Source of the DNA: an uncultured Planctomycetia bacterium
GTDB lineage: Bacteria; Planctomycetota; MHYJ01; WSZJ01
Length of the DNA: 64,000 nt
Direction: 5' to 3'
Assembly (NCBI GenBank): GCA_963706735.1
Contig: CAVPNQ010000116.1
Location: forward strand, 2,704 to 66,703
Part shown: piece after piece, positions 1-64,000 of the stretch
Numbering within the stretch: position 1 is the first letter of the stretch
How the letters are laid out: the number at the start of each line of letters is the position of its first letter
Notes under the pieces: generated by a model
What the model saw: the letters and a program-made list of their open reading frames with translations, nothing else
Told to the model about the DNA's origin: nothing
Database searches by the model: none
Position numbers and translations under genes: made by a program

Positions 1-568
1 TCGAATCCCCGCCCGTCGCGTTCCGGATGATGTTCACCAGCGATTCCGGGTCGTCGAACGGATGGGCGCTGTCTTCCGGCTCGATGATCCCCGTCGTCGG
101 GCCGGCTTCGCCTTCGCCGGCGGCGAGTTCGAGGCTGGGACCCGGGAAGTCGCGGATCTTCATGAGCAGGTCCTTCACGTCGTAGAGCTGCATGTCCATC
201 TCCGACCCGCGCTCTTCCTTCGTCTCCACCATCAGGACGCCCTTCTTGTACACGAGCGTCAGGTCCTGGAGGTTCAGGAGCAGCTTGAGGGCCGTGCGCA
301 GCGGCAGGTCTTCGAGCTTGATATCGACCTTGAGCTCGCCGCTCCGCGCCTTTTCCTGCACGGACTTGGACAGCACGAAATTGATACCCGTCACTTCGTG
401 GAGAAAGTCGATCACCTCGCTCAGGTTGGTGTCCTTGAAATCGAGCGAGATTTTCGTCGTCTCCAGCTTGTTCATGATCTCGCGCTTCTTTTCGTCCACC
501 TCGTCGGCGCGGACGGGAAGCGCGAGTGCCACGAACAGAGCGGCGGTCGCGACCAGGCAGCGGATCAT
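1..568 (-). CDS. secretin N-domain-like periplasmic protein, paralog 1 (C-terminus outside the window)
   Basis: ATG at 568-566. The translation MIRCLVATAALFVALALPVRADE... has a signal peptide and KISLDFKDTNLSEVIDFLHEVTGINFVLSK, about 70 percent similar to the 782-1471 protein. The ORF is open to the window edge. Confidence 0.7.
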   Translation of the reverse strand, partial: MIRCLVATAALFVALALPVRADEVDEKKREIMNKLETTKISLDFKDTNLSEVIDFLHEVTGINFVLSKSVQEKARSGELKVDIKLEDLPLRTALKLLLNLQDLTLVYKKGVLMVETKEERGSEMDMQLYDVKDLLMKIRDFPGPSLELAAGEGEAGPTTGIIEPEDSAHPFDDPESLVNIIRNATGGDS

Positions 569-781
569 CGGTCTCCTCCTACGGGCCCCCCCGTGGTCCG
601 GGATTGTACCGGAATGCGGATGGGGCGAACCAACGACAAAATGAACACAGGCGGTGGCGGGATCGGCCGGGCCCGGCGCGACCCTTCATGCACGGACTTC
701 TCGAGAACGGGACGGGACCTGCAGGGACGGGCCTTGCGGCCCGGCCGGGCCCCCCGCGGGAGGAACGGCCGGGCTCGACGG

Positions 782-1471
782 CTATTTGAACTGGCGCAGC
801 GAGACGATCAGCTGCTCGACTTCCTTCTGTATCTCGGGATTGTTCGCGACGATCAGCAGGCCGTTCTGGATGTCGATCGAGACGCCGTCCTTGCCCCAGA
901 CCGTGTCGCCGCCCGTCGCGTTCCGGATGATCTCGACGAGCTGGTCCTTCGACTCGAACGGGTGCGCCATCTCCTCGGGCCCGACCACGATGCCGATCGG
1001 GAACGCCCCGTCCCCGCCTTCGGACGTCGCCAGCTCGATCGTCGGCGCCGGGAAGTCCTCGATCTTCATCATCAGGTCCTTCACGTCGTAGATCTTCATC
1101 TCCACTTCCTTGCCGCGCTCTTCCTTCGTCTCCACCACCAGCACGCCGTTCTTGTAGACCGCCGTCAGGTCGTGCATCTCCAGCATCAGCTTCAGCGCCG
1201 CCTTGAGCTGCATGTCCGACAGCTTCACGTCCACCTTCAGGTCGCCTCCGTCCGCCTTCTCGCGGACTTCCTTCGACAGCACGAAGTTGATGTCCGTCAC
1301 CTCGTGGAGGAAATCGATCACCTCCGCGAGATTCGTGTCCTTGAAGTCCAGGCTGATCTTCGTGTTCTCCAGCCGGTTCACGATCTTCGACTTCACGTCG
1401 TCCACGTCCTCGGCCCACGCCGGCAACGCCAGCGCCCCGGCCAGCAACATCGCACCGATTCTCCCGATCAT
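782..1471 (-). CDS. secretin N-domain-like (STN/N0 plus N1-like) periplasmic protein, paralog 2
   Basis: 229-aa ORF with a signal peptide (MIGRIGAMLLAGALALPAWA). It carries an N0/STN-like block (ISLDFKDTNLAEVIDFLHEVTDINFVL...ALKLMLEMHDLTAVYKNGVLVV), a second secretin-N-like block, and ends in LRQFK. Confidence 0.8.
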   Translation of the reverse strand: MIGRIGAMLLAGALALPAWAEDVDDVKSKIVNRLENTKISLDFKDTNLAEVIDFLHEVTDINFVLSKEVREKADGGDLKVDVKLSDMQLKAALKLMLEMHDLTAVYKNGVLVVETKEERGKEVEMKIYDVKDLMMKIEDFPAPTIELATSEGGDGAFPIGIVVGPEEMAHPFESKDQLVEIIRNATGGDTVWGKDGVSIDIQNGLLIVANNPEIQKEVEQLIVSLRQFK

Positions 1472-1538
1472 GACAACCTCCAGGCCCCCCCGGGTCTGCG
1501 GAAAGCGCGCGCGGCACCGGCCGCATGCGCGGTGAGGA

Positions 1539-2264
1539 CTATTTGAACTGGCGGAATTCGTTGAGAAGCGTGCGCACCTTGTTCTGGAGCTTCCACGGCG
1601 CCTTCACGTACAGCACGCCGTTCACCAGGTCCATGCTCGTTCCCTCGCCCCACGCGTCGTCGCCGCCCGACCCGTTCTTCAACAGCTCCTTCAGCTTCTC
1701 CGGGTCCTCGATCGGCTTCTTCGGGCGCGACTTCTCCCGCTCCTCCTCAGGCACCTCCTCGAACGCGTGCCCGCCCGGCGACGACCCGTTCGCCTTCTCC
1801 TTGTCACCCTTCTTCACCAGCGCACTCTCCGGCCCCGCGAAATCCGTGATCGTGTTCAGCAGCTCACGCACGTCGTACAGCTCCAGCACCGCATCCTTCA
1901 CGTACTCCTCGCTCGACATGATCTTGATCTGCCCCTTCACCTTCTCCGCCCACGCCAGCCCCAGCTGCGCCAGCGCCATGTCCAAAACCTCCCGCGCCGT
2001 CTTGTCCTTCGCCATCACCTTCACCTTCTCCAGCCCCCTCTTCGACAGGTTCTGGGCCGCCTTCGTCAGGTCGTACTCAAACCCCGCTTCCCGAGTCAGC
2101 CACGACAGTAGGTCCGCCAGCGGCGCTTCGTCGAACTCCGGAGACAGCAGCTTCTCTTTCTCCTTCTTCTCGACCTTCTTGTCCTTGTCCGCCGGCTTAG
2201 CGTCCTCCGCGAACACCGGAAGACTCAGAAGGGCCAGGGCGAGGACAGAAGCGGTGAAGCGCAT
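1539..2264 (-). CDS. secretin N-domain-like periplasmic protein, paralog 3
   Basis: The likely start is the internal ATG at 2264 (MRFTASVLALALLSLPVFA signal peptide). It has the same two-block architecture, a Lys/Glu-rich linker, and ends in FRQFK. Confidence 0.7.
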   Translation of the reverse strand: MRFTASVLALALLSLPVFAEDAKPADKDKKVEKKEKEKLLSPEFDEAPLADLLSWLTREAGFEYDLTKAAQNLSKRGLEKVKVMAKDKTAREVLDMALAQLGLAWAEKVKGQIKIMSSEEYVKDAVLELYDVRELLNTITDFAGPESALVKKGDKEKANGSSPGGHAFEEVPEEEREKSRPKKPIEDPEKLKELLKNGSGGDDAWGEGTSMDLVNGVLYVKAPWKLQNKVRTLLNEFRQFK

Positions 2265-2447
2265 GTCAGGTCTCCGTTTTCGGGTTGGGAGGATGAAAAG
2301 CAACGCCCGTGCCGTCTGGAAGGGTCATTTTCGGGGGTTTGGGGAGCAGAACAGCCAATTCCGTTTACAGAACCGGCGAGATTGCACGAAAGGGGCGTTC
2401 CTTTTACACGAAGGGTCCTGACACACGCCGCGATCCGAGCTTCCCCT

Positions 2448-2577
2448 CAGAGCGCGCGAAGAATTCGGTTGCCGTCGGCGGTCGGACCTCGCTGCGCGAC
2501 GCCGCCGAACGGCTGGCGGCATCGCTTCGCTCGCCCCGACCGCTCGCCGTCACCCGAATTCTTCACGCGCTCTCGTA
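2448..2577. repeat. long imperfect hairpin (GAGCGCGCGAAGAATTCGG family)
   Basis: AGAGCGCGCGAAGAATTCGGTTGCCGTCGGCGGTCGGACCTC (2450-2490) pairs imperfectly with ...CCGACCGCTCGCCGTCACCCGAATTCTTCACGCGCTCT (to 2573). Confidence 0.6.
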
Positions 2578-2658
2578 ACGGCTTTCCTTCCAGGGGCACT
2601 GCCCGACGGACTCACGAGGTCGAGGCAAAGAGCTTGAGGATTCCAGTTCGGCCTTGAG

Positions 2659-2765
2659 GCGAGCGACGGCGAGCGGTCGGGACTCGCGACCCGGCGTCGA
2701 TCCGTTCCGACGCCGGGTCGAGAGGTCCGACCGCCGACGGCGCTCGATTTTTTCGCGCGCTCTCC
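2659..2765. repeat. second long hairpin, an inverted homolog of the 2448-2577 element
   Basis: The apical pair is CGACCCGGCGTCG / CGACGCCGGGTCG (2686-2720). The 3-prime arm GAGGTCCGACCGCCGACGGCGCTCGATTTTTTCGCGCGCTCT is the reverse complement of the 2450-2490 arm, with differences only in the central roughly 10-nt segment (GAATTCGGTT versus AAAATCGAGC). Confidence 0.6.
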
Positions 2766-2805
2766 CCGCTGGAACTCGTTACGCTGCTTCACCCTACACC
2801 CTCCC

Positions 2806-3804
2806 ATGCCCCCCCTTCACACCCTGCTGGACGCCAATTTCAACCGAGCCCGGGAAGCGGCCCGGGTGCTGGAGGATCAGGCGCGCTTCCTTCACCGCAG
2901 CGCCGACCTGTCGAAGCGCTGGCAGGCGCTTCGCCGCGGTCTGGGGGCGCTGGAAGCCTCGCTGGGGCCGCTGACGGCCTCCCGCGATGTGGCGGCGGAC
3001 CCGGGTGCCCGAGACCAGGCCGCGCCGCGGCGTTCGCCGGACGAGATTGGCGCGGCGAACGCCAAGCGCCTGGAAGAAGCGCTGCGGTCGATCGAAGAGC
3101 ATCTCAAGGCGGTGAAGCCCGCGTCGTGCCGCGAAGCCGCCCGCCTGCGCTTCGACGCCTATGAGGCCGAGCAGGCGGCGATTTACGGCCCCGCGCGCCG
3201 GCTTGCGGGAGTGAGGCTGATGGCGCTGTTGACCGAATCGATCTGCCGCCGGCCGTGGCTGGAGACGGCGAAGGAGTGGGTGAAGGGCGGAGTGGACACG
3301 ATCCAGCTGCGGGAGAAGGAGTTGGGGGACCGCGAGTTCCTGAAGCGCGCGCGGGCGCTTCGGAAAATCGTGCCGGTGCTGATCCTGAACGACCGTGCGG
3401 GGCTGGTCTCGCTGTGCGAAGCGGACGGGGTGCACGTCGGCGAGGACGACCTGGGGATCGCGGACGCGAGGGCGCTGATCGGGCCAGCGCGGATTCTAGG
3501 CGTGACGGTGCATTCGCCGCGGGACCCGGTGGCGGGAGCGGACTACGTTTCCGCGGGCCCGGTCTTCGGTTCACCGCAGAAGCCGGGGTTGAAACCGGCA
3601 GGGCTGGAAGCGGTGCGGCGCGCGGCGAAGCGCGGGATTCCGTTTGTCGCGATCGGGGGAATCACGGCGGAGAACCTGCCACAGGTCCTGCGGGCGGGGG
3701 CGACGCGCGTGGCGGTGGGGACGGCGCTGGCGGGGGCGAAGGATCCGCGGGCGGAGGCGAGGAGGTTTGTGAGGGGGATGAAATCCGCGGCGAGGGTGAG
3801 GTGA
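2806..3804 (+). CDS. thiE: thiamine-phosphate synthase with an N-terminal extension of about 130 aa
   Basis: The C-terminal 200 aa match the ThiE TIM-barrel pattern (VDTIQLREKEL, ILNDR, ADGVHVGEDDL, GVTVHS, ADYVSAGPVFGSPQKPG, IPFVAIGGI). Confidence 0.85.
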   Translation: MPPLHTLLDANFNRAREAARVLEDQARFLHRSADLSKRWQALRRGLGALEASLGPLTASRDVAADPGARDQAAPRRSPDEIGAANAKRLEEALRSIEEHLKAVKPASCREAARLRFDAYEAEQAAIYGPARRLAGVRLMALLTESICRRPWLETAKEWVKGGVDTIQLREKELGDREFLKRARALRKIVPVLILNDRAGLVSLCEADGVHVGEDDLGIADARALIGPARILGVTVHSPRDPVAGADYVSAGPVFGSPQKPGLKPAGLEAVRRAAKRGIPFVAIGGITAENLPQVLRAGATRVAVGTALAGAKDPRAEARRFVRGMKSAARVR

Positions 3805-3822
3805 CGCCGTCGATCTGCCGTT

Positions 3823-3921
3823 CCCTTAACCTCAACCTTTCCCTTTTCCTATCCCTGGTTCCCGAGCAGGCCCATGGGCCCGGAGAGGGGAAAGGAAAAG
3901 GGGAAGGTTAAGGTTAAGGGG
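3823..3921. repeat. long hairpin with low-complexity arms (CCCTTAACC family, copy 1)
   Basis: CCCTTAACCTCAACCTTTCCCTTTTCCTATCCC pairs with GGGAAAGGAAAAGGGGAAGGTTAAGGTTAAGGGG. The loop contains GGCCCATGGGCC. A second copy lies at 29620-29736. Confidence 0.8.
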
Positions 3922-3961
3922 AGGGGACGCGTAGCTGCGGAGTTGATGTGCATCAAGTCGG

Positions 3962-3991
3962 TGACTTAATAAAGCATTGTCTTTATATAAT
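3962..3991 (+). promoter_or_regulatory. candidate sigma70-like promoter giving a leaderless or very short-leader mRNA
   Basis: TGACTT (3962-3967), an 18-nt spacer, then TATAAT (3986-3991), in an AT-rich patch. The ATG at 3998 lies 6 nt after the -10 box and has no SD. Confidence 0.3.
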
Positions 3992-3997
3992 AACTCC

Positions 3998-4852
3998 ATG
4001 GCCACCCGAACCCGATCCCACCCCAAAAACGCCCCCGGTCCCTGGTTCGTCGATACGACCTGCATCGACTGCGACGTCTGCCGCGAGCACGTCCCCGAAG
4101 TCTTCGGCCGCGCGGACGACTCGACCTTCGTCATCCGCCCCCCCTCCACCCCCGACGAGACCCGCCGCGCCTGGCTCGCCCTCCAGGCCTGCCCCGTCGC
4201 CTGCATCGGCGCAGATGCCGGCAAGCGCCCCGCTGAAGCGCACTTCCCGATCCGCGTGGACGGCGACGTCTGGCTCTGCGGCATGACGCTGCGAGAGACG
4301 TACGGCGGGCAGTCGTACTTCGTGAAGCGCCCCGGTGGCAACCTCCTCATCGACTCCCCGCGCCCCGCCGCGGCGCTTCACCGATGGTTCGAGCAGCAGG
4401 GCGGCATCGCCGACATTCTCCTCACGCACCAGGACGACGTCGCCAAGGCGGACGAGACCGGCCGCAAGTTCGGCGCGCGCATCTGGATCCACGAGGACGA
4501 CGCCGTCGGGTTCGCGACGGATCTCTGGAAGGGTCCCGGCGAGGTCGAGGTGCGGCCCGGCGTGGTGATGCTGCCGGTGCCGGGGCACACTGCGGGAAGC
4601 GTCGTGTTCCTGGTGGACGACACGTACCTGTTCAGCGGCGACTCGCTCGCGTGGGACGAGGACACCGGGGAGCTGTACGCGTTCCGCGACTACTGCTGGC
4701 ATTCGTGGCCGGAGCAACTCGACTCGCTCGAGCGGCTCGCTCGCCGGAAGTTCGGCTGGGTCCTGCCCGGCCACGGCCGACGGACACCCGCGGCAGCGGA
4801 AGGGCTGCCTGCAGAGTTAGCGAGGTACGTGGCGCGCATGCGCCGTGGATAG
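3998..4852 (+). CDS. ferredoxin-domain / metallo-beta-lactamase-fold fusion protein
   Basis: The N-terminus has CIDCDVCRE...ACPVACI (a single 4Fe-4S ferredoxin pattern). The C-terminus has an MBL-like fold (LLIDSP, LLTHQDDV, PVPGHTAGS, LPGHG). The ATG at 3998 is preferred over the TTG at 3977. Confidence 0.75.
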   Translation: MATRTRSHPKNAPGPWFVDTTCIDCDVCREHVPEVFGRADDSTFVIRPPSTPDETRRAWLALQACPVACIGADAGKRPAEAHFPIRVDGDVWLCGMTLRETYGGQSYFVKRPGGNLLIDSPRPAAALHRWFEQQGGIADILLTHQDDVAKADETGRKFGARIWIHEDDAVGFATDLWKGPGEVEVRPGVVMLPVPGHTAGSVVFLVDDTYLFSGDSLAWDEDTGELYAFRDYCWHSWPEQLDSLERLARRKFGWVLPGHGRRTPAAAEGLPAELARYVARMRRG

Positions 4853-4865
4853 GTAACATCCCGCC

Positions 4866-5303
4866 ATGGATCTCACCCGCCGCGAATTCGTCGCCGGACT
4901 CACCGCTTCCTGCTTCCTCTGCGGCTGCGCGTCGGAGGAAAAGAAGCCCGCGGACTCCCCGAAGCCCGCGGAACCGCCGCCCGCGAACGCGAAACCAGGC
5001 GAACTCGTGGACATCCCTTCCGCCCTCCGCGCGCCGGGCGACCAGGCCAAGGTCACGCTCGCGGCCGGAACCATCGTCCTCCTCTGGAAGGACGAAATCG
5101 GATTTCACGCCACCGCGGGACGCTGCACGCACCGCGGTTCGGAGATCTACTACGATCCGGATCGCAAGGACATCGCCTGCCCCGAGCACAAGTCGCGCTT
5201 CTATACGGATGGCTCGGTGGAAAAGGGACCGGCGAAGGTCGCGCTCGAGACGTTCGCGGTCACGGAAGAAGACGGGAAGCTGCGGATCGCGCCGAAGTCG
5301 TAG
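4866..5303 (+). CDS. Rieske 2Fe-2S domain protein, exported (Tat-like/lipoprotein N-terminus)
   Basis: MDLTRREFVAGLTASCFLCGC leader. The Rieske motifs CTHRG and CPEHKS are present. Confidence 0.8.
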   Translation: MDLTRREFVAGLTASCFLCGCASEEKKPADSPKPAEPPPANAKPGELVDIPSALRAPGDQAKVTLAAGTIVLLWKDEIGFHATAGRCTHRGSEIYYDPDRKDIACPEHKSRFYTDGSVEKGPAKVALETFAVTEEDGKLRIAPKS

Positions 5304-5305
5304 GG

Positions 5306-6205
5306 CTACTTCCGCGGGTTCGCCTTGAAGAACTCCCAGACGTCCTTCGTCGCGTCGAAGTCCTCGCAGACGGGGCCGATCCACGCTGCGGGCAGGTACT
5401 GGCTCCCGCTCGGCCACGTGTGTCCCATGCCGAAGACGGTCCGCAGCTCGACCGGCGCTTCCCCGCCGCTCCACGCGCGCCGCGTCGGGCGGCAGCCGTC
5501 GTCGGGGTCGGTGTCGGGCATGTCGGTGTCGCCGGAGTCCGCGGTGCAGCCGTTGCGCGCCGCCCAGAGTTTCGCGGCGGCGACGGTGTCGATGAGTTCG
5601 CCGCGGTTTTTCGCGACGACGCCGCCGGCGTAGGGTACGAGCGGGTCCTCGGTTCCCTGGATGATCAGCACGGCCACGGCGCCCGGGCCGAACGCGTCGC
5701 GGACCGCGGGCGAAATTCCGCCGATCACGGGTGCGATCGCCGCGAAGCGGTCGGGGAAGCGGCTCCCGAGCGTGTGGGACATGAACCCGCCGTTGGAGAT
5801 GCCGGTGGCGAACACGCGCTTCGGGTCGATCGCGTGTCGCGCCGAAATCTCATCGAGCATCGCGACGATGAACGCGCCGTCATCGATCCCCTTCCGATCC
5901 TCGTCGATGCCTTCGCCGACGCGTCCGTCGTTCCAGCTGCGGTTGAGCCCGTCGGGGTAGGCGACGAGAAAGCCTTCCGCCTGCGCGAGCTCGTCGAATC
6001 CGCCGAAGCGCTCCATCTGCCGCCCCGTGCCGCCGCCGCCGTGCAGCACGACGACCAGCGGTCGGGGGCCTGCGGGCAGGTTCTCGGGGACGAACAGCCG
6101 GTACTCCCGTTCGCGCCCGTCCGCCATGCGCATCGAGAGCCGCTCCGACGGCACGCCGCACCCGGCCAGCGCCACGACCAGCCCGCACATCCATCGGGTC
6201 TTCAT
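5306..6205 (-). CDS. PHB-depolymerase-family esterase (alpha/beta hydrolase lipoprotein)
   Basis: Internal start MKTRWMCGLVVALAGCG. It contains VVVLHGGGGTG, the nucleophile elbow GISNGG, and QGTEDPLVPY. The upstream part of the 522-aa ORF is treated as non-coding. Confidence 0.75.
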   Translation of the reverse strand: MKTRWMCGLVVALAGCGVPSERLSMRMADGREREYRLFVPENLPAGPRPLVVVLHGGGGTGRQMERFGGFDELAQAEGFLVAYPDGLNRSWNDGRVGEGIDEDRKGIDDGAFIVAMLDEISARHAIDPKRVFATGISNGGFMSHTLGSRFPDRFAAIAPVIGGISPAVRDAFGPGAVAVLIIQGTEDPLVPYAGGVVAKNRGELIDTVAAAKLWAARNGCTADSGDTDMPDTDPDDGCRPTRRAWSGGEAPVELRTVFGMGHTWPSGSQYLPAAWIGPVCEDFDATKDVWEFFKANPRK

Positions 6206-6317
6206 GCCGGGACTATACAACCGCCCGCCGGCCCCGCTTCCCTTCGCCCTTGATTCCATGTTCCCAATTCTCCGTGAATCCGTTTCCATCACGCCCTTCT
6301 CCCACCCGAGGCCCCCC

Positions 6318-7562
6318 ATGCTGACCCTTCTCCTCACCACCCTTCTCGCCTGCCCTCCCCTCGGCGATACCCTCGACGACGTCGCCGCCAAAGTCGCCGC
6401 CCTCGTCTGCGAAGACCCGCAGGACTTCGAAGACCTCTTCTCGGAGGCCTTCCTCGAGGCCGTCCCCGCCGACCAGATCCACGCCCTGTTCGCCCAGGGA
6501 TTCAAGGACCACGGGAAAGTCGCCGAAGTCCGCCCCCTCGACCGCAACGGCGACTTCCAGGGCCGCTTCGATTTCGCCTTCGGCGACCGCTCCGTCGTCA
6601 CCGTCACCCTGACCGTCGAGGAGGAAGACCCGCACCGCATCACGGGCCTCTTCCTCAGCCCCGCCCGCATCCCGCTCGAATCCCTCGAGGACGTCGTCGC
6701 CGCGCTCAAGAAATTCCCCGGGACCGTCTCGTTCCAGGCCGTCCGCCTCGGCGACGAAGCGGAAACCCTCGCCGAACTCGAACCCGACAAGTCCCTGGCG
6801 ATCGGAAGCGCCTTCAAGCTGTACGTCCTCGGCGCGCTGATGGAGGACAAGCGCAAGTGGGACGAAGTCGTCACGCTGCGGGACGAATGGAAGAGCCTTC
6901 CGTCGGGGATCCTGCAGAACTGGCCGGCCGGCTCGCCGCTGACGCTTCATACGCTCGCCGTCGAGATGATCTCGATCAGCGACAACACGGCGGCCGACCA
7001 CCTGCTGTTCACGGCGGGGCGCGAGCGCGTGGAGGCCGCGATGCAGGCGATGGGGAACAAGGACGCCGCGCGTTCGAAGCCGTTCCTGTCCACGGGCGAG
7101 CTGTTCAAGCTGCGCACGAACAAGAACCTGCGCAAGGTGTACCTCAAGGCCGACAAGGCCGGCCGGCGCGCGCTTCTCGACAAGGACGTCAAGGCCGCGC
7201 CGCGGCCGATCCTGGCCGCGTGGCCGAAGGTCGGCTCGATCTCCAGGATCGAGTGGTTCGCGTCGGCGGCCGACCTGTGCCGCGCGATGGACTGGTTCCG
7301 CGCGAAAGGCGACGAGACGGCGCTGGGCGTGATGGGCGTGAACCGCGGGCTGAACATCCGCAAGGACGTCTGGCCGTACTGCGGCTTCAAGGGCGGCTCC
7401 GAGCCCGGCGTGCTCAACATGACGTGGCTGCTGAAGCGCGACGACGGCGCGTGGTTCGCGGTTTCGATCGGGTGGAACGATAAGGACGACCCGCTTCAGG
7501 AGAACCGCCTGTTCGGTCTGGCGCAGGCGGCGATCGACCTGCTGGCGTCCAGCGGGAGATAG
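6318..7562 (+). CDS. class A beta-lactamase-related serine hydrolase with an N-terminal accessory domain
   Basis: SAFK (SxxK), SISDN (SDN) and KGG triads occur in the correct order. The signal-like start MLTLLLTTLLACPP is at 6318. Confidence 0.7.
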   Translation: MLTLLLTTLLACPPLGDTLDDVAAKVAALVCEDPQDFEDLFSEAFLEAVPADQIHALFAQGFKDHGKVAEVRPLDRNGDFQGRFDFAFGDRSVVTVTLTVEEEDPHRITGLFLSPARIPLESLEDVVAALKKFPGTVSFQAVRLGDEAETLAELEPDKSLAIGSAFKLYVLGALMEDKRKWDEVVTLRDEWKSLPSGILQNWPAGSPLTLHTLAVEMISISDNTAADHLLFTAGRERVEAAMQAMGNKDAARSKPFLSTGELFKLRTNKNLRKVYLKADKAGRRALLDKDVKAAPRPILAAWPKVGSISRIEWFASAADLCRAMDWFRAKGDETALGVMGVNRGLNIRKDVWPYCGFKGGSEPGVLNMTWLLKRDDGAWFAVSIGWNDKDDPLQENRLFGLAQAAIDLLASSGR

Positions 7563-7568
7563 CGGGCG

Positions 7569-8924
7569 CTACTTCGGCCGCTTCCACTCCAGCACGACGT
7601 CCCCACGGGTCTGCGGGATCGCCTTCCACTCGCCGGACGCCCCATCGTCGCCGTCCGCCCATTCGGTCCAGTAGTGGACGATCCCGGGTCCTTCGCGGCG
7701 ATGAAGGGGTGCGCACGAAAAGGGATCTTCCAGCGGAGGCGGCACGGTCCCGCCCGCCGAGCGCTCCATCAGCAGCATGCGCAGGAGTCGGTAGCGCGCG
7801 AGCGTCAGGCGCCGGCTCTTCTCGAAGGGGTCGGGGACCGGCAGCGTCACGGTCGCGAGCGGATCGCTCTCGAAGGGCTTCAGGAACGCCGCAAACGCGG
7901 GCGCGGCCTCGGACCATTTCCGCCCCTCGAACTCGCGCACGAGCACCCGTTCGCGGGACAGCGCGTCATTGAGGTTCGCGGCGGCGATCCGCCATGAGAA
8001 TCCGTGGCGAAACCCGAGGACGCGCGCGACTTTCGAAGAGGTCCCCATCAGCGAGATGCTCAGGCCGCCGGGGGCGGCACCGGGTTTCCCCGTGGCCAGG
8101 TCCTCCATCACCTGGTTCAGGATCAACTGCTCCGCCTCGATCGCCGCTTCCAGGCTCGGGGCACCGGCCTCCGCGCGACGGAGCAGGTCCTCGAACGAAG
8201 CGGCTTCTTCCGGCGTGAGCGCCGGGTCGGTGGCCAGCGCTGCCGCTTCTTGGAATGCCGTCCCGCGGATATCGATTCCGAACAGGAAGCAGACGAGCGG
8301 TCCGGAGCGGGATTGGTCCGACCCGAGCTGAAAGGCGGCGCCGAGATCCGCGATCGCGCCCGGCCGATCTCCCGCGAGGCGGCGGTGGCGGGCGGAGGCC
8401 GTCAGCAACCGGCCCCCCATGCGGAATCCCGTGAGCCAGGGCATTTCCATGTCGGCGCCGCGCGCCCAGTCGAACGGGACCGCGTACGAGTCGAACCGGG
8501 CGGCCGCCCGCAATTTCTCCAGCGCCGGAGCCTGCTCTACCAGGAGCACCGCAATCCGCGCCTCCTCCTCAGGCTTCGCTTTCGCGAGGGCGGTGTTATA
8601 GATGGCATCGCGATCGCTCGCACTCAGGAGCGGGAGCCCGCGAGTGGCATCGTCGTAGCCCTCCCAGGCGTTGCCGGCGACGGCCGGGCCGGCGAAGGGC
8701 ATGCGCGCGGAAGTGCCGGCCATCACGCGCGACCTCAGCGCCCCGTTGCTGGCGACGAAATCCTTCCAGCGGGACTTCGCCCGGGCGGAAAACACCGCCG
8801 CGAAAATCAGCACGACTACCGCCAGCACTCCCAGGCACCCGACCGGCCCCCACACCCACTTGCTCTTCAACCACGGGCGCCCGGACCTATCCGGCGGCTT
8901 CGCCGGTTCCGCTTCATTTTCCAT
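7569..8924 (-). CDS. membrane-anchored protein of unknown function (paralog B)
   Basis: Start MENEAEPAK at 8924, with one TM helix (WGPVGCLGVLAVVVLIFAAVF). It is collinear with the 8914-10242 protein and ends in VVLEWKRPK. Confidence 0.7.
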   Translation of the reverse strand: MENEAEPAKPPDRSGRPWLKSKWVWGPVGCLGVLAVVVLIFAAVFSARAKSRWKDFVASNGALRSRVMAGTSARMPFAGPAVAGNAWEGYDDATRGLPLLSASDRDAIYNTALAKAKPEEEARIAVLLVEQAPALEKLRAAARFDSYAVPFDWARGADMEMPWLTGFRMGGRLLTASARHRRLAGDRPGAIADLGAAFQLGSDQSRSGPLVCFLFGIDIRGTAFQEAAALATDPALTPEEAASFEDLLRRAEAGAPSLEAAIEAEQLILNQVMEDLATGKPGAAPGGLSISLMGTSSKVARVLGFRHGFSWRIAAANLNDALSRERVLVREFEGRKWSEAAPAFAAFLKPFESDPLATVTLPVPDPFEKSRRLTLARYRLLRMLLMERSAGGTVPPPLEDPFSCAPLHRREGPGIVHYWTEWADGDDGASGEWKAIPQTRGDVVLEWKRPK

Positions 8925-10242
8925 GCTTCCACTCCACCACGATGTCCCCGGAGCCGGAAGAAGGGTCGTCCTGGAAACCGCCCATGCCGCTTTGGTCGCC
9001 GTCGGTCCACTCGGACCAGAGGCGGAGGGTGCCGGCGTCGTCGAGGCGGTGGAGGGGCGCGCGCGTGAAGGGGTCCTCCGGGATGGGGGACAGCGGGGTG
9101 CCGGTGGCGCGCTCGTGGGCGAGGGCCCGGAGCAGCCGGAGGCGGGCGCGGACACCGCGGTCGGCGCGGTCGAGCGCGAGCGAAGAGGTGAAGACGAGGC
9201 CGAGGATCGGGTCGCCCGACACGCGCTGCTCGATGCGGTCGTGTCCCAGTTGCGCTTCGCTCCACGGCCGGGCGGACAGCACGCGGCATTCGTCGGTGGC
9301 GCGCGCGCACGCGTCGTCGATGTCGGCGGCCACGATGCGCCAGGAGAAACCGTGTCGCCAGGCGAGGAGGCGTGCGGCGGCGGGAAAGCCGAGATCCGTG
9401 AAGTCGCCGCGTCCCTCGGCGAGCGCGGTCATCGTTTCGTTCATGAGCAGGTGATCGGCGTCGAGCTGCTGGTCGAGCGGGCGGAGGGCGGCCTCGGCGC
9501 GTTCGAACAGCCGCTCGATCCGCGCGGCCTGCCCGGGGGTCAGCGCGGGATCGGCCAGGAGCACGGCGGCCTCGGTGGCGGAGATGCGCAGGATCGCGTG
9601 ACCGACCAGGGCGCAGATCGCCGGCCCGGTCGAGGCGGTATCGACGCCCATCTGCGCCGCGGCCGCGACGTCGTCGATCGCGCCGGTGAGGTCGCCCGCG
9701 CCGCGGCGGCGCCGCGCCGACAGTTCGAGCATGCGCGCCGACATCCGGAACGGTCCCAGCCAATCGAGCGGCGCGGCCCACCCGAGATCCCAGTCGACCC
9801 CGTCGCGCCAGGAACCCGCATGGGCGGCCTTCCGAAGCGCTTCCAGGTCGGCGGCGTGCGCGTCGAGCGCGTCATACGCCTTCTTCTGTTTCTCAGGAGT
9901 GAACTTTCCCGACCGCACTTCATCGATCGCGTTCCGCTCCTCGTCCGACATCTTCGCAAGTGCCGAGGACGCCGCGACGTACTGATCCCAGGCGTTCCCT
10001 TCGACCGCCGGCGGCTCCAGCGGCTCGCGGTCGTACGGATTCGACTGGACGCGCGCGCGCAGCTCCGCGTTCTTGATGCCGAATTCCTTCCAGCGCGAAC
10101 TTGCGCGCCCCGAAACGACGAGGCTGCCGAGCAGGAACAGGAGCACGAGGAATCCCAGGCACCCGGCCGGCAGCCAGAGCCACCACCGGCGCCGCGGCGG
10201 GCCTGGCGGCGTGTCGGGCCGGTCGTCGGATTCCTGGCTCAC
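8914..10242 (-). CDS. membrane-anchored protein of unknown function (paralog A)
   Basis: One TM helix (WWLWLPAGCLGFLVLLFLLGSLVV). It shares motifs with paralog B (SRWKEF/SRWKDF, GNAW, HGFSWRI, EDPF) and ends in IVVEWKHGK. The start is uncertain; GTG at 10242 is proposed. Confidence 0.6.
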   Translation of the reverse strand: MSQESDDRPDTPPGPPRRRWWLWLPAGCLGFLVLLFLLGSLVVSGRASSRWKEFGIKNAELRARVQSNPYDREPLEPPAVEGNAWDQYVAASSALAKMSDEERNAIDEVRSGKFTPEKQKKAYDALDAHAADLEALRKAAHAGSWRDGVDWDLGWAAPLDWLGPFRMSARMLELSARRRRGAGDLTGAIDDVAAAAQMGVDTASTGPAICALVGHAILRISATEAAVLLADPALTPGQAARIERLFERAEAALRPLDQQLDADHLLMNETMTALAEGRGDFTDLGFPAAARLLAWRHGFSWRIVAADIDDACARATDECRVLSARPWSEAQLGHDRIEQRVSGDPILGLVFTSSLALDRADRGVRARLRLLRALAHERATGTPLSPIPEDPFTRAPLHRLDDAGTLRLWSEWTDGDQSGMGGFQDDPSSGSGDIVVEWKHGK

Positions 10243-10312
10243 AGGGCGCGATCTCCGCTGGGTTGGATGCCCCTTGGATGCCGCCGCGGGCCCGGCGTCA
10301 CGCACACCTCGT

Positions 10313-10510
10313 TCAATCGCGCCGCCGGCGGTGCAGGTGCTTCTTCCGCAGCCCCGACTCCGCAGCGTGGTCGTTCGGGGCACCCACGGGCGCCTCCGAG
10401 CCCCCGGAAGCCCCGTCGAAGCGCAGCTTCACCCGCCCGATCTTCACGACATCCGGGGCGAATTCGCGCGACTTCTCCCATTCCCCTTCGAAGAGCGTGA
10501 TGCGGATCAT
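10313..10510 (-). pseudogene. possible remnant of a duplicated FHA gene (65-aa ORF lacking the FHA core)
   Basis: MIRITLFEGEWEKSREFAPDVVKIGR-VKLRFDGASGG aligns to both ends of the neighbouring FHA domain (MMKISVIEGAPAETFDFDEDVVSIGR...RVALKFEGGDGA). About 60 central residues are missing. Confidence 0.35.
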
Positions 10511-10602
10511 GGTGCGTTCATTCTAGAGGGGGGGCCGGGCGATCCCGGCCGGAAAACAAACGGGCCGTCCGCGAGGACGGCCCGGGAGTGGTTCGTGAAG
10601 CG

Positions 10603-11049
10603 CTACTTGAGAATGACGTAGACCAGGGCGGACATCGCCAGCCCCGCGACGTAGGCCACGCCGTACAGCACCGGGTCCTTGCCTTCCACGGCCCCGATCA
10701 GCCCGCGCTTGCGCATCCCGCTCGCGCTGCTCTTGCCGGAAAGCTTCTGGCTGTCCGCCGCCCCGTCGCCGCCCTCGAACTTCAGCGCGACCCGCCCGAC
10801 CAGGATCGTGTCCCCGGCCTTCAGGAACGCTTCGCCGACCGGCCGGCCGTTGACGCACGTGCCGTTCGTCTTCGCGTGGTTCACGAGCAGGTACCGCCCG
10901 TTGACCGAGGCGATCTCGCAGTGCTTCCGCGACAGCGTCGAGTCGTCGAGCATGAGCGCGTTCCGCCGCGACCGCCCGATCGACACCACGTCCTCGTCGA
11001 AGTCGAACGTCTCCGCCGGGGCCCCTTCGATCACGCTGATTTTCATCAT
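10603..11049 (-). CDS. FHA domain protein with a C-terminal TM anchor
   Basis: FHA pattern VVSIGRSRRNALMLDDSTLSRKHCEI...NGTCVNGRPV...GDTILVGRVALKF. The C-terminal hydrophobic helix is VAYVAGLAMSALVYVIL. Confidence 0.8.
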   Translation of the reverse strand: MMKISVIEGAPAETFDFDEDVVSIGRSRRNALMLDDSTLSRKHCEIASVNGRYLLVNHAKTNGTCVNGRPVGEAFLKAGDTILVGRVALKFEGGDGAADSQKLSGKSSASGMRKRGLIGAVEGKDPVLYGVAYVAGLAMSALVYVILK

Positions 11050-11065
11050 GGTTGCCTCGCTTCGT

Positions 11066-12775
11066 TTACTTGAGCATCTTGCCTTCGCCGCCGTTCTCGC
11101 TCGCAAGGCGGGCGAGGAAGACCGGGTCCGGGGGATCCACGCCGACTCCCGGCTGCCCCACACCGACCGTGTTGATGATCGCGCGGTCGTCCTTGTTGAT
11201 CTTCCGGATCTCCTTCAGGAACTCCTCGGGGTCCGGGAAGCGGCCCGTGTTATGGCGGCCGTCCGTGACCAGGAAGATCGCGTAATCCGGCCGGCCCTTG
11301 GCCGCCGAACCCGGCGCGGGCGCAGGCTTCTTCAGCGTCTTGATGTGGTCGTCGATGATCCCGAACGCGCTGTCCAGGGCGTCGAAGATGTTCGTGCCGC
11401 CCCACGCCGACGTCGTCTTGATCCGCTTGATCGCGTCGATCTTGTTCTTGTCGCTCGCGGGCACCAGGCGCTTCTGCCACGGCGTCGGCGAGAACGAGTA
11501 GAAGATGACCGTGAATTCCACGTCGGCGTGCAGGTAAGCGATCGAGTGCGTCAGCTCGTACTTCGCCGCGTCGAGCTTCGTCTTCACGTCCTTGCGGCTG
11601 AACTTCTCCAGCTGGCGCTTCAGTTCGGCCCCGATCTTGATCTCGGGCGGGCCCGAGAACTCGGCGGGCGTCACCGTCGCGGGATCTTCCATCGAGCCCG
11701 TCACGTCCATCACGAACACGACGCGCTTGAGCATCGTCTTGAGGCCCATGAACTGCGTCGGCGGGCGCGAAGGATCGTCGGGAGGCTCGACCGTCGTGCC
11801 GCCGTCGGCGGGCGGGGTCGGCTTCGGGTCCACGGGCTTGACGGAAACGGGATCGTCGGCGACGGGCGGATCTTCGCTCGCCACGGGCGGCGGCGGCACC
11901 GGGTCCTTCTTGGCGACCACGGGCTCTTCCTTCGGCGTTTCCTTCGGCGCTACCACCGGCACCTCGACGGGCTTCGGCGCCACGGCGACCGGCTCTTCCT
12001 TCTTCGGTTCTTCCTTCGGGGCCACCGCGACGGGCTCCTCCTTCGGCGCCACCGCGACCGGCTCTTCCTTCGGGGCCGGATCGACCCCCGCGGTCTTCGG
12101 GTCCTGCGCCTTCACCGGAATCTCCGGCCCGGGCTGCTCGAGCTTCGCCGCCGCCGGCTTCGCGGGCTTCTTGTCGTCCCGGTTGTCCATCACCGAAAGC
12201 GCCGTCACGCCGGACAGCAGCCCCGCAACGAAGAAACAGGCGATCGCGAACGCCGACACGCCCTTGCTTCCACGCTCCACCCTCACCGCGGGACGCACGC
12301 CGCTCGACTTCTTCGGCGCACGAGCCTCCGGCGCGGGAGCAGGGACGGAAGCGGCCACCGGCGCCGGCACCGGCGTCGAAAGCGCCGCCGCAATCGCTTC
12401 CCCGGCCTTCTCGTTCGCCGACGGCTGCTTCGTCATCAGCTTCTCGGCTTCCTTTGGGTCCATCGCCGTCGGAACGCCGACCCGGAACGTCACCGCCGTC
12501 TCGCCGATCTTGAACGAGTCCCCGTGCTTCAGGGCCGACACCGAAACCGCCGACCCGTTCAGGAACGTCTTGTTCTTGCTCCCGCAGTCGATCAGCATCC
12601 AGGATTCCTTCTGGCGCACCACCTGGCAGTGCTCCGCGGAAACCTTGGCGTCGTCGCGAAGCGGCACGGTGTTCTTGCGCGACCGCCCGAACGTCACCAC
12701 CTTGTCGTCCAGGGCGATGGTCCGGGACTTGCCGTCGGTCACGACTTCCAGGATGCAGGCGTTGGTGTCAGACAT
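11066..12775 (-). CDS. FHA - TM - Pro/Glu-rich repeat - vWA domain protein
   Basis: N-terminal FHA (VVTFGRSRKNTVPLRDDAKVSAEHCQV...NKTFLNGS), a TM helix, KEEPVAVAP repeats, and a vWA MIDAS motif VVFVMDVTGSM with downstream WGGTNIFDAL and FLVTDG. Confidence 0.85.
   Translation of the reverse strand: MSDTNACILEVVTDGKSRTIALDDKVVTFGRSRKNTVPLRDDAKVSAEHCQVVRQKESWMLIDCGSKNKTFLNGSAVSVSALKHGDSFKIGETAVTFRVGVPTAMDPKEAEKLMTKQPSANEKAGEAIAAALSTPVPAPVAASVPAPAPEARAPKKSSGVRPAVRVERGSKGVSAFAIACFFVAGLLSGVTALSVMDNRDDKKPAKPAAAKLEQPGPEIPVKAQDPKTAGVDPAPKEEPVAVAPKEEPVAVAPKEEPKKEEPVAVAPKPVEVPVVAPKETPKEEPVVAKKDPVPPPPVASEDPPVADDPVSVKPVDPKPTPPADGGTTVEPPDDPSRPPTQFMGLKTMLKRVVFVMDVTGSMEDPATVTPAEFSGPPEIKIGAELKRQLEKFSRKDVKTKLDAAKYELTHSIAYLHADVEFTVIFYSFSPTPWQKRLVPASDKNKIDAIKRIKTTSAWGGTNIFDALDSAFGIIDDHIKTLKKPAPAPGSAAKGRPDYAIFLVTDGRHNTGRFPDPEEFLKEIRKINKDDRAIINTVGVGQPGVGVDPPDPVFLARLASENGGEGKMLK
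11975..12076. repeat. in-frame 27-bp tandem repeat inside the FHA-vWA gene
   Basis: Repeated GGCGCCACCGCGACCGGCTCTTCCTTC units on the plus strand encode the KEEPVAVAP repeats on the minus strand. Confidence 0.7.
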
Positions 12776-13007
12776 GGGAGTCTCCGAAAGTTGAGGAGCA
12801 CTTATGCAATCGGTGTGCCGGGGGTTCCTGCAGGACATTAGGACTCAACTCCATTGCATACAAGGCTTTACGATTGAGTTGTGGAGCCAGCCCGGGCCTG
12901 CCAAAGGCCCCGGATGTAAAGAAAAGTGCCTTTACTGCATTCCGGCCACCCATCCGGGCACCGATGCACGACCTGTAACGAGAAGCGCCATCAGCCAAGT
13001 CAGGTTC

Positions 13008-13067
13008 TCGAAAGGGCAAACTCAAAACCGCGAAACGCAAAACCAAACGCCAAAAGCAAAAGGGAGA
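13008..13067. repeat. CAAA-rich 60-bp dispersed repeat (copy 1)
   Basis: CGAAAGGGCAAACTCAAAACCGCGAAACGCAAAACCAAACGCCAAAAGCAAAAGGGAGAAA is about 90 percent identical to the reverse complement of 27955-28015. Confidence 0.8.
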
Positions 13068-13200
13068 AACAAGATCCACGGACGACGCCACGCGGCAAAC
13101 CACCCGCCGACGCTGACCGGCTTGTCGTTTGCGGTTTGTCGTTTCCTTGAGGGTTCTCCATTTTGCCTTTGCCATTTCCCCTCCCGCCCTCCCCTTCCCA

Positions 13201-13230
13201 TTGACGCCACCATTCCGCATACCGTATACA
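13201..13230 (+). promoter_or_regulatory. candidate promoter for tRNA-Ala
   Basis: TTGACG (13201-13206), an 18-nt spacer, then TATACA (13225-13230). The mature tRNA 5-prime end is 16 nt downstream. Confidence 0.4.
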
Positions 13231-13246
13231 TCACCCCCGTAACCCC

Positions 13247-13319
13247 GGGGGTGTAGCTCAGCTGGGAGAGCGCGTGAATGGCATTCACGAGGTCGAGGGT
13301 TCGATCCCCTTCACCTCCA
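13247..13319 (+). tRNA. tRNA-Ala (anticodon GGC), CCA not encoded
   Basis: A manual cloverleaf fold fits. The acceptor stem is GGGGGTG/CACCTCC with the G3:U70 alanine identity pair, and the D arm is GCTC-AGCTGGGA-GAGC. The anticodon stem is CGTGA/TCACG with loop ATGGCAT, and the T arm is GAGGG-TTCGATC-CCCTT. Confidence 0.9.
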
Positions 13320-13448
13320 CTGGATGTTCGCCGGACGGGGTCAACACTTCGGGCCGAAGCGAAATAAAAAGCGCTTCGGCCCTTCGTGTTGGCGGCCGCC
13401 GGTCGAAGTCGTGGCGATCCCGGATCGAGGTGGTTGAGGAGGCCTGCG

Positions 13449-14642
13449 GTGCGAAATAAAAACATCGACGTTTCGAGCGACGTCGCGCGGATCCGGAAGG
13501 ACATGGTCGAGTGCCGGCGGGATCTGCACGCGCACCCGGAGATGGCGTTCCGGGAGGTGAGGACTGCTCGCGTCGTCGCTTCGCGACTCCGCTCGCTTGG
13601 GGTGGCGGTGCGGGAAGGCGTCGCGAAAACGGGAGTTGTGGGAGTCATCAAGGGCGGGCTGCCCGGACCCGTCGTGGCTTTGCGCGCGGACATGGATGCG
13701 CTTCCGATCATCGAGAAGGAAAAGAAGAGCTACCGGTCGGGGACGCCGGGCGTGATGCACGCTTGCGGGCATGACGGGCACGTCGCGATCCTGCTCGGCG
13801 TGGCGGACGTGCTTTCGAAGCGGAAGGCGAACCTGCGCGGGTCGGTGAAGCTGATTTTCCAGCCGGCCGAGGAATCGCCGGGCGGAGCGGAGCCGATGAT
13901 CAAGGCGGGCGCGCTGAAGAATCCCGACGTGGACGCGATCTTCGGCCTGCACATGTGGAACGACTTCCCCGTCGGCCGGCTCGGGGTGCGCCCGGGCCCG
14001 CTTCTCGCGGCGGCGGACAAGTTCGAGATCACGATCACCGCGAAGGGCGGCCACGGCGCCGCGCCGCACCAGACCGCCGACCCGATCCTCGCAGCGGTGC
14101 ACGCGATCCAGGCGCTTCAGGCCATCTCCAGCCGCCTCGTCGATCCGTTGCAGCCCGTCGTCTGCTCCGTCGGGCGCATCAAGGGCGGCGACGCGTTCAA
14201 CGTGATCCCGAACAAGGTCGAGTTCGCCGGGACGATCCGGAGTTTCGACCCCAAGCTGCGGCCGCGCCTGCCGAAGATGGTGCGCGAACTGGTCGGCAAC
14301 GCGGTGCACGGGCTGGGGGCGGAGTTCGAGATGACCTACACGATGTACTACCCCGCGACGATCAACGACCCGGAGATGACCAAGGTCGTGGACGGAGTGG
14401 CGGAAGGGCTGGTAGGCGCGGAGCGGGTGGACCGGAACGTGCAGACGCTGGGCGGCGAGGACATGTCCTATTTCCTCAACGAGGTGCCGGGCTCGTTCTT
14501 CTTTCTGGGTTGCCGGAACGAGAAAAAGGGGCTTTGCGCGCCGCATCATTCCGACTTGTTCGATTTCGACGAGGAAGCTCTCCCGATCGGCGCAGAGATG
14601 CTCATCCGCACCGTCGAGCAATACTTCTCCCCCCCGAAGTAG
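13449..14642 (+). CDS. M20D-family amidohydrolase (N-acyl-amino-acid/hippurate hydrolase-like)
   Basis: DLHAHPE, ALRADMDALP, MHACGHDGH, IFQPAEE and GGEDMSYF motifs are present. The GTG at 13449 is preceded by GGAGG. Confidence 0.85.
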   Translation: MRNKNIDVSSDVARIRKDMVECRRDLHAHPEMAFREVRTARVVASRLRSLGVAVREGVAKTGVVGVIKGGLPGPVVALRADMDALPIIEKEKKSYRSGTPGVMHACGHDGHVAILLGVADVLSKRKANLRGSVKLIFQPAEESPGGAEPMIKAGALKNPDVDAIFGLHMWNDFPVGRLGVRPGPLLAAADKFEITITAKGGHGAAPHQTADPILAAVHAIQALQAISSRLVDPLQPVVCSVGRIKGGDAFNVIPNKVEFAGTIRSFDPKLRPRLPKMVRELVGNAVHGLGAEFEMTYTMYYPATINDPEMTKVVDGVAEGLVGAERVDRNVQTLGGEDMSYFLNEVPGSFFFLGCRNEKKGLCAPHHSDLFDFDEEALPIGAEMLIRTVEQYFSPPK

Positions 14643-14644
14643 CC

Positions 14645-14764
14645 GCGCCGGCAAAGCCGGCGCCCCGTACCCGTGCGCGTGCCCGTGCCCCTGCCCGGCA
14701 TTGCCGTTTTTCGCCGTACACCGCAACGGCCGGGCACGGGCACGGGCACGCGCACGGGAACGGG
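14645..14764. repeat. 19-nt GC hairpin plus a long hairpin with CCCGTGC-type arms
   Basis: GCGCCGGCAAAGCCGGCGC is followed by CCCGTACCCGTGCGCGTGCCCGTGCCCCTGCCCGG, which pairs with CCGGGCACGGGCACGGGCACGCGCACGGGAACGGG. Confidence 0.8.
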
Positions 14765-14845
14765 AGGGGCAAATATTTCAAACTTCCCCCTGTAAGATCC
14801 CTGCCTCCCAGCGTCTCTACTCCGTACGCCACCTAAAGGACGCCG

Positions 14846-15415
14846 ATGACCGAACAGGAACTCGTGGACCGGCTGGCCGCCGGCGACCGCACCGCGGTCG
14901 CTCCGCTCCTCGCCGCCCACGAAGCCCCCCTGCTCCGCTTCTCGGCCGCCCTTCTCGGCGACGCCGCCCTCGCCCAGGACGCCGTGCAGGAGACCTTCCT
15001 GCGCGTCATCCGCGAAGGCGGACGGTTGCGCGAAGTGAAGGCGCTCTTTCCCTGGCTCCTTCAGGTCACCCGCAACATCTGCCACGACCTGCGACGCAAG
15101 GAGACGCGGATGGAACGGAAACACGAGGCCGCCGCGGTGCTGGAGCCGCGTCCAGCGGAAGCGGCCGCCGACACCCGCGCGCTCGACGGCGAGCTGCGCG
15201 ACCGCGTCCAGGCCGCCGTCGCCGGCCTCCCCGAGAAACAGCGCGAAGTCCTGCGCCTCAAGCTCTGGGAAGGGCTGACCTACCGCGAGATCGCCGAACG
15301 GCTGGAAATGACGCTGACAAACGTGAGCTACCACCTCGGGCAGGCGGTCAAGGCCGTCGGGGGCCGGCTTCGGGAGGCGGGGCTCGTCGGGGATGAACAT
15401 AGGAGGGCGCTGTGA
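14846..15415 (+). CDS. ECF-type RNA polymerase sigma factor
   Basis: Region 2 (DAVQETFLRV...WLLQVTRNICHD) and region 4 (LPEKQREVLRLKLWEGLTYREIAERLEMTLTNVSYHL) are recognisable. Confidence 0.85.
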   Translation: MTEQELVDRLAAGDRTAVAPLLAAHEAPLLRFSAALLGDAALAQDAVQETFLRVIREGGRLREVKALFPWLLQVTRNICHDLRRKETRMERKHEAAAVLEPRPAEAAADTRALDGELRDRVQAAVAGLPEKQREVLRLKLWEGLTYREIAERLEMTLTNVSYHLGQAVKAVGGRLREAGLVGDEHRRAL

Positions 15416-17925
15416 TGACGCGGGAAGAGATGCGGGACAAGTTGACGGACTACGCGGTGGGCGAGCTTTCGCCGGAAGAGCGCGCGGAAATCGAACGGAC
15501 GCTGGAAGTGGACGCCGAGCTGCGGGCGGAGCTGGACGCGATCCGGGAAACGGTGGCGTTGGTGTCGGCGTGCCCGGCGCCGAGCGCGGTGGTGAAGGAC
15601 GAGCGGCTCTCGACCGATCGGGTGGATTCGATCCTCTCGCGGATCGTGACAACGCCGATTGCGCGGAAGCGCTGGTGGGTCGGGCCGGCGATGCTGGCGG
15701 CAAGCGTGGCCGTTGCTTTCGGATTGTCCGTCTACAGCAATTTCGCCGTTCGCAAGAACCTGGATCGGCTGAGTGCGAAATTCTCCCAGTCGGAAATGGA
15801 GCGGGAACAGGCCGAGAGGTCCTTCGGCCGCGCTCTCATCGAGTCCGTGAACCGGGCCAGCGAACTGAAGGCGTCTGTCGCGACGCTGACCGACCACCTT
15901 TCGACCGCCAGCAACTCTCTCGCGTCCGCTGAGGCCAGGCACAAGCAACTGACCGAGAATTTCAGACTTCTCGTCGAGCAGCGAAAGACCCTCCAGGCAT
16001 CGAACGGCTCTCTCGAAACCGAGATTGAGTCGGTAAAGGCCCAGCTTGCCGAGACGAGCAAGCTTCGCGAAGACGCGCAGCGCCAGCGCGATACCGTCCA
16101 GGCCGAGTTGCTGGCTTCCAATGACCGGCTTGAGAAGGCTTACAAGGATGTGGCAGAGATGGAAAAGCAACTCGTGAACGTAGCTCGCGCCAAGAACGAT
16201 ATCGAACAACAGCAGGCCTATCTCCGCGAACGCGTCCCGAATATCGGGGACCTCACGGTGGGCGACCCCGCAGCAGCTGAACTTCGGGAGCGACTCAAGG
16301 AGGATCTGGGGCGAGAGAATTCTGTGTTGGTCCTCCAAGCTGGAGAAACCACACCGAGGAGGGCGCTCGAAGCACTCCGCAAAATCCGGAAGGAGCTGAT
16401 CGGTGGGAAGCGCGTGGAGCAGGACGGACAACTCGGACCCGAATCTGGTTACTACGGCACCTTCGGTCCCGGGTCCAACACCGAGGAATACAACCCCCTC
16501 GTAGACAACCCCTTCACACGCCCCTTCGACGCCCCGCTCTCGACCTTCTCGATCGACGTGGACACGGCCGCCTACGCCAACGTCCGCCGCTTCCTGACGG
16601 ACGGCCAGCTCCCGCCGCCTGACGCGGTGCGGCTGGAGGAGCTGGTGAACTACTTCCACTATGCGTACGTGCCGCCGGCCGGGGCGGAGCCGTTCTCGGT
16701 GGCGCTGGAGGCGCATGCGGCGCCGTGGGAACCGAAGCACCAGCTGGTGCGGATCGGGCTGCAGGGGAAGGAGATTGACGTGCGGGAAGCGCCCGCCGCG
16801 AACCTGGTGTTCCTGGTGGACGTGTCCGGGTCGATGGACGAGGCGGACAAGCTGCCGCTGGTGCAGTCGTCGCTCGGGCTGCTGCTGGAGAACCTGCGCG
16901 AGCAGGACAAGGTGGGGATGGTCGTCTACGCCGGAGCCGCGGGCGTCGTTCTCCCGCCGACGTCGGGCTCGCGCAAGGACGAGATCGCTTCCGCCATCCA
17001 GCGCCTCAAGGCCGGCGGCTCGACGAACGGCGCGCAGGGAATCGAGCTGGCGTACAAGCTCGCGGCGGACAACTTCGTGAAGGAGGGCGTGAACCGCGTG
17101 ATCCTCTGCACCGACGGCGACTTCAACGTCGGCGTCACGAGCGAGGGCGACCTCGACCGGCTGATCGAGGAGAAGCGCAAGTCGGGCGTGTTCCTCTCGG
17201 TGCTCGGGTTCGGCCGCGGGAACTACGCCGACGCGCGGATGCAGTCGCTCGCGGACAAGGGTAATGGGAACGCTTCGTACATCGACTCTCTCAAGGAAGC
17301 GCGAAAGGTGCTGGTCGAGCAGGCGACGGGGACGCTGATCACGATCGCCAAGGACGTGAAGATCCAGGTGGAGTTCAACCCGGCGAAGGTCGCGGCGTAC
17401 CGGCTGATCGGGTACGAGAACCGGCTGCTGGCGGCGCAGGACTTCAACGACGACAAGAAGGACGCGGGCGAAATCGGCGCGGGGCACCAGGTGACGGCGC
17501 TGTACGAGGTGATCCCGGCAGGGCAGGACGTGCCGGCGGCGGGCGTGGACGAGCTCAAGTACCAGAAGCCGGCGACGGCGGTGGCCGAGGGCGCGGCGGC
17601 CGGAGAACTGTGCACGGTCAAACTGCGCTTCAAGGCGCCGGACGGGGATACGAGCAAGAAGATCGAGTTCGCGCTCGCGGACCCCGGGCTGAACGCGGCC
17701 GGGGCGAGCACGGACTTCGAGTTTGCAGCGAGCGTCGCGGCGTTCGCGATGTGCCTGAGGGACAGCGAGTACAAGGGGCAGGCGAACTTCGGGCTCGTCA
17801 AGGAGCTGGCGATGGCAGGGCTGGGCGATGACGCGAAGGGGTACCGCAAGGAGTTCATTGAGCTTGTTAAGAAGGCCGGAGAGCTCGCGGAGGCGAAGAA
17901 GAAGGCTGCAGAGGAGAAGAAGTAG
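15412..17925 (+). CDS. anti-sigma-like N-terminus - TM - coiled coil - YfbK-type vWA protein
   Basis: The start overlaps the sigma-factor stop (GTGATG). The N-terminus LTDYAVGELSPEERAEIERTL resembles an anti-sigma factor. It is followed by a TM helix, a heptad-rich segment of about 200 aa, VDTAAYANVRRFL...VNYF, and the MIDAS motif LVFLVDVSGSM. Confidence 0.8.
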   Translation: MMTREEMRDKLTDYAVGELSPEERAEIERTLEVDAELRAELDAIRETVALVSACPAPSAVVKDERLSTDRVDSILSRIVTTPIARKRWWVGPAMLAASVAVAFGLSVYSNFAVRKNLDRLSAKFSQSEMEREQAERSFGRALIESVNRASELKASVATLTDHLSTASNSLASAEARHKQLTENFRLLVEQRKTLQASNGSLETEIESVKAQLAETSKLREDAQRQRDTVQAELLASNDRLEKAYKDVAEMEKQLVNVARAKNDIEQQQAYLRERVPNIGDLTVGDPAAAELRERLKEDLGRENSVLVLQAGETTPRRALEALRKIRKELIGGKRVEQDGQLGPESGYYGTFGPGSNTEEYNPLVDNPFTRPFDAPLSTFSIDVDTAAYANVRRFLTDGQLPPPDAVRLEELVNYFHYAYVPPAGAEPFSVALEAHAAPWEPKHQLVRIGLQGKEIDVREAPAANLVFLVDVSGSMDEADKLPLVQSSLGLLLENLREQDKVGMVVYAGAAGVVLPPTSGSRKDEIASAIQRLKAGGSTNGAQGIELAYKLAADNFVKEGVNRVILCTDGDFNVGVTSEGDLDRLIEEKRKSGVFLSVLGFGRGNYADARMQSLADKGNGNASYIDSLKEARKVLVEQATGTLITIAKDVKIQVEFNPAKVAAYRLIGYENRLLAAQDFNDDKKDAGEIGAGHQVTALYEVIPAGQDVPAAGVDELKYQKPATAVAEGAAAGELCTVKLRFKAPDGDTSKKIEFALADPGLNAAGASTDFEFAASVAAFAMCLRDSEYKGQANFGLVKELAMAGLGDDAKGYRKEFIELVKKAGELAEAKKKAAEEKK

Positions 17926-17961
17926 ACGGGAGTCGGGAGGCGGGAGTTCGGAGCAAACTGC

Positions 17962-17995
17962 GCGGCCCCGGTGAAAACCGGGGCCGCGTTCGTTC
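17962..17995 (+). terminator. hairpin terminator candidate after the anti-sigma-vWA gene
   Basis: GCGGCCCCGG-TGAAAA-CCGGGGCCGC is followed by a weak T-containing tail. Confidence 0.45.
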
Positions 17996-18062
17996 GAGTT
18001 TCTGGACGAGCCGCCGGAGGACAGGCGGCCGAGGTGGTGACGGCCGGCTGTCCGCAGGGCAC

Positions 18063-18092
18063 AAAAAAAGCCCCGGCGGATTGCGCCGGGGC
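18063..18092 (-). terminator. rho-independent terminator for the 18112-20760 gene
   Basis: On the minus strand, GCCCCGGCGC-AATC-CGCCGGGGC is followed by TTTTTTT. Confidence 0.7.
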
Positions 18093-18111
18093 CTGAGGGA
18101 AGGTGGGAATC

Positions 18112-20760
18112 CTAGTTGTCGTCGTCGCGCACCCGTACCTGGAGCCGGAGATCCGCGCCCTCGGTCGGGAGCTGCTTCTTCCAGAGAACCATCGCGCCTC
18201 CCAGCGTGTCGCACGTGCAACTCCGGACCGCGAAGATGAAATTGCCGGAGATATCCTCTTCCGAGTCGTCGTCAACCAGAGCGGGGTCCGAAAGCCCGGA
18301 CGACGGGTCGTCGTCGTCGTCGCCTTCGAGCAGCCTCCAGCCCAGGTTGTCCTCTTCGGGATTGCACTCCTGGTAGTAGATGTGGCCGCTCTCGACGAAC
18401 CAGACGGCGAAGCGATTGCCGGACGTACCGGTGCCGATGAAGACCGGGGCGAACGAGAGGTCCGGATTGGTGAAAGGAAGGCTGAGCTCGAAGGGCTCGA
18501 GGGCGTCCGCGTTGACAGGAGGGACGAAGCGTTCGCCCAGGGTCGGCTCGTCGAGGTCGGTGGAATACCGGCGGGTGCGGAGGGCGTCGCCGAGGCCGTC
18601 GGACTCGTCGACGGCGTCCTCGAAGAACAGGGCCTGGACGAAATCAGGGGCGTGGGCGCGCTCGGCGTCGTCCTCGCCGGAGACGGGGTCGAACGTACCG
18701 ATGTCCTCGCCGGGCGGGGTCGGAAACAGCCTGAGAGTCTGTGAACCGACCTGGCGTGTTGTGGTATTGCTGTCGATCTCGATCTTCGCGGCGCCGGTGC
18801 CCGTCGTTTCGGCGAACAGGCGGAAGTCGTCGCTGGCGGTCAGGTCGACGTCCTGCCGGTAGACCACGAGAAGGCTTCCGTCGTCGCCGCCATCGACGGC
18901 GTTGAAATCGACGCCGAGGTAATTGACGGTGGCCGCGGAAGACAGGTCGCCCTCTTCGAATGTCTCGATCATGGTGGCGGCGGAGCCGAGGATGGGAGCC
19001 GTCGTGAGGTCGGCGGTGAGGCGGACGGTGAAGAGCTGGTCGTTCGCGACGCCGCTTTGCTCGAAGAGGAGGTTCATCACGTCCGGGTTCGACTGCGCAC
19101 CGCAGACGTACCCGAGGCCGTTCTGGAACATGAAATGGAGCACGTTCTGGCCGTCCACGTCGGCGTTGACGTTCACCGGCGGGCTCAGGGTGTCGGAGAG
19201 AGGGGGAATGACGACGGGGTCGCCGTCGTCGTCCCGGCGGGTCGTCACGTACTGCGCCGCCCAGAGGCCGATGTCGTCCGTGAGCCCGGCGTCCACGATC
19301 TCCATCCAGGCGAGCATCACGTAGTCACCGTTACGGCTGATGCGGACGTCCGCGATGAACGGGATGACCGCGTCGCTGATGTCGGGGTCGTTGACGTCGA
19401 GGAACCCGATATCGAGCAGCGTGCCGTCGGCCTCGTTGATCTCGGCGATCGCGAGCCGGGAGTTCGCAGTGAGGTCAGCATGGGAGCCCGTGAGGCTGTC
19501 CAGCAGCTGCGTCGAGAAGATCGCCACGTTGGCGAGTCCTTCGTCGCTTCCGAAGATAGCGCGGCTTCCCAGGGCGCCGTTTCCCGTCATGAAAAAAGAG
19601 CGGTTGTCGACGAGGTCGGTCGCCAGGATCGCCGTGTCGTGGAGGTGGATGGGCGGGAAGACACTGCCTGTCGCCAGGTTTACCGTCACGGCCTGGAGCA
19701 CCTCGTCCGTGTTGTTGTCCACGGATCCGCCGTACAGGATGAACGCCGGCAGGTCGTCGCCCGCCGTGTCGTTCCGCGCCGCCGTCCGGACGAAAATCGT
19801 CCCGTTGTAGCTCGACGTCAAAAGGGACTCGACGAGCGTCTCTTCGCTGCTCAGCCCGGCGTCCGAAGCGCCGAAAGCAAGGAGTGGGAGGCGCGTGTCG
19901 GAGGAGGGCGTCAGCGGAAACTCGGGGTCGAGCAATTCTGCCGGGTCGAAGTGGACCACGTGGAGCGCCTGGTCATTGTCGGTCGCGTCCGCGTCGTTGT
20001 CCTCGGACTGGACCCAGAAGACGACGGCCGAGGTCGTGTCGTCGCCGTACCGGTACGAGTTCCCCAGAGTGTCCCATCGCGCTTCTCCGCAGAGGCCGTC
20101 CGTCGCGACGCCGAACGTGAGGACGTCCTCCGTTGCTCCGTCCTCGACGCTCAGCCGCCGGGCCAGCTTCTGGAATCCGTGACGGTCCGCCGGGCTGTCC
20201 GCGAGGTCGGCGTCGAAGTACGTGGCGAACAGGCAGCGGTTGACTGCGTCGAGGGGGCCTCCGTCGAGGGAAACGTCCCGCGCCGCCCAGACGATCAGGC
20301 AGTCGCCATTCCGGCTACGCGCCTCCTCGCTGTCGTGGTTCTCCGTGTTGAGAAACACGTGGATCACCGAGCGCGCGTCCACCGCCGAAATCCCCGCATT
20401 GATCCCGTTTGCCTCCATCGCGACCGGAGGCGTCCACGCATCTCCGTCGAAGTACTGCGAGTACAGGATCGTGCTGAGGCCGGCCACCGTCGTGTAGGAG
20501 ACCATCGCCGAGCGGCGATCCCCGTTGTAGGTCACCTTGACCGCCCCGGTGATGCTCTCGTTCGAAGGGCTCATCGCGCGATTGTCGTCCGCCGTGTTGC
20601 CGGCGGACACCGGCGCGCCCGGGAAGTCGTCCGTCGTGAAGATGCCGCTTCCGTTGATATTCGTCACGATGACCCTGTCGCGGGGTTTCCGGCGACAGCC
20701 AGCGACAACGAGCGCCATGAGCACCGCGAAGAAAGTAAGCGCGGACAGTCGGGAGAGCAT
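18112..20760 (-). CDS. large acidic lipoprotein of unknown function (882 aa)
   Basis: The start MLSRLSALTFFAVLMALVVAGC (lipobox) at 20760 is preceded by GGAGG. No domain was recognised by eye. It has an Asp-rich C-terminus. Confidence 0.7.
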   Translation of the reverse strand: MLSRLSALTFFAVLMALVVAGCRRKPRDRVIVTNINGSGIFTTDDFPGAPVSAGNTADDNRAMSPSNESITGAVKVTYNGDRRSAMVSYTTVAGLSTILYSQYFDGDAWTPPVAMEANGINAGISAVDARSVIHVFLNTENHDSEEARSRNGDCLIVWAARDVSLDGGPLDAVNRCLFATYFDADLADSPADRHGFQKLARRLSVEDGATEDVLTFGVATDGLCGEARWDTLGNSYRYGDDTTSAVVFWVQSEDNDADATDNDQALHVVHFDPAELLDPEFPLTPSSDTRLPLLAFGASDAGLSSEETLVESLLTSSYNGTIFVRTAARNDTAGDDLPAFILYGGSVDNNTDEVLQAVTVNLATGSVFPPIHLHDTAILATDLVDNRSFFMTGNGALGSRAIFGSDEGLANVAIFSTQLLDSLTGSHADLTANSRLAIAEINEADGTLLDIGFLDVNDPDISDAVIPFIADVRISRNGDYVMLAWMEIVDAGLTDDIGLWAAQYVTTRRDDDGDPVVIPPLSDTLSPPVNVNADVDGQNVLHFMFQNGLGYVCGAQSNPDVMNLLFEQSGVANDQLFTVRLTADLTTAPILGSAATMIETFEEGDLSSAATVNYLGVDFNAVDGGDDGSLLVVYRQDVDLTASDDFRLFAETTGTGAAKIEIDSNTTTRQVGSQTLRLFPTPPGEDIGTFDPVSGEDDAERAHAPDFVQALFFEDAVDESDGLGDALRTRRYSTDLDEPTLGERFVPPVNADALEPFELSLPFTNPDLSFAPVFIGTGTSGNRFAVWFVESGHIYYQECNPEEDNLGWRLLEGDDDDDPSSGLSDPALVDDDSEEDISGNFIFAVRSCTCDTLGGAMVLWKKQLPTEGADLRLQVRVRDDDN

Positions 20761-21047
20761 GAGCACCTCCGAAAAAGGGGCCGGAGCCACATCCGGCCTG
20801 GGTGTACGCGGAAGTCGTATCGCCCCGGAATGAGAGCGCTTGAAGAACGCGGCGAACGCCGCCTCGGAAGGGGCGGACGGAGTGCGGCCGTGGTCGCCGG
20901 CCGTGCGGCGGATCTTCAGGAAGTAGATCGGCAGATGCCGCGCCGGAGCTTGAGTGCGGGAAGGCGCCCCAGTGCCTGGCGACGGCGGCAGGAGGGCGAA
21001 GTTCCGATGGTGAGGGTAGAGTGTGAAGGCGACACTAAGGAGTCCGC

Positions 21048-22130
21048 ATGAAATCGGCCGTATCCAGGCTTGCGCTCGCTGCCCTGCTCGCAACCGCGGC
21101 GTGCGGGACAGCGACCTCCGAAGAGCCGACGCCGCCCGCTCCCGAAGAGAAGGCGGAGCCGCGGCCCCGGCCGATCCGTCCCCTGTTCGACAAGCCGGAC
21201 GACCGCCACGCGCTTCCGCAGTGGGGGACCGGGCCGATGGACGTGCGCGACCCGTACCCGCTCGCGCTCGCCCATTTCACGATCCCGTTCGAATCGCCCG
21301 CCACTCCCCCGGCGGGGTCAGTCGAGCTCCGCGGGCCGGAGTTCGTCTGGGCCAATACTCAGATCATCGAGGAGGCCGGGGTCGTCGATGCGGAGACCGT
21401 CACCGGCTACCTCCGCTGCGGCCTCGGGCTGACCGACCGGTGGGAAATCGCGCTCGAGATCCCGTACTACTGGCTGGGCGGCGGAATCCAGGACGTCTAC
21501 ATCGACAAGTTTCACAACCGGCTGAAAATCCTCGACGCGCATCGCGAAAATCGCGAGCGCAACAGCTTCCAGATCAGCCGCAAGGACACGAGGATCCGTC
21601 GCGGCGGCCGCGTCGGCGACCTGGCCGCCGGCACGAAGTTCCGGTTCTTCGACGGTTCCTGGTGGCTGCCGGCCGTTTCGGCGTCCCTCTGGCTCAAGGC
21701 GCCGACCTCGTCTTCCGCGTCGCTGGGGCAGCAGGGGTGGGACGTGGCGGGCTCCGTGCAGGTTTCGAAGCGCCTCGGGGCGATCGTCCTGGACGCCGGA
21801 TGCGGGGCCACGATTCTCACGGATGTGCGCCTGGGCGATTTCGAATACGAGCGCATGGGGTTCATGGCCTGGGGCGGCGGAGAGATCGGGATCGTCCCGG
21901 GGCTGACCTTCGAAGCGCACACCTCCTACCGATCGCCGCATCTCAAGGACAGCGGCGACCTCTCCCGGGCGCGCCTGTACCTCGTCCTCGGGCTTCGCTA
22001 CGCCGCGCGCATTCCGGTGGACGGGCGCTTCCTGGACGTCGAGTGCGCGCTGGGGATTCTCGAGAACTACGGGCCGCTGACGACGACGGCGGACTTCGGG
22101 TTTGTGTTCTCGGTGCTGATACGGATGTAG
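21048..22130 (+). CDS. putative outer-membrane beta-barrel lipoprotein (DUF3187-like, tentative)
   Basis: AAGGAG SD, lipobox LLATAAC, alternating hydrophobic strands and a terminal aromatic-rich strand (DFGFVFSVLIRM). Confidence 0.6.
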   Translation: MKSAVSRLALAALLATAACGTATSEEPTPPAPEEKAEPRPRPIRPLFDKPDDRHALPQWGTGPMDVRDPYPLALAHFTIPFESPATPPAGSVELRGPEFVWANTQIIEEAGVVDAETVTGYLRCGLGLTDRWEIALEIPYYWLGGGIQDVYIDKFHNRLKILDAHRENRERNSFQISRKDTRIRRGGRVGDLAAGTKFRFFDGSWWLPAVSASLWLKAPTSSSASLGQQGWDVAGSVQVSKRLGAIVLDAGCGATILTDVRLGDFEYERMGFMAWGGGEIGIVPGLTFEAHTSYRSPHLKDSGDLSRARLYLVLGLRYAARIPVDGRFLDVECALGILENYGPLTTTADFGFVFSVLIRM

Positions 22131-22214
22131 GGATGAGGACGAACAGGACGGGATGGACGGCGGCGTATGCGCCGGACCCTTTAGAGACCCCCACGACCGC
22201 TTCAGGAGCCCAAC

Positions 22215-23195
22215 ATGCGCTGCGCCCATCTCGCCGGCACTTTCCTGCTCGTCCTGGCCCTCGCATCCTCTTCCGAAACCCCGCCCGACGCGACGGCCGA
22301 TGTGCGCGCCGCCGTGCAGAAGCTCGTCGATGCGCAGGAGAAGGGCGACAAGGCGGCGGCGCAGGCGGCGAGCGACGCGCTGGCCATCCCGAAGCTCAGG
22401 GAATGGTTCGAAGGGGCGTTCACGATGAAACTCCCGGAGGACGCGCAGCGGATGCTCAAGGACGACGCCGCCGCGACGTGGAGGTCGCTGGCGCTGCCGT
22501 TCCGGGTCACGAAGGGAAACACGATCCAGGACGTGAAGCGCGCGACGACGGTGGACGAGGCGCCGGAGGGATCGGCCGCGCGCGTGTTCCTGCGGCTGCT
22601 GAAGAATCCCGTCCCGATGTACACGATCACGCTGGTGCGAATGGGCGAACCGGAGCCCCTCGGCTGCTTCTTCGTCCTCGACGGCAAAGTGCGCTTCCTC
22701 GCCGACTCCTACGCCGAAATGCTCTGCGACACGCAGGCGTGCAAGAAGGTGCTCAAGCAGTTCGGCGCCGCGATCTACGACTTCGAAGAGAAGAACAAGC
22801 GCTTCCCTGTCGATCTCGCTGAAGTCCCGGTCAAGCTGGAGGGCGGCGCGGCCGCAGAGTGCCGATTTGCGCCCGCGGGCGCGAGGGCGTTCACGTACGT
22901 CTACCCCGCCGCGGGGCACGCGGCGCCTCCGGACAACATGCTGGCGTTCGACCCGGTCACGCACCCCGACGACCACCGCGTGGTCCTGTTCCAGGGCGGA
23001 CGCGTGGAACTGCTGCCGGAAGCGACGTTCCGCAGGATGCTGACGGACCAGCTCGGGCGCGACAAGGCGGTCATCGAGTTGCGGCTGAAGGAGGCGCGCG
23101 AGGGCAAGGTCGCGGCGGGCGAGGATGCGAAGAAGAAGGTGGCGGCGCTGGAGGCGGTGCTGAAGCTGGCGGCGGAGATCGCGCCCAAGAAATGA
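22215..23195 (+). CDS. secreted hypothetical protein
   Basis: AGGAG SD, a signal peptide, and GC3-rich coding throughout. Confidence 0.6.
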   Translation: MRCAHLAGTFLLVLALASSSETPPDATADVRAAVQKLVDAQEKGDKAAAQAASDALAIPKLREWFEGAFTMKLPEDAQRMLKDDAAATWRSLALPFRVTKGNTIQDVKRATTVDEAPEGSAARVFLRLLKNPVPMYTITLVRMGEPEPLGCFFVLDGKVRFLADSYAEMLCDTQACKKVLKQFGAAIYDFEEKNKRFPVDLAEVPVKLEGGAAAECRFAPAGARAFTYVYPAAGHAAPPDNMLAFDPVTHPDDHRVVLFQGGRVELLPEATFRRMLTDQLGRDKAVIELRLKEAREGKVAAGEDAKKKVAALEAVLKLAAEIAPKK

Positions 23196-23269
23196 GCGGA
23201 CGGGCGCGAGGTTTCCGATCCTCGGGCTTGAAGCGCGCCGGTGCGTCGTGTTCCATGCGGCGGGGGGCC

Positions 23270-24052
23270 ATGCTGGAGAAGGCCATGTTTCGGATTGCGT
23301 TTGTGGCGTTGATCGTGTCTTGTGCCGCCGCGATGTCCGGATGCGCTGGCGGGGAGAGAGAGCCGAAGGGCCCTCCTGCAACCGAAGCGGATCCTCGGAA
23401 ACTCGAGCAGTCCCAACTCGATGCCGCGCGAACCGTCCTTCGCGATCTCTGTCCCCTCTGGGTGAAGGTCAGCGACTTGCGACTCCGGGAACGGATCCGC
23501 CGCTCGGACGAGCTCGCGGACCTGGCGCGCCGCGCGGTGACATGGGTCGCGCCTCGGTTTCAGATTCTTCGCGGTCACTACCGCTGGGACGCGGATTTCA
23601 ATAGCTACCCGGCGGACTATGCCGACGTGCCCGGCCCGGACGAAGTCGAGCGCTGTATCCAGGAACTCGAGCACGGCGATCTCAATCCGCAGGCCCTGGA
23701 GGAACAGGGACGGTGGGCGGGCATCGTCGATGCGATCCGGGGCGGCCGCTTCCAGGAGTCCTGGCCCTGGGAGGAAGTCGCGGCGCGCGAACTGGTCAGG
23801 AAGCTCGACGAGGTCTTCATCGACCTGGACTTCACGGACTCGACGCTCTACGACATCGTGGACTACATCCAGGAGTTCGCCAGAATCAACATCGTGATTT
23901 CGGCTGAAGTTCGAAAGGCCGGGATTCCCGACCGGAAGATTGATTTCCACGCCACGTCGGAGTGCATCGGAAAGACGCTTCGGCGCCTTTGCGACGACTA
24001 CGGCCTGACATGGAAAGTCGAGAACTACGTACTTCTGATAATTGCGAAGTGA
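23270..24052 (+). CDS. lipoprotein with a C-terminal STN/secretin-N0-like domain
   Basis: FVALIVSCAAAMSGC lipobox. The C-terminus FIDLDFTDSTLYDIVDYIQEFARINIVISAEV...LRRLCDDYGLTWKVENYVLLI matches the N0-like block of the 1-2264 paralogs. Confidence 0.65.
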   Translation: MLEKAMFRIAFVALIVSCAAAMSGCAGGEREPKGPPATEADPRKLEQSQLDAARTVLRDLCPLWVKVSDLRLRERIRRSDELADLARRAVTWVAPRFQILRGHYRWDADFNSYPADYADVPGPDEVERCIQELEHGDLNPQALEEQGRWAGIVDAIRGGRFQESWPWEEVAARELVRKLDEVFIDLDFTDSTLYDIVDYIQEFARINIVISAEVRKAGIPDRKIDFHATSECIGKTLRRLCDDYGLTWKVENYVLLIIAK

Positions 24053-24123
24053 GTTCCGGTCGTCGCCAAATCCGCCGCGAGGAGCGCAATCTGAAGCTCG
24101 GGAAATTCACAATCGACCCATGG

Positions 24124-24858
24124 ATGTGGGCAGCGGCGCTCGCGACAGTCGCGGCGGCGCAGGCGCTGGATATGTCCGCACAGCCATTCCTGAAGTGGGG
24201 ACTCGAGACCCTGGACAAAGGGGCATCTCAACCAGAGCCCAAGTGGCTGCACTTCCTCAAGATTCAACTCGGGCTCCTGGGTCTCGGGATCGCAGCAGGT
24301 GTGGCAGGTGCGATCCGGGTGAGCCGTCGCACCGCGCCGGTTCCATTTTCATTTCCCCAGACGGCGGCCATCGTCTTTCTGGCGCTCGTGGCTTCGCTGA
24401 CGCAGATTCGGTGGGTGGCCCTGTCGCTGGGCAGATCGGAATTGAACGAGACGACGCTTCCCCTCGCGAGCACCGTCGCGGTCGACGAGGCCAGGCTGGA
24501 CCGGGTCCGTTTCCGGGTCAGGTCGGCGCGCGTCGGCGACGTTTACGATGCGAAAGACCCGACTCGGTCCCTGCAGAACGTCCTGGTCCTTGAGATCGAG
24601 ATTTCGTCAGACGGCAGCGGCGGCGACCTTGGCCCCCTGATCGGTCTCGGCCCAGGTCCGAATTCCCCCTACGTCGTGGCGGACGGCGGCCTCCTTCGAC
24701 GGGTCGAGTGGCCGGACGGGTTTTCCCCCGCAGGGGAAGACGGCACCACAACGCTCATTCTCGCGTTCGAGCCGCCCCCGGCGGACGCCGTGGAGCTGGA
24801 ACTTCGCATTCCCGGATCGCTGTACCGAGGTTTGAAGGTCCCTCCCCTCACCCGCTGA
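24124..24858 (+). CDS. hypothetical membrane protein (start uncertain)
   Basis: Several hydrophobic segments are followed by a soluble C-terminal domain. The ATG at 24124 was chosen inside the 23962 ORF. Confidence 0.45.
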   Translation: MWAAALATVAAAQALDMSAQPFLKWGLETLDKGASQPEPKWLHFLKIQLGLLGLGIAAGVAGAIRVSRRTAPVPFSFPQTAAIVFLALVASLTQIRWVALSLGRSELNETTLPLASTVAVDEARLDRVRFRVRSARVGDVYDAKDPTRSLQNVLVLEIEISSDGSGGDLGPLIGLGPGPNSPYVVADGGLLRRVEWPDGFSPAGEDGTTTLILAFEPPPADAVELELRIPGSLYRGLKVPPLTR

Positions 24859-24892
24859 CGGAACTCTTCCCTCCCACGGAGACTCCCACCCT

Positions 24893-25312
24893 ATGGCCCA
24901 ACTGGATGCCTTCGCTCCTCCGCCTGTGATTGCCGGCCCTTCCGCACCCCCGCTGGCCGTTCCAGCGGTCATCGCGCACCTCTCCATGTTCTTCGCGCTC
25001 GGGTGGTTCTTGATCCAGGTGCCGGCGATGAAGGTGGTTTACGTAGACCTTGGGTGCGAGTTGCCGCTTTTCACGATGTTCGTCATGAAGATCGACGACG
25101 TCTTCGCGGCGTGCGGGATTCCGATCTGGATTTGCGCCCTGGTGGGACTGGGCGTGGACTTTGGCGTGTGGCGGCTCCTGCGCCAACGCGGCCAGTACCG
25201 GGCGGCGGAGAACTGGCTCTGGCTTGTGGCGGCCGCAATCATCCCGATCACCATCTTCCTTCAGCAGATTCTGATGCTGCCGCTCATTTCGCTGATCAAC
25301 GCGCTGAAGTAG
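24893..25312 (+). CDS. small membrane protein resembling a single GspF/PilC-type domain
   Basis: VPAMKVVYVDLGCELPLFTMFVMKI... resembles the T2SS-F repeat (vPkf..f..lg.eLPl.T), followed by two TM helices. This is by-eye similarity only. Confidence 0.5.
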   Translation: MAQLDAFAPPPVIAGPSAPPLAVPAVIAHLSMFFALGWFLIQVPAMKVVYVDLGCELPLFTMFVMKIDDVFAACGIPIWICALVGLGVDFGVWRLLRQRGQYRAAENWLWLVAAAIIPITIFLQQILMLPLISLINALK

Positions 25313-25404
25313 TTCCGCACCGGAAGCCCTTCAATCACGTCGCTCGCCAAAAATCTCGGGCAGGCCACGGAAACCCTCCCGCGGCCTGCCCGGAAGTCCG
25401 CCGC

Positions 25405-26007
25405 CTACGGCTTGCGGCGCTTGTAGGTCATCTCCATCGTCTTCTTCTCGGAGCCTTCCTTGTCGCAGTACATCTCGAGAGTGAATTCGTCCGGGCTCTT
25501 TTCCTTCAGGACGCTTCGCGTGTGCAGGACCTTCTTCGACTCCGGGTCGATCGACTGCCCCTTGAACTCCACGATCTTCCCGTCGTTCTTGCCCTCGCCG
25601 ATGAGGTACATGGAGACCGTGCTGAGCGAGTCGCACCAGAAGCTGCTGTATTTCCCCGTGACGCGGTCGTAGCCGCAGATCTCGAGGCCCTTGAACTTCT
25701 GGCCGTTGAACTCGCCTTCGAACGACTGCTTCACGAAGCGGCCGTCCATGATGACCTCCAGGTCGGCGACTCCCTTGCTGTCGCTCTCGGGCCCCTGGGC
25801 GCTCGCCAGGCAATGCACCTGGACGTCGTAAGTTCCCGCGCGCGCGCCAAGGACGTCGTGCTCCGCCCCTGGCCGCATCCACTCGGGAACATCCTTTTCA
25901 TTCCGCGTGCCCGCGCCGGTGGTCTTGTCTTCCGATCGAAGCGGCATGACGATGCCGACGGTCAGCGCAACCACGGCGGCGGCGCTTAAAGCGATTCTGA
26001 GCTTCAT
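25405..26007 (-). CDS. secreted DUF1579-like protein
   Basis: Signal peptide MKLRIALSAAAVVALTV. The motifs DGRFVKQSFEGEFNGQKFKGLEICGYD..GKYSSFWCDSLST are typical of that family. Confidence 0.65.
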   Translation of the reverse strand: MKLRIALSAAAVVALTVGIVMPLRSEDKTTGAGTRNEKDVPEWMRPGAEHDVLGARAGTYDVQVHCLASAQGPESDSKGVADLEVIMDGRFVKQSFEGEFNGQKFKGLEICGYDRVTGKYSSFWCDSLSTVSMYLIGEGKNDGKIVEFKGQSIDPESKKVLHTRSVLKEKSPDEFTLEMYCDKEGSEKKTMEMTYKRRKP

Positions 26008-26178
26008 GAACATCTCCTGTTCAAACGGGTCCGGTAGGACTTGCCGGGGCCGGGTGGCGATCCGGTAGAAACGCCACGGTCCCGCGGCGAAGCGCCCCTT
26101 GTGGTGCGACTCCAGCGATTCGAGACGATGAAATCGCAAGCCTCGTGCCAGCGAGGACGAGGGCGCCGGACGATACGA

Positions 26179-26730
26179 TTACAGGGAGGGAGCGCTGCCC
26201 CACCACGGCTTATCCACGTCCACATCCGGCGCGGAAATCCGGAACACGGTGATCTCTCCCCCGTTCCTGTCCTCCCGCGTTTCCACACGCAATCCGCCGA
26301 TCTTCTCCATCGCCCGAAGCGACCGCTGGTTTTTCGAGCCGACGCAGAAGAGGACGCTCTTCACGAAGCGGAACGCATGCCCCAGCATCAGGTCCTTCAT
26401 CTCGCGGTTGTAGCGGCCGCCCCAGTGAGACCGCGCGAGAAACGTCCAGCCGATCTCGATCTCGCTCTTTCCCTCGTTGTACCCGGCAAACCGCGACGAC
26501 CCGATCACGCGGCCGTCGCGAACGTCAACCGCGAGGAACGCGCCCCCGGACTCCATCGCGACGCGGAAGAACTCCCGGAAGACCTTCTCCTTCCAACGGT
26601 CGTGCGCCGGGTGCTGCTCCCAGATCAGCGGGTCGGACGCCACGGCGAAGAGCGCTTCGAAGTCGCCGGGCTGGAGCGGCCTGAGCTCGAGGAGTTCGCC
26701 GGTCAACGTGGGCTGGAGCAGGAAGGGCAT
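26179..26730 (-). CDS. GNAT family N-acetyltransferase
   Basis: LRPLQPGDFEALF..., IGWTFLARSHWGGRYNREM and NQRSLRAMEKIG are present. Confidence 0.8.
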   Translation of the reverse strand: MPFLLQPTLTGELLELRPLQPGDFEALFAVASDPLIWEQHPAHDRWKEKVFREFFRVAMESGGAFLAVDVRDGRVIGSSRFAGYNEGKSEIEIGWTFLARSHWGGRYNREMKDLMLGHAFRFVKSVLFCVGSKNQRSLRAMEKIGGLRVETREDRNGGEITVFRISAPDVDVDKPWWGSAPSL

Positions 26731-26830
26731 GCGTTCACTCCTTCGGGGGCCGGGGCAGGCGTGCAAGTTAGAAGCTCAACTTCTAATTTGCACGCATGAT
26801 CAGAATCGCCGGCGGGCCGGATCGCGTTCG

Positions 26831-27883
26831 CTACCCCATCGCCCTCGCGCGGAGCTGCCCGCAGCCCGCGGCGATGTCGATGCCCTTCTCCATCCGCACC
26901 GTGCTCGGCACGCCGTATTCGCGCAGGATTTCCTGGAACGCATCCGACCGTGCGTCGGGCGGGCGGGCGAACGGCCCGCCGTCGGTCGGGTTGACGGGGA
27001 TCAGGTTGACGTGGCACGCGGTCCCCGCGAGCAGTTCTCCCAGCGCGCGCGCCTGCTCCGGCGCGTCGTTCTTCCCCGCCATGAGGACGTACTCGTAAAA
27101 AACCCGCCGCCCCGTGATCTCCGCGTACTGCCGGCAGGCTTCCAGAAGTTCCGCCACCGGGTACCGACGGTTGACCGGCAGGATCGCGGCGCGCGTGGCG
27201 TCGTCGGGGGCGTGAAGCGACACGGCGAGGTGGGTGGCGAGAGGTTCGCGGGCGAAGCGGAGGATTTCGGGGACGAGGCCGACGGTGGAGACGGTGATGC
27301 GGCGGGTGCCGAGGTGGAGGCCGCGGCCGTCGCAGAGGATGGCGATGGCCTTGAGGGTGCGGTCGTAGTTGGCGAAGGGTTCGCCCATCCCCATGAAGAC
27401 GGCGTTGGTGAGCTCCGAATTCTCGGCGCGGGCGATCCGCGCGGCCCAGACCGCCTGCGCGACGATCTCGCCCGCGGAGAGGTTGCGCCGGAACCCCTGC
27501 TGGCCGGTCGCGCAGAACGTGCACCCCATGGCGCACCCGGCCTGCGTGGACACGCAGACCGTGCGGCGGCTGCGGCGGTGGCCGTCGGCCTCGTAACGCA
27601 TCAGCACGGTCTCGATCAGCTCGCCGTCGGGGAGGCGGAAGAGCGCCTTGTCGGTGGATCCGTCCGCAGAAGTGCGGTGCACGACGGTCTCCAGCGGGTC
27701 GATCGAGAACCGCGCTTCCAGCCCTCCGGCCTTCCCGAACGTGGTCGCGCCTTCGCGGTGGATCGACTTGAAAAGCTGCTCCGCCGCGGGGCGCTTGAGC
27801 CCGTGCTCGGCCGCGGCCGCGACGAGTTCGTCGCGGGAGAGGTCGAGGACGGTGGGCTGTGATGCGGGCGAGCCAGTTGCCAT
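26831..27883 (-). CDS. rlmN: 23S rRNA/tRNA (adenine-C2)-methyltransferase, radical SAM
   Basis: CVSTQAGCAMGCTFCATGQQG, NAVFMGMGEPFANY, STVGL, LAVSLHA and NLIPVNP are present. The start MATGSP is at 27883. Confidence 0.9.
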   Translation of the reverse strand: MATGSPASQPTVLDLSRDELVAAAAEHGLKRPAAEQLFKSIHREGATTFGKAGGLEARFSIDPLETVVHRTSADGSTDKALFRLPDGELIETVLMRYEADGHRRSRRTVCVSTQAGCAMGCTFCATGQQGFRRNLSAGEIVAQAVWAARIARAENSELTNAVFMGMGEPFANYDRTLKAIAILCDGRGLHLGTRRITVSTVGLVPEILRFAREPLATHLAVSLHAPDDATRAAILPVNRRYPVAELLEACRQYAEITGRRVFYEYVLMAGKNDAPEQARALGELLAGTACHVNLIPVNPTDGGPFARPPDARSDAFQEILREYGVPSTVRMEKGIDIAAGCGQLRARAMG

Positions 27884-27954
27884 GTCGCCGGATTCTACAG
27901 GTTCTCGCGCGAGGGGCTCGAATGGCATGCCCGGCGCAGCTTTCCTGTCCTTTT

Positions 27955-28015
27955 TTTCTCTCTTTTGCTTTTGGCGTTTGGCTTTGTGTTTCGCCGTTTT
28001 GAGTTTGCCCTTTCG
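27955..28015. repeat. CAAA-rich 60-bp dispersed repeat (copy 2, inverted)
   Basis: Its reverse complement CGAAAGGGCAAACTCAAAACGGCGAAACACAAAGCCAAACGCCAAAAGCAAAAGAGAGAAA matches 13008-13067. Confidence 0.8.
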
Positions 28016-28142
28016 GGGCCCGGATAAACGCCAGACACAGGAACCGTACCCGGCGCCATCAATCCGCCTGAACTCGGATCGTGAATAGTCCCCGTTCCTA
28101 TCTGTTAGGGATCGCCGCCCCTTCGGGTACATTTCCCGCCCC

Positions 28143-29585
28143 ATGCGCAGGATCATTCTGGCCTACGTCGTCGCCGTGGCGCTCTTCGCGATCGGTATCA
28201 CGTTCGCCCTCCGCGCCGGTCGCGGACTCCCCTCCCCTGCCCAAGCCCCGGGCGCCTCGGCCCACGCCGCAGTACAGCCTGCGGAAGCGCCGCCGCTGTG
28301 GTCCGGGCTGCGCGAGAATGCACGCGATCCCCTCAGCCGGCTGCTGCTCCAGTTCATCGTCATCATCCTGGCCGCGCGCGGCATGGGCTGGCTCTTCACG
28401 CGCATCGGCCAGCCGTCGGTCATCGGGGAAATCGCCGCCGGGATCCTGCTCGGCCCCTCGCTTCTCGGCTGGATCTGGCCGGACGCCGTCGCGTTCGTCT
28501 TCGCGAAGGACTCGCTGGGCACGCTCCGACTCTTCAGCCAGATCGGCGTCTGCGTGTTCATGTTCGTCGTCGGCATGGAGCTCAAGGTTTCGCACCTGCG
28601 CGACAAGGCGCACACCGCGGTCGTCATCAGCCACGCGGGGATCATGGTCCCGTACCTGCTCGGGGTCACGGCGTCGATCTTCCTGTACACGCACTTCGCG
28701 GGCCGGGGCACGACGTTCCCCGAGTTCGCGCTGTTCATGGGGATCGCCATGAGCATCACGGCGTTCCCCGTGCTCGTCCGCATCCTCGAGGAACGGGGAA
28801 TGGACAAGACGTTCCTGGGGAGCACCGCGATCACCTGCGCCGCCGTCGAGGACGCAACCGCGTGGGCGGTCCTCGCCTTCGTCGTCGCCATGGTCCGCGC
28901 CACCGGGCTCTCCTCGACGTTCTTCAACCTGGCGCTCGTCGCCGTCTTCGTCGCGGTCATGCTCGGCGGCGTCCGGCCGCTGCTGCAGCGGAGGATGGAA
29001 GCGGTGCCGGAGGGGCAATCCCCGTCCCGTGGTCTCATCGCGGCGGTTCTCGTGTTTATGAGCGCGTGCGCGCTGGCGACCGAGGTCATCGGCATCCACG
29101 CGATCTTCGGCGCGTTCCTCGCCGGCGTCGTCATGCCGCGCCGGAAGGCCTTCCGCGACGACCTCACCCTCCGGCTCGGGAACTTCAGCAGCGTCTTCCT
29201 CCTGCCGCTCTTCTTCGCCTTCAGCGGCCTGCGCACGCAGATCGGCCTCCTCAACGACGCCGCGAGCTGGCTGATCGCCCTCGCCATCATCGGCGTCGCC
29301 GTCGCAGGCAAGCTCGGCGGCTGCATGCTCACCGCCCGCTTCACCGGCCTCTCCTGGCTCGACTCCTTCTCGATCGGTGCGCTCATGAACACCCGCGGCC
29401 TCGTCGAGCTCATCGCCCTCAACATCGGCTACGACCTCGGGATCCTCCCCCCGCGCATCTTCACCATGATGGTCCTCATGGCCCTCGCGACGACGTTCAT
29501 GACAGGGCCGCTGCTCAGCGTGGCGGAGAGATTGAAGCGCCGTGCGGCTGCGAATCCGCCACCGGGGACTGCGCCGGCCGCTTAA
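28143..29585 (+). CDS. monovalent cation:proton antiporter (CPA2/Kef-type membrane domain)
   Basis: A polytopic 480-aa protein with QPSVIGEIAAGILLGPS, FMFVVGMEL and NTRGLVELI motifs. Confidence 0.85.
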   Translation: MRRIILAYVVAVALFAIGITFALRAGRGLPSPAQAPGASAHAAVQPAEAPPLWSGLRENARDPLSRLLLQFIVIILAARGMGWLFTRIGQPSVIGEIAAGILLGPSLLGWIWPDAVAFVFAKDSLGTLRLFSQIGVCVFMFVVGMELKVSHLRDKAHTAVVISHAGIMVPYLLGVTASIFLYTHFAGRGTTFPEFALFMGIAMSITAFPVLVRILEERGMDKTFLGSTAITCAAVEDATAWAVLAFVVAMVRATGLSSTFFNLALVAVFVAVMLGGVRPLLQRRMEAVPEGQSPSRGLIAAVLVFMSACALATEVIGIHAIFGAFLAGVVMPRRKAFRDDLTLRLGNFSSVFLLPLFFAFSGLRTQIGLLNDAASWLIALAIIGVAVAGKLGGCMLTARFTGLSWLDSFSIGALMNTRGLVELIALNIGYDLGILPPRIFTMMVLMALATTFMTGPLLSVAERLKRRAAANPPPGTAPAA

Positions 29586-29619
29586 GTTGATACTCCGAAC
29601 GGCTCGCGAGATCGGCAGC

Positions 29620-29736
29620 GCCCTTAACCTTAACCTTTCCCTTTCCCTTTTCCTTTCCCGGCCTTTCGCCTGTGAGAAACGGCGGGTTAAGGAAAAGGGA
29701 AAGGTAAAGGTTAAGGGGCGCCGGCTTTGCCGGCGC
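29620..29736. repeat. long hairpin (CCCTTAACC family, copy 2) plus the 19-nt GC hairpin
   Basis: GCCCTTAACCTTAACCTTTCCCTTTCCCTTTTCCTTTCCC pairs with GGGTTAAGGAAAAGGGAAAGGTAAAGGTTAAGGGGC. It is followed by GCGCCGGCTTTGCCGGCGC, the exact reverse complement of 14645-14663. Confidence 0.8.
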
Positions 29737-29791
29737 GGGGACGAGAATGAGATCGTGTGGCGATTCCCTGACGTTGAGACACAATCGCGGC

Positions 29792-30340
29792 ATGCCCATC
29801 GATCCCTCCACCCCCGAACTCTGGGGCAAAGTCATTTCCGCCGCGGTCGTCCCCGTCGTCATGATCTCCGCCTGCGGGCTGCTCTGCCTGGCGCTTTACA
29901 ACCGGCTGACCGCCGTTTTCACGCGGCTGCGGGCGCTCGCGCACGAGGCCTTGGAGGACCAGGACGCTCTGGTAACCCGAGCGCGAACCGAAACGCAGCG
30001 CTGGCCGCGACAGCGAGCGCGCATCCGGTCGGACGCGCGCCAGAGGCAGGCGGACGAGCTGCTGGTCAAGGCGCGGCTGCTGCGCCGCGCGGTCGCGTTG
30101 AACCTGGTCGCGATCGCGTTCATGCTGCTGTGCTCGCTCGCGGTCGGCGCCGGAGTGCTCTTCCCTGCCGTGTTCTACGCCGCTGCGGCGCTGTTCGTCG
30201 CCGGAATCCTCTGCGCGCTCGCGGCGGTCGGGTTCGCGCTCGCCGAACTTCGCGGGGCGCTCGACTCGATCCTCATGGAACACGGCCTCGTCGTCCGCCT
30301 CGGCAAAGAACTCCCCGACGACGGCCCCGCTTCCCCCTGA
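29792..30340 (+). CDS. DUF2721-like membrane protein
   Basis: TM helices flank an Arg-rich amphipathic segment. The start MPIDPS is at 29792. Confidence 0.55.
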   Translation: MPIDPSTPELWGKVISAAVVPVVMISACGLLCLALYNRLTAVFTRLRALAHEALEDQDALVTRARTETQRWPRQRARIRSDARQRQADELLVKARLLRRAVALNLVAIAFMLLCSLAVGAGVLFPAVFYAAAALFVAGILCALAAVGFALAELRGALDSILMEHGLVVRLGKELPDDGPASP

Positions 30341-30343
30341 CCT

Positions 30344-31699
30344 TTAGCGCGCGCCGATCTCCTCGAGCTGCGCGGTGAAATGCCGAAGCGCCCTGGGCTC
30401 CTTCACGATCCGGAGGCCCTTGAGTTCCTTCGCCCTCTTGAACAGCGCGATGGCGTGGCGGGCGACGTACTCGAGATGCGTGTTGGTGTACGCGCGCCGC
30501 GGAATGGCGAGCCGCACGAGGTCCATGCGGCACGTCTCGGAGCCCTTCCCGAACATGAGCGTGCCGATTTCGCACGAGCGGACGCCGGACTCGAGGTAGA
30601 GGGCGCAGACGAGGGCCTGGCCGGGGAATTCGAGGGGGGGGATGTGGGGGAGGAAGGCGCGGGCGTCGATGAAGACGGCGTGGCCGCCGGCGGGCATGAC
30701 GACGGGGACGCCTCCGGCCTGGAGGAGTTCGGCGAGGTAGCGGACCTGGCCGGTGCGGTAGGCAAGGTAGGATTCGTCGAGGCCTTCCTCGAGACCGACG
30801 GCGATGGCGGCGAGGTCGCGGCGGGCGAGGCCGCCGTACGTCGGGAACCCCTCGACGAGGATCAGCCGCTGCTTGACGAGGTCGGACAGATCCCGGTCGC
30901 GGCAGGCGAAGAACCCGCCCGTGTTCGAAAGGCCGTCCTTCTTGCAGCTCATCGTCGCGCCGTCGGCCAGGTCGAACATCGCGCGGGCGATCTCGCGCAC
31001 CGGCCGGTGGTCCTCGTTCTGGTGGATGAACCACGCGTTCTCGGCATACCGGCACGCGTCCAGATAGAACGGGATCTTCCGCTTCCGGCACTCCGCCGAC
31101 ACCGCCTTGAGGTCGGCCAGCGACACCGGCTGCCCGCCGCCTGCGTTGTTCGTCACCGTGCACATCACGAACGGCACCCGCTCCGTGTCCAGCACGCGCC
31201 GCAGTTTCGGCAGGTAAATGTTCCCCTTCGACTCGCACGGGAACGACGCGTCGAACGCGCATTCGCACACGCAGTCCACCGGCTTCCCGCCCGCCGCTTC
31301 AATGTTGGCGCGCGTCGTGTCGAAGTGCGAGTTGCTCGGGATGACGTCGCCGGGCTTCACGATCTGCGAGAAGAGCACGTGCTCCGCGCCGCGCCCCTGG
31401 TGCGTCGGGATGACGTGCTCGTACCCCGTGATCCCCCGCACCGTCGCCTCGAACTTCGCGAACGACCGGCTCCCCGCGTACGCCTCGTCCCCCAGCATCA
31501 GCGCCGCCCACTGCGCGTCGCTCATCGCCGCCCCGCCGCTGTCCGTCAGCAGGTCCACCATCACCATGTCGCTCGACAGCCCGAACAGGTTGCGCCCCGC
31601 GGCCTCCAGCGCCCGCACCCGCTCCTCGCGCGTCGTCACGCGCACGTGCTCGATCGATTTGATGCGGAAGGGTTCCAGCGGGGGCATGGGAGTCGTCAT
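30344..31699 (-). CDS. beta-eliminating lyase (tryptophanase / tyrosine phenol-lyase family)
   Basis: EPFRIKSIE, DLLTDSGGAAMS, GDEAYAGS, PTHQGRGAE, NNAGGQPVS, the PLP-lysine region SCKKDG, FPTYGGL and LRHFTA are collinear with TnaA/TPL as remembered. Confidence 0.9.
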   Translation of the reverse strand: MTTPMPPLEPFRIKSIEHVRVTTREERVRALEAAGRNLFGLSSDMVMVDLLTDSGGAAMSDAQWAALMLGDEAYAGSRSFAKFEATVRGITGYEHVIPTHQGRGAEHVLFSQIVKPGDVIPSNSHFDTTRANIEAAGGKPVDCVCECAFDASFPCESKGNIYLPKLRRVLDTERVPFVMCTVTNNAGGGQPVSLADLKAVSAECRKRKIPFYLDACRYAENAWFIHQNEDHRPVREIARAMFDLADGATMSCKKDGLSNTGGFFACRDRDLSDLVKQRLILVEGFPTYGGLARRDLAAIAVGLEEGLDESYLAYRTGQVRYLAELLQAGGVPVVMPAGGHAVFIDARAFLPHIPPLEFPGQALVCALYLESGVRSCEIGTLMFGKGSETCRMDLVRLAIPRRAYTNTHLEYVARHAIALFKRAKELKGLRIVKEPRALRHFTAQLEEIGAR

Positions 31700-31889
31700 C
31701 GGGGTGAAACCGCCATGGAGTTTCACTTCCCGCGCGCAAGGGTCGTGCCGGGTTCGCGCAGACTTCCGCAACACGCGGTCAGCAGCCGCTGTGCCGCGCG
31801 AAATTCCGCTTCGACCGCGCACTATTGCGCATTCGTTTACTAATATGCTTAACTATCCGCCTTCCATTCCATCCACTCCCAGGAGCACC

Positions 31890-32444
31890 ATGACGCAGGA
31901 AGCCCCCGCCCGCCGCATCGCCCGCGACCTCCATATGCTCTCCGACCTCACCCGCCGCATCCTCGAGCCCGAAGTCCACGACGACAGCGGCGACGGCGCC
32001 TCCTTCACCCAGATCGTCATCCTCAAGTGGCTCGACGCCGCGGGCCCCCGCCGCGCCCAGGACGTCGCCAAGTACCTCTCCTCCTCCGCCCCCGCCGCCA
32101 CCCAGCTCATCGGCCGCCTCCGCCGCAAGGGCCTCGTCACCAGCAAGCCCAGCACCACCGACGGCCGCGCCGAGGACCTCTTCGTGACCTCCAAGGCCCG
32201 CGCCCTCGTGCGCCGGCATGAAACGCTCAAAATGAAGCGCCTCGAGCGCCTCTGGAGCGCGCTTCCCGAGTCCCGGCGCAAGCTTGTGGCGCAGGGGCTG
32301 GAAGCGGCGATCGACCTGCTGCTGGCGGACAAGCCCGTGGGTGCGGACATGTGCCTGCACTGCGGGGCGTACGATTCGCCGAACTGCGTGATGAAGAGCC
32401 ACGGGTTCAGCTGCCCGACGGAGAGCTGCCCGGCGGGCCGGTAA
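31890..32444 (+). CDS. MarR-family transcriptional regulator with a Cys-rich C-terminal tail
   Basis: AGGAG SD. The winged-helix region is SFTQIVILKWLDAAGPRRAQDVAKYLSSSAPAATQLIGRLRRKGLV. The tail is CLHCGAYDSPNCVMKSHGFSCPTESC. Confidence 0.75.
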   Translation: MTQEAPARRIARDLHMLSDLTRRILEPEVHDDSGDGASFTQIVILKWLDAAGPRRAQDVAKYLSSSAPAATQLIGRLRRKGLVTSKPSTTDGRAEDLFVTSKARALVRRHETLKMKRLERLWSALPESRRKLVAQGLEAAIDLLLADKPVGADMCLHCGAYDSPNCVMKSHGFSCPTESCPAGR

Positions 32445-32522
32445 AGCCGAAAGACGGGTCTGCGGATGCTGGCGGGAATATAGTTAATCAGCTAGCCTAC
32501 ATAAAAGACCCCGGCATCCGGC

Positions 32523-33680
32523 TTGCAGGAGAAGACGCCCGTGGAAACAGCCCCCGCCGTAGAGCAGGCACGCGCGATCCTGGCCGCCGGCCTCGCTCCC
32601 GCCCTGAAGCGCTCCGACGCCCCCGCATACGGGGTGTTCCCCGTCTACTCCCCCTACGAAATCTACCGCGCCGCGGGCCTCTTCCCCGTCGGCCTCATGG
32701 GCGCGGGCGGCCAGATCGACATCGTCCACGCCGACGCGCGCTTCCAGTCCTTCGTCTGCTCCATCGCCAAGTCCTCGCTGGAGCTGGGGTTACAGAAGAA
32801 GCTGGCGGGGATGGAGGGGGCGGTCTTCCACTCGATCTGCGACGTGGCGCGGAACCTGGCGAGCGTGTTCAAGCGCAACTTTCCCGGGATGCACATCGAG
32901 TTCATCCACCTGCCGCAGAACGCGGCGGGGCCGGAGGCCGAGGACTACCTGGTGTGCGAGTACCGGCGGGTGATGACGGGGCTGGAGCAGAAGCTGGGGC
33001 GGAAGGTGAACGACGAGGCGCTGTCGGCGGCGATCCGGGAGTACAACCGGCCGCGGCGGCTGATGCGCGAGCTGTACGCGATGCGGACGAAGGAGCCCGA
33101 GCGGATCGCGACGTCGGAGATGTTCCCGCTGGTCCGCGCCGGCACGATGCTCCCGGCGGACGAGCACGCCCGGCTCCTCGAGGCCGCGAAGGCGGAGTTC
33201 GAGGCGCGGAAGCCGCGGCGGATGGACCGCGTCAAGGTGGTAGTGGAAGGGGCGTTCTGCGAGCAGCCGCCGGTCGGGCTGATCGAGACGCTCGAGGGCG
33301 CGGGGTGTTACGTCGTGGACGACGACTTCTGCGCCGGCTGGCGGTGGTTCTCGAGGGACGTCCCGGAGGGACCCGACCCGGTCCGGCAACTGGCCCGCGC
33401 GTACCTCGAGACCGGCCGCGCCACCTCGACGCGCTTCAATCCCGGCAAACCCCGGCACAAGGACCTGGTTCGCCGAGTCCGCGAGACGGGCGCGCACGCC
33501 GTGCTCTTCATGCCGGCGAAGTTCTGCGAGCCGGCGCTGTTCGACTACGTGATTTTCCGGCGCGAGCTCGAGAAGGAGAACATCCCCCACCTCATGGTGG
33601 AGTTCGAGGAAAAGATGTGGACGTTCGAGCGCACGCGCGGCGAGGTCGAGACGTTCGTTGAATCCCTCCTGTTCGATTAG
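32523..33680 (+). CDS. benzoyl-CoA reductase / 2-hydroxyacyl-CoA dehydratase family subunit (BcrC/BzdN-like)
   Basis: Family signatures YSPYEIYRAAGLFPVGL, FVCSIAKSSLE, ICDVARN and KFCEPALFDY. The ORF-track start is a TTG, so the true start is uncertain. Confidence 0.8.
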   Translation: MQEKTPVETAPAVEQARAILAAGLAPALKRSDAPAYGVFPVYSPYEIYRAAGLFPVGLMGAGGQIDIVHADARFQSFVCSIAKSSLELGLQKKLAGMEGAVFHSICDVARNLASVFKRNFPGMHIEFIHLPQNAAGPEAEDYLVCEYRRVMTGLEQKLGRKVNDEALSAAIREYNRPRRLMRELYAMRTKEPERIATSEMFPLVRAGTMLPADEHARLLEAAKAEFEARKPRRMDRVKVVVEGAFCEQPPVGLIETLEGAGCYVVDDDFCAGWRWFSRDVPEGPDPVRQLARAYLETGRATSTRFNPGKPRHKDLVRRVRETGAHAVLFMPAKFCEPALFDYVIFRRELEKENIPHLMVEFEEKMWTFERTRGEVETFVESLLFD

Positions 33681-33689
33681 AGAGGCCCC

Positions 33690-34955
33690 ATGGCGGACTA
33701 CGGCACGGCGGTTCACGAGGCGTCCCGCAAGGCGATGGGGGCGTGGTACGACCGGCTCGCGGTCGCCGCGAAGACCGGGTCCCCGTCGGCGTACATCATG
33801 ATCGCCGGGAACTGCGTCGAGATCCTGCGCGCGTTCGACATCGAGCCCGTCTTCCCCGAGGTCAACGCCCTTCAGCTCGCCATCCGCAAGCAGTCCCTCC
33901 CCCTCATTCTCAAGGCCGAGGAAATGGGGTACTCGAGCGACAACTGCGCGTACGTGAAGGCGGACGCGGGGTTCACGTTCGGCGAGGGGGCGCCCGGGGA
34001 CGGCAAGATCCCGAAGCCGACGTTCATCGTGTGCAACTTCGTCGGCTGCAACGTGTACATCAAGTGGTTCGAGCACTGCTCCGAGTTCCTGAACGTCCCG
34101 CTGACCATGCTCGACGTCCCGTTCGTGCGCGGCGACCGCCCTTCCGACGGCGACGTGCGCTACGTGGTCGCCCAGCTCAAGAACCTCATCGCCGCGTGCG
34201 AGCAGGCGACCGGGAAGAAGTTCGACATCGACAAGCTGCGCGAGATCTGCCGGCTGTCGGCGAAGGCGGAGGAGGGGTGGCAGAAGTGCAAAGACCTCTG
34301 CAAGAACACGCCCTCCCCGATGGACGCGTACTTCGACGCCATCAATCTCATGGGGCCGATCAACGTGCTGCGCGGCACGCAGGACGCCGTGGATTTCTTC
34401 GACGTGGCCGTGCGCGAGTACGAGGCGCTGGTGAAGGACAAGAAGGGCCCGATCCCGCAGGAAAAGTTCCGGATCGTCGTCGAGGGGCCGCCGCCGTACC
34501 CGTTCTACCGCCAGTTCCGCGACCTCTTCGCGGCCTGGGGCGCCGTGGCGGTGCAGTCCACCTACTCCACCGTCGGCGGCATCTGGGAATTCGGATTCCG
34601 TCACGACCCGAAGAACCCGCTGGAGTCGATCGCCGAGCAGATGCTGATGGAGAACCTCTGCAACCGCTCGCTTCTCGACCGCTACAAGCAGATCCGCCGC
34701 TACGTCGAGGAGTGGAAGGCCGACGCGCTGGTGATTCATTCCGTGAAGAGCTGCCGTCTGTTCTCCGCGGGCCAGGGAGACATGCGCGACTACTTCGCCA
34801 ACGAGCTCGGCGTCCCCACGCTGCTGGTGGAGTCGGACCTCGAGGATCCGCGCTACTACGCGCAGGCCATGATGAAGAACCGCATCGACGCGTTCTTCGA
34901 GTCGCTGGAGCACCGCAAGCTTCTGAAGAGACCCCAGGGCCGGACGACGGCCTGA
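33690..34955 (+). CDS. benzoyl-CoA reductase / 2-hydroxyacyl-CoA dehydratase family subunit (BcrB/BzdO-like)
   Basis: [38 protein letters not shown] and [16 protein letters not shown] are present. Confidence 0.8.
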
Positions 34956-34974
34956 CGGAACAGGAGAAGACACG

Positions 34975-35826
34975 ATGATTTACGGAGCAGGCGTCGACGT
35001 CGGGTCCACGCAGACCAAGGCCGTCATCCTCGGCGACGGGCGCGAGATCGTCGCGCGCGCGCTCGCCATGACCGGCGCCAACGTGACGAAGGCTGCCGAA
35101 CGCACCTTCAACGAGGCCCTCGCCGCCTCCGGGCTCGCGCGCGAACAGGTCGGCTACATCATCGGCACCGGTTACGGCCGCTACAAGGTCACCTTCGGCG
35201 ACTCCCAGGTCACCGAGATCTCCTGCCACGCCCGCGGCGCCCACTTCATGTTCCCCGGCACCCGCACCGTCATCGACATCGGCGGCCAGGACACGAAGGC
35301 CATCCGTGTCGGCACCCAGGGCGAGGTCGTGGACTTCGCCATGAACGACAAGTGCGCCGCCGGCACCGGTCGATTCCTCTCCGCCTCCGCCGAGGTCCTC
35401 GACCTCCCCCTCGACAAAATCGGCGCCCTCTCCCTCGAGGGCAAGGACCCCGTCCGCCTCTCCACCGTCTGCACCGTTTTCGTCGAATCCGACATCATGT
35501 CCTACCTCGCGCAGAACAAGAAAGTCCCCGACATCCTCGCCGGCGTCCACCGCGCCATCGCGGCACGCACCATCTCCCTCCTCCAGCGCATCGGCATGGC
35601 CGCCGAGTACACCATGACCGGCGGCGTCGCCCGCAACGTCGGCATGGTCACCTGTCTCGAGGAAAAGCTGAAAGCCCCCCTCAACGTCAGCTCCGATTCC
35701 CACTTCATGGGCGCCATCGGCGCCGCCCTCTTCGCCCTCGAACGCGCCGAGCTCGCTTCGCGCGGCAAACGCGAGGCCGCCGTCATCGGCGGCTGGGAAG
35801 ACGGCAGCCAGGAGACGACAAAATGA
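34975..35826 (+). CDS. BcrAD/BadFG-type ATPase subunit (activase-like), copy 1
   Basis: [41 protein letters not shown] and TGGVARN are present. Confidence 0.85.
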
Positions 35827-36614
35827 TCAGCGCCGGAATCGACCTGGGAAGCGGCTTCTCGAAGGCCCTCATCTACCGCGACGACGGCAAAGTCCTGGCG
35901 CGGGCGTTCGCGAAGACCCGCGCGGACTTCGACAAGGCCGCGCGCGAAGTCCTCGACGACGCCCTCGGGCAGGCGAAACTCACTCAATCCGACATCGCCT
36001 ACGTCTGCACCACCGGCCTCGGCCGCTACGCCGTCTCCTTCCGCGACATCCAGGTCACCGAAATCACCGCCGCCGCCCGCGGCGCCTGGACGCTCTTCAA
36101 CCAGGCCCAGTTCGTCCTGGACCTCGGCGCGCAGAGCACCCGCGCGATCCGGCTCCGCGACAACGGCAAGGTGAAGGAATTCCAGACGAACGAGAAGTGC
36201 GCCGCCGGCGGCGGAGCGTTCCTCGTCCGGGCCGCCAAGTACCTCGAAGTTCCGCTCGACTCCCTGGGCAAGCTCTCGATGGACGCGAAAGCCTCCCAGG
36301 CGATCTCGAGCGTCTGCGCCGTTCTCGCCGAGACCGAGATCATCAACCACGTTTCCGAGAACATCCCGATCGGCGACATCGCGCGCGGCATGCACGAATC
36401 GATGGCCGACCGCGCGATGGGCCTCCTCAAGAAGGTCGGCCTCAACGGCCCGCTCTGCCTCGTCGGCGGCGTGGCGATCCAGACCGGCTTCGTCGAGGCC
36501 TGCCGCCGGAAGTTCGGCGTGCCCCTCCTCGTCCCGGAGAATTCGCAATACGCCGCGGCGCTGGGCGCTGCCGTGCTGGGGATGCAGCGGGCGAAGAAGA
36601 GGGTGGCTGTTTAG
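35823..36614 (+). CDS. BcrAD/BadFG-type ATPase subunit, copy 2
   Basis: The ATGA start overlaps the previous stop. [35 protein letters not shown] and VGGVAIQ are present. Confidence 0.85.
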
Positions 36615-36814
36615 GTAGGAAGGCTGGCGAAGGCTGGCGAAGGCGTGCGAAGGCTGGCGAAGGCTGGCTAAAGGCTGCCTGAGGCCAAGCTGGGCGGGCC
36701 GTAGCCCCAAAGCGTCCCGACTTGTCTTCCAGTCGACTGACTCCAGCCAAGCTTGCGAGTGTTCCTTCTGCCAGCCTTCGCACGCCTTCGCACGCCTTCG
36801 CCAGCCTTCCCTAC
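36615..36814. repeat. long hairpin whose arms are 10-nt tandem repeats
   Basis: AGGCTGGCGA-type units occur 5 times at 36621-36670. They are mirrored by GCCTTCGCAC-type units at 36774-36808. The element sits between two convergent stop codons. Confidence 0.8.
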
Positions 36815-37845
36815 TTCCCCGGTATGACCACGCTCCTCACGCTCTTCCCCGCTCTCAGCTCGTCAAACGCCTCGTTCACTTTCTCCAGCGGCCGGCGCGA
36901 CGTCACCAGCGGGCCGAGCTTGTACTGGCCGCTTGCGCACATGGCGAGGACGCGCGGGAAGTCGACGGGACGGCAGCCGAGGGAGCCGACGACGTCCTGC
37001 TCCATGAACATGATCTTGCCGGCAAGCATCTCGACCGGCTTGTCCGCGAAGCCGACGATGCAGAGGCGGCCGCCGGCGCGGATCGAGTTGTGGGCGATGG
37101 GAATGACCTTGTGGCTGCCGATGCACTCCATGGCCTTGTCCACCCCGCCGCCAGTCTTCTTCTTGATCGTCTTGGCCACCTCGGGATCCTTCCCGTCGAT
37201 CGTGTCCGCCGCGCCCAGCTGCTTTGCCAGGACCAGCTTGGCCGGATCGAGGTCCACCGCGATGACGTGCGCGCCCGCAATCGCCGCGAACTGCACCGCC
37301 GACAGGCCGACGCCGCCGCAGCCGAAGATCGCCACCGTCTCGCCCGCACGGATCTGCGCCCGGTGCACCACCGCGTGGTACGCCGTCGTCACCGCGTCCG
37401 CCACGATCGAGGCCTCCACCGGGTCGAGGCCGGCGGGAAGCGGAATCAGGTCGCGCGCCCGCACGCACACGTACTCCGCGAACGCCCCGTCAATGTGGTT
37501 CCCCAGCATCTGCATCTTCTCGCAGATGTTCGACCGCCCCGTCCGGCAGAGCGTGCACTCCCCGCACGTCAGCACCGCGGGGACCAGCACCGCCTGCCCG
37601 ATCTTCAGATTCGCAACCCCCGCCCCCAGCGCGTCGATGTGCCCCGCCGGCTCGTGCCCCAGGATGATCGGCGGCTTCTTGAACGTCGGCACCCCATGAT
37701 CCAGGTAGTGCAGGTCCGTATGGCACAGCCCGCACGCCGCCACCTTCACCCGCGCTTCCCCCGCCGCAGGCTCCGGCACCGGCACGTCCTTGATCTCCAG
37801 CCCCTTGGCCCCCGCGAAGTACACCCCCGCCTTCATCGTCGCCAT
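36811..37845 (-). CDS. Zn-dependent alcohol dehydrogenase family (6-hydroxycyclohex-1-ene-1-carbonyl-CoA dehydrogenase/Had-like by context)
   Basis: CGLCHTDLH, GHEPAG, CGECTLCRTG and GCGGVGLSAVQ are present. The start MATMKAG overlaps the upstream stop (TAATG). Confidence 0.8.
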   Translation of the reverse strand: MATMKAGVYFAGAKGLEIKDVPVPEPAAGEARVKVAACGLCHTDLHYLDHGVPTFKKPPIILGHEPAGHIDALGAGVANLKIGQAVLVPAVLTCGECTLCRTGRSNICEKMQMLGNHIDGAFAEYVCVRARDLIPLPAGLDPVEASIVADAVTTAYHAVVHRAQIRAGETVAIFGCGGVGLSAVQFAAIAGAHVIAVDLDPAKLVLAKQLGAADTIDGKDPEVAKTIKKKTGGGVDKAMECIGSHKVIPIAHNSIRAGGRLCIVGFADKPVEMLAGKIMFMEQDVVGSLGCRPVDFPRVLAMCASGQYKLGPLVTSRRPLEKVNEAFDELRAGKSVRSVVIPGK

Positions 37846-38603
37846 TACGCGTCCTCCCACTTCGGTTTCCGTTTCTCCAGGAATGCCTTCAGCCCCTCGG
37901 CGTTGTCCTTCGAGGGAAGCGTTTTTTCGAGGTACGTCCGGCACGCCGCGGCATAGGCCGCGCGGCGGTTCGGGGCGGAAGCGGCTTCCCGGAGGCCCGT
38001 CTTGGCGGCGCCGAGGGCGGCGCCGGAGAAGCCGGCCAGTTTCGCGACCAGCGCTTCGACCTTCGCGTCGAGTTCCGCGTCCGGCGCGGAGTCGTTCACG
38101 AGCCCCCAGGCCGCAGCCTCTTTGCCGCTCAGCGTGCGGCCCGTGTAGACGAGTTCGGCCGCGCGCGCGACGCCGATGCGGGCCGGCAGGTCCACCGCCG
38201 CGGCGGGCGGAAAAACGCCGAGCGTGATCTCCGGGACGCCGAGCTTCGCTTCGTCCGCCGCCAGCACGAGGTCGCACGCCGCGGCGAGTTCCAGACCCGC
38301 GCCGAGGCACGCGCCGCGCGCCACGGCAACGATCGGCACCGGCGCTTCCGCGATGGAATTGAGCAGCCCCTGCAGCGTCTCGAGCAGCCCGGGGCCCTTG
38401 TCCGGGAAGTGTTCGCTGATATCGGCGCCCGCGGAGAGGTGCTTCCCTGCCCCGCGCAGCACGGCCACGCGGTCGGCGGGCTTGAGCGACCGGAATGCGC
38501 CGGTGAGTTCCTGCATCGCCGCGCAGGTCAGGATGTTGAGCGGCGGGTTCGCGAGCGTGACGTGCGCCGCGCCGCCCTTCCGTTCGACGGTGACAAGGCT
38601 CAT
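37845..38603 (-). CDS. enoyl-CoA hydratase/crotonase (dienoyl-CoA hydratase/Dch-like by context)
   Basis: VTLANPPLN, LRGAGKHLSAGADI, ARGACLGAGLELAAACD and GVPEITLGVFP are present. The ATGA start overlaps the SDR stop. Confidence 0.75.
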   Translation of the reverse strand: MSLVTVERKGGAAHVTLANPPLNILTCAAMQELTGAFRSLKPADRVAVLRGAGKHLSAGADISEHFPDKGPGLLETLQGLLNSIAEAPVPIVAVARGACLGAGLELAAACDLVLAADEAKLGVPEITLGVFPPAAAVDLPARIGVARAAELVYTGRTLSGKEAAAWGLVNDSAPDAELDAKVEALVAKLAGFSGAALGAAKTGLREAASAPNRRAAYAAACRTYLEKTLPSKDNAEGLKAFLEKRKPKWEDA

Positions 38604-39319
38604 GCGAGCTGACCTCCATCCACGCGGATGACCTCGCCGGAAATGTGGCGCGAGCCGGGCGCGCACAGGAACGCGACGACTTCGGCGACGTCCTCGGGCG
38701 TGGCGATGCGCCCCAGGGCGGTTTCCTCCGCGAGCTTCTTCTTCGTCTCGGGCGGGACGTCCTTCGTGAGTTGCGTCTCGACCAGCCCGGGCGCGACCGC
38801 GTTCACGTTGATCCCGTCGCGGCCGAGGTCTCGCGCGGCCCCGCGCGTGAGCCCGATCAGCCCTGCCTTCGCGGCCGCGTACGCCGCCGTGCCGCGACGC
38901 GCCCGCAGCGCCAGGGTCGAAGCGATATTCACGATCCGTCCGCCGCCGGCGGCGGTCATGGCGGGGGCGACCTCGCGGATGAAGACGTACGCGCCGGTCA
39001 GGTCCACGCCGATCGTCGCGTCCCAGTGCTCCTGCGACAGGCGCGGAAGCGGCCCGCCCAGGGAGATCCCGGCGCAGTTCACGAGCGCCTTCACCGGCGC
39101 GCCGCGCGCGGTCAGCCACGCCACGGCCTTCTGCGCCGTCGCCGCTTCCCGCACGTCGCCCTTCACCGCCGCGTTTCCGGCCACGTCCACCACGCAGACG
39201 AAGTACCCGTCCCGCTCGAGACACCGCGAGATCGCCGCGCCGATCCCGGCCGCGCCGCCCGTCACGATGGCGCCGCGCGCCGACGATTTTGCCGGCCGCT
39301 TATTTCCCCGTGACGGCAT
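38600..39319 (-). CDS. short-chain dehydrogenase/reductase (FabG-like)
   Basis: TGGAAGIG, NCAG, the YAAAKAG catalytic motif, and a PG..T tail are present. Confidence 0.8.
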   Translation of the reverse strand: MPSRGNKRPAKSSARGAIVTGGAAGIGAAISRCLERDGYFVCVVDVAGNAAVKGDVREAATAQKAVAWLTARGAPVKALVNCAGISLGGPLPRLSQEHWDATIGVDLTGAYVFIREVAPAMTAAGGGRIVNIASTLALRARRGTAAYAAAKAGLIGLTRGAARDLGRDGINVNAVAPGLVETQLTKDVPPETKKKLAEETALGRIATPEDVAEVVAFLCAPGSRHISGEVIRVDGGQLA

Positions 39320-40349
39320 GGCCGCACGCTCCGCAGAACTTGAAGCCGGCCGGCATGCCCTTGGTCCCGCACTTCGGGCAGTCCGCCGACGGCGGCCCGA
39401 AGGGGTACTCGGGCGAATCGTCGTTCGCCCACTTCTCCCGCATCTTCCCCCAGTTGGTCTTGCGCTTCTCGGAGAACGCCCGCATGCCTTCCTGCGGCTC
39501 GGGCGAAGTGAAGTGCAGCGCGAGCCAGTCCTGCGCGTGGCCGACGGTCGCGTGCCAGACCGCTTCCTTGTTCTGGTTCACCTGCACCTTGGTGTAGCGC
39601 AGGCACTCGGGGAACTTGTCCTTGAGGTTGGCGACGTACTCGGCGACTTTCGCGTCGAGCTGCGAGAGGTCGATCGCCCAGCCTTCCTTCTTGTCCGCGG
39701 CCATCTTGACCTGGGTCTCGGTCGGGTTTTCGACGAACTTTCCGTCCTTCGTCACGCTGGGTGCGACCGCGTTGACGAGCCCCCACTCCAGCGCTTTCCG
39801 CGCGGGGATTTTCGGGTTCATCATGAGCATCTCGCGCGCCCGCCGGTCGCCCACGACCATCGGCAGCCACTGCGTCGCGCCGCCGCACGCCACCGACCCG
39901 ACGCTCGTCCCCACCTGCCCGACCCATGCGTGCTCCGCGATGACCGCCAGGTCGCACGCCAGCTGCGACTCGTTCCCGCCGCCGGCCGCCATCCCGTTGA
40001 TCCGCGCGATCACCGGCTTCGGGCAGTGCATGATCGCCTCGAGATACGCCCGGAACAGGCTCATGTACTTCCAGTACTCCCGCGGCTTCTTCACGTAGAT
40101 GTCCGCGTACTCCTTCACGTCCCCGCCGGTGCAGAACGCCTTCTCCCCGGCCCCCGTGTACACCACCGCCGCCACCCGGTCGTCCCACCCGGCATCCTCG
40201 AACGCCCGCGCCAGCTCCCTCAGCGCACCCGTCGAGTACGCGTTGTAGTTCTGCGGCCGGTTGATCGTGATCGTCGCCACCCCGTCCTTCTTCACGTACA
40301 GGATTTCCTTGAACGAGGCGCCGTCGCCGAGCGGTTTGAATTCGTTCAT
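39300..40349 (-). CDS. MenB/Oah-type crotonase (6-oxocyclohex-1-ene-1-carbonyl-CoA hydrolase-like by context) with a C-terminal zinc-ribbon tail
   Basis: ILYVKKDGVATITINRPQNYNAYS, YTGAGEKAFCTGGD and INGMAAGGGNESQLACD are present. The tail is CPKCGTKGMPAGFKFCGACGH. Confidence 0.7.
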   Translation of the reverse strand: MNEFKPLGDGASFKEILYVKKDGVATITINRPQNYNAYSTGALRELARAFEDAGWDDRVAAVVYTGAGEKAFCTGGDVKEYADIYVKKPREYWKYMSLFRAYLEAIMHCPKPVIARINGMAAGGGNESQLACDLAVIAEHAWVGQVGTSVGSVACGGATQWLPMVVGDRRAREMLMMNPKIPARKALEWGLVNAVAPSVTKDGKFVENPTETQVKMAADKKEGWAIDLSQLDAKVAEYVANLKDKFPECLRYTKVQVNQNKEAVWHATVGHAQDWLALHFTSPEPQEGMRAFSEKRKTNWGKMREKWANDDSPEYPFGPPSADCPKCGTKGMPAGFKFCGACGHAVTGK

Positions 40350-40524
40350 CGTATTAACCAATCCCCGAAGCGGTTGGGAAGACAGGAAGAGCCGTTCCCG
40401 GAATGGGCGCAAATTACGCGCCTGTGGGCCCCCTTGCGCAGCCTGCCCCTTCCCGCCCAACCCGCCGTTGAAGTTCACGCACTTCTGGGGCACACTCCGC
40501 ACCTCACCCTTTCCTGGAGCCCCC

Positions 40525-41427
40525 ATGCGATTCCTGCTGGCCGCCACCGCGGCCCTCTTCGCCACCGCGCTTCTCGCGCGCGCCGGCGACAGCGGCTGGA
40601 CGGAGATCGGCGTCGACGACCTCGACATCGCGATCCGTTCCGGCGAAGTCAACGTGTACGACACCAATCCAAAGCGAGTCTGGGAGAAGCGCCGCGTGAC
40701 GAGCGCGACGTGGCTCGACGCGAAGAAGTTCACCGCCGACGACCTTCCGAAGGACAAGGCGGCGATGCTCGCGTTCTACTGCATGAACGAGAACTGACAC
40801 ACGTGCCACCGGGCAGCCGACCGTGCCGTCGGCTTCGGTTACACGAACGTGCGCGTGTTCGCCGTGGGGCTTGAAGGATGGGAAAAGGCCGGCAAATCGA
40901 GCGCGCCCGACGCGGGCGTCCAGAAGGAGGAAGAAGTGCTTGGATTCACGATGAAGGGCATCGACGGCAAGGACGTGAAGCTCGCGGACTACAAGGGCAA
41001 GGTCGTGCTGCTGGTGAACGTGGCCTCGAAGTGCGGGTACACGAAGCAGTACGCGGACCTGGAGGCACAGTACGGCAAGTACAAGGAGAAGGGGTTCGTG
41101 GTGATCGGGATCCCGGCGAACGAATTCGGCGCGCAGGAGCCGGGGACGGACGAGGAGATCAAGAAGTTCTGCGAGACGACGTACTCGGTGACGTTCCCGA
41201 TGCTGTCGAAGGTGGTGGTTAAGGGCGACGGGATCTGCCCGCTGTACAAGTTCCTCACCGAGGAGAAGACGAACCCGGGATTCGCGGGCGAGATCAAGTG
41301 GAACTTCACGAAGTTCCTGGTGAGCCGCGAGGGGAAGGTCGTGAAGCGGATGGACTCGAAGGCCCGCGTGACGGACGAGGATGCGGTGAAGGCGATCGAG
41401 GCGGAGCTGGAGAAGAAGGCGAAGTAG
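40525..41427 (+). CDS. candidate selenoprotein: exported rhodanese-like domain with an in-frame TGA (40795-40797), continuing in frame into glutathione peroxidase. The alternative is a disrupted rhodanese gene.
   Basis: The same reading frame is open on both sides of the TGA. FYCMNEN-TGA-HTCHRAADRAVGFGYTNVRVFAVGLEGWEKAG completes a rhodanese fold. A GC hairpin starts 18 nt after the TGA. Confidence 0.35.
40936..41427 (+). CDS. glutathione peroxidase (Cys type), possible independent start
   Basis: AGGAGG lies 5 nt before the GTG at 40936. KGKVVLLVNVASKCGYTKQY, GFVVIGIPANEFGAQEPG and KWNFTKFLV are present. Confidence 0.8.
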   Translation: MLGFTMKGIDGKDVKLADYKGKVVLLVNVASKCGYTKQYADLEAQYGKYKEKGFVVIGIPANEFGAQEPGTDEEIKKFCETTYSVTFPMLSKVVVKGDGICPLYKFLTEEKTNPGFAGEIKWNFTKFLVSREGKVVKRMDSKARVTDEDAVKAIEAELEKKAK

Positions 41428-41453
41428 GGATTGAGGAGAAACGGACGACTCGA

Positions 41454-41485
41454 GCGGGCCCGGGAATCTCCGGGCCCGCTTTTTT
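41454..41485 (+). terminator. rho-independent terminator
   Basis: GCGGGCCCGG-GAATCT-CCGGGCCCGC is followed by TTTTTT. Confidence 0.8.
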
Positions 41486-41746
41486 GTCCTGATTGGGTCA
41501 CCGAAATGTAACGAAGGGATTCCCCGGTAACAGGATTCGGGGCATTTCCAGAACGGAACAACGCCACAAAGCCTTTGCGCTGATTTACTTATACAAAGAT
41601 TAACCTTCTTCATCTTTCGGCCCACGGCTTGCAACCTCCGGTTTTCCGTCCGCGTGTCCCGTCTGCACAAACCCCGCGACGACCCCGACCGGAGGCAATC
41701 CGGGAAGGTTCGGCGCCACCGATGTTTTTATTTCGGAGCCTCGACC

Positions 41747-44700
41747 ATGCGCATTTCCCGCCGCTTCAACAATCGCGGCTTTGTGATCCTCGTCGCGCTC
41801 GGCGTCCTGGGCATCCTCGGCCTCCTCGCCGCGGCCTTCGCCACGATGTCGCGCGTCGAGAAGTCGGCGTCCTCTTCCTACGTGGACAAGGTCCGCGCCC
41901 GCCTCCTCGCCGAATCCGGCGTCGAGCGCGCCCTGGCCTCGATCCGCGCCCGCACGCAGATCCAGGCGTGGGACGACGCGCGCAACGACTGGTACTACCG
42001 CGAAATGCTGAACGCGCCGGTCGGGACGCTCACCTACTCCCCCGCCGCGATCGCCGCGCTGGGCGGATACACGCCGAAGCGCGCCTACGGCACGCCGCCG
42101 CGGCGTCTCGAGCAGGTCTGCGACGAAGCGATACTCAGCAGCGCGGTGACCGGGCTCTCCTTCGTGGACGCCTCCCGCCCCTGGATGAGCGGCGGCATGC
42201 CGGGCACCTACGAGCTCGACGGCGACACCTACGCCGTCAAGGCCCTGGACTGCGCTTCCATGCTGTTCGTCAATGACCAGAACCCCCAGATCAAGCGCCT
42301 CCTCAACAACCTCGGCTCGATCATGAGCCTCGACGCCGGTCTCCCGACGCCGTTCAAGCTGGGCGACGAGATCGTCGCGGTCGCCAAGCTGCGGAACCGG
42401 CCGTTCGCGCACAAGGGCGAGGTCCTCGACCTCGTGTTCGTCCCGAAGCTCGGCGCCGTCGAGGCCCGCGCGCGATTCGACAAGGTCCGCGACTTCATCA
42501 CCTGCCACGGATGGGTGGACTACACGACGATGCATTTCGGCCCCAAGCCGGTCGGATTCGCCGCGTCCGCGCCTCCCACCCCGGCCGACATCATCGATCG
42601 CGGCGGCGTCGTGACGCAATTCGTCCCCGCCTCGGGCTCCGCCACCACGGCCGCCAAGTTCGGCGGCAACAACCAGTGGAAAGAGCCGCGCGCGCCGATC
42701 AACGTCAACACGGCGAGCCGCGAAGTGCTGGTCGCGATGCTCTGGGGGCTGACGGCTAAGTTCGTGGACTACGATCACGCGAGCGGCCACCTGGTGACGC
42801 GCGACATCACGATCTCCCAGGCCAACGCCGAGGCCGCGGCCGATCACATCATCGCCGCCCGGTTCTCCTTCGGCACGCCCGCCGGCGCCTGGTCCTTCAA
42901 CGACTGGATGCACTTCCGCTCCGAGGTCATCGACACGATCCCCGGCCTCGACCGCTTCCAGCGCGCCCTGATCCACGCCAACGGCAACCCGAACACGGAC
43001 ATCCGCAAGCTCAACCCGGACCTGCTTCTGGTGGACCCGAATCCGCTGACCGAATCGGTGGACCTCGTGCGCCTCGACAAGTCCGACATCACGCAGAAAT
43101 CCACCGAGTGGACGTTCTCGTCGATGGGCCTGTTCGAGATCGAGTCCCTCGGCCGCGTCACGGCGGGCGGGAAGCTCCTCGCGGAAGAGAAAGTCACGAC
43201 GGTCGTGAAAGTCTTCGACGCGCTGCGCTTCACGACGCAGGAACAGTTCGAGAAGGACCGGAGCTGGACGAACGACGACCCGGCGAAGACGGAGGGCAAC
43301 CTCTACTCGGACGGATTTCCCCCGGTCGTCTCGATGCCGGAGTACCCGTACAACAACCCGAAGCTGATTCCCAGCCCGCGGTACAAGAGCGCTTCCGGCG
43401 ACCTGGCCTGGGCGTCCGACTATGACGGCTACCTCACGCTGAACGGCCCCGCCAACGTCATGGCCGGCCAGACGCCGACCGACTTCAACACGTCCGCCGC
43501 CAAAATGTGCCGCAAGCCGCACGGGGGCTGGCCCGCCAACTGCCCGTCGTGGGCCGTGCTTCCCAACGAGTCCGGCATCGACTGCAAGGTCAGCGGCGTC
43601 TGGGGATTCAACCTCGGCAAGCTCGGGCCCAACCAGTCCCACGCCAACGTCCCTTCCAATACCCAGAAACACGTCCTCCCCGCTCCCACCAACCCGGAGT
43701 ACACCTACGCGTCCCCGAACTGCGAGGGCGTCAAGGTCACCAACTCCCCCGCCAACTCGCTGTCCTCCGATACCGAATACTCCTCGGCCTGGGGCATCGC
43801 TCCCAAGCGCCCCTACCAGATCCAGCCCGGCGGCGCCCTCAACGCCATCGCTACGGGCTTCTTCGAGGACGGCGCCGATATCCAGCCCTTCGGCCTCTAC
43901 GTGAACTACCTCAAGCGCCGCCGGTTCCACACGATCTGGGGCGATGAACTCCCCACCGCTCGCTTCACCGTCGAGTTCGCCTACAAGCCCGAGGTCGATC
44001 ACTGGGAATGGGGGAAGGGTCTCGCGCAGACTCCCGCGGCCAAGGCGGCCAACGCCGGGCCGGTCTCGAAGATGCACCTCTGGGGGCTGGGCGCCGCGAC
44101 GCACGGGACGAACTACGAGCAGTGGGTTTACGTCCAGGGATCGCGCATCTTCTACGACCTGTACTACGGCGGGCAGCACTACGTGATGTACGCCGACCAC
44201 GACTTCCGGGCGCACACCTGGCACCACATCGAGTTCAGCGTGATCGATGGCCAGTCGAAAACGCTCGCGGACGGGTCCACCGTCTTCGTGCCGCCCAACG
44301 CCATGCTCTTCGTGGACGGCAAGCCCGCTTCCGGCATCGTCGGCGCCGGTGAGGACGTGAACACCAAGCTCGGCAAGGCCGTCTTCGACGTCAAGGCGAT
44401 GGCCCTCCCCGTCCCGTTCATCGGCGTCTACCCGAACAACGACTGGGGCGTCGGCCCGCGCATGGAAATCGGAAGCAAGCTGCAGAACACGATGGACGGA
44501 TTCGGCATGAGCCAGCCCTCCACCATCGGCACCATCGATAACCTCGTCATCCACCACTGGCGCAGCCACGAGTCCGCCTTCACCCCCCGGAACCGCTTCC
44601 ACAGCATGTCCTACTACGACGGGACGACGTTCAAGAGCGGGAAGGGCTACAAGGGAGAGAAGGCGGGGGTCTACAAGAAGCGGCTGGCGGCGGTGGAGGC

Positions 44701-45064
44701 GGCTGTGGCAGCGGGGGGCGAGGTGACGATCGGGACGGTGACGTGCACGCATTACCACCCGTTCCACGTTCACCTGTACGGGCACGACGGTTCGGCGCCG
44801 ACGACGTCGTTCGGGCACATCACGCCGTCGATCCGGACGAAGACGGGCGGAAGCTACCTGGACTCTTACTACTACGACGGGTGTGCGGGGCTGCCGGTGA
44901 AGACGGCGGTGAAGGCGGGGACGGAGGTGTACTACATGGGGTGGTTCGAGGTGGCGGCGATGGTGCCGGTGACGATGTCGCCGATCCTCGACGACCTGAC
45001 GGTGACGTACTTCGCGGAGCCGAAGGTGCTGTACCGGCACAGTTCGGTGGAAGTGCGCCGGTAA
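41747..45064 (+). CDS. giant GspK-like pseudopilin-type protein with a LamG-like domain (1105 aa), paralog 1
   Basis: N-terminus RGFVILVALGVLGILGLLAAAFATMSRVE. GspK-type motif PINVNTASREVLVAMLWGL. LamG-like motifs HTWHHIEFS...NAMLFVDG...IDNLVIHHW. His-rich C-terminus CTHYHPFHVHLYGHDG. Confidence 0.85.
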   Translation: MRISRRFNNRGFVILVALGVLGILGLLAAAFATMSRVEKSASSSYVDKVRARLLAESGVERALASIRARTQIQAWDDARNDWYYREMLNAPVGTLTYSPAAIAALGGYTPKRAYGTPPRRLEQVCDEAILSSAVTGLSFVDASRPWMSGGMPGTYELDGDTYAVKALDCASMLFVNDQNPQIKRLLNNLGSIMSLDAGLPTPFKLGDEIVAVAKLRNRPFAHKGEVLDLVFVPKLGAVEARARFDKVRDFITCHGWVDYTTMHFGPKPVGFAASAPPTPADIIDRGGVVTQFVPASGSATTAAKFGGNNQWKEPRAPINVNTASREVLVAMLWGLTAKFVDYDHASGHLVTRDITISQANAEAAADHIIAARFSFGTPAGAWSFNDWMHFRSEVIDTIPGLDRFQRALIHANGNPNTDIRKLNPDLLLVDPNPLTESVDLVRLDKSDITQKSTEWTFSSMGLFEIESLGRVTAGGKLLAEEKVTTVVKVFDALRFTTQEQFEKDRSWTNDDPAKTEGNLYSDGFPPVVSMPEYPYNNPKLIPSPRYKSASGDLAWASDYDGYLTLNGPANVMAGQTPTDFNTSAAKMCRKPHGGWPANCPSWAVLPNESGIDCKVSGVWGFNLGKLGPNQSHANVPSNTQKHVLPAPTNPEYTYASPNCEGVKVTNSPANSLSSDTEYSSAWGIAPKRPYQIQPGGALNAIATGFFEDGADIQPFGLYVNYLKRRRFHTIWGDELPTARFTVEFAYKPEVDHWEWGKGLAQTPAAKAANAGPVSKMHLWGLGAATHGTNYEQWVYVQGSRIFYDLYYGGQHYVMYADHDFRAHTWHHIEFSVIDGQSKTLADGSTVFVPPNAMLFVDGKPASGIVGAGEDVNTKLGKAVFDVKAMALPVPFIGVYPNNDWGVGPRMEIGSKLQNTMDGFGMSQPSTIGTIDNLVIHHWRSHESAFTPRNRFHSMSYYDGTTFKSGKGYKGEKAGVYKKRLAAVEAAVAAGGEVTIGTVTCTHYHPFHVHLYGHDGSAPTTSFGHITPSIRTKTGGSYLDSYYYDGCAGLPVKTAVKAGTEVYYMGWFEVAAMVPVTMSPILDDLTVTYFAEPKVLYRHSSVEVRR

Positions 45065-45083
45065 AGGAGCGAGGAAAAGCGGG

Positions 45084-45114
45084 TGGCCCGGCCTCTCGGC
45101 CGGGCCATTTTTTT
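45084..45114 (+). terminator. rho-independent terminator
   Basis: TGGCCCGGCC-TCTC-GGCCGGGCCA is followed by TTTTTTT. Confidence 0.8.
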
Positions 45115-45559
45115 GGTGAAACGGGGGTCCCGGGAGGCCACGGATTTGGGCTATTTTTCCCAATCCAGTGGTTCGAGGTCATGTTTTTCGATGGGGTAAC
45201 AGGTCACCCGGGAGTAACGAAATCCGGCGCTTCCTCAAAATGAAAGAATGTCATTTACGTTGCAACTACATTCCTATACATCACTTACAAACATTAAGAA
45301 AACTAACAATGGCCCCTGTTTTGCATTAGTTCGCCTCCATACATCCTGTCCCTATCCTCCTGATGGAGAAGCGCTGCAGGTAGTACCGAGGGCCTAGACC
45401 TCCCGCCAACTCGGAACCCCGCCCGAACGTGACCTGGCCAAAAACCCGTCACCTTCCGCTGGCTTCCGAAGCGAGACGTTCCGGTCATCCTGATCCCACC
45501 GGTGGGAATCAGGTCTACCCCTCAGACTGCAACCCACTTCTTTCTTTCAAGGAGGTCAC

Positions 45560-48500
45560 GTGCTCGATCGAAGCCTTGAACGCCAGCGTGGATTCGTCCT
45601 GCTGGTTGCTCTCGGCGTCCTCGGTGTTCTGGGCCTGCTCGCAGCGACGTTCGCGACCCTGTCGCGCGTCGAACGGGCGGTCTCGAACAGCTATGTAGAC
45701 AAGGTCCGCGCAAAGATGCTCGCCCAGTCGGGAGCGGAGCGTGCGATCGCGTCCATCCGGGGTCGCGCCATGGTCCAGGCCTGGGACGATGCCAGGAATG
45801 ACTGGTACTACCGCGAAATGCTGAACGCGGAAGTCGGCGGACTGGTCTACCCCGCCGCCGTCAAAGCCAGCATCTGGAAGTACACGCCCACCAGGTCCTA
45901 CGGCATGCCGCCGCGGTCCCTGGAAGCGTCGCTGGACGACGGCGTCGTGAACGGCGTCCCGAACGGCATCTCTTTCCCCCAGGCTGCCACGCCGTCCGCC
46001 AACGAGCCCTTCAGCGGACAGTTCCCCGGCACCTACGAGAGCCGCGGCGACGTGTACGCCCTCAAGGTCCTCGACTGCGCGTCGATGATCAACGTCAACG
46101 ACGGCAGCTCGCAGGTCGTCCGCATGCTGAACAACCTCGGTTCGATCCTCAAGTGCGCCGACGGCACGCTGGTCAGCGCCGGCGGGTTCAACCTCGGCAC
46201 CAAGATCCAGACCAAGGCGATCAGCCGCGGAAAGCCCTTCAACAACAAGTCCGAGATCCTCTCCGAGGTCTTCATCGCCGACCCGCTGTTCGCGGGGAAC
46301 GCCGCCGCGGCGCGCAGGCGCTTCGACGCGGTCCGCGATTTCATCACGTGCCATGGCTGGGTGGACGGCATGACGATGAAGTTCAACAACACGTGGACCG
46401 GCGCGACCGACTACACGGGCGGGAGCTACGCTTCGGCCTCGACCGGCGGCAGTGGCGGCGGCGGTGGTGGTGGCGGCGGCGGAACGGGCGACCCGACGGA
46501 CCCGAAGGATCCGATCGGCGGGACTGACCCGATCGATTACAAGATGGCCCCGGGTCTTCCCGAGTTCGCGACCAGCCCTCTCTACTCGATCCAGTCGATC
46601 ACCCCCGGCGTTTACGCTTCGATCCCGTCCACGCGCGTCCTGGCGGCCCCCGGGCCCCAGAAGGCGAAGGACGTGAAGAAGGGCGGCGCTTTCCGTCAGT
46701 TCGTCACGGGGCAGGGCACGAATGCGGCCCTTGGCGGCGAGACGGCGGCGGGCAAGTTCGGCGGCACCTACTACCAGGGTGAGCCCCGGACGCCGATCAA
46801 CATCAACACCTGCACGAAGGAAGTCCTCGTCGCGACGCTGATGGACCTGGAAGCCAGCTTCTGGGACTACGCAGTCGTGTCCGAGTCGGCCGTTCCGAAG
46901 GAGTACACGTCGTCGCTCGGCCTCGTCACCGTGAAAATCACGAAGGCGGAGGCGGAGAGCGTCGCGGACTTCCTCATCAGCGGCCGCTTCACGAACGGCT
47001 CCCCCTCGGGCGCCTGGTCCTACAACGACTGGATGCACTTCGAGGACGACGTCCTCCTGGCCATCCCGGGGATCACGCGCTTCCAGAAGGCCCTCATCAA
47101 GGCCAACGCGAACCCGAACTCGAACATCAAGAAGATGTGCCCGGACCTGATCCTTGTGACCTCGAATCCGTCGATCAACCCTGACGAGCTGGTCCGCATG
47201 GACAAGAGCGACATCAAGGTGAACTCGACGGACTGGACGTTCAGCTCGAACGGGATTTTCGAGATCGAGAGCATCGGCCGCGTGTACAACGCCGGGAAGA
47301 TCATGGCGGAAGAGAAGCTGGAGACGGTGGTGAAGGTGTTCGACCAGGTGGTGTACACGACGCAGGAGCAGCTCGAGGACGACCGGGTCTGGACGACCGA
47401 GGACTCGAAGGAAGGCGACCTGCTGGCGGGCGGGTATCCGCCGGTGATTTCGATGCCCGAGTACGTGTACAACTCCGCGGCGAGCGCGAGCCACTATCGC
47501 AGCCAGACGGGGGACGAGACGTGGTGCGCGGACTACGAGGGGTACCTGATCCTCAACGGTCCGGCGAACGTCCAGGCCGGACAGACCCCCGGCCCCGCGA
47601 AGGACGGTGCGGCCGGGTATGGTGAAGGCAACGTGGCGGAGGCCTGCTGGGGTTCGGATCCGTACAACCTGGCGAAGGTCAGGCCGAATACCGGCGTCCA
47701 TTCCTCGGCGCTGGTCGGCGACGGTCCGCCGGCCGGCCTGAAAGCATGCGCCGTGTCGTTCGTCGCAGGATTCAACATGGGCAGCCTGTACCCGAACCAG
47801 AGCCACCGGAACAAGTATCACGATCCGGCCCAGGGCGGGACCGGCACGCCGAGGCATCCCGAGTACTCCTACTCGATGCCCCACTGCTTCGCTGACGGCG
47901 CTTACATGTCCGCTTCGCCGGCGAATTCATTCACGCAGGACACGAACTACAGCAGCTCGGGCTACTCGCCCAAGGAGCCTTACCAGATCAAGCCCACGAT
48001 GAGTGGCGCCAACTTCTGGGACGGCGGCTGCGACCTCCAGAACTTCGGCGTCTACATGAACCAGACCCGCCGCAACCGCTTCCATACGTACTGGGCGGAC
48101 GAGGTTCCGGCGCCGAACTGCACGCTCGAAATGACGGTCAAGCCGGAAATCGACCTGTGGACGTGGGCCCCGAAGAGCAAGATGCACACGGTGGACAACG
48201 GATGGGCGACCTACACGATCATGCCCTGCAAGCGGCAGTTCCTGTTCGACTGGGGAACCGGCGGGACGAAGGGCATGAACTACACGATCCGCGGATATGC
48301 CGATCTCTCCCGGGTCTACCTCGAGTTCTACCACCACAGCACGGGCGCCTTCTACGTGCTCTGGCACGACAACGTCTGGAAACCCCACACCTGGCACCAC
48401 GTGGAGTTCTCCTGGTCCAGCGCCCAGGAAATCACGAACTCGGACGGCACCAAGACGGTCGTCCCGCCGAACGCCATGCTCTTCGTGGACGGTTCGACGA

Positions 48501-49252
48501 ACTCGGCCGGAACGTCGAGCATGGCCTTCACGCTCGGCACGCCTGAAGACGTCAACACCAAGCTCGGTCTCAACATCTACGGCGGCGCGGCCATCGTGCT
48601 TCCGGAGAACGTCTGCCCGGTCAATCCGAACAACGACACCGGCACGGGCCCGCGCCTCGACATCGGGGGCATCCTGGCCGACGACGGCTCGTTCGGAATG
48701 AGCTCGCCCCGCTGGCACGGCGTCATCGACAACATCGTGATGCACCACTGGCGCAGCCACAGCGCTTCCTTCACCCCCCGCAACCGCTACCACTCGATGA
48801 CGTACTACGACGGTTCGACCTGGAAGAGCGGCGAGGGGTACAAGAAGGAGAAGGCGGGCGTGTACAAGAAGCGCCTGACGTACCTGGAGGGTCTGGCCGC
48901 GACGAAGGACATCACGATCGGCACGGTGGGCTGCACGCACTACCACCCGTTCCACGTGCACCTGTACGGGCACGACGGAAGCGCGCCGACGACGTCCTTC
49001 GGGCACATCACGCCGAGCCTCCGGATCAAGACCGGCGGGTCGTACATCGACTCGTACTACTACGACGGTTGCGTCGGCGTGCCGGTGAAGACGCAGCTGA
49101 AGGCCGGGTCGGAAGCGTACTACCTGGGCTGGTTCGAGATTGCGGCGCTGGTGCCGGTGACGATGTCGCCGATCCTGTGCGACATCCGCATCACGTACTT
49201 TGAGGAGCCGCAGACCCTGTACCGCCTGTCGAGCTCGGAAGCCAAGAAGTAA
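45560..49252 (+). CDS. giant GspK-like pseudopilin-type protein with a LamG-like domain (1230 aa), paralog 2
   Basis: GGAGG lies 4 nt before the GTG at 45560. It is collinear with paralog 1 (RGFVLLVALGVLGVLGLLAATFATLSRVE, ININTCTKEVLVATLMDL, HTWHHVEFS, LFVDG, IDNIVMHHW, CTHYHPFHVHLYGHDG). Confidence 0.85.
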   Translation: MLDRSLERQRGFVLLVALGVLGVLGLLAATFATLSRVERAVSNSYVDKVRAKMLAQSGAERAIASIRGRAMVQAWDDARNDWYYREMLNAEVGGLVYPAAVKASIWKYTPTRSYGMPPRSLEASLDDGVVNGVPNGISFPQAATPSANEPFSGQFPGTYESRGDVYALKVLDCASMINVNDGSSQVVRMLNNLGSILKCADGTLVSAGGFNLGTKIQTKAISRGKPFNNKSEILSEVFIADPLFAGNAAAARRRFDAVRDFITCHGWVDGMTMKFNNTWTGATDYTGGSYASASTGGSGGGGGGGGGGTGDPTDPKDPIGGTDPIDYKMAPGLPEFATSPLYSIQSITPGVYASIPSTRVLAAPGPQKAKDVKKGGAFRQFVTGQGTNAALGGETAAGKFGGTYYQGEPRTPININTCTKEVLVATLMDLEASFWDYAVVSESAVPKEYTSSLGLVTVKITKAEAESVADFLISGRFTNGSPSGAWSYNDWMHFEDDVLLAIPGITRFQKALIKANANPNSNIKKMCPDLILVTSNPSINPDELVRMDKSDIKVNSTDWTFSSNGIFEIESIGRVYNAGKIMAEEKLETVVKVFDQVVYTTQEQLEDDRVWTTEDSKEGDLLAGGYPPVISMPEYVYNSAASASHYRSQTGDETWCADYEGYLILNGPANVQAGQTPGPAKDGAAGYGEGNVAEACWGSDPYNLAKVRPNTGVHSSALVGDGPPAGLKACAVSFVAGFNMGSLYPNQSHRNKYHDPAQGGTGTPRHPEYSYSMPHCFADGAYMSASPANSFTQDTNYSSSGYSPKEPYQIKPTMSGANFWDGGCDLQNFGVYMNQTRRNRFHTYWADEVPAPNCTLEMTVKPEIDLWTWAPKSKMHTVDNGWATYTIMPCKRQFLFDWGTGGTKGMNYTIRGYADLSRVYLEFYHHSTGAFYVLWHDNVWKPHTWHHVEFSWSSAQEITNSDGTKTVVPPNAMLFVDGSTNSAGTSSMAFTLGTPEDVNTKLGLNIYGGAAIVLPENVCPVNPNNDTGTGPRLDIGGILADDGSFGMSSPRWHGVIDNIVMHHWRSHSASFTPRNRYHSMTYYDGSTWKSGEGYKKEKAGVYKKRLTYLEGLAATKDITIGTVGCTHYHPFHVHLYGHDGSAPTTSFGHITPSLRIKTGGSYIDSYYYDGCVGVPVKTQLKAGSEAYYLGWFEIAALVPVTMSPILCDIRITYFEEPQTLYRLSSSEAKK

Positions 49253-49268
49253 CCTGCCGGAAGATCAG

Positions 49269-49306
49269 GGCCCCGGGGAGATGCGAATCTCCCCGGGGCT
49301 TTTTTG
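49269..49306 (+). terminator. rho-independent terminator
   Basis: GCCCCGGGGAGAT-GCGA-ATCTCCCCGGGGC is followed by TTTTTT. Confidence 0.8.
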
Positions 49307-49415
49307 TAGGCACGAGGGGGACGCAATCGGCCATTCGCACGACGCGGGAATCGGGACCGGTTGGCGAGACTCGCGAGGGACCAGACCGTTCGCAGTGGAT
49401 GTCGTTTTTCCCTCT

Positions 49416-49528
49416 GAGCGCGAAAGAAATCGCCGCGGTCCGGGCGGAGTCGGCCTTCAATCGAAAAGCCTTTGAACAGCGAAAACCTGGCCGACGTAGC
49501 CTGGACCGCGGTGATTTCTTTCGCGCTC
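49416..49528. repeat. 113-bp palindromic element (GAGCGCGAAAGAAATCGCCGCGG family)
   Basis: GAGCGCGAAAGAAATCGCCGCGGTCCGGGC pairs with GCCTGGACCGCGGTGATTTCTTTCGCGCTC. An inner GTCGGCC/GGCCGAC pair is also present. Confidence 0.8.
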
Positions 49529-49615
49529 ACTACCCTTCGACTCGCCCTTCGGGCTCGCTCAGGGTACGCCGGGCCGGGAACCGCCCCGGTCAGGGAGGAG
49601 GTTAGATCGGCCCGG

Positions 49616-50836
49616 CTACCAGAGGTTCGTCAGGGGGCGCTCGCCGAACTCGCGCTCGAGGGCGCGCGGGATGACCATGATCTTCAGGACCTCGTTGGCC
49701 CCTTCGCCGATGCGCCCCAGGAGGGCGTCGCGCAGGTGCCGCTCGATCCGCGAGTCGTGGACGTAGCCGTAGCCGCCCGAGAGCTCGATGGCGCGCTCGG
49801 CGACGTGCACCGAGGACTCCGTCGCCGCCACCTTGGCGATCGCCGCCTTCGCCGCGATGTCCGCGCCGCGCGTCTTCCACCACGCCGCCTGGTAGGTCAG
49901 CGTCCGCCCGGCATTGATGCCGATCTGCATCTCCGACATCTCGCGCCGCGTGTTGTCGAGGTCGATCAGCCGCTTCCCGAACAGCTCGCGCTCGTGGGCG
50001 TACTTCACGAACTTCTCGTAGGCGCCCTGCGCGATCCCGGTCGCCCAGGCGCCGATCGTGACGCGGCCGCCGTTGAGCATGTGCATCGCGTAGTTGAAGC
50101 CCTTGCCTTCCTCGCCGACGAGCTGGTCCTTGGGCACGCGATAGTCCGCGAAGACGAGCTCCGCCGTGTTCGACCCGCGCACGCCCATCTTCCCCTCGAT
50201 CTTGTGCTGCTCGAAAGTCCCCTTCCAGCCCTTCTCCACCGCAAACGCGCTCACCTTGCCGTCGGCGCCCTTGGCCATGATGAAGAACACGTCGGCGGTC
50301 ATGGCGTTGGTGATCCAGTACTTGCCGCCGTTGAGGATGTAGTCGCCGGTCGCGTTGTCGCGCGTCCACGAGCACTTGAGGGTGCGCGCGTCCGACCCCG
50401 AAGTCGTCTCCGTGAGGCCGAAGCAGCCCGTGAGGCGCCCGTGGGCGAGTTTCTCGACGTACTTGTCCTTGAGGCGGTCGCTGGCGAAGCGATAGAGGCC
50501 GTCGGTCGCGGTGCCGTGGATGGCGACGGCGAGGGCGAAGCCGGCGTCGGCCTTCGCGAGCGTCTCGATCCCGGCGGCGAGCCAGGAGAAGCAGGCGTTC
50601 ATGCCGTCGTACTTTTCGGAATACGGGAGCGCCATGAACCCGAGCTCGCCGAGCGCGCGGAAATTGTCCGCGGCGAAGGACTCCTCGGCGTCGTTGCGGG
50701 CCGCGCGCGGCGCCACTTTCTCGGCGGCGAAGTTCGCCAGGGGCCCCGAGAGGAATTCCAGCAGGTCCTTCCACGACGGGCTGGCGTGGTGAAGCACCTC
50801 GAGGGTGTCCTGCTGGTCGCGGGTGAAGAAGGGCAT
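49616..50836 (-). CDS. acyl-CoA dehydrogenase family protein
   Basis: GLTETTSGSDA, NGGKYWITN, MGVRGSNTAEL, GGYGY and GEGANEV are present. The start MPFFTRD is preceded by AAGGAA. Confidence 0.85.
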   Translation of the reverse strand: MPFFTRDQQDTLEVLHHASPSWKDLLEFLSGPLANFAAEKVAPRAARNDAEESFAADNFRALGELGFMALPYSEKYDGMNACFSWLAAGIETLAKADAGFALAVAIHGTATDGLYRFASDRLKDKYVEKLAHGRLTGCFGLTETTSGSDARTLKCSWTRDNATGDYILNGGKYWITNAMTADVFFIMAKGADGKVSAFAVEKGWKGTFEQHKIEGKMGVRGSNTAELVFADYRVPKDQLVGEEGKGFNYAMHMLNGGRVTIGAWATGIAQGAYEKFVKYAHERELFGKRLIDLDNTRREMSEMQIGINAGRTLTYQAAWWKTRGADIAAKAAIAKVAATESSVHVAERAIELSGGYGYVHDSRIERHLRDALLGRIGEGANEVLKIMVIPRALEREFGERPLTNLW

Positions 50837-50936
50837 GGTGGATTCCTTGGAGTTCTGAATGCTGTTGGTGGCGCCGTGGCGGACCACGATACCCCAATAG
50901 TGCGGAATCCGGCCATCGGGGAATACAATCCGGGGC

Positions 50937-51173
50937 ATGAAATACCTGAAGACTTCCCAGTTCGTGCCGATGAAGGGCGAGGCGTGGATGTACTACGAGT
51001 GCGAGGACGACCTGACGGTCAACCGGGTCGTGACGCACATCCCCATGACCGGGGAATCGACGCTGACGCCCGACCCCGTGATCCGGGTGCTGTTCCGCCC
51101 GGAGATGATGCTGCCGTCGGCCCAGGCGGAGTTCGACAAGTACTGGGCGATCGGGGAAAAGAAGCCGAAGTAG
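50937..51173 (+). CDS. small hypothetical protein (78 aa)
   Basis: The ORF is divergent from the acyl-CoA dehydrogenase gene. Its GC3-rich codon pattern is consistent with coding. No motif was recognised. Confidence 0.5.
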   Translation: MKYLKTSQFVPMKGEAWMYYECEDDLTVNRVVTHIPMTGESTLTPDPVIRVLFRPEMMLPSAQAEFDKYWAIGEKKPK

Positions 51174-51176
51174 CCG

Positions 51177-53510
51177 CTACGCGCGGAACGTCACGACGAG
51201 CACTCCGCCGCCGCCTTCGTCGGGTTTCCCTGTGCGGAAATGGGAGACCTGGGGGTGACGGCGCAGGAACTCGGCGGAGACCTGCGCGAGGGCGCCGGTG
51301 CCGAAACCGTGGATGACGCGGACGGACTCGCATCCGGCGCGCAGACAGGTTTCGATTTCGCGGCCGAGAGTGCGCTGGGCCTCCTCGGCGCGGAGGCCGC
51401 GGAGATCGATTTCGCGCGGGGCGGCGGGGGTCGATTTCGGCGCCGCCGGCCCGCGGGGTTCGGGGCGCTGGACGACGCCGCGGACGATGTCCTCGAATGC
51501 CACTTCGATCTGCATGCCGCCGCAGGAGACCGTCGCGCGGTTCTTCCCGGCGCGCACGGCGACCACCGTGCCGTCCTGGCCGAGCGACCGCAGGTGCACG
51601 GCGAGCCCGGGCCGGACGTCCTCCGGCGCAAGCGGCGTCCCCGGGAGCTCCAGCGAGTGCGCCTTCGCGGCCATCGCGCGATGCGCCGTGTCGAGCCGCC
51701 GCTGCGCCTCCCTCGGTTTCACCTTCTGCGCCCGCACGTCGTCCATCGTCGCCTGCACTTCCGCACGCGCCCTTCCCACCAGCTCCGCCGCTTCTCTCGC
51801 CGCCGCCTGCATCGCGAGGCGCTTCTCCTCCACCGCGTCCTGGATCTTCTTCTTCGCACGCCCCTCGGCGACCTCGGCATCCGCTCGGGCCTGCTGCATG
51901 GCCGCCCGGTCGCGCTCCGCCTCGTCCCGCGCGGCCGTCAGGCCCCCGATCGCCTTCTCGAGAAGCAACTCCCGGCCGCCTACGAACGCCTCCGCCCGCG
52001 CCACGACGTCCTCCCGAAGCCCCTGCCGCCGCGCGATCGCAAACGCATTCGACTGGCCGGGAATGCCGATCGTCAGCGTGTACATCGGACGAAGCGACTG
52101 CACGTCAAACAGCACCGACCCGTTGACGACGCCCGGCGTCGTCGCCGCAAACGTCTTGATGTCCCCCAGGTGCGTCGTCGCCATCACCTTCGCGCCGGAG
52201 GCCTGAAGCGCTTCCAGGATCGCACAGCCGAGCGCGCCGCCCTCGGAGGGGTCGGTGCCGGCGCCGAGTTCGTCGAGGAGGACGAGCGTCGTCGCGTTGG
52301 CGGCGGGGAGAAGCTCGGTGATGCGTTTCAGGTGCGCCGAGAATGTCGAGAGCGACTGCTCGATCGACTGCTCGTCGCCGATGTCCGCGCAGACGTTCGT
52401 GAAGAAACCGACGCGAGCGCCGATTTTCGCTGGGATGTGCAGGCCGGAGAGGGCCATGACGTGCAGCAGCCCGACCGTCTTCAGCGCGACCGTCTTGCCG
52501 CCCGTGTTCGGCCCCGTGATGACGAGGATCTGGAAGTCCTCGCCCAGCCGCACGTCGATCGGCACCGCGTCGATCCCCTTGAACTGCAGCGCCGGGTGCC
52601 GCGCGCCGTCGAGCCGCACGCGGCACTTCTCGTCGATCTCCGCGCGGACGCAGTTCCAGCGTTCGGCGAAGCGCGCCCGTGCGGCGGCGAGGTCGAGGGC
52701 GGCGAGGGCGCGCTGGTTGGCCTCGATCGCGGGGAGGATCGTGCGGACGATGTCGGAGAGCGCCGTCAGGATCCGCCGGATCTCAGAGCGCTCCGTCGCG
52801 CGGCACTCCGCCAGCTGGTTTCCGTCCTCCACGACCGCCGTCGGCTCCACGTAAACCGTCACCCCCGAGTCGCTCGCGTCGTGCACTATCCCCGGCACGT
52901 TCGTCCGCGCCCCCGCCTTCACCGGGATCACGAACCGCCCGTTCCTCACCGTCATGAACGTGTCCTGCAGCCACGTCCGCGACCCGCTGATCACGTCCTC
53001 CAGCCGCCGCCGGATCCGCTCCTCCAGCTTCCCGATCTTCTTCCGCACGTCCGCCAGCTCCGGGCTCGCGTCGTCCGCCACCGCCCCCGACTCGTCGAAC
53101 GCCTTGCTGATCCGGTGCTCCGCGTCCCCCTCCGCCTTCACCGTCCCCACGATGACGTCCAGCTTGGGGTGCTCCCATGCAATCCGCCCCGACCAGGAGA
53201 GGACGGCGCGCGCCGCCCGCAATGAAGCGGCGATCGCGAGCAGCTCCTGCGGGTCCAGCGGATGCCCTTCAATCCGCGCCGCGACAAGCACCTTCGAGAG
53301 GTCCGTCAGCCCGTCAACCGGAGGCCGCCCTTCTTCCGCCGCAGCCCGCCGCATCTCCATCGTCTCGTCCTGCAGCCAGCGCACCGCGTCCGGGTCTCCG
53401 AGGGGCTGAAGCCCCAGCGCCGCCTTGCGGCCGGGGTCCGTAAAGGCCTCGTCGGCGAGTTTGCGCCGGACGACGTCGAATTCGAGGGCGGTGAGGGTGT
53501 GGGTGTCCAT
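51177..53510 (-). CDS. mutS2: endonuclease MutS2 (MutS domain V ATPase plus C-terminal Smr)
   Basis: The Walker A motif ITGPNTGGKTV, LLDELGAGTDP, a coiled-coil region, and the Smr tail IDLRGLRAEEA...VRVIHGFGTGAL are present. Confidence 0.9.
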   Translation of the reverse strand: MDTHTLTALEFDVVRRKLADEAFTDPGRKAALGLQPLGDPDAVRWLQDETMEMRRAAAEEGRPPVDGLTDLSKVLVAARIEGHPLDPQELLAIAASLRAARAVLSWSGRIAWEHPKLDVIVGTVKAEGDAEHRISKAFDESGAVADDASPELADVRKKIGKLEERIRRRLEDVISGSRTWLQDTFMTVRNGRFVIPVKAGARTNVPGIVHDASDSGVTVYVEPTAVVEDGNQLAECRATERSEIRRILTALSDIVRTILPAIEANQRALAALDLAAARARFAERWNCVRAEIDEKCRVRLDGARHPALQFKGIDAVPIDVRLGEDFQILVITGPNTGGKTVALKTVGLLHVMALSGLHIPAKIGARVGFFTNVCADIGDEQSIEQSLSTFSAHLKRITELLPAANATTLVLLDELGAGTDPSEGGALGCAILEALQASGAKVMATTHLGDIKTFAATTPGVVNGSVLFDVQSLRPMYTLTIGIPGQSNAFAIARRQGLREDVVARAEAFVGGRELLLEKAIGGLTAARDEAERDRAAMQQARADAEVAEGRAKKKIQDAVEEKRLAMQAAAREAAELVGRARAEVQATMDDVRAQKVKPREAQRRLDTAHRAMAAKAHSLELPGTPLAPEDVRPGLAVHLRSLGQDGTVVAVRAGKNRATVSCGGMQIEVAFEDIVRGVVQRPEPRGPAAPKSTPAAPREIDLRGLRAEEAQRTLGREIETCLRAGCESVRVIHGFGTGALAQVSAEFLRRHPQVSHFRTGKPDEGGGGVLVVTFRA

Positions 53511-53619
53511 GATGTGGGCTGTGGGCGGTTGGCTGTGGGCAGGACATGCTAACAACGGGGGAAGAAGTGGGGTTCACGGAGTTTCCTGGGCCCGCCCCGG
53601 ATGCGATACTCAGGCCCCG

Positions 53620-54108
53620 ATGACTCAAAGCTCAGGACACCGACCCTCCCGATTGAGACTTTCCCTCGTTCTGCTGGTGCCCGGTATTGGCTTGCTCTGG
53701 CCAGGTTGCACATGGGTATCTGAGCCTCAGGCCAATGTCCGTCCGTCCAGGACTGAATTCGGCCCACTGGAGGCAGGAGTCGGCGAAGTCTGGGACGCTC
53801 TGCGCGCCACAGTGTTGGAGATGGGATTTACGTTCTGCAAAGTGAGCCGGGAGAGGTGTTACCTCGAAACGCATTGGAATTCCTCGATGGGCGGCGATAG
53901 TCGCGCCGGCGACAGGCGCTACCGCGCGACGATGGAATTGAAGGATGCGGGTGATGGCCGCACGACTCTTTGGCTCCTTGTGGAGGCGGAACTGAACGCA
54001 GGCGCGGTCACCGGGGACGCTGCGGAGCCCGACTGGCAAGACGATGGCCAGGACTCGGATCTCGAATATGAGATCGTTTATCGGACGCGAAAGAAGCTCG
54101 GCAGGTAG
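53620..54108 (+). CDS. hypothetical lipoprotein
   Basis: LVPGIGLLWPGC lipobox-like N-terminus. The local GC content is lower than in the surrounding sequence. Confidence 0.5.
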   Translation: MTQSSGHRPSRLRLSLVLLVPGIGLLWPGCTWVSEPQANVRPSRTEFGPLEAGVGEVWDALRATVLEMGFTFCKVSRERCYLETHWNSSMGGDSRAGDRRYRATMELKDAGDGRTTLWLLVEAELNAGAVTGDAAEPDWQDDGQDSDLEYEIVYRTRKKLGR

Positions 54109-54181
54109 CGTTTCCCCGCAAGAGAGGGACAACCGGGCAGGTCGATTTGGTCCAAGGGCCTGCCGGCGCAGTGGCTCTGAC

Positions 54182-54976
54182 TCACTTCCACGTTTTCAGA
54201 TACTGCCCGACCCATTTCCGCGCTTCCCCGATCCACCGGTCCATTTCCGCGGGGTCGCGCGCGTCGCTGATCGGGGACTTGATGCCGGACTTCGTCAGAT
54301 CCTCCCACGAGACGACGAGTTCCTGGCAAACCTGGTCGCGCTTTCCCGAGGCCGGAAGGGTCCGGCATTTCTCAATCGCCTCGAGGACGACCTTCGGCAT
54401 CTGGGCGCCGCGGGTCTGGCGGCAGCGCACGGAGCCGAGCGCGATCACGTCGATGTCCGAGGAGGCAACAAGCCCGGCGATTCCAGAGGCGCCAAAAGCG
54501 CCCATGAGGGCGAGGCCGTCCGCCCAGGCCTCGAGGCGCTTCAGCCTCTCCTCCCGGCCCTTCGCGTCCTTGGGCTTCAGGTTCTCGACCTGCCTGCGCA
54601 GCGCCAGCGCCTCATCCCCCAGGAATATCGCGGCCAGCGCGTGGTCCTGCGTTTCCGCCAGCGCCGTCGCCGCTGCGGCAGAGACACCGAGGTCCGTGTC
54701 GGCCAGGTAAGCGGCAAGCACCTTGAAATACGTGTTGGGCCGGCAATTCGTGTGCGCGGCCACCTCGCGCCCGAACGCGAGAATCGCTTCCTTGCGGTTC
54801 GCCGCGTTCCCGTCCCGGGAGGCCTTCCTCAGTTCCTCCCCCGCGGCCTTGTGGGAAGGGGCGTGGAGGTCGCAGAGCTTTTCCTTTGTACAGATCGCGC
54901 AGTCGTCGGCTTGGACCAAAGCGCACGCCAGCAGGAGCCATGTGGCGATGGAGACGATGCGGAAGACTCGATTCAT
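54182..54976 (-). CDS. secreted hypothetical protein (helical repeat-like)
   Basis: Signal peptide MNRVFRIVSIATWLLLACALVQA. No motif was recognised. Confidence 0.55.
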   Translation of the reverse strand: MNRVFRIVSIATWLLLACALVQADDCAICTKEKLCDLHAPSHKAAGEELRKASRDGNAANRKEAILAFGREVAAHTNCRPNTYFKVLAAYLADTDLGVSAAAATALAETQDHALAAIFLGDEALALRRQVENLKPKDAKGREERLKRLEAWADGLALMGAFGASGIAGLVASSDIDVIALGSVRCRQTRGAQMPKVVLEAIEKCRTLPASGKRDQVCQELVVSWEDLTKSGIKSPISDARDPAEMDRWIGEARKWVGQYLKTWK

Positions 54977-55057
54977 GAAGGCAGACCTCCTGTGCTGGCC
55001 GCGGACTCGCGATCGTAGCTGAAGAGCCCGGCAGAGTTCCTTCTGGAAAGGCCTGGA

Positions 55058-55993
55058 CTACCGCGACTTTCGCTTGCCGGTGTACTTCTGGACTTTCCCC
55101 GGTTCGACCTTGCTTTCCATCGTCCATTCGTAGGATTCGTCCTGCCACTTCCACCGAAACGTCATCCCGGCGGAGGGCTTCCCCATGGGGATTGCAAGTG
55201 CCAGGACTCCATCCTTGGCGATCCCGGACAGGGACGTGCCGTTCAGTTCGGTGTTCGTAAACAGGCGGCCGCTCCAATCGTGTCCCTCGCCGGCCGGCCA
55301 TGCGAAGAAGCGCATCCGGAGCTGGCCATCTTTGCGCTTCTGGACGATCCGCAGTTCGAACACCTCCCCGCCCAGGACGGCCCGCCCGTTTTGTGAGTCT
55401 TTGACGGCGTATGCCTTGTCGCCGTCGCTGCCGGAGAACCGGCCCAGGCCCAGCTCCACGTCGGCCAGGGACGCCGCCAGCTCGTACCCCGAATCCGGGT
55501 GGTCCACACTGGACCTTTTCGCCACTCCCGACGCCTTCACGGCGTTCCCCTTTGCGTCCCTCTCCTCGTACAGGTAGTCGTACGCGTCGTCGCCCTTCCT
55601 CGTGTACGCCAGCGATGGGCCGCCGGCCTTCCGCGGCGAGAGGTCGAACCCGGTGTCGGTCTCTTTCCAGTCCAGTTCGGCCGCGTGCACCGGCGGGCGC
55701 GCGATCATCCAGGCGTGGATGCCGTCCCTGTCGGCCCAGAAGACGATGCGATCCTCGTGAAGGACGTTCTTGTCGCCGTCCGTCACGATGGCGCGCTCGA
55801 TCAGCACGTGGCCGTCGAGGTCGGGCCAGTAGCGGATATCCTCGTGGCACTTCATCCCCGCGAGGTCGCCGTCCGCCTTCCAATTCCCGAGCAGCCATGC
55901 CAGGGGACGCAGCTCCTCGACGAGGTCCCTTCCCGTGTGGACGGGGTCGGCGAACGCGATGCCGGCGAGGAGCAAGGAGGCGAGGACTCGCAT
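55058..55993 (-). CDS. secreted hypothetical protein (two lipocalin/DUF1579-like halves, tentative)
   Basis: The start MRVLASLLLAGIAFA at 55993 lies inside a longer shadow ORF. The LGNWKADGD motif is present. Confidence 0.55.
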   Translation of the reverse strand: MRVLASLLLAGIAFADPVHTGRDLVEELRPLAWLLGNWKADGDLAGMKCHEDIRYWPDLDGHVLIERAIVTDGDKNVLHEDRIVFWADRDGIHAWMIARPPVHAAELDWKETDTGFDLSPRKAGGPSLAYTRKGDDAYDYLYEERDAKGNAVKASGVAKRSSVDHPDSGYELAASLADVELGLGRFSGSDGDKAYAVKDSQNGRAVLGGEVFELRIVQKRKDGQLRMRFFAWPAGEGHDWSGRLFTNTELNGTSLSGIAKDGVLALAIPMGKPSAGMTFRWKWQDESYEWTMESKVEPGKVQKYTGKRKSR

Positions 55994-56009
55994 GGGCGCC
56001 TTCAATCTC

Positions 56010-56053
56010 GGTGCAGGTGAAAACAAAACGGGCCGAAGGCGAGGTTTCCCCCG
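56010..56053 (-). terminator. rho-independent terminator after hppA
   Basis: On the minus strand, GGGCCGAAGGCG...CGCCTTCGGCCC is followed by GTTTTGTTTT. Confidence 0.7.
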
Positions 56054-56073
56054 CCTTCGGCCCGCGTGAGAGA

Positions 56074-58584
<2,511 letters not shown>

Positions 58585-58710
58585 TACTGCTCCTTTATTG
58601 GCTGGGAGTGCGTGGATCCCGGCGCCCCAAGGCCCGATCCGGGGCGAAATCCGGTGCAAACGGGGTGGTATCTCTAGCACATGGGCGCGTGGGCGGCAAC
58701 AGTCGGAACA

Positions 58711-58824
58711 TGGGCGCGCGAAAATCCCGCGGGCTCGGGCTTCGTCGGCCTGGTGGATGGTTGGGGGGCGGTTGTTCGTTGGAGGGCCGACTCCGCCCGG
58801 GCCCGCGGGATTTTCGCGCGCCCA
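58711..58824. repeat. 114-bp palindromic element homologous to 49416-49528
   Basis: TGGGCGCGCGAAAATCCCGCGGGCTCGGGC pairs with GCCCGGGCCCGCGGGATTTTCGCGCGCCCA. An inner GTCGGCC/GGCCGAC pair is also present. Confidence 0.8.
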
Positions 58825-58931
58825 CGGGGCCGATTGAGCGGGTTTCTCACTCTGGCGGGCGGAGCCGGGCCGCATGGGCAGGGACGCGCGGGAACTTGCC
58901 CCTGTGCGGGCTCCGGCCTTATGCTCCGGGG

Positions 58932-59414
58932 ATGAAAAAGATCCTTTTCCCCGGGGTTATCCTGGCGGTGCTCCTCGCGTCCTGGATGTACGTCGTCGGG
59001 TTCACGGGCTGGTACAAGCACCCCACGATGCAGGCGATGTTCTGGTTCGTCGTCCTGATCCAGATCGTCGTCCTGACGCTGGTCATCCGGCGCGCCGCCG
59101 GCGAAGGCGCGGGGTTCGTCGGGCGGTTCCTCCGCGGCGCAGGCACTTCCCTCGTCGCCTCCCCCCTCGTCTTCCTGAACTCGCTCCTGTTCACGCAGGT
59201 CGTGTTTCCGAAGTACTTTGACGAATTGCGCGCGGCGCACGAGTCGATGCTGCGGACGAAGGGAATATCCGAGACGGAGATCGCTGAGGCGCTGAAGGCC
59301 GCGGCGGCGATGGAGAACCCGTACCTGCAGGCGATGTTCGGGGCGATCGGCACGATCGTGACGGGGATCGTGGTGTCGCTCATCGCCTCGGCGATCGTGA
59401 AGAAGCGGGCCTAG
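58932..59414 (+). CDS. DUF4199-like small membrane protein
   Basis: Four hydrophobic helices. The start MKKILFPGVILAVLL is at 58932. Confidence 0.55.
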   Translation: MKKILFPGVILAVLLASWMYVVGFTGWYKHPTMQAMFWFVVLIQIVVLTLVIRRAAGEGAGFVGRFLRGAGTSLVASPLVFLNSLLFTQVVFPKYFDELRAAHESMLRTKGISETEIAEALKAAAAMENPYLQAMFGAIGTIVTGIVVSLIASAIVKKRA

Positions 59415-60310
59415 CACACGCCCGAACGCAGGGCGCGGTAGACCTTGCCCGGCGGCTCTTTCCTGAGCGCGAGGCCGATCGCACGCGAGGCGTCGGCGAG
59501 GCGGGCGAGGTCCACGCCGGTGCTCACGCCGCATTTCTCGAACGCGTAGACGAGATCTTCCGTCGCGGCGTTCCCCGCCGCTCCCGGCGCGTACGGGCAG
59601 CCGCCGAAGCCTCCCGCGCTGGAGTCGAAGCGGGTGCATCCCATCTGGGCGGCCTGGAAGGCGTTGGCGAGGGCGGCGCCGCGGGTGTCGTGGAAGTGGA
59701 GTGCGGTGCGGCCGATCGGGAATTTCAGCAGGGCGAGCACGGCCTCGACGCCGCGCGGCACGGCGACGCCGATGGTGTCCCCGAGGGAGATTTCGTCGCA
59801 GCCGAGGTCGGCAAGGCGGTGGGACGCCTCGACGGCCTTCGCCGGGGCGACATCTCCTTCGTAGGGGCACCCGAACACCGTCGAGACGTAGCCACGCACG
59901 AAGATCCCGTTCTTCCGGGCTTCCGCGACGACCGGCCGGAACGCGTCGAGCGAGCCCTCGAACGTCATGTTGATGTTCTTCCTGCAGAAGCTCTCGCTCG
60001 CCGCGGTGAACACGGCAATCCTGCGAACGCCGCAGGCCAGCGCGCGCTCGAGGCCCTTCAGGTTCGGCACCAGCGCCGAGTACACGACGCCCGGCCGCGG
60101 CTTCAGGCGGGCGAACACCTCCGCCGCGTCGGCCAGCTGGGGCACCCATTTGGGCGAGACGAAGCTCGACACCTCGATCTCGCGCAGCCCCGCGTCGGCG
60201 AGCGCCTCGACGAACGCGACCTTCGCGTCCACGCTCACGGTCTCCCGCTCGTTCTGGAGTCCGTCGCGAGGGCCGACTTCGATGAGGGTGATGGACGGGG
60301 GGAGGTTCAT
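59411..60310 (-). CDS. liuE: hydroxymethylglutaryl-CoA lyase
   Basis: EVGPRDGLQNE, FHDTRG and GGCPYAPGAAGN are present. Confidence 0.9.
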   Translation of the reverse strand: MNLPPSITLIEVGPRDGLQNERETVSVDAKVAFVEALADAGLREIEVSSFVSPKWVPQLADAAEVFARLKPRPGVVYSALVPNLKGLERALACGVRRIAVFTAASESFCRKNINMTFEGSLDAFRPVVAEARKNGIFVRGYVSTVFGCPYEGDVAPAKAVEASHRLADLGCDEISLGDTIGVAVPRGVEAVLALLKFPIGRTALHFHDTRGAALANAFQAAQMGCTRFDSSAGGFGGCPYAPGAAGNAATEDLVYAFEKCGVSTGVDLARLADASRAIGLALRKEPPGKVYRALRSGVC

Positions 60311-60354
60311 GGCGCTTCCATTGTAGAACCGAATTCCTCTTTCAGGCCGGCGGA

Positions 60355-60774
60355 CTACTTGACCTCGTCCAGCTCCGCCAGCACCTGCCCCATCTCCACG
60401 AGCGCCCCGTCCGTCACCTTGACGGCGCTCACGACGCCCCCGTGCGGCGCCGTCACGCGGTACTCCATCTTCATCGCCTCGACGATGACCAGCACCGCGC
60501 CGGCCTCCACCTTCTGCCCCGCCTTCGCGAGCACCTGCCGCACCTTCCCCGTCATCGGGCTCACGATCCCCTCGTGACCCTTAGCTGACTTCTTCCGCGC
60601 GCCGGCCTCCGCGGCCTCGAGCCGCCACGTCCGCCCGTCGCACCACGCCTCGATCCCCATCAGCGTCCGCGCCACGCGCACCCGCTTCCCGTTCACCAGC
60701 CACGAGCCGTCCTCGAGGCGCTTCGCCCCCGCGCCGTCCGCCTCGTACTCCGTCCCGCCGCAGCGGAATTTCAC
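60355..60774 (-). CDS. biotin carboxyl carrier (biotinyl/lipoyl) subunit, separate reading frame
   Basis: GGAGG lies 5 nt before the GTG at 60774. That GTG overlaps the TGA of the biotin carboxylase ORF (GTGA). The biotinylation motif EAMKME and a hammerhead-like C-terminus are present. Confidence 0.7.
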   Translation of the reverse strand: MKFRCGGTEYEADGAGAKRLEDGSWLVNGKRVRVARTLMGIEAWCDGRTWRLEAAEAGARKKSAKGHEGIVSPMTGKVRQVLAKAGQKVEAGAVLVIVEAMKMEYRVTAPHGGVVSAVKVTDGALVEMGQVLAELDEVK

Positions 60775-62237
60775 AGGTTCCTCCAGGCGTCGCGGGCGCG
60801 CCACGGGGAGTGGGGGTCGGGGTCGGAAGAGCCGCCGGAGGCCGCGCGCGCCGAAGGTTCGGAGGCGGCGACGGCGGCGAGGACTTCGGGGGGAGGCGGG
60901 GAGGAGGGGGGCTTCCAGGAGTGGAAGTGTTTCGCGAGGAAGTCGGTGGTGGCGTGGCCGCCGGCGAAGTCGGGGTGGGCGAGGATGGCGTCGAGGTAGG
61001 CGATGTTGGTGCGGACGCCGAGGATGGCGTACTCGCGGAGAGCGCGGCGGGCGGCGGCGATGGCGTCGGCGCGCGTGCGGCCTGTGGCGATGAGCTTGGC
61101 GAGCATCGGGTCGTAGTCGGGCGGCACGGCGGACCCGCGGCGGATGCCGGTGTCGATGCGGACGCCGCGCGGCTCGTCGTAGTCGAGCACGCGCCCCGGC
61201 GACGGCATGAACTCGTGCTCGGGGTCCTCGGCGTAGATGCGGACCTCGATCGCGTGGCCGCGGAAGGTGACGTCTTCCTGCTTGATGGGAAGCGGCTTTC
61301 CGGCGGCGACGTCGAGCTGGAGGCGGACGAGGTCGAGGCCGGTGACGGCCTCGGTGACGGGGTGTTCGACCTGGAGGCGCGCGTTGACTTCGAGGAAGTA
61401 GAATTTTCCGGCCGCGTCCACGATGAACTCGCACGTTCCCGCGTTCACGTAACCCGCGGCCTTCATGAGTGCGACGGCGGCCTTCCCCATCGCCGCGCGC
61501 GTGGCCGCCGGGATCGCGGGGCTGGGCGATTCCTCGACGACCTTCTGGTGCCGGCGCTGCACGCTGCAGTCGCGTTCGCCGAGGTGAAGAACAGTTCCGT
61601 GCCGGTCGGCGATGACCTGGATTTCCACGTGCCGCACCGGCTTCAGGTATTTCTCCAGCAGCAGGCGGTCGTCCTTGAACGCCCCCGCGGCCTCGCGCCG
61701 GCACGCGCCGATCGCGGCCTCGAGGTCCGCTTCCTTCTCGACGACGCGCATCCCCTTGCCGCCGCCCGCGCCGCTCGCCTTGACGAGCACGGGGAAGCCG
61801 ATCTTGACGGCCTCGGCCTTGAGGTGCGAATCCGACTGGTCCCCGCCGCTGCAGCCGGGAACCGTGGGGACCCCCGCCGCCTCCGCGACGTCCTTCCCCG
61901 ACATCTTGTCGCCGATCTTGCGGATCGCCGCCCCCGGCGGCCCGATCCAGATGAGCCCCGCCGCGGCGACCGCATCGGCGAAAACATGGCTCTCGCTCAG
62001 GAACCCGTACCCGGGATGGATCGCGTCCGCGCCGCACGACTTAGCCGTAGCGATCAACTCCGCCGCATCGAGGTAGCTCTTGATGAACACCGTCTCGTCC
62101 GCCGCAAACGCGTGCAGTCCTTCCCGGTCCGGTTCCGTCGCAACGGCCACCGATGCAATTCCCGCCTCGCGGCAGGCGCGAGCGACCCTGCAGGAGATCT
62201 CACCCCGGTTCGCGATCAGGACCTTCTTCACCCGCAA
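60771..62237 (-). CDS. liuD: biotin carboxylase component of an acyl-CoA (methylcrotonyl-CoA-type) carboxylase
   Basis: KVLIANRGEISCRV, HPGYGFLSE, the ATP-grasp motif GGGGKGMRVV and EVNARLQVEHPVTE are present. It ends in SPWRARDAWRNL. Confidence 0.9.
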   Translation of the reverse strand: MRVKKVLIANRGEISCRVARACREAGIASVAVATEPDREGLHAFAADETVFIKSYLDAAELIATAKSCGADAIHPGYGFLSESHVFADAVAAAGLIWIGPPGAAIRKIGDKMSGKDVAEAAGVPTVPGCSGGDQSDSHLKAEAVKIGFPVLVKASGAGGGKGMRVVEKEADLEAAIGACRREAAGAFKDDRLLLEKYLKPVRHVEIQVIADRHGTVLHLGERDCSVQRRHQKVVEESPSPAIPAATRAAMGKAAVALMKAAGYVNAGTCEFIVDAAGKFYFLEVNARLQVEHPVTEAVTGLDLVRLQLDVAAGKPLPIKQEDVTFRGHAIEVRIYAEDPEHEFMPSPGRVLDYDEPRGVRIDTGIRRGSAVPPDYDPMLAKLIATGRTRADAIAAARRALREYAILGVRTNIAYLDAILAHPDFAGGHATTDFLAKHFHSWKPPSSPPPPEVLAAVAASEPSARAASGGSSDPDPHSPWRARDAWRNL

Positions 62238-62297
62238 GCTCCTCGCAACCCGCCTTCGCCCCTGCGGGGCTACGGCGGGCAGGCCCGCAACTCGGCG

Positions 62298-62843
62298 TTA
62301 CAGTTCGACCTTCTCCGTCAGCCACTTCCATCCGCACCCCGTCGCTTCCTCCAGCACCTTCAGCAGCTCAGGGTTCGTGTCCCCGCCCTTCACCCCCACG
62401 AAACACACGAACGCCGTCGCCAGCGCCGTCGGGATCGCACACTGCATCTTCGACACGTCGATCACCGCCTTGCACTTGGGGCACTTCTGCCGGTCGTCTT
62501 CCTCGTCCGACTCGTTGAAGTCGACGATCGCCTCCACCACCATCACGTCCTCGAGCGGCGCGCTGCACGAGGGACACTTGCCGCCGTACTCGCTCGTGTC
62601 GCCGTCGGGAATGAAGTACGGGTTGCCGAAGTGCGCGCGGCAGTCCTCGAACGCGGGCTCCGGCGCGCCCTTGGTCACCTGCAGGCTGCGCTTGCCCGGG
62701 GAGAACCAGATTTCCCCTTCCTCGGCGCCTTCGCCGGTGGCGCTGATGACGTTCCGCGTGACGAGAACCGAAAGCGCTTTTTTCCACGCCGCGGCGTCGG
62801 CCGTGCGCCAGGTCGGGTACAGGAATAGATTCTTGTCGGACAT
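62298..62843 (-). CDS. hypothetical protein with CxxC...CxxC zinc-ribbon-like motifs
   Basis: The start MSDKNLFLYP is at 62843. CPSCSAPLE and CPKCKAVID are present. Confidence 0.6.
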   Translation of the reverse strand: MSDKNLFLYPTWRTADAAAWKKALSVLVTRNVISATGEGAEEGEIWFSPGKRSLQVTKGAPEPAFEDCRAHFGNPYFIPDGDTSEYGGKCPSCSAPLEDVMVVEAIVDFNESDEEDDRQKCPKCKAVIDVSKMQCAIPTALATAFVCFVGVKGGDTNPELLKVLEEATGCGWKWLTEKVEL

Positions 62844-62878
62844 CCGGGGCTCCGATCGGAAACGGGTTGCGGGAAGAG

Positions 62879-63670
62879 CTAGGCTTTCGACCAGCGCGGC
62901 TTTCGTTTTTCGAGGAACGCGTGCAGTCCTTCCTGTCCTTCGACGCCGACGCGGAGGCGCGCGATGGTTTCGACGCACACCTTGTCGGCGGTTTCCGGGC
63001 GGTCGATCATTTCGCGCACGAGGGCCTTGGCCTCGCCCATCGCCTTGGGCCCGCTCGAGCGCAGGCCGTTGACGACCTCGGCGACTTTCGCGTCCAGCTG
63101 GTCCGGCGCGACCACGTAGTGAACCAGCCCGATGTGCCGGGCCTCGAGGGCGCCGAAGCGGTTCCCGAGGAGGAAATGGTGCCGGGCCTGGGATTCGCCG
63201 ATCTTGCGCACGGCGAACGGGCCGATCGCGGCGGGGACGATGCCGAGCTTGACCTCGGTGAACCCGAACTGCGCTCCCTCCGCGGCGACGGCGATGTCGC
63301 ACGCCGCCACGAGCCCGCATCCGCCGCCCAGCGCGTTCCCCTGGACCCGCGCCACCACCGGCTTCGGGCAGTCGTTCACCGCGTGCAGCATCCCCGAGAG
63401 GCGCTTCGCATCCTCCAGGTTCTGCTTCTTCGTGAACTTCACCGACTTCTGCATCCAGTTCAGGTCGCCGCCCGCGCAGAACGATTTCCCCGCGCCCGCC
63501 ACGACGACCAGCCGGACTTCCTCGTCGCGCCCGATCCGCTCGAAGCAGTCCGTGATCTCCCCGATCGCCGCTTCGTTGAACGCGTTGTGCACCTCGGGCC
63601 GGTTCAGCGTGACGGTGACCATGTCGGCCTGGACCGAGACGAGAAGGTGGTTGTACGCCATTTCAAGCAT
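62879..63670 (-). CDS. liuC: enoyl-CoA hydratase (methylglutaconyl-CoA hydratase by context)
   Basis: VTLNRPEVHNAF, GAGKSFCAGGDL, VQGNALGGGCGLVAACD and EVKLGIVPA are present. Confidence 0.8.
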   Translation of the reverse strand: MLEMAYNHLLVSVQADMVTVTLNRPEVHNAFNEAAIGEITDCFERIGRDEEVRLVVVAGAGKSFCAGGDLNWMQKSVKFTKKQNLEDAKRLSGMLHAVNDCPKPVVARVQGNALGGGCGLVAACDIAVAAEGAQFGFTEVKLGIVPAAIGPFAVRKIGESQARHHFLLGNRFGALEARHIGLVHYVVAPDQLDAKVAEVVNGLRSSGPKAMGEAKALVREMIDRPETADKVCVETIARLRVGVEGQEGLHAFLEKRKPRWSKA

Positions 63671-63696
63671 GGAAATCCCGCGCCTCGAGTTGGAGC

Positions 63697-64000
63697 CTAC
63701 ATCCGGAAGACGGGCCAGTTCGTGTCCGCCACGGGCGCGTTCAGGCTCGCCGAGATCGCCAGCCCCAGCGCCCGCCTCGTGTCCACCGGGTCGATGATCC
63801 CGTCGTCCCACAGCCGCGCCGACGAGTAGAACGGATGCCCTTCCGTCTCGTACTTCTCCAGGATGGGCTTCCTCATCGCCTCGATCTCTGCCGCCGTCAT
63901 CGCCGGCTTCTTCTCGTACACCAGCTGCTCCTGCTTCACCTGCACCAGCACGCTCGCCGCCTGCTCCCCGCCCATCACGCTGATCCGCGCGTTGGGCCAC
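63697..64000 (-). CDS. liuB: methylcrotonyl-CoA carboxylase beta (carboxyltransferase) subunit, C-terminal fragment (5-prime end outside the window)
   Basis: The C-terminus [22 protein letters not shown] is typical of the carboxyltransferase family. The ORF is open to the window edge. Confidence 0.8.

Follow-up and report, generated by a model that had tools for sequence, protein, structure and literature searches.

In the 64,000-nt stretch of DNA analysed (the window), the last BcrA/BcrD-type ATPase gene (bcr) and a Zn-ADH gene (Had-like; had) converge, and an inverted repeat at 36618-36810 occupies the space between them (Table 1). Its spacer is about 85-111 nt long, and its stem stands against the stop codons on both sides. 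The inverted-repeat search found two arm pairs, one of 46 nt per arm (36629-36674/36764-36809, 91% complementary, 89 nt separating) and one of 41 nt per arm (36618-36658/36770-36810, 95% complementary, 111 nt separating). TRF gives a period of 10 with 5.8 copies at 36619-36677 and 3.6 copies at 36774-36809, unit numbers that short-read assembly could have collapsed. After the ATPase stop codon the sequence reads GTAG and then, as the left arm, GAAGGCTGGC, GAAGGCTGGC, GAAGGCGTGC, GAAGGCTGGC, GAAGGCTGGC, TAAAGGCTGC. The right arm reads GCCAGCCTTC, GCACGCCTTC, GCACGCCTTC, GCCAGCCTTC-C and ends at 36810. Repeat search, TRF and reading of the sequence agree with an earlier note on this DNA, which had described a 200-bp hairpin with arms of 10-nt tandem repeats between convergent genes. 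The overlap of the arms with the Had-like stop codon, also claimed there, applies to the predicted stem, which covers both stop codons, but not to the tandem array, which only abuts.

Both neighbours of the hairpin are protein-coding genes, and it is not located in an rRNA gene. The 85-nt interior is non-coding and contains no PF05635 ORF. It has no match in its own genome or in 40 relatives and is thus unique. Rfam models match only tRNA in the whole window and nothing at the hairpin.

Table 1. The window hairpin with its flanking stop codons, and the other periodic-armed hairpins of the window
Feature	Position	Strand	Description
Stop codon TAG of last BcrA/BcrD-type ATPase gene	36612..36614	+	ORF 35352..36614; PF01869 BcrAD_BadFG 1.4e-49; 4 nt ahead of left arm
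Left arm	36618..36678	+	5.8 tandem 10-mers GAAGGCTGGC, one GAAGGCGTGC variant; final unit degenerate
Spacer/loop (about 85 nt)	36679..36763		Decayed decamer units at either edge; small hairpins inside
Right arm	36764..36810	+	Inverted series GCCAGCCTTC / GCACGCCTTC, 3.6-4.5 units
CTA, stop codon of Zn-ADH (Had-like) ORF	36811..36813	-	ADH_N 6e-30, ADH_zinc_N 6e-29; right arm directly abuts
Periodic hairpin, CCTTAA/CCTTTC 6-mers	3823..3921		Same arms flank PF05635 gene G000:C79:21062-21373
Periodic hairpin, AAACGCA/TTGTCGT 7-mers	13018..13144		About 100 nt upstream of tRNA gene 13247-13319
Periodic hairpin, CCCGTG 6-mers	14645..14764		Array 14664-14764; small hairpin GCGCCGGCAAAGCCGGCGC precedes; 18 family copies in genome
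Periodic hairpin, CCTTAA/CCTTTC 6-mers	29620..29736		Array 29620-29716; same small GC hairpin follows in inverse orientation

Folding of both strands, proposed in the earlier note, gives an extremely stable stem with z-scores from -9.3 to -10.7 for RNA and DNA. The RNA folds at -137.2 kcal/mol on the plus strand (z -9.3) and at -136.4 on the minus strand (z -10.7), the DNA at -76.3 (z -9.5), and 0 of 200 shuffles fold as well. A stem of about 45-50 bp would end both convergent transcripts; it would block exonucleases from the 3' side and could plausibly be cut by RNase III, as are the stems of rRNA IVS elements. Terminator-like sites are absent from both strands of 36300-37100, the stem is not followed by a U-tract in either direction, and a promoter scan of the locus was negative as well. 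The hairpin thus does not qualify as a canonical intrinsic terminator, and the earlier distinction from a normal bidirectional terminator stands. Its local effect is likely to be incidental, and the window copy itself probably has little functional consequence.

Periodic-armed hairpins and the genes between their arms

The source genome (G000) is a metagenome-assembled genome (MAG) of 5.3 Mb in 203 contigs, with 67% GC and 82.6% completeness. TRF arrays were paired with nearby reverse-complement arrays over the whole assembly. About 118 periodic-armed hairpins were found, so the window hairpin is not a one-off. Their arms are uniform in size (medians 34 nt and 5.3 units), and the spacer between them has a median of 41 nt. 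Units of 10 nt occur in 12 hairpins, of 6 nt in 42, and of 7 nt in 61, and the two arms differ by at least 2 units in 24 of the 118. More than 10 unit families exist, including AAACGAA, CCCGTG, GAGTTCG, AGTTGCG, GGGGGC, CCTTAA, GGCCAGC, and GAAGGCTGGC. Three hairpins of the window that had been named before as having periodic arms of other units (at 3823, 14645 and 29620) are real and of the same build. The AAACGCA/TTGTCGT family, also present in the window, has a conserved interior elsewhere, where 15 copies share an 81-nt core with 88-90% identity. Conserved interiors are found in the CAAACGC, GAGTTCG, and GGGGGC families, and the decamer, CCCGTG, and AAACGAA families conserve their arms, not their loops.

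The decamer family, to which the window hairpin belongs, has about 24 loci with GAAGGCNNGC arrays in G000 according to a regular-expression census (13 two-armed and 11 solo, 2-25 units per arm), and it is also present in five congeners. Its polarity is invariably GAAGGC...GCCTTC. The arms are frequently very asymmetric (e.g., 4 and 25 units on contig C121). The loops are unrelated, and none of them matches any non-self locus in the genome or in 40 relatives. Arrays of 21-25 units (>200 nt) are found in one arm only at G000:C121:38724-39054 and G000:C193:2891-3329; being near short-read length, they may be collapsed, or break contigs, in the MAG.

The best PF05635 match of G000 (C201:3499-3792, 116.8 bits) is flanked by one 9-unit decamer arm on each side. 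A TTGACA-N17-TACATT promoter and a ribosome-binding site are predicted from the sequence, both inside the arms. TIGR02436, "four helix bundle protein", recognises the encoded protein of 119 aa (6e-31), which also matches PDB 2GSC, XCC0516 of X. campestris (4e-23). XCC0516 is reported to form a homopentameric toroid (PMC4990558). The PF05635 family was originally discovered within intervening sequences (IVS) of 23S rRNA. One study calls it functionally uncharacterised and also finds it where the rRNA of CPR bacteria has insertions (PMC11270868). Another notes that PF05635 (2GSC) and Avd (4DWL) are homologous (PMC10053308).

G000 has seven PF05635 genes. Six of them are flanked by long inverted arms, one pair of which belongs to the CCTTAA family seen in the window. 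To our knowledge, PF05635 is no known recombinase. Both PF13366 genes of G000 (GxxExxY, PD-(D/E)XK) also lie between long inverted arms, and this nuclease-fold cargo is a candidate mobility factor. The genes found between such arms encode only proteins of about 110-155 aa (four-helix-bundle, GxxExxY, and zinc-ribbon).

Some of these cassettes have features of their own. In the two GxxExxY (TIGR04256/PF13366) cassettes, G000:C108:2238-2876 and G000:C60:16516-17100, one arm pair is 10-mer periodic (TCCGTGCCTG) and the other is 73 nt long and non-periodic. At G000:C72:6910-7399, GCGAGCG/GCCAGCG heptamer arms surround a 108-aa double zinc-ribbon ORF that has no family assignment. The same arm type has a PF05635 gene inside in G005:C197 and nothing inside at the C201 site of G003.

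The association of PF05635 genes with periodic inverted arms was also assessed beyond the source genome. For Planctomycetota, arms with a period of 7-9 nt were counted at an alignment score of at least 35 and an autocorrelation of at least 0.6. When the best PF05635 gene of each genome was taken, 21 of 27 other Planctomycetota had such arms, compared with 1 of 366 random small genes of G000 under the same criterion. Homologues of the C201 protein were taken from many phyla (Bacteroidota, CPR, Verrucomicrobiota, and others), and arms were found at 20 of 76 under a strict criterion and at 38 of 76 under a relaxed one (arms within 130 nt). Controls for this set were pseudo-genes placed 1 kb off in the same loci (strict 2/138, relaxed 0/138) and random G000 genes (strict 1/368, relaxed 2/368). 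In literature searches no paper was found that links periodic-armed hairpins generally to PF05635.

Turnover of the sites in related genomes

The relatives used for comparison are MAGs labelled Planctomycetia or Planctomycetota. Among G000-G006, bcr and had are adjacent only in G000 (window 35352-38619) and G005, whose 213-nt gap is occupied by a different palindrome without periodicity. Variable content of 6.5-14 kb separates the two genes in G001-G004 and G006, so that the window hairpin lies at a junction where the benzoyl-CoA gene cluster has been rearranged. The had stop codon is followed by a related GGAGGCTGCG decamer hairpin in G002 and by small GC hairpins of the ordinary kind, with T-runs, in G001 and G003. 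The hairpins behind had are thus different or small in congeners, and the window hairpin is therefore no conserved part of either operon. The earlier note had framed it as a structure of the two convergent operons. This framing does not hold, since the elements are dispersed: they occur in gap contexts of background proportions (see below), at about 24 unrelated decamer loci, and with a PF05635 gene inside at C201. The window hairpin belongs to a dispersed repeat whose sites turn over readily, and its place between the operons is coincidental.

For the turnover comparison, concatenated flanks of 12 decamer loci were searched in five congeners (G001-G005). The closest homologue of the C201 protein in these genomes, at G001:C49:5080-5430, has 76% identity. 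It also has decamer arms (about 13 units) and lies among different neighbour genes. The C201 site in G001 has no cassette, only a small plain hairpin. These comparisons are evidence that the C201-type gene and its decamer arms may relocate together. More distant paralogues of C201 (41-54% identity) each have different arm units. Protein pairs of at least 60% identity (n=2) share arms, with a mean similarity of 0.58 versus 0.18; over 120 cassette pairs there is no significant correlation between protein identity and arm similarity (Spearman 0.12, p 0.18).

The C201 site itself has several forms. In G004 it holds a short gene-less decamer hairpin whose right junction, CAGCCTYCGCCAGCCTGTATCAT, matches the G000 cassette at 25 of 27 nt. 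Since the gene-less hairpin of G004 and the gene-bearing one of G000 have this junction in common, they are taken as alternative states of one insertion. In G003 the site has a GGCCAGC heptamer hairpin and in G005 a non-periodic palindrome.

Other sites behave similarly in the comparison of related genomes that the earlier note had called for, where they are empty or hold other hairpins. The C20 site is empty in G001 and G004, with 14-22 nt from the stop codon to the next hairpin. It holds a non-periodic palindrome in G003, a solo 14-mer array in G005, and in G002 an 8-mer-armed hairpin that has a textbook terminator for its loop. The C9 site is likewise empty in G001 and G004, and has decamer hairpins with different loops and unit variants in G000, G003, and G002. 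The arms abut stop codons because the original spacers were very short. In comparisons of filled and empty states at three sites, no target-site duplication and no defined insertion junction were visible.

Two kinds of hairpin in congeners differ from the common build. One in G002 (L061, C24:36433-36835) has GCGGGCAG 8-mer arms around a loop in which GACCTCCGAATTCGGAAGGTC and then T8 make up a textbook intrinsic terminator. It seems from this that arms can flank a pre-existing terminator or keep the cassette's own. G005 has its own non-periodic palindrome family (core CTGCGGCCGTTTCCGCG...CGCGGAAACGGCCGCAG; L014 2530-2740, L056) at post-stop sites that hold periodic hairpins in other congeners.

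Origin of the window hairpin and its relation to known elements

The window hairpin likely belongs to a dispersed family of IVS-like cassettes located outside rRNA, as a member that lacks an ORF. In this family tandem short repeats are followed by a variable interior and then by the same repeats inverted, and we consider it likely that the window copy arose by insertion and by loss or replacement of the interior. The same decamer arms surround a PF05635-family gene elsewhere in the genome, which points to selfish or parasitic DNA rather than a purpose-built terminator. Full-length members have one small gene with its own promoter between the arms, usually PF05635/TIGR02436 and less often GxxExxY PD-(D/E)XK. 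In the window, an element would have inserted into a tiny spacer behind the stop codons, and its interior would then have been lost or replaced. We infer this descent from a gene-bearing copy from the family as a whole; the loop has no detectable similarity to any cassette interior. Arm lengths may drift via replication slippage. The centres would be remodelled when long palindromes break and are repaired at the tip. Palindromes are generally unstable, and this is the basis for the proposed origin of variable centres and unequal arms. To be counted against the cassette reading is that cargo varies within one arm type: GCGAGCG/GCCAGCG arms go with a PF05635 gene in G005 and with the zinc-ribbon ORF in G000 (C72). 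A telomerase-like or RT-templated origin of the arms found no support, as the two RT genes of G000 (C132, C76) are unlinked to cassettes.

The hairpin could instead be an oversized bidirectional terminator, or a 3'-end stabiliser for the bcr/had transcripts, selected by the host. We regard this as unlikely. Its position exactly between two convergent stop codons would be as expected, and so would the extreme stability of the stem on both strands, but a U-tract and terminator-like sites are missing on both strands. The congeners can be read in its favour, as the had 3' end is followed by ordinary small hairpins with T-runs in G001 and G003 and a related hairpin at the C20 site of G002 has a terminator as its loop, although the site is not conserved among them. 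The median distance of periodic hairpins from gene 3' ends is 21 nt and from 5' ends 68 nt, a bias towards 3' ends that would also be expected if insertions near promoters were purged. Their gap contexts (convergent/tandem/divergent, 16/68/17) have the same proportions as all gaps of the genome (572/2104/570). The share in divergent gaps is thus as expected by chance (17/101 versus 570/3246), and a terminator-specific role for the periodic hairpins was rejected for this reason. These background proportions and the missing U-tract argue against a dedicated terminator role. Neither the same arms at 24 unrelated loci and around a gene nor their frequent strong asymmetry (e.g., 4 versus 25 units) would fit a terminator.

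It is also quite improbable that the hairpins grew in situ from ordinary terminators by slippage, which would duplicate part of the stem, and quasi-palindrome template switching, which would copy the duplicate into the opposite arm, their resemblance being due to gene conversion and not to mobility. Loops that are site-specific and unrelated would agree with such growth, as would the differing loops and unit variants of the orthologous C9 hairpins in G000, G003, and G002, the highly variable unit numbers (24/118 with arms differing by at least 2 units), and the G002 hairpin that encloses a terminator. It leaves unexplained, however, why 24 non-homologous loci and five congeners share identical 10-nt units, how a gene of 76% identity comes to have the same arms at a site that is not orthologous, and why empty sites have a spacer of only 14-22 nt. 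Whole elements are also conserved in some families, e.g., the 81-nt core present 15 times at 88-90%, which speaks against it as well.

A conventional MITE, i.e., a deletion derivative of a DDE-transposase IS with repetitive terminal inverted repeats, is very improbable. The window element shares with MITEs and REP/BIME elements its small size, its palindromic structure, the lack of coding sequence, and the occurrence in multiple intergenic copies, and all of these may incidentally affect mRNA 3' ends. The terminal inverted repeats and presence/absence polymorphism of the window element would suit a MITE. Unlike MITEs and REP/BIME elements, it has variable tandem-unit arms (2-25 units in the family), interiors that are not conserved between copies, no target-site duplication at the sites compared, and no cognate DDE or RAYT transposase. 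The genes between the arms are not transposases, and no Y1/RAYT transposase (PF01797) was found in G000, an assembly that is 82.6% complete. REP/BIME elements are short palindromes of 20-40 nt and the window element is 200 bp; for this reason and for the missing Y1 transposase, a REP/RAYT identity was rejected.

Assemblers can create inverted repeats and the genome is a MAG of 203 contigs, but a fold-back chimera, the mis-assembly considered in the earlier note, has a negligible chance of being the explanation, given that the hairpin lies mid-contig (39.3 kb into 71.9 kb) with a different gene on each side, its arms are imperfect and unequal, and the decamer family occurs in five independently assembled congeners, at some orthologous sites.

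The window element is best compared with IVS elements. It represents a variant of the IVS-like or tandem-repeat-armed cassettes that has 10-nt units, lies outside rRNA, and lacks an ORF. An IVS with an S23p ORF in rRNA has been known since 1990. The IVS of Coxiella has a stem of 28-bp terminal inverted repeats and is excised by RNase III; next to its S23p ORF are tandem GACAGAT heptamers in 2-3 copies, a number that varies between strains (PMC4990558). As in the decamer family, the 23S rRNA IVS of Coxiella burnetii, Leptospira, Brucella, and Xanthomonas has a long stem formed by terminal inverted repeats. It also resembles the decamer family in the tandem short repeats in or next to the stem, the number of which varies between strains, and in an interior that is either an S23p/PF05635 four-helix-bundle ORF or nothing, and both are regarded as selfish. 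Unlike the 23S IVS, the window element lies outside rRNA, its unit is 10 nt and not 7, the arms are far longer (40-250 nt), and the window copy has no ORF. The 23S genes of G002-G005 are 2992-2993 nt long, compared with a model of 2925 positions, and thus have no large insertion (IVS).

Heptamer repeats are another known system of this kind. Xanthomonas campestris and X. axonopodis have 70-75 convergent pairs of GGGAATC arrays per genome, which have been read as G-quadruplex motifs, with S23p unmentioned and no gene linked to them (PMC4692102). Like the decamer hairpins, these are intergenic short-unit arrays, often in opposite-strand pairs that can form stem-loops, and their lengths vary between related genomes. 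The cyanobacterial STRR heptamer repeats are likewise intergenic tandem arrays of short units. Unlike the Xanthomonas heptamers, the window unit is 10 nt long and lacks G3 tracts, having GG runs only, and arm types found here enclose PF05635 or GxxExxY genes. Units of 7 nt, as in Xanthomonas, do occur in 61 of the 118 hairpins of G000.

Avd of diversity-generating retroelements is a pentameric four-helix-bundle protein that binds nucleic acid. It is homologous to the cargo protein, which has a weak match to NCBIfam DivGenRetAVD (0.0074). Unlike in these retroelements, the cassettes have no adjoining reverse transcriptase and no template/variable repeat pair. It is possible, though we hold it as a tentative suggestion, that the arms are arrays of recognition sites for a pentameric cassette protein, with about 5 units per arm, perhaps one for each subunit. 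The protein would act in trans, possibly aided by the GxxExxY nuclease of sister cassettes, to maintain or mobilise both gene-bearing cassettes and gene-less hairpins, the latter being far more numerous. If true, these elements would be mobile DNA of a new class, lacking any recognisable transposase, and the same mechanism would explain the rRNA IVS and the long-unexplained heptamer repeats (STRR, GGGAATC).

Three puzzles that are usually kept apart meet in these elements: the rRNA IVS with its S23p ORF, the abundant heptamer repeats of Xanthomonas and Cyanobacteria, and the TIGR02436 and GxxExxY families, which are very widespread but uncharacterised. In this genome one repeat unit is seen in three states, flanking a four-helix-bundle gene, flanking no gene, and in solo arrays. 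The interest of the class is that its protein partner and its mobility are now testable, with a 119-aa protein and a 10-nt cognate repeat as a concrete hypothesis. For annotation, large hairpins at gene ends in these bacteria should mostly be taken as mobile or parasitic DNA and not as regulatory design. Structural variation concentrates at them, and assemblies probably break there.

A preference for insertion next to small GC hairpins was considered and rejected, as their enrichment beside the arms is weak (11/118 versus 64/1646). A small perfect hairpin, GCGCCGGC-AAA-GCCGGCGC or GCGCCGCC-NNN-GGCGGCGC, is found directly beside elements of two families, at 14645-14663 and 29718-29736 of the window and at G000:C97:7650-12900.

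What the first reader, a model, noticed from the sequence alone, without database searches (positions are those of the whole stretch)
40525..41427. In-frame TGA at a Cys-equivalent position of a rhodanese-like domain, read-through into glutathione peroxidase
The exported ORF starting at 40525 stops at TGA 40795-40797, in the middle of a rhodanese fold. The same frame stays open after the TGA and encodes the missing half of the domain (HTCHRAADRAVGFGYTNVRVFAVGLEGWEKAGK). It then runs without a stop into a Cys-type glutathione peroxidase.

The local sequence C-MNEN-[TGA]-HT-C-HRAA matches the C-x4-C-x2-S-x2-AA pattern I remember from a subgroup of rhodanese-like proteins. The TGA falls on the second Cys of that pattern. 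Rhodanese-related sulfurtransferases are a reported bacterial selenoprotein family.

A 7-bp GC-rich hairpin (AGCCGAC-CGUGCC-GUCGGCU, 40815-40834) begins 18 nt after the UGA. Its apical loop contains GU, which is compatible with a bacterial SECIS.

Alternatives are a nonsense-disrupted rhodanese pseudogene or a sequencing error. In either case the GPx would be translated independently from GTG 40936, which has a good AGGAGG SD.
Basis: partly seen in the sequence, partly recalled or inferred. Interest (0 to 1): 0.75.

Follow-up and report, generated by a model that had tools for sequence, protein, structure and literature searches.

The report
Selenocysteine rhodanese fused to glutathione peroxidase
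The in-frame TGA is almost certainly a selenocysteine codon in an unannotated exported protein that joins a rhodanese-like redox domain to a glutathione peroxidase; this is a new variant of a known kind of bacterial selenoprotein.

Summary

- **Conserved TGA.** TGA 40795-40797 interrupts a rhodanese domain in a 301-codon frame that runs on into a Cys-type glutathione peroxidase (GPx). All 8 distinct orthologues (Planctomycetia MAGs and metagenome contigs, 63-86% identity) keep the TGA, the frame and the fusion. After the TGA, changes are mostly synonymous.
- **Cys/Sec pair.** The column is an invariant Cys in about 200 Cys-form homologues (72 genome loci, 7 metagenome loci, 120 database proteins). 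A stand-alone exported form, FYC-x4-U-x2-CH, carries TGA there in 4 Myxococcota MAGs and in 73 of the 80 best metagenome matches.
- **Hairpin.** Every TGA form has a GC-rich hairpin 11-18 nt downstream, and Cys forms mostly lack it. The hairpin is not statistically exceptional alone.
- **Other checks.** TGA is an ordinary stop elsewhere in the window. An independent assembly has the identical sequence.
- **Not tested.** selA, selB, selD and tRNA-Sec are absent from the window, and the rest of the genome was out of reach.
- **Novelty.** A 2026 review lists five rhodanese selenoprotein forms, none with a UxxC motif and none fused to GPx.
- **Internal start.** A conserved Shine-Dalgarno sequence plus GTG at 40924-40938 suggests GPx is also made alone.

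Biochemical function is inferred, not shown.

The parts
40525..41427 (+). Whole recoded gene: 300-residue precursor (signal peptide, Sec-containing rhodanese-like domain, linker, Cys-type GPx) plus the TAG stop
   Evidence: Translation; Pfam domains; the same open frame in 8 orthologues
40525..40584 (+). Predicted Sec-type signal peptide MRFLLAATAALFATALLARA, cleaved before GD
   Evidence: Read from the sequence (n-region, hydrophobic core, A-x-A). Orthologues keep a signal peptide, and the Myxococcota stand-alone forms have lipobox-like signals. Inference; no predictor was run.
40585..40899 (+). Rhodanese-like domain (residues 21-125), interrupted by the UGA
   Evidence: PF00581 matches residues 33-121. 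The AF2 model of Cys form P0012 matches rhodanese structures 3nhv, 3o3w, 6mxv and 1gmx.
40780..40782 (+). Cys86, the canonical rhodanese catalytic Cys at the end of the beta-strand (FYC)
   Evidence: Invariant in all homologues; aligned to the YC of BH2092
40795..40797 (+). UGA read as selenocysteine (Sec91). Aligned with an invariant Cys five residues after the catalytic Cys.
   Evidence: TGA is conserved in 8 fused orthologues, 4 Myxococcota MAGs and 73 of 80 metagenome loci. Cys occupies the column in all other homologues.
40804..40809 (+). Cys94-His95, completing the U-x-x-C-H motif
   Evidence: C and H are invariant in all 81 TGA loci of the two scans and in the window, and present in 113 of 120 closest Cys forms. 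In the AF2 model the equivalent Cys lies in the first helical turn.
40815..40834 (+). SECIS-like hairpin: 7-bp stem AGCCGAC/GUCGGCU with loop CGUGCC. Starts 18 nt after the UGA; the loop starts 25 nt after it.
   Evidence: A hairpin of at least 6 bp occurs in 61 of 65 distinct TGA sequences against 11 of 79 Cys sequences. It is not significant by energy or by synonymous recoding.
40900..40935 (+). Variable linker between the domains, kept in frame (one orthologue is one codon shorter)
40924..40938 (+). Shine-Dalgarno-like AAGGAGG (40924-40930) plus in-frame GTG (40936-40938): candidate internal start for a stand-alone GPx without signal peptide
   Evidence: G-GAG-GA and GTG are invariant in all 8 orthologues although the encoded residues differ (KEE, EEE, LED). 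Use as a start site is inferred.
40936..41424 (+). Cys-type glutathione peroxidase domain. Peroxidatic Cys170 (41032-41034) lies in NVASKCG. Cys216 (41170-41172) in KKFCE is the putative resolving Cys. Gln204, Trp and Asn of the GPx tetrad are present.
   Evidence: PF00255 at 126.8 bits. Residues were read. The assignment of the resolving Cys rests on known plant and yeast GPx-like peroxidases (prior knowledge).
41452..41487 (+). Intrinsic terminator (13-bp stem with 10 G-C pairs, then a T run) closing the single transcription unit
   Evidence: No terminator-like site lies between the two domains.

Best explanation
Window 40525-41427 is one gene for an exported selenoprotein.

**Shown here**
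- UGA 40795-40797 falls at the position of an invariant Cys five residues after the rhodanese catalytic Cys (FYC86-MNEN-U91-HT-C94-H).
- A hairpin lies at SECIS distance downstream (40815-40834).
- The frame runs on through the rest of the rhodanese-like domain and a short linker into a Cys-type glutathione peroxidase.
- There is no stop before 41425, and one terminator follows the gene.

**Inferred decoding.** The UGA is decoded as selenocysteine by the SelB/tRNA-Sec system, with the hairpin acting as the SECIS.

**Inferred mechanism**
- Sec91 and Cys94 sit at the N-terminus of the active-site helix, like a thioredoxin-type CxxC pair.
- They would form a selenol/thiol redox centre, possibly also with Cys86.
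- This centre would exchange electrons or chalcogen with the fused peroxidase. GPx Cys170 is oxidised by peroxide, Cys216 resolves it, and the U-x-x-C centre re-reduces it or relays the oxidation.
- All this would happen outside the cytoplasm.

**Inferred second product.** Ribosomes that do not insert Sec stop after 90 residues. The conserved Shine-Dalgarno sequence plus GTG at 40924-40938 lets the GPx also be made alone, without a signal peptide.
For: **Conservation of the TGA and the fusion**
- TGA sits at the same codon and the frame stays open into GPx in every fused orthologue. These are L001-5/L008/L011, L006/L012, L007, L013, L014, L091 and L092, at 63-86% identity.
- One orthologue (L007) has a one-codon indel in the linker that keeps the frame.
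- In codons 92-124 after the TGA, changes cluster at third positions. For L012 the counts by codon position are [0,1,8], with 8 synonymous and 1 non-synonymous codon changes.

**Cys/Sec pairing**
- The column is Cys in 72 of 80 genome loci and TGA in the other 8.
- All top 120 database proteins have Cys there: 113 C-x4-C-xx-CH and 7 C-x4-C-xx-SH.
- Stand-alone UxxCH forms carry TGA in Polyangiaceae and Kofleriaceae MAGs and in most of the 73 TGA loci among the 80 best metagenome matches.

**Hairpin**
- All 65 distinct TGA sequences have a hairpin starting 11-18 nt after UGA: 61 with at least 6 bp and 4 with 5 bp.
- There are 23 different 5' arms, and the loops have G in the first two positions.
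- Among 79 Cys sequences only 11 have at least 6 bp and 42 have none. None of the 9 closest CxxCH forms has a comparable hairpin.

**Controls**
- TGA terminates 12 of 47 well-supported ORFs in the window, this ORF included, so it is not reassigned.
- An independent assembly has the identical sequence.

**Structure and context**
- In the AF2 model of a Cys form (pLDDT about 98 across the domain) the U-equivalent Cys lies two residues before the helix and the second Cys lies in its first turn.
- The Sec-decoding trait is known in some Planctomycetes (PMC4807772).
- The SD plus GTG is conserved, and a single terminator follows the gene.
Against: - No selA, selB, selD or tRNA-Sec was found in the 64-kb window or in 1.59 Mb of flanks. 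The rest of the genome could not be searched, so the trait is unverified for this organism.
- The hairpin is not thermodynamically exceptional (z = 0.2).
- Synonymous recoding reproduces equally good hairpins (window p = 0.38, median p = 0.21). The hairpin signal therefore lies in the amino acids that follow Sec, not in silent sites.
- Planctomycetia and Myxococcota hairpins are offset by about 4 nt and give no common consensus.
- No Rfam SECIS match was found.
- Nothing tests the proposed redox coupling between the two domains.
- Neighbours of the stand-alone forms include no recurrent redox partner.
Confidence: 0.85

Rival explanations
1. Nonsense-disrupted rhodanese pseudogene or a sequencing or assembly error. 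Only the GPx would be functional.
For: Public gene calls split the locus into a 90-aa ORF and a 192-aa GPx ORF.
Against: - The same TGA is present in 8 distinct orthologues at 63-86% identity and in 77 stand-alone relatives (4 Myxococcota MAGs and 71 of the metagenome loci are the stand-alone part).
- The sequence after the TGA is under purifying selection in this frame.
- An independent assembly has the identical sequence.
Confidence: 0.01
2. UGA is a true stop. The products would be a 90-residue N-terminal fragment and a GPx started at GTG 40936 or 40849. The conserved sequence between them would be an RNA or regulatory element, not protein.
For: - A strong, conserved SD plus GTG lies upstream of the GPx domain.
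- Sec machinery is not demonstrated.
- Sec decoding is inefficient in known systems (30-40% in E. coli, abstract of PMC4513850), so termination must be frequent in any case.
Against: - Codons 92-124 evolve as coding sequence in this frame and complete a rhodanese fold.
- A half-domain cut at its active-site loop has no precedent.
- The stand-alone relatives have the same TGA with nothing but the rest of the domain downstream.
Confidence: 0.03
3. UGA is read through, but not as Sec. Candidates are near-cognate Trp or Cys insertion, or another recoding route. The hairpin would act only as a read-through stimulator.
For: - Sec machinery could not be checked.
- The hairpin has no statistical support of its own.
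Against: - The recoded position is an invariant redox Cys, and a Cys/TGA pair is the classical Sec signature.
- TGA dominates in the CxxCH subfamily across phyla.
- Hairpin distance and G-containing loops fit bacterial SECIS rules (prior knowledge: bSECISearch criteria of 16-37 nt from UGA to the apical loop).
- Selection for a stop codon to encode Cys or Trp would be pointless.
Confidence: 0.05

Closest known systems
Rhodanese-like selenoproteins, forms 1-5 of the 2026 review (PMC13188914): UxxS (WP_010941598.1), UxxG (two forms), CxU (NF041203) and UxxxxU (TsoB, NF045694)
   Same: A rhodanese homology domain with Sec in or next to the active-site loop. All were predicted by the same Cys/TGA-plus-SECIS logic. 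All are presumed redox or sulfur/selenium-transfer proteins.
   Different: - The motif here is C-x4-U-x2-C-H, a UxxC motif that is not among the five listed forms.
- NCBIfam scores are far below cut-off: NF041203 27.6-30.3 against 115, NF045694 about 26 against 805.
- None of the listed forms is fused to GPx.
- Form 1 (UxxS) may have Sec in the same column, since Cys relatives show both CxxCH and CxxSH.
TsoB, rhodanese/DsbD fusion-like selenoprotein (NF045694)
   Same: - An extracytoplasmic rhodanese-like domain carrying Sec, joined to a redox module.
- Its U-x4-U spacing equals the C-x4-U spacing here.
- It is one of the top three NCBIfam matches for every stand-alone form scanned, and the best for four of six.
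   Different: - The partner is a DsbD-like membrane electron transporter, not a peroxidase.
- It has two Sec residues.
- The match covers the rhodanese region only and is very weak.
- Column equivalence of the Sec residues was not shown, because no alignment output was available.
PQQ-dependent catabolism-associated CXXCW motif protein (TIGR03865)
   Same: An exported rhodanese-like protein with a CxxC-aromatic/His motif at the same place. It is the best NCBIfam match to the window's rhodanese domain alone.
   Different: It has Cys only. The score is 31-33 bits against a cut-off of 128. Its function is also unknown.
BH2092 of Bacillus halodurans (PDB 3nhv, 3o3w)
   Same: A single-domain rhodanese with YC-x4-C. 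It is the closest solved structure by sequence (E = 0.02) and among the top fold matches.
   Different: It has no third Cys or His (CNGAT), no Sec and no fusion. It is a structural-genomics entry with no assigned function.
Peroxidase fused to its own reductant (for example peroxiredoxin-glutaredoxin hybrids), and the periplasmic rhodanese PspE acting in thiol-disulfide chemistry (both from prior knowledge, not tested here)
   Same: The logic of putting a thiol peroxidase and a CxxC-type partner in one polypeptide, and of a rhodanese Cys doing redox work in the periplasm.
   Different: The folds and partners differ, and neither contains Sec. The analogy is functional only.
E. coli fdhF-type bacterial SECIS
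   Same: A hairpin inside the coding region just 3' of UGA, with G (often GU, and in many relatives GGUC) in a small apical loop.
   Different: Shorter stem. No bulged U is evident. No sequence similarity. SelB binding is untested.

Membership tests
Bacterial selenoprotein gene (SelB/SECIS-decoded UGA) | In-frame UGA conserved among orthologues, with the frame open and coding downstream | tested here: met
   8 fused orthologues plus 77 stand-alone TGA forms. Substitutions after the TGA fall mainly at third positions and are mostly synonymous.
Bacterial selenoprotein gene (SelB/SECIS-decoded UGA) | Cys-containing homologues with Cys aligned to the UGA | tested here: met
   The column is Cys in all non-TGA homologues.
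Bacterial selenoprotein gene (SelB/SECIS-decoded UGA) | SECIS hairpin immediately downstream: apical loop about 16-37 nt from UGA, with G in the loop | tested here: inconclusive
   - Present at the right place in all 65 distinct TGA sequences and rare in Cys forms.
- Energy z-score 0.2.
- Synonymous-recoding p = 0.38 for the window.
- No shared consensus and no Rfam hit.
- bSECISearch was not available.
Bacterial selenoprotein gene (SelB/SECIS-decoded UGA) | selA, selB, selD and tRNA-Sec in the same genome | not testable with these tools
   - Absent from the 64-kb window: ARAGORN and Pfam on about 45 ORFs.
- Absent from 1.59 Mb of flanks: ARAGORN plus tblastn with E. coli SelD and SelB; those queries were validated.
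- The trait exists in some Planctomycetes (PMC4807772).
Bacterial selenoprotein gene (SelB/SECIS-decoded UGA) | Selenium found in the protein | not testable with these tools
   Needs 75Se labelling or mass spectrometry.
Rhodanese homology domain (PF00581) | Profile match above the curated cut-off, and the rhodanese fold with the catalytic Cys after the central beta-strand | tested here: met
   - 25.9 bits against 22.2, residues 33-121.
- The AF2 model of Cys form P0012 shows strand, C-loop, helix.
- Foldseek top hits are all rhodaneses.
NF041203 rhodanese_LYCAU (rhodanese selenoprotein form 3, CxU) | Score of at least 115 bits, with Sec two residues after the catalytic Cys | tested here: not met
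   27.6-30.3 bits. Sec here is five residues after the Cys.
NF045694 TsoB | Score of at least 805 bits, a rhodanese plus DsbD-like architecture and a UxxxxU motif | tested here: not met
   About 26 bits over the rhodanese part only. There is no DsbD domain, and the first position is Cys.
TIGR03865 PQQ_CXXCW | Score of at least 128 bits and a CXXCW motif | tested here: not met
   31-33 bits. The motif here is UxxCH.
Glutathione peroxidase family (PF00255), Cys type | Profile match, with a peroxidatic Cys (not Sec) in the VASxCG context and conserved Gln, Trp and Asn | tested here: met
   - 126.8 bits against 27.
- NVASKC170G, FGAQ204EP and KWNF are read.
- The whole protein does not reach the BtuE equivalog cut-off (168 against 270), so only domain-level membership is claimed.

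The most novel reading that the evidence does not exclude
The gene is a selenium-gated two-output device.

- **With selenium.** UGA91 is read as Sec. The cell exports a peroxidase carrying its own selenol/thiol (UxxC) redox partner, a self-contained extracytoplasmic peroxide-reducing or peroxide-sensing unit.
- **Without selenium.** Ribosomes stop at UGA91, and the conserved internal SD plus GTG yields an ordinary cytoplasmic GPx.

In parallel, the stand-alone FYC-x4-U-x2-CH proteins would be a sixth, so far uncatalogued and abundant (soil) form of rhodanese selenoprotein.
Probability: 0.25. Interest if true: 0.7.

Novelty: new variant of a known kind. Interest (0 to 1): 0.55.

Why it matters
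**Annotation.** Public gene calls split this locus into a 90-aa hypothetical protein and a 192-aa GPx. A whole selenoprotein is therefore invisible in current annotation, as are its many stand-alone relatives.

**Classification.**
- It adds a UxxC-type Sec site to the rhodanese fold, and the first rhodanese-GPx fusion I could find.
- The 2026 catalogue of more than 110 prokaryotic selenoprotein families lists neither (PMC13188914).

**Function.**
- The fusion gives a rare functional hint for a large family of exported C-x4-C-x2-C-H rhodanese-like proteins of unknown role. It suggests they work with thiol peroxidases, or more generally as redox relays outside the cytoplasm.
- The conserved internal start suggests a simple, testable link between selenium supply and where a peroxidase ends up in the cell.

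**Ecology.** TGA forms dominate among the metagenome matches (73 of 80). This suggests that selenium use by soil Myxococcota-like bacteria and some Planctomycetia is under-counted.

Tried and rejected
- **Rfam.** Searches at gathering and permissive thresholds gave no SECIS family.
- **Common hairpin consensus.** RNAalifold on the codon-register alignment of 8 TGA sequences gave no shared structure, because the Planctomycetia and Myxococcota hairpins are offset by about 4 nt. MAFFT on the excised hairpins aligned by sequence rather than by structure, so I did not run the count of structure pairs or build a covariance model.
- **Hairpin significance.** The energy z-scores and the synonymous-recoding test were both non-significant. 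I therefore do not claim the hairpin as independent statistical evidence, only its association with TGA.
- **Tool and paper limits.**
For the same reason the fusion itself could not be modelled, so a Cys-form relative was modelled instead.
  - The bSECISearch paper and Haft & Tolstoy 2025 are not held. The Sec column of form 1 and of TsoB therefore could not be compared directly.
- **Sec machinery.** Searches of the window and all flanks found nothing.
- **Other candidates in the window.** A scan for other in-frame-TGA candidates found none convincing.
- **Gene neighbourhood.** Analysis of 84 stand-alone loci found lineage synteny only (an OPT-like transporter, a GNAT acetyltransferase and similar) and no thioredoxin, DsbD or peroxidase partner.
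- **Heme-c reading of CxxCH.** I considered this for an exported protein and rejected it as unlikely. Relatives carry CxxSH, CxxY or CxxW at the same place, and the motif sits in the rhodanese active-site loop and helix.
- **Global TGA reassignment.** Rejected, because TGA ends 12 of 47 good ORFs.
Full report
**1. The observation**

- An ORF starts at ATG 40525 with a typical signal peptide (MRFLLAATAALFATALLARA|GD).
- It reaches TGA at 40795-40797 (codon 91). The same frame then continues without a stop to TAG 41425-41427.
- With the TGA replaced by Cys, Pfam places a rhodanese domain on residues 33-121, straddling the TGA (25.9 bits, cut-off 22.2). It places a glutathione peroxidase domain on residues 141-244 (126.8 bits).
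- The hairpin AGCCGAC-CGTGCC-GTCGGCT lies at 40815-40834.
- AAGGAGG lies at 40924-40930 and an in-frame GTG at 40936-40938.
- A strong intrinsic terminator (13-bp stem plus a T run) follows the gene at 41452-41487. Nothing terminator-like separates the two domains.

**2. Is the TGA real and conserved?**

An independent Logan assembly of run ERR12036780 matches the window over 3161 nt with no mismatch, TGA included.

A protein search returned three relatives of the N-terminal part at 83, 75 and 71% identity, all called as 89-90 residues. They are cut at the same spot. Their DNA shows TGA at the same codon, the same downstream text (HTCH[RK]AADRAVGFG...) and an open frame into GPx.

Scans of species-representative genomes and of JGI metagenomes added more.
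- Four Planctomycetia or Planctomycetota MAGs: L011 at 86%, L012 at 84%, L013 at 78%, L014 at 67%.
- Two metagenome contigs: L091 at 79%, L092 at 63%.
- In all there are 8 distinct fused genes, counting the window, L007 (Logan only), and the four MAG and two metagenome loci. Every one has TGA and the rhodanese-GPx fusion. No Cys-containing fused version turned up.

Other points support translation through the TGA.
- Between the TGA and the end of the rhodanese domain (codons 92-124), differences from the window fall mainly on third codon positions and are mostly synonymous. For L012 the counts by position are [0,1,8], with 8 synonymous and 1 non-synonymous changes. For L014 they are [4,1,13], with 10 and 4.
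- The linker varies in sequence. In L007 it is one codon shorter, yet the frame is kept.
- Synteny is conserved: ECH-like gene, this gene, a giant exported protein, acyl-CoA dehydrogenase, MutS2.
- TGA ends 12 of 47 well-supported ORFs in the window, so the codon is not reassigned.

A pseudogene or a sequencing error is excluded.

**3. What aligns with the TGA?**

In the genome scan, 72 of 80 related loci have Cys (TGC or TGT) in this column and 8 have TGA.
- The family is a small exported rhodanese with the motif [FY]C-x4-C.
- The first Cys is the canonical catalytic one, at the end of the central beta-strand.
- The TGA column is the second, invariant Cys.

The closest subfamily reads C-x4-C-x2-C-H in 113 of the top 120 database proteins and C-x4-C-x2-S-H in 7. 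The window protein is therefore C86-x4-U91-x2-C94-H95.

The same TGA occurs in stand-alone proteins, which stop a few codons after ...GWEKAGK.
- Three Polyangiaceae MAGs and one Kofleriaceae MAG.
- Most of the 73 TGA loci among the 80 best metagenome matches. All 73 read UxxCH; the other 7 read CxxCH.

This is the classical Cys/Sec signature, seen in two phyla and dozens of independent sequences.

**4. The hairpin**

Among 65 distinct TGA-containing sequences, 61 have a hairpin of at least 6 bp and the other 4 a 5-bp hairpin, starting 11-18 nt after the UGA.
- The loops have 3-6 nt: CGGGC, GGUC, CGUGC, CGUGCC, CGUGA and others.
- G is always in the first two loop positions.
- There are 23 different 5' arms.

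Among 79 Cys-containing sequences only 11 have such a hairpin and 42 have none. None of the 9 closest CxxCH Cys forms has a comparable hairpin.

A few changes are compensatory at silent sites. In L103 and L154, GCU...GCA replaces GCC...GCG.

The distance and loop content fit the published rules for bacterial SECIS elements (prior knowledge).

The limits should be stated plainly.
- The folding energy is not unusual for this G+C-rich sequence (z = 0.2).
- Recoding the downstream codons synonymously, with the family's own codon usage, gives equally good hairpins (window p = 0.38, median p = 0.21).
- The Planctomycetia and Myxococcota hairpins are about 4 nt out of register and give no common consensus.
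- Rfam finds nothing.

The signal therefore lies in which amino acids follow Sec (AADRAVG, GAGRAL, AAVAAEK and others). Each of these encodes a palindrome. That is what an in-ORF SECIS would impose, but it is not independent proof.

**5. Sec machinery**

This is the one test I could not complete.
- No tRNA-Sec was found in the window or the flanks.
- No SelA, SelB or SelD domains appear among about 45 window ORFs.
- tblastn with E. coli SelD and SelB found nothing in 1.59 Mb of fetched loci.
- The literature shows that some Planctomycetes (two Porphyra isolates, Gemmata obscuriglobus and Isosphaera pallida) carry the full Sec set. It also reports selenoprotein gene exchange with myxobacteria (PMC4807772).

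**6. How it probably works**

Shown:
- one transcription unit;
- a signal peptide;
- a rhodanese fold completed only by reading through the UGA;
- a GPx domain with the peroxidatic Cys170 in NVASKCG;
- Gln204 and the Trp-Asn pair;
- Cys216 in KKFCE, at the position of the resolving Cys of thioredoxin-dependent GPx-like peroxidases (position assignment from prior knowledge).

An AlphaFold model of a Cys form (P0012, pLDDT about 98 across the domain) shows a beta-strand ending at the catalytic Cys, followed by a 7-residue loop. The U-equivalent Cys lies two residues before the helix, and the next Cys lies in the first helical turn. This is the geometry of a thioredoxin-type CxxC. The fold matches single-domain rhodaneses: BH2092, 6mxv, TSTD1 and GlpE.

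Inferred:
- U91/C94, perhaps with C86, form a selenol/thiol redox centre.
- This centre serves the fused peroxidase outside the cytoplasm, where thioredoxin is not available. It either re-reduces the Cys170-Cys216 disulfide or receives the oxidation.
- I put about 0.4 on this specific coupling.

**7. A second product**

In all 8 fused orthologues the hexamer G-GAG-GA lies 5-8 nt upstream of an invariant GTG, which is the first residue of the GPx domain. This holds even though the encoded residues differ (KEE, EEE, LED) and neighbouring third positions vary.

This looks like a retained ribosome-binding site and start codon. Sec decoding competes with termination; recoding efficiency is 30-40% in E. 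coli (abstract of PMC4513850). A cytoplasmic GPx without signal peptide is therefore probably made as well. The balance between the two products could follow selenium supply. This is inference and can be tested with reporters.

**8. Comparison with what is known**

The 2026 review of prokaryotic selenoproteomes lists five rhodanese-type selenoprotein forms (PMC13188914):
- UxxS;
- UxxG (two forms);
- CxU (NF041203);
- UxxxxU (TsoB, NF045694).

By the field's own rule, a different Sec site or motif defines a different subfamily (PMC9312934). None of the five has a UxxC motif and none is fused to GPx.

The window domain and the stand-alone forms score far below the cut-offs of NF041203, NF045694 and TIGR03865.

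Form 1 (UxxS) might be the Ser variant of the same column, since Cys relatives show both CxxCH and CxxSH. I could not obtain that sequence or the original papers.

I therefore file the finding as a new variant of a known kind: a rhodanese-like selenoprotein with a UxxCH site, here fused to GPx.

**9. Verdict**

- Confidence that UGA91 encodes Sec and that the fusion protein is made: about 0.85.
- The biochemical role and the dual-output idea are hypotheses.
- Interest is moderate. Selenoprotein specialists would want it in the catalogue and would find the fusion and the abundance of stand-alone TGA forms useful. It does not overturn anything.

Noticed in passing
L016, L020, L021, L023 and L093-L170 (for example L016:10193, L140:3001-3303): A stand-alone exported or lipoprotein rhodanese, FYC-x4-U-x2-CH, carries TGA in 4 Myxococcota MAGs and in 71 of the 80 best JGI metagenome matches. 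Each has its own downstream hairpin. It is not covered by any NCBIfam selenoprotein model and is not listed with a UxxC motif in the 2026 review.
   Followed up: partly
window 32523-35826 (+) and 35900-40349 (-): Two HGD-D (2-hydroxyacyl-CoA dehydratase/benzoyl-CoA reductase-type) subunits plus a BcrAD/BadFG activator ATPase. Next to them on the other strand are Zn-ADH, enoyl-CoA hydratase, SDR and a 349-aa enoyl-CoA hydratase with a C-terminal zinc ribbon. Together this looks like an oxygen-sensitive anaerobic acyl-CoA or aromatic-ring pathway immediately upstream of the peroxidase gene. The arrangement is syntenic in the related MAGs.
   Followed up: partly
window 41654-45064 and 45560-49252 (+): Two very large paralogous proteins (1136 and 1230 aa, about 50% identical) with an N-terminal pseudopilin-like hydrophobic segment and no Pfam match. 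L008/L011 has one copy, while the window and L014 have two.
   Followed up: partly
window 2-568, 782-1471, 1539-2303 (-): Three tandem small exported paralogues. Two have weak matches to secretin/TonB N-terminal (STN, GspD N0) domains.
   Followed up: no
window 10603-12838 (-) and 14846-17925 (+): Two adjacent FHA-domain proteins, one with VWA domains. Also an ECF sigma factor followed by a zf-HC2 anti-sigma/VWA/YfbK-type protein.
   Followed up: no
window 40261-40524 and gene calls in L008 (9605-9949): ORF callers choose different upstream starts for the truncated 5' half (90 aa against 114 aa). They start the GPx ORF at GTG 40849, inside the rhodanese domain. Public annotation of this locus is therefore inconsistent as well as split.
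   Followed up: yes
window 56074-58875 (-), 26831-28156 (-), 13247-13320 (+): A membrane H+-pyrophosphatase, a radical SAM protein and a tRNA-Ala(GGC). These are ordinary context genes with no link to selenium use.
   Followed up: no

Follow-up and report, generated by a model that had tools for sequence, protein, structure and literature searches.

Two tandem giant GspK-like proteins of a planctomycete are candidate modular minor pilins with lectin-like extensions

Two adjacent genes of an uncultured Planctomycetia bacterium, here called A and B, appear to encode modular K-class minor pilins that would serve as alternative lectin-like filament tips, with the filament machinery encoded elsewhere in the genome. 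We give this reading, which draws on sequence comparisons and structure models, a probability of roughly 0.6. The two proteins are paralogs and probably belong to an unnamed family in the GspK/PilK (“K-slot”) class, made up of modular minor pilins about 900-1250 aa long that occur in Planctomycetota and Candidatus Omnitrophota. GspK itself forms the tip of type II secretion and type IV pilus filaments. In both A and B, a GspK-like part is followed by an extension of ~600 residues that includes a probably sugar-binding beta-sandwich of the LamG/ConA type and, after it, a C-terminal domain rich in beta-strands. The evidence on A, B, and their family is computational throughout. Positions refer to the 64-kb stretch of DNA that was analyzed (the window), and all features given below are on its + strand.

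Gene A (41747..45064) lies within an open reading frame that spans 41654..45064, and translation from the ATG at 41747 yields 1105 aa. Its orthologs share 79-84% identity, are 1103-1105 aa long, and start at the same Met; GC3 of the gene is 0.92. Gene B (45560..49252) has a GTG start and encodes 1230 aa. A preliminary reading made from the letters alone had described two collinear adjacent frames of these lengths, and the ORF listing confirms them. BLASTP further identifies the products as paralogs (E = 0), with 57% of residues identical in the N-terminal 267 aa and 50% in the C-terminal 890 aa. B-type relatives in other MAGs (P0010-P0017) are 47-51% identical to A and, like B, carry an N-terminal module that is ~100 residues longer. 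The sizes of A and B compare with about 300-350 aa for GspK proteins without extra domains.

Each gene had also been described as having its own ribosome-binding site or start, terminator, and long leader, and these signals are present. A Shine-Dalgarno-like GGAG (41735..41738) is found by inspection 8 nt before the ATG of A, and the sequence AGGAGG (45550..45555) is located 4 nt before the GTG of B. The leader of A measures about 260 nt and that of B about 440 nt. A terminator scan detected an intrinsic terminator 3' of A (45081..45110), with a 13-bp stem followed by a T-run. The scan did not list the terminator 3' of B (49270..49305), which was found by eye in the sequence as GCCCCGGGGAGA-TGCGAA-TCTCCCCGGGGC, a 12-bp stem followed by T6.

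Homology to GspK is solid at the family level for the first ~500 residues of A and the first ~600 residues of B, as judged from sequence profiles and predicted structures. The module of A (aa 1-505; 41747..43261) is predicted to fold as a pilin into which a helical HhH domain is inserted, based on hhalign, AF2, Foldseek, and a PDB profile search. Its first 70 residues (41747..41956) comprise a short basic leader, Gly11 as a putative prepilin-peptidase site, a hydrophobic alpha1N, and a continuous alpha1 of 63 residues. The motif RGFV[IL]LVALGVLG..SRVE occupies aa 10-38 of both proteins, and the AF2 model of A (pLDDT 79.8 and pTM 0.81 for aa 1-505) has a helix over residues 8-70, which bears out the pseudopilin-type hydrophobic helix first recognized in both sequences. 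The N-terminus R10-G11-F-V-I-L-V is of the prepilin type, with Gly at -1 and a residue other than Glu at +5. Among the 79 aligned family members, 68 keep this Gly, and V, I, or L takes the +5 position.

Remote-homology searches upheld the GspK assignment. When the N-terminal profile of the family was aligned with 33 canonical GspK sequences, hhalign scored 98.4% (E 9e-15, 177 columns), and a local alignment of the second HhH region with GspK scored 75% (E 2.5e-5). XcpX (5vtm_X) was the sole PDB sequence match of the N-terminal profile at E <= 0.01. Foldseek likewise placed GspK/XcpX in the top three positions for the N-terminal 505 aa of A, the remainder being noise, with modest TM-scores of at most 0.47.

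A GspK-type HhH motif, PINVNTASREVLVAML, is located at aa 317-332 of A (42695..42742) and was found through a sub-cut-off T2SSK match, the alignment to XcpX, where it corresponds to APLNVNTASVPVLAAM, and local hhalign. The sequence-only reading had placed such a motif about 330 residues into both proteins. This is correct for A, but a motif search finds the B version, PININTCTKEVLVATL, at aa 412-427 (46793..46840). Comparison with A shows that the GspK-like module of B (aa 1-609; 45560..47386) includes a low-complexity insertion of ~100 aa (aa ~275-375) that contains a G10 run (46454..46483; motif search). The motif itself reads PIN[VI]NT..[RK]EVLVA.L in both proteins, and the earlier spelling “P.IN” was one position too long.

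Taken alone, A and B score below all curated HMM cut-offs in Pfam and NCBIfam. Therefore, support for the GspK and LamG calls comes at the level of the family and the fold. The Pfam model T2SSK has a sub-threshold match at aa 318-336 of A (E 0.02, 15.7 bits versus a GA of 24.2) and no match on B. The GspK model NF037980 gives 19.3 and 18.3 bits for A and B, respectively, versus a cut-off of 130, and the sub-threshold NCBIfam GspK and Verru_Chthon_A matches on A span aa 10-72. N_methyl (IPR012902/PF07963) had no match on either protein at E<=1 in Pfam, as expected for K-class pilins without Glu5. Among the relatives, NF037980 matches 30 of 45 and T2SSK matches 13 of 34 and 16 of 45. Thus, the T2SSK and LamG models to which the sequence-only reading had looked for confirmation recognize family members but not A and B themselves.

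These low scores would suit proteins of an unrelated fold that start with an ordinary Sec signal peptide and resemble GspK and LamG through chance motifs. This explanation is effectively refuted by the hhalign score of 98.4% to GspK, by PDB and Foldseek matches that are GspK-specific, by an alpha1 helix that is continuous over 63 residues, and by the K-slot synteny of relatives described below. We consider it extremely improbable, and the N-terminal structure model leaves the GspK reading standing.

Beyond the GspK-like module, A continues with a linker and a LamG/concanavalin A-like beta-sandwich (aa ~555-945; 43409..44581) recognized by AF2 and Foldseek. The linker is poorly modeled, and the confident core covers aa ~789-939, where pLDDT is 77-92 versus 58.8 for the whole 606-residue C-terminal model. 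The equivalent linker and sandwich of B (aa ~657-1070; 47528..48769) were delimited by alignment to A and by the positions of the motifs HTWHH[IV]EFS, NAMLFVDG, and IDN[LI]V[IM]HHWRSH, which are present in both proteins. Foldseek returned 27 PDB matches at E<=1e-3 for the C-terminal model of A, and those listed are mostly LamG, pentraxin, CBM40-type, and related lectin-type beta-sandwiches that have the jelly-roll fold, such as 1qu0 (prob 1.0, TMt 0.53) and 3sh4 (TMt 0.52). Laminin_G_3 (PF13385) does not match A or B at E<=1 in Pfam, and it matches 7 of 34 and 26 of 45 relatives at E<=0.01. The concanavalin/LamG-like block proposed at the outset is thus supported by the Foldseek result for the confident core together with the Laminin_G_3 matches in relatives. 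No PilY1/PilC beta-propeller was matched by Pfam in A, B, or 79 relatives, and the Foldseek matches listed for the C-terminal model are mostly lectin-type sandwiches.

The C-terminal beta-rich domain (aa ~970-1105 of A; 44654..45061) is common to the whole wider family in a 34-member alignment, and AF2 models its strands with moderate confidence only. This domain contains a His-rich loop, CTHYHPFHVHLYGHDGSAPTTSFGHITPS, that was located by motif search and clade alignment at aa 1000-1028 of A (44744..44830), and the same 29 residues were found by motif search at aa 1125-1153 of B (48932..49018). Amino acid identity between A and B in the loop is from 90% to complete, versus about 50% elsewhere, and synonymous-codon identity across it is unexceptional. 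Residues H1007, H1009, H1013, and H1024 are invariant in 21 of 21 clade sequences, and C1000, H1002, and H1004 are found in 19 of 21. The loop is absent from distant members of the 34-member alignment, which keep the rest of the domain, and it is modeled as disordered. A near-identical His-rich C-terminal module had been claimed for both proteins. The near-identity is real and extends to MSPIL, which both proteins contain, but the feature is a clade-specific loop in a family-wide domain rather than an autonomous module.

The 29-residue loop, 90% identical between paralogs, holds conserved Cys, His, and Asp besides its four invariant His residues, and together with the ConA-like sandwich it might be taken for a catalytic site mounted on a pilin module (e.g., a glucanase or metallo-hydrolase). 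Modular pilins with peptidase modules provide a precedent (PMC8179133). However, no catalytic family was matched in Pfam, NCBIfam, or the PDB, and the loop is both modeled as disordered and missing in most of the wider family, which retains the rest of the domain. We therefore consider an enzymatic function to be improbable.

The domain ends with a motif, SPILDDLTVTYFAEPKVLYR in A (aa 1078-1097; 44978..45037), that is conserved in Planctomycetota and Omnitrophota members. Its counterpart in B, SPILCDIRITYFEEPQTLYR (aa 1203-1222; 49166..49225), was found by motif search. Across both phyla, the last ~25 residues are conserved along with the pilin core, and the middle of the protein is variable. 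These residues have pLDDT <50 when modeled without the N-terminal module, and a short-profile hhalign comparison was not significant.

Pfam searches of all likely genes in the 64-kb window revealed no GspD/E/F/G or PilB/C/Q, which extends to the whole window the initial remark that no secretion or pilus machinery is adjacent. Also absent from the window are genes for a pilin, an ATPase, a platform protein, a secretin, or a prepilin peptidase, any further prepilin-type N-terminus, and a third paralog. A and B are monocistronic, duplicated, and situated among metabolic genes instead of following gspH-I-J in a gsp/pil cluster. Family genes are also orphans in most Planctomycetota loci inspected. 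At nine further loci of relatives (L001-L004 and L006-L010), the called genes include no filament machinery cluster; all that turned up was a lone prepilin-type gene (L002) and a borderline secretin (L007). Tandem giant paralogs are common across family loci, and a single MAG can carry copies at 7 loci or more.

This orphan placement and the many copies per genome favor a possible but rather unlikely alternative, in which the GspK-derived N-terminus was exapted as an uncleaved inner-membrane anchor for stand-alone periplasmic or envelope lectin-like or receptor proteins that act independently of any filament. However, purifying selection across two phyla has conserved Gly(-1) and the K-type pilin core in its entirety, and relatives fill the K slot of H-I-J-K cassettes. 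Moreover, gene dispersal is usual in Planctomycetota, which weakens the argument from isolated genes.

The gene context of relatives is the decisive evidence for the K-class minor pilin reading. In Omnitrophota and other Planctomycetota, family members take exactly the K slot that follows the GspH-, I-, and J-like pilins, as at L055, L054, L058, L070, and L089. The last four of these loci have the order GspH-like, pilin, pilin, and giant gene, followed by more tandem giants. At L055, the relative resides inside a complete type IV filament cluster (GspE-PilT-GspE-GspF-T2SSG-GspH-pilin-pilin-[family member]-HEAT-PilM/N-...-secretin x2). Furthermore, a mini-secretin lipoprotein adjoins B-like paralogs in close MAGs, a prepilin gene is near P0038, and a secretin is near P0039. 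The early suggestion of a family of oversized tip pseudopilins or adhesin-like proteins thus gains support from both the cassettes and the L055 cluster.

The same cluster bears on whether A and B could be true GspK proteins of type II secretion, which would cap a periplasmic pseudopilus and use the LamG and C-terminal domains to recognize or push secreted substrates, with no external ligand. T2SS GspK/XcpX proteins are the closest solved homologs, and L055 includes a T2SSG-type major pseudopilin and GspH. However, components typical of T4P, namely a PilT-like ATPase and PilM/PilN, are also present at L055, and a 600-residue extension with multiple alternative paralogs would seem more in keeping with an adhesin on display than with the tip of a piston. 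We regard this possibility as quite unlikely.

A and B share with GspK/XcpX (PDB 3CI0, 5VTM; PF03934/PF21687; NF037980) the [RK]-G-hydrophobic N-terminus without Glu5, the long alpha1 helix, and a pilin sheet broken by a helical domain with D..s.iNvN and INVNTA HhH motifs. Family relatives also share the gene position directly after GspH/I/J-like genes. In contrast, A and B are 3-4x larger owing to the ~600-aa C-terminal extension (LamG plus beta domain), fall below the curated HMM cut-offs, and are monocistronic and duplicated with no gsp/pil gene in the window. Relatives additionally show the N-terminal helix pattern RG.aL...L...A.aGiE.A of PilX (PilX_N, PF14341), a K-class minor pilin of T4aP. 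PilX_N matches 9 of 34 and 13 of 45 relatives and neither A nor B (Pfam), and a classical PilX has about 200 aa.

Verru_Chthon cassette protein A (TIGR02600; ~1300 aa) was considered as well. Its model matches the N-terminal ~60 residues of A (E 3e-7) and B (7e-5), along with 23 of 45 relatives. This protein was described from Verrucomicrobia, and its gene accompanies those of three prepilin-like proteins (B, C, and D), a layout that resembles the H-I-J-giant cassettes of L054, L058, L070, and L089. We rejected this identity in favor of a different family because the match covers only model positions 3-62 of 1296, with nothing past the N-terminus, and is far below the cut-off (28.6 bits versus 332).

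The concept of modular pilins, and of giant tip proteins that resemble pilins, is already established. Known modular type IV pilins include Streptococcus sanguinis PilB (vWA) and PilC (ConA-like lectin) (Raynaud et al. 2021, PMC8179133). Lectin modules of the PF13385/LamG type rank among the most frequent pilin grafts, and modular pilins have been proposed to be exposed at the filament tip (PMC8179133). Protein A has the same organization of a pilin module (GspK-like) joined to a non-pilus module (LamG-like). Whereas the surveyed pilins have a small classical pilin module with N_methyl (IPR012902), A and B have a K-class carrier without this signature and a several-domain graft. The lack of the IPR012902 signature explains why the family escaped that survey.

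Large tip proteins such as CpaL, MshQ, and PilY1 have also been described (Ellison et al. 2026, PMC13533445). CpaL/TadG of Tad pili, PilY1/PilC, and MshQ with PilK-family minor pilins are tip proteins of ~600-1200 aa associated with an I-J-K initiation complex, and the single chain of CpaL runs from a pilin-like N-terminal domain through a dispensable middle to a beta-strand at the extreme C-terminus that is essential (PMC13533445). The A/B family parallels this layout in architecture, with an N-terminal core that is conserved, a middle that varies, and ~25 final residues that are again conserved. By contrast, neither a PilY1 beta-propeller nor a vWA domain was detected in A and B. By analogy with CpaL, we hypothesize that a C-terminal beta-strand may complete the N-terminal pilin sheet in cis.

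If A and B are modular K-class minor pilins, then prepilin peptidase would cleave them after Gly11, and a type IV filament machine whose genes lie elsewhere in the genome would extract them from the inner membrane. They would then be positioned at the filament tip alongside GspH/I/J-like minor pilins, where the LamG and C-terminal domains may bind an external ligand, most likely a glycan and possibly in a metal-dependent manner. A genome with several giant K paralogs, such as A and B here, would have alternative tips with different specificities at its disposal. The family probably gives these bacteria alternative sticky filament tips.

Genes A (41654/41747-45064, + strand) and B (45560-49252, + strand) are collinear open reading frames in a window of ~66 % G+C, and both show a strong third-position GC bias (0.92 and 0.90, respectively). 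For A, the probable start is the ATG at 41747, which GGAG precedes and at which orthologs begin, giving 1105 aa; B starts at a GTG that lies 4 nt past AGGAGG, which yields 1230 aa. The two are paralogs: identity is 57 % across an N-terminal stretch of ~267 aa and 50 % across the remaining C-terminal ~890 aa. Strong hairpins with T-runs follow A (45081-45110) and B (49270-49305). Since each gene has its own terminator and the upstream glutathione-peroxidase gene is separately terminated (41452-41481), A and B look monocistronic. The sequence-only reading had assigned each gene its own Shine-Dalgarno sequence or start, its own terminator, and a long leader, and all of these were recovered, with leaders of ~260 nt (A) and ~440 nt (B). 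Every motif it quoted was also found in both proteins, but its helix-hairpin-helix (HhH) motif was one position too long (the true form is PIN[VI]NT..[RK]EVLVA.L), and its placement ~330 residues in does not apply to B, where the motif lies at aa 412-427. This displacement is due to a ~100-aa low-complexity insertion in B and its orthologs (window 46373-46690, B aa ~272-377). The insertion has a G10 run, is rich in Pro, Asp, and Thr, and sits where the AF2 model of A has a disordered loop (aa 264-310).

Rfam searches of both long leaders and the whole window yielded no riboswitch or sRNA, the sole match being a tRNA-Ala at 13247. Each leader contains one AT-rich patch (41582-41631 and 45211-45310; 28-42 % GC vs 66 % for the genome) that carries CTTA(TA)CAAA[GC]ATTAA. 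The sequence could represent a promoter or regulatory element used by both genes, although the only sequence that the leaders have in common is TACAAA[GC]ATTAA and the match is not above shuffled controls. Two antisense ORFs, 41600-45163 (-, 1187 aa) and 45515-47884 (-, 789 aa), were rejected as genes; their Arg/Gly/Asp-rich translations mark them as usual high-GC artefacts.

The proposal that both proteins begin with a GspK-like module holds at the family level, although A and B singly miss all curated Pfam and NCBIfam thresholds and give only sub-threshold N-terminal or HhH matches. These are T2SSK on A only (Pfam, E 0.02, below cut-off), NF037980 GspK (sub-threshold; E 6e-4 for A and 1.4e-3 for B), and TIGR02600 (sub-threshold; E 3e-7 and 7e-5, first ~60 aa only). 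Among relatives, T2SSK is matched in 13/34 close-to-mid and 16/45 distant sequences, PilX_N in 9/34 and 13/45, respectively, and NF037980 in 30 of the 45 distant ones (best E 1.7e-11). When a profile of the N-terminal 505 aa was compared with PDB sequences, the one match at E <= 0.01 was XcpX/GspK (5vtm_X, E 0.0027), and it runs through two collinear motifs. Alignment of the family profile with 33 canonical GspK proteins using hhalign gave a probability of 98.4 % and an E of 9e-15 (family positions 1-253 vs GspK positions 1-208), and the INVNTA/second-HhH region aligned separately at E 2.5e-5. A GspK alignment was required for this result, because hhalign against the single E. coli GspK matched only the N-terminal 22 residues, at 15 %.

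Structure prediction gave a similar outcome. In the AlphaFold2 model of A aa 1-505 (pLDDT 79.8, pTM 0.81), residues 8-70 form a continuous helix, as a pilin alpha1 should. The only meaningful matches in a Foldseek search of this region against the PDB were three GspK/XcpX entries (E 0.008-0.08, probability <=0.97, target-normalised TM-score <=0.47), and the next matches had E>2.5. The N-terminal pattern, [RK]-G-[FVSA]-[VA]-L-[LI]-[VIL] with Glu absent at +5, is that of the K class. An ordinary Sec signal peptide was rejected as an explanation for this N-terminus on the 98.4 % hhalign probability together with the unbroken helix. These computations show that the N-terminal module of A and B is a K-class pilin core, and both proteins share homology with minor pilins of the GspK/PilK class.

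We regard gene order in relatives as the decisive evidence. In an Omnitrophota locus (L055), GspE-like, PilT-like, GspE-like, and GspF-like genes are followed by genes for a T2SSG pseudopilin, a pilin with weak resemblance to GspH (18.4 bits, below the GspH cut-off), and two more pilin-like proteins whose N_methyl motifs are sub-threshold. The 908-aa family member comes next (E 2e-29 to A over aa 1-510), and then HEAT, PilM-PilN fusion, TPR-STN, and two secretin genes. The order in two other Omnitrophota loci (L054 and L058) and two Planctomycetia loci (L070 and L089) is a GspH-like pilin of 151-164 aa, a pilin of 123 aa, a pilin of ~232 aa, and a PA14-containing giant of 955-964 aa. This is succeeded by one or two more giants (1027-1041 aa), with secreted proteins of ~355-400 aa flanking; all of the giants match the family HMM and have the tail TPV[LI]EDV[TS].TY.P...LY..E. 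These gene orders place family members in the K slot of minor-pilin cassettes, the position after GspH-, I-, and J-like genes, and this synteny is shown by computation. In the giant directly after the H-I-J pilins (L054 2425-5319, with equivalents in L058, L070, and L089), PA14 (33.4 bits) replaces the HhH/LamG regions and the N-terminal core and C-terminal tail are kept, so the middle of the giants is modular. Despite this swap of LamG for PA14, three parts persist together: alpha1 with the first strands, the hairpin at the C-terminal end of the pilin module, and the extreme C-terminus.

Two other kinds of genes recur beside family members. Closely related MAGs have a third, B-like paralog with two flanking genes, one for a 245-aa secretin-domain lipoprotein and the other for a 378-aa companion. 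The lipoprotein is unusually small, at ~245 aa having little beyond its secretin domain (Pfam Secretin 41.9 bits, GA 27.5), and lies ~350 nt upstream of the paralog (L020 7810-8544, L023 8903-9643, L019 4693-5430, and L006 16901-17509). Companions of ~355-410 aa with a Sec signal and no Pfam match stand directly after or before many family members (L003 13806-14990 and 19090-20307; L008 13698-14912; L007 13643-14878; L009 3363-4544; L054 6389-7600 and 10729-11796; L020 8768-9904; L023 13914-15038). Their N-termini often have an 'LPDGA.V' motif, and there are at least two sub-types.

The C-terminal ~600 residues are less readily modeled. The prediction for A aa 500-1105 is poor overall (pLDDT 58.8) but includes a confident beta-sandwich core at ~A 789-939 (block pLDDT 77-92). 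A Foldseek search of this C-terminal model against the PDB produced 27 matches at E<=1e-3, and those listed are mainly sandwiches of the laminin-G, agrin, neurexin, pentraxin, CBM40, and neurotoxin-HCN types. Laminin_G_3 was detected in 7/34 and 26/45 relatives. The LamG-like block noticed in the sequence is thus backed by the core and by relatives, although A and B singly give no LamG match in Pfam. A C-terminal-half profile gave only a non-significant PAPP-A2 LamG-like match among PDB sequences. Computation shows a predicted lectin-type sandwich in these proteins.

A beta-rich domain, made up of the final ~135 residues, can be aligned throughout the wider family, and computation shows that the C-terminal domain and tail are conserved. 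In the A/B clade (to ~35 % identity), a loop of this domain (A aa 1000-1028, B aa 1125-1153) is expanded to C-T-H-x-H-P-x-H-x-H-x2-G-H-D-G...F-G-H, with H1007, H1009, H1013, and H1024 invariant in 21/21 clade sequences; the loop is absent from distant family members. The surrounding 50-aa stretch is 90 % identical between A and B vs ~50 % elsewhere. Gene conversion was rejected as the cause because synonymous-codon identity in the stretch (0.71) is like that of the rest of the gene and not elevated, which points to purifying selection. Searches of Pfam, NCBIfam, PDB sequences, and the 1.84 billion representatives gave no explanatory match for the loop or domain, and a putative metal site is a reasonable guess.

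The suggestion of a family of oversized proteins was upheld. With the C-terminal-half profile, 234 clusters among 1.84 billion representatives were matched at E<=1e-3, of which 45 reached <=1e-10 and only 19 reached <=1e-30. Most of the 150 matches listed are proteins of 900-1250 aa matched in their C-terminal half, and relatives of this size align end to end with A. A repeat homologue search from alignment A4 returned the same proteins and added none, and all named family members are labeled 'hypothetical protein'. A scan of one genome per GTDB species yielded 189 relatives. The best 80 of these are almost entirely from Planctomycetota MAGs (groundwater, lakes, Brocadiia) and several Candidatus Omnitrophota, with several copies per genome (at least seven loci in JACPWG01 and at least five in JAIOPR01).

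As the sequence-only reading had stated, secretion and pilus machinery is absent near A and B. Pfam scans of all likely genes of the 64 kb revealed metabolic and housekeeping genes and no GspD/E/F/G, PilB/C/Q, or prepilin peptidase. The window likewise has no other prepilin-like N-terminus, no third paralog, and no counterpart of the relatives' ~400-aa companion, mini-secretin, or H/I/J pilins. Family members are dispersed in this lineage, and dispersal is common for Planctomycetota pathways. A tblastn search of the window with E. coli Gsp proteins and the Omnitrophota pilus cluster gave only a weak TPR-STN match at 2-1471. Three tandem small secreted proteins are encoded here, all on the minus strand (2-568, 782-1471, and 1539-2303), two of which carry STN/GspD-N0-like domains (Pfam E-values between 1e-5 and 1e-6, at or below cut-off) and resemble the STN part of the L055 TPR-STN protein (tblastn E 9e-9 and 1e-7), which precedes split secretins. 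The three might belong to a split secretin system extending past the window's left edge.

Upstream of A and B are genes for 2-hydroxyacyl-CoA dehydratase with a BcrAD-type activator, Zn-ADH, enoyl-CoA hydratases, SDR, and glutathione peroxidase, and downstream are those for acyl-CoA dehydrogenase, MutS2, and H+-PPase. The order ADH-ECH-SDR-ECH-GSHPx-giant-giant recurs in a related MAG (L010; 58-64 % identity), indicating that the tandem pair is conserved at this locus. The flanking cluster (32523-40757 and 49616-50938), which holds the dehydratase subunits, activator, Zn-ADH, two enoyl-CoA hydratases, SDR, and acyl-CoA dehydrogenase, suggests an anaerobic amino-acid or acyl-CoA fermentation pathway; its upstream part is syntenic with L010. 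Elsewhere, 10603-12838 (-), 14846-17925 (+), and 18112-21093 (-) encode two FHA-domain proteins (one with vWA), an ECF sigma factor with a zf-HC2-vWA-YfbK_C anti-sigma-like protein, and a 993-aa ORF without a Pfam match.

A and B differ from canonical GspK in size, in scoring below HMM cut-offs, and in operon position. Both can be counted among modular pilins in concept; PF13385 lectin grafts are already described for these, and GspK itself is noted as modular (PMC8179133). The tip proteins CpaL, MshQ, and PilY1 (PMC13533445) are functionally analogous, as are the Verru_Chthon cassette A proteins (NCBIfam). New here are the specific family and its architecture of a GspK core, LamG/PA14 middle, and conserved C-terminal domain; its expansion, within Planctomycetota and Omnitrophota, to tandem or dispersed paralogs; the genes for the companions; and the His loop.

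We propose that prepilin peptidase would cleave after Gly11 and that A and B would join H/I/J-like pilins, whose genes would lie elsewhere, as alternative tips of a type IV filament, where the extension would bind a ligand, probably a glycan. CpaL has a dispensable middle, and its pilin sheet is completed in cis by its extreme C-terminus (PMC13533445); the family similarly keeps its N-terminal core and extreme C-terminus while the middle varies. As a conjecture, to which we give about one chance in four, the giants would be single-chain 'PilK plus PilY1' tip adhesins. Their conserved final ~25 residues would fold back past the variable ~600-residue lectin-bearing middle and complete the beta-sheet of the K-pilin module. 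Such pairing would both license assembly and keep the adhesin locked to the tip. A single H-I-J set would be retained by PVC bacteria alongside a repertoire of interchangeable giant K subunits of LamG, PA14, or His4-metal-site type, often with a secreted companion of ~360-400 aa. Alternatively, the last strand would be supplied by the invariant 'TTQ.QFE' junction and not by the extreme C-terminus. Alignment hints for the junction are weak and non-significant, and no significant result came from hhalign with a short profile of the extreme C-terminus against the final GspK strands.

If the tip-adhesin conjecture is correct, the K repertoire would change what type IV fibres grab, and could explain glycan-binding fibres on Planctomycetes; dextran-binding fibres have been seen on these bacteria (PMC5394234), and a bearing of the family on them is speculative. 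The findings would establish giant K-class minor pilins as a so far unannotated family and carry the notion of 'modular pilins' over to the GspK scaffold, which surveys based on signatures miss. The family is well suited to testing the beta-strand-addition rule that was recently proposed for the assembly of tip complexes, it offers concrete candidate genes for ligand-binding tips of planctomycetal fibres, and it suggests that PVC bacteria diversify filament tips through a multiplied K subunit.
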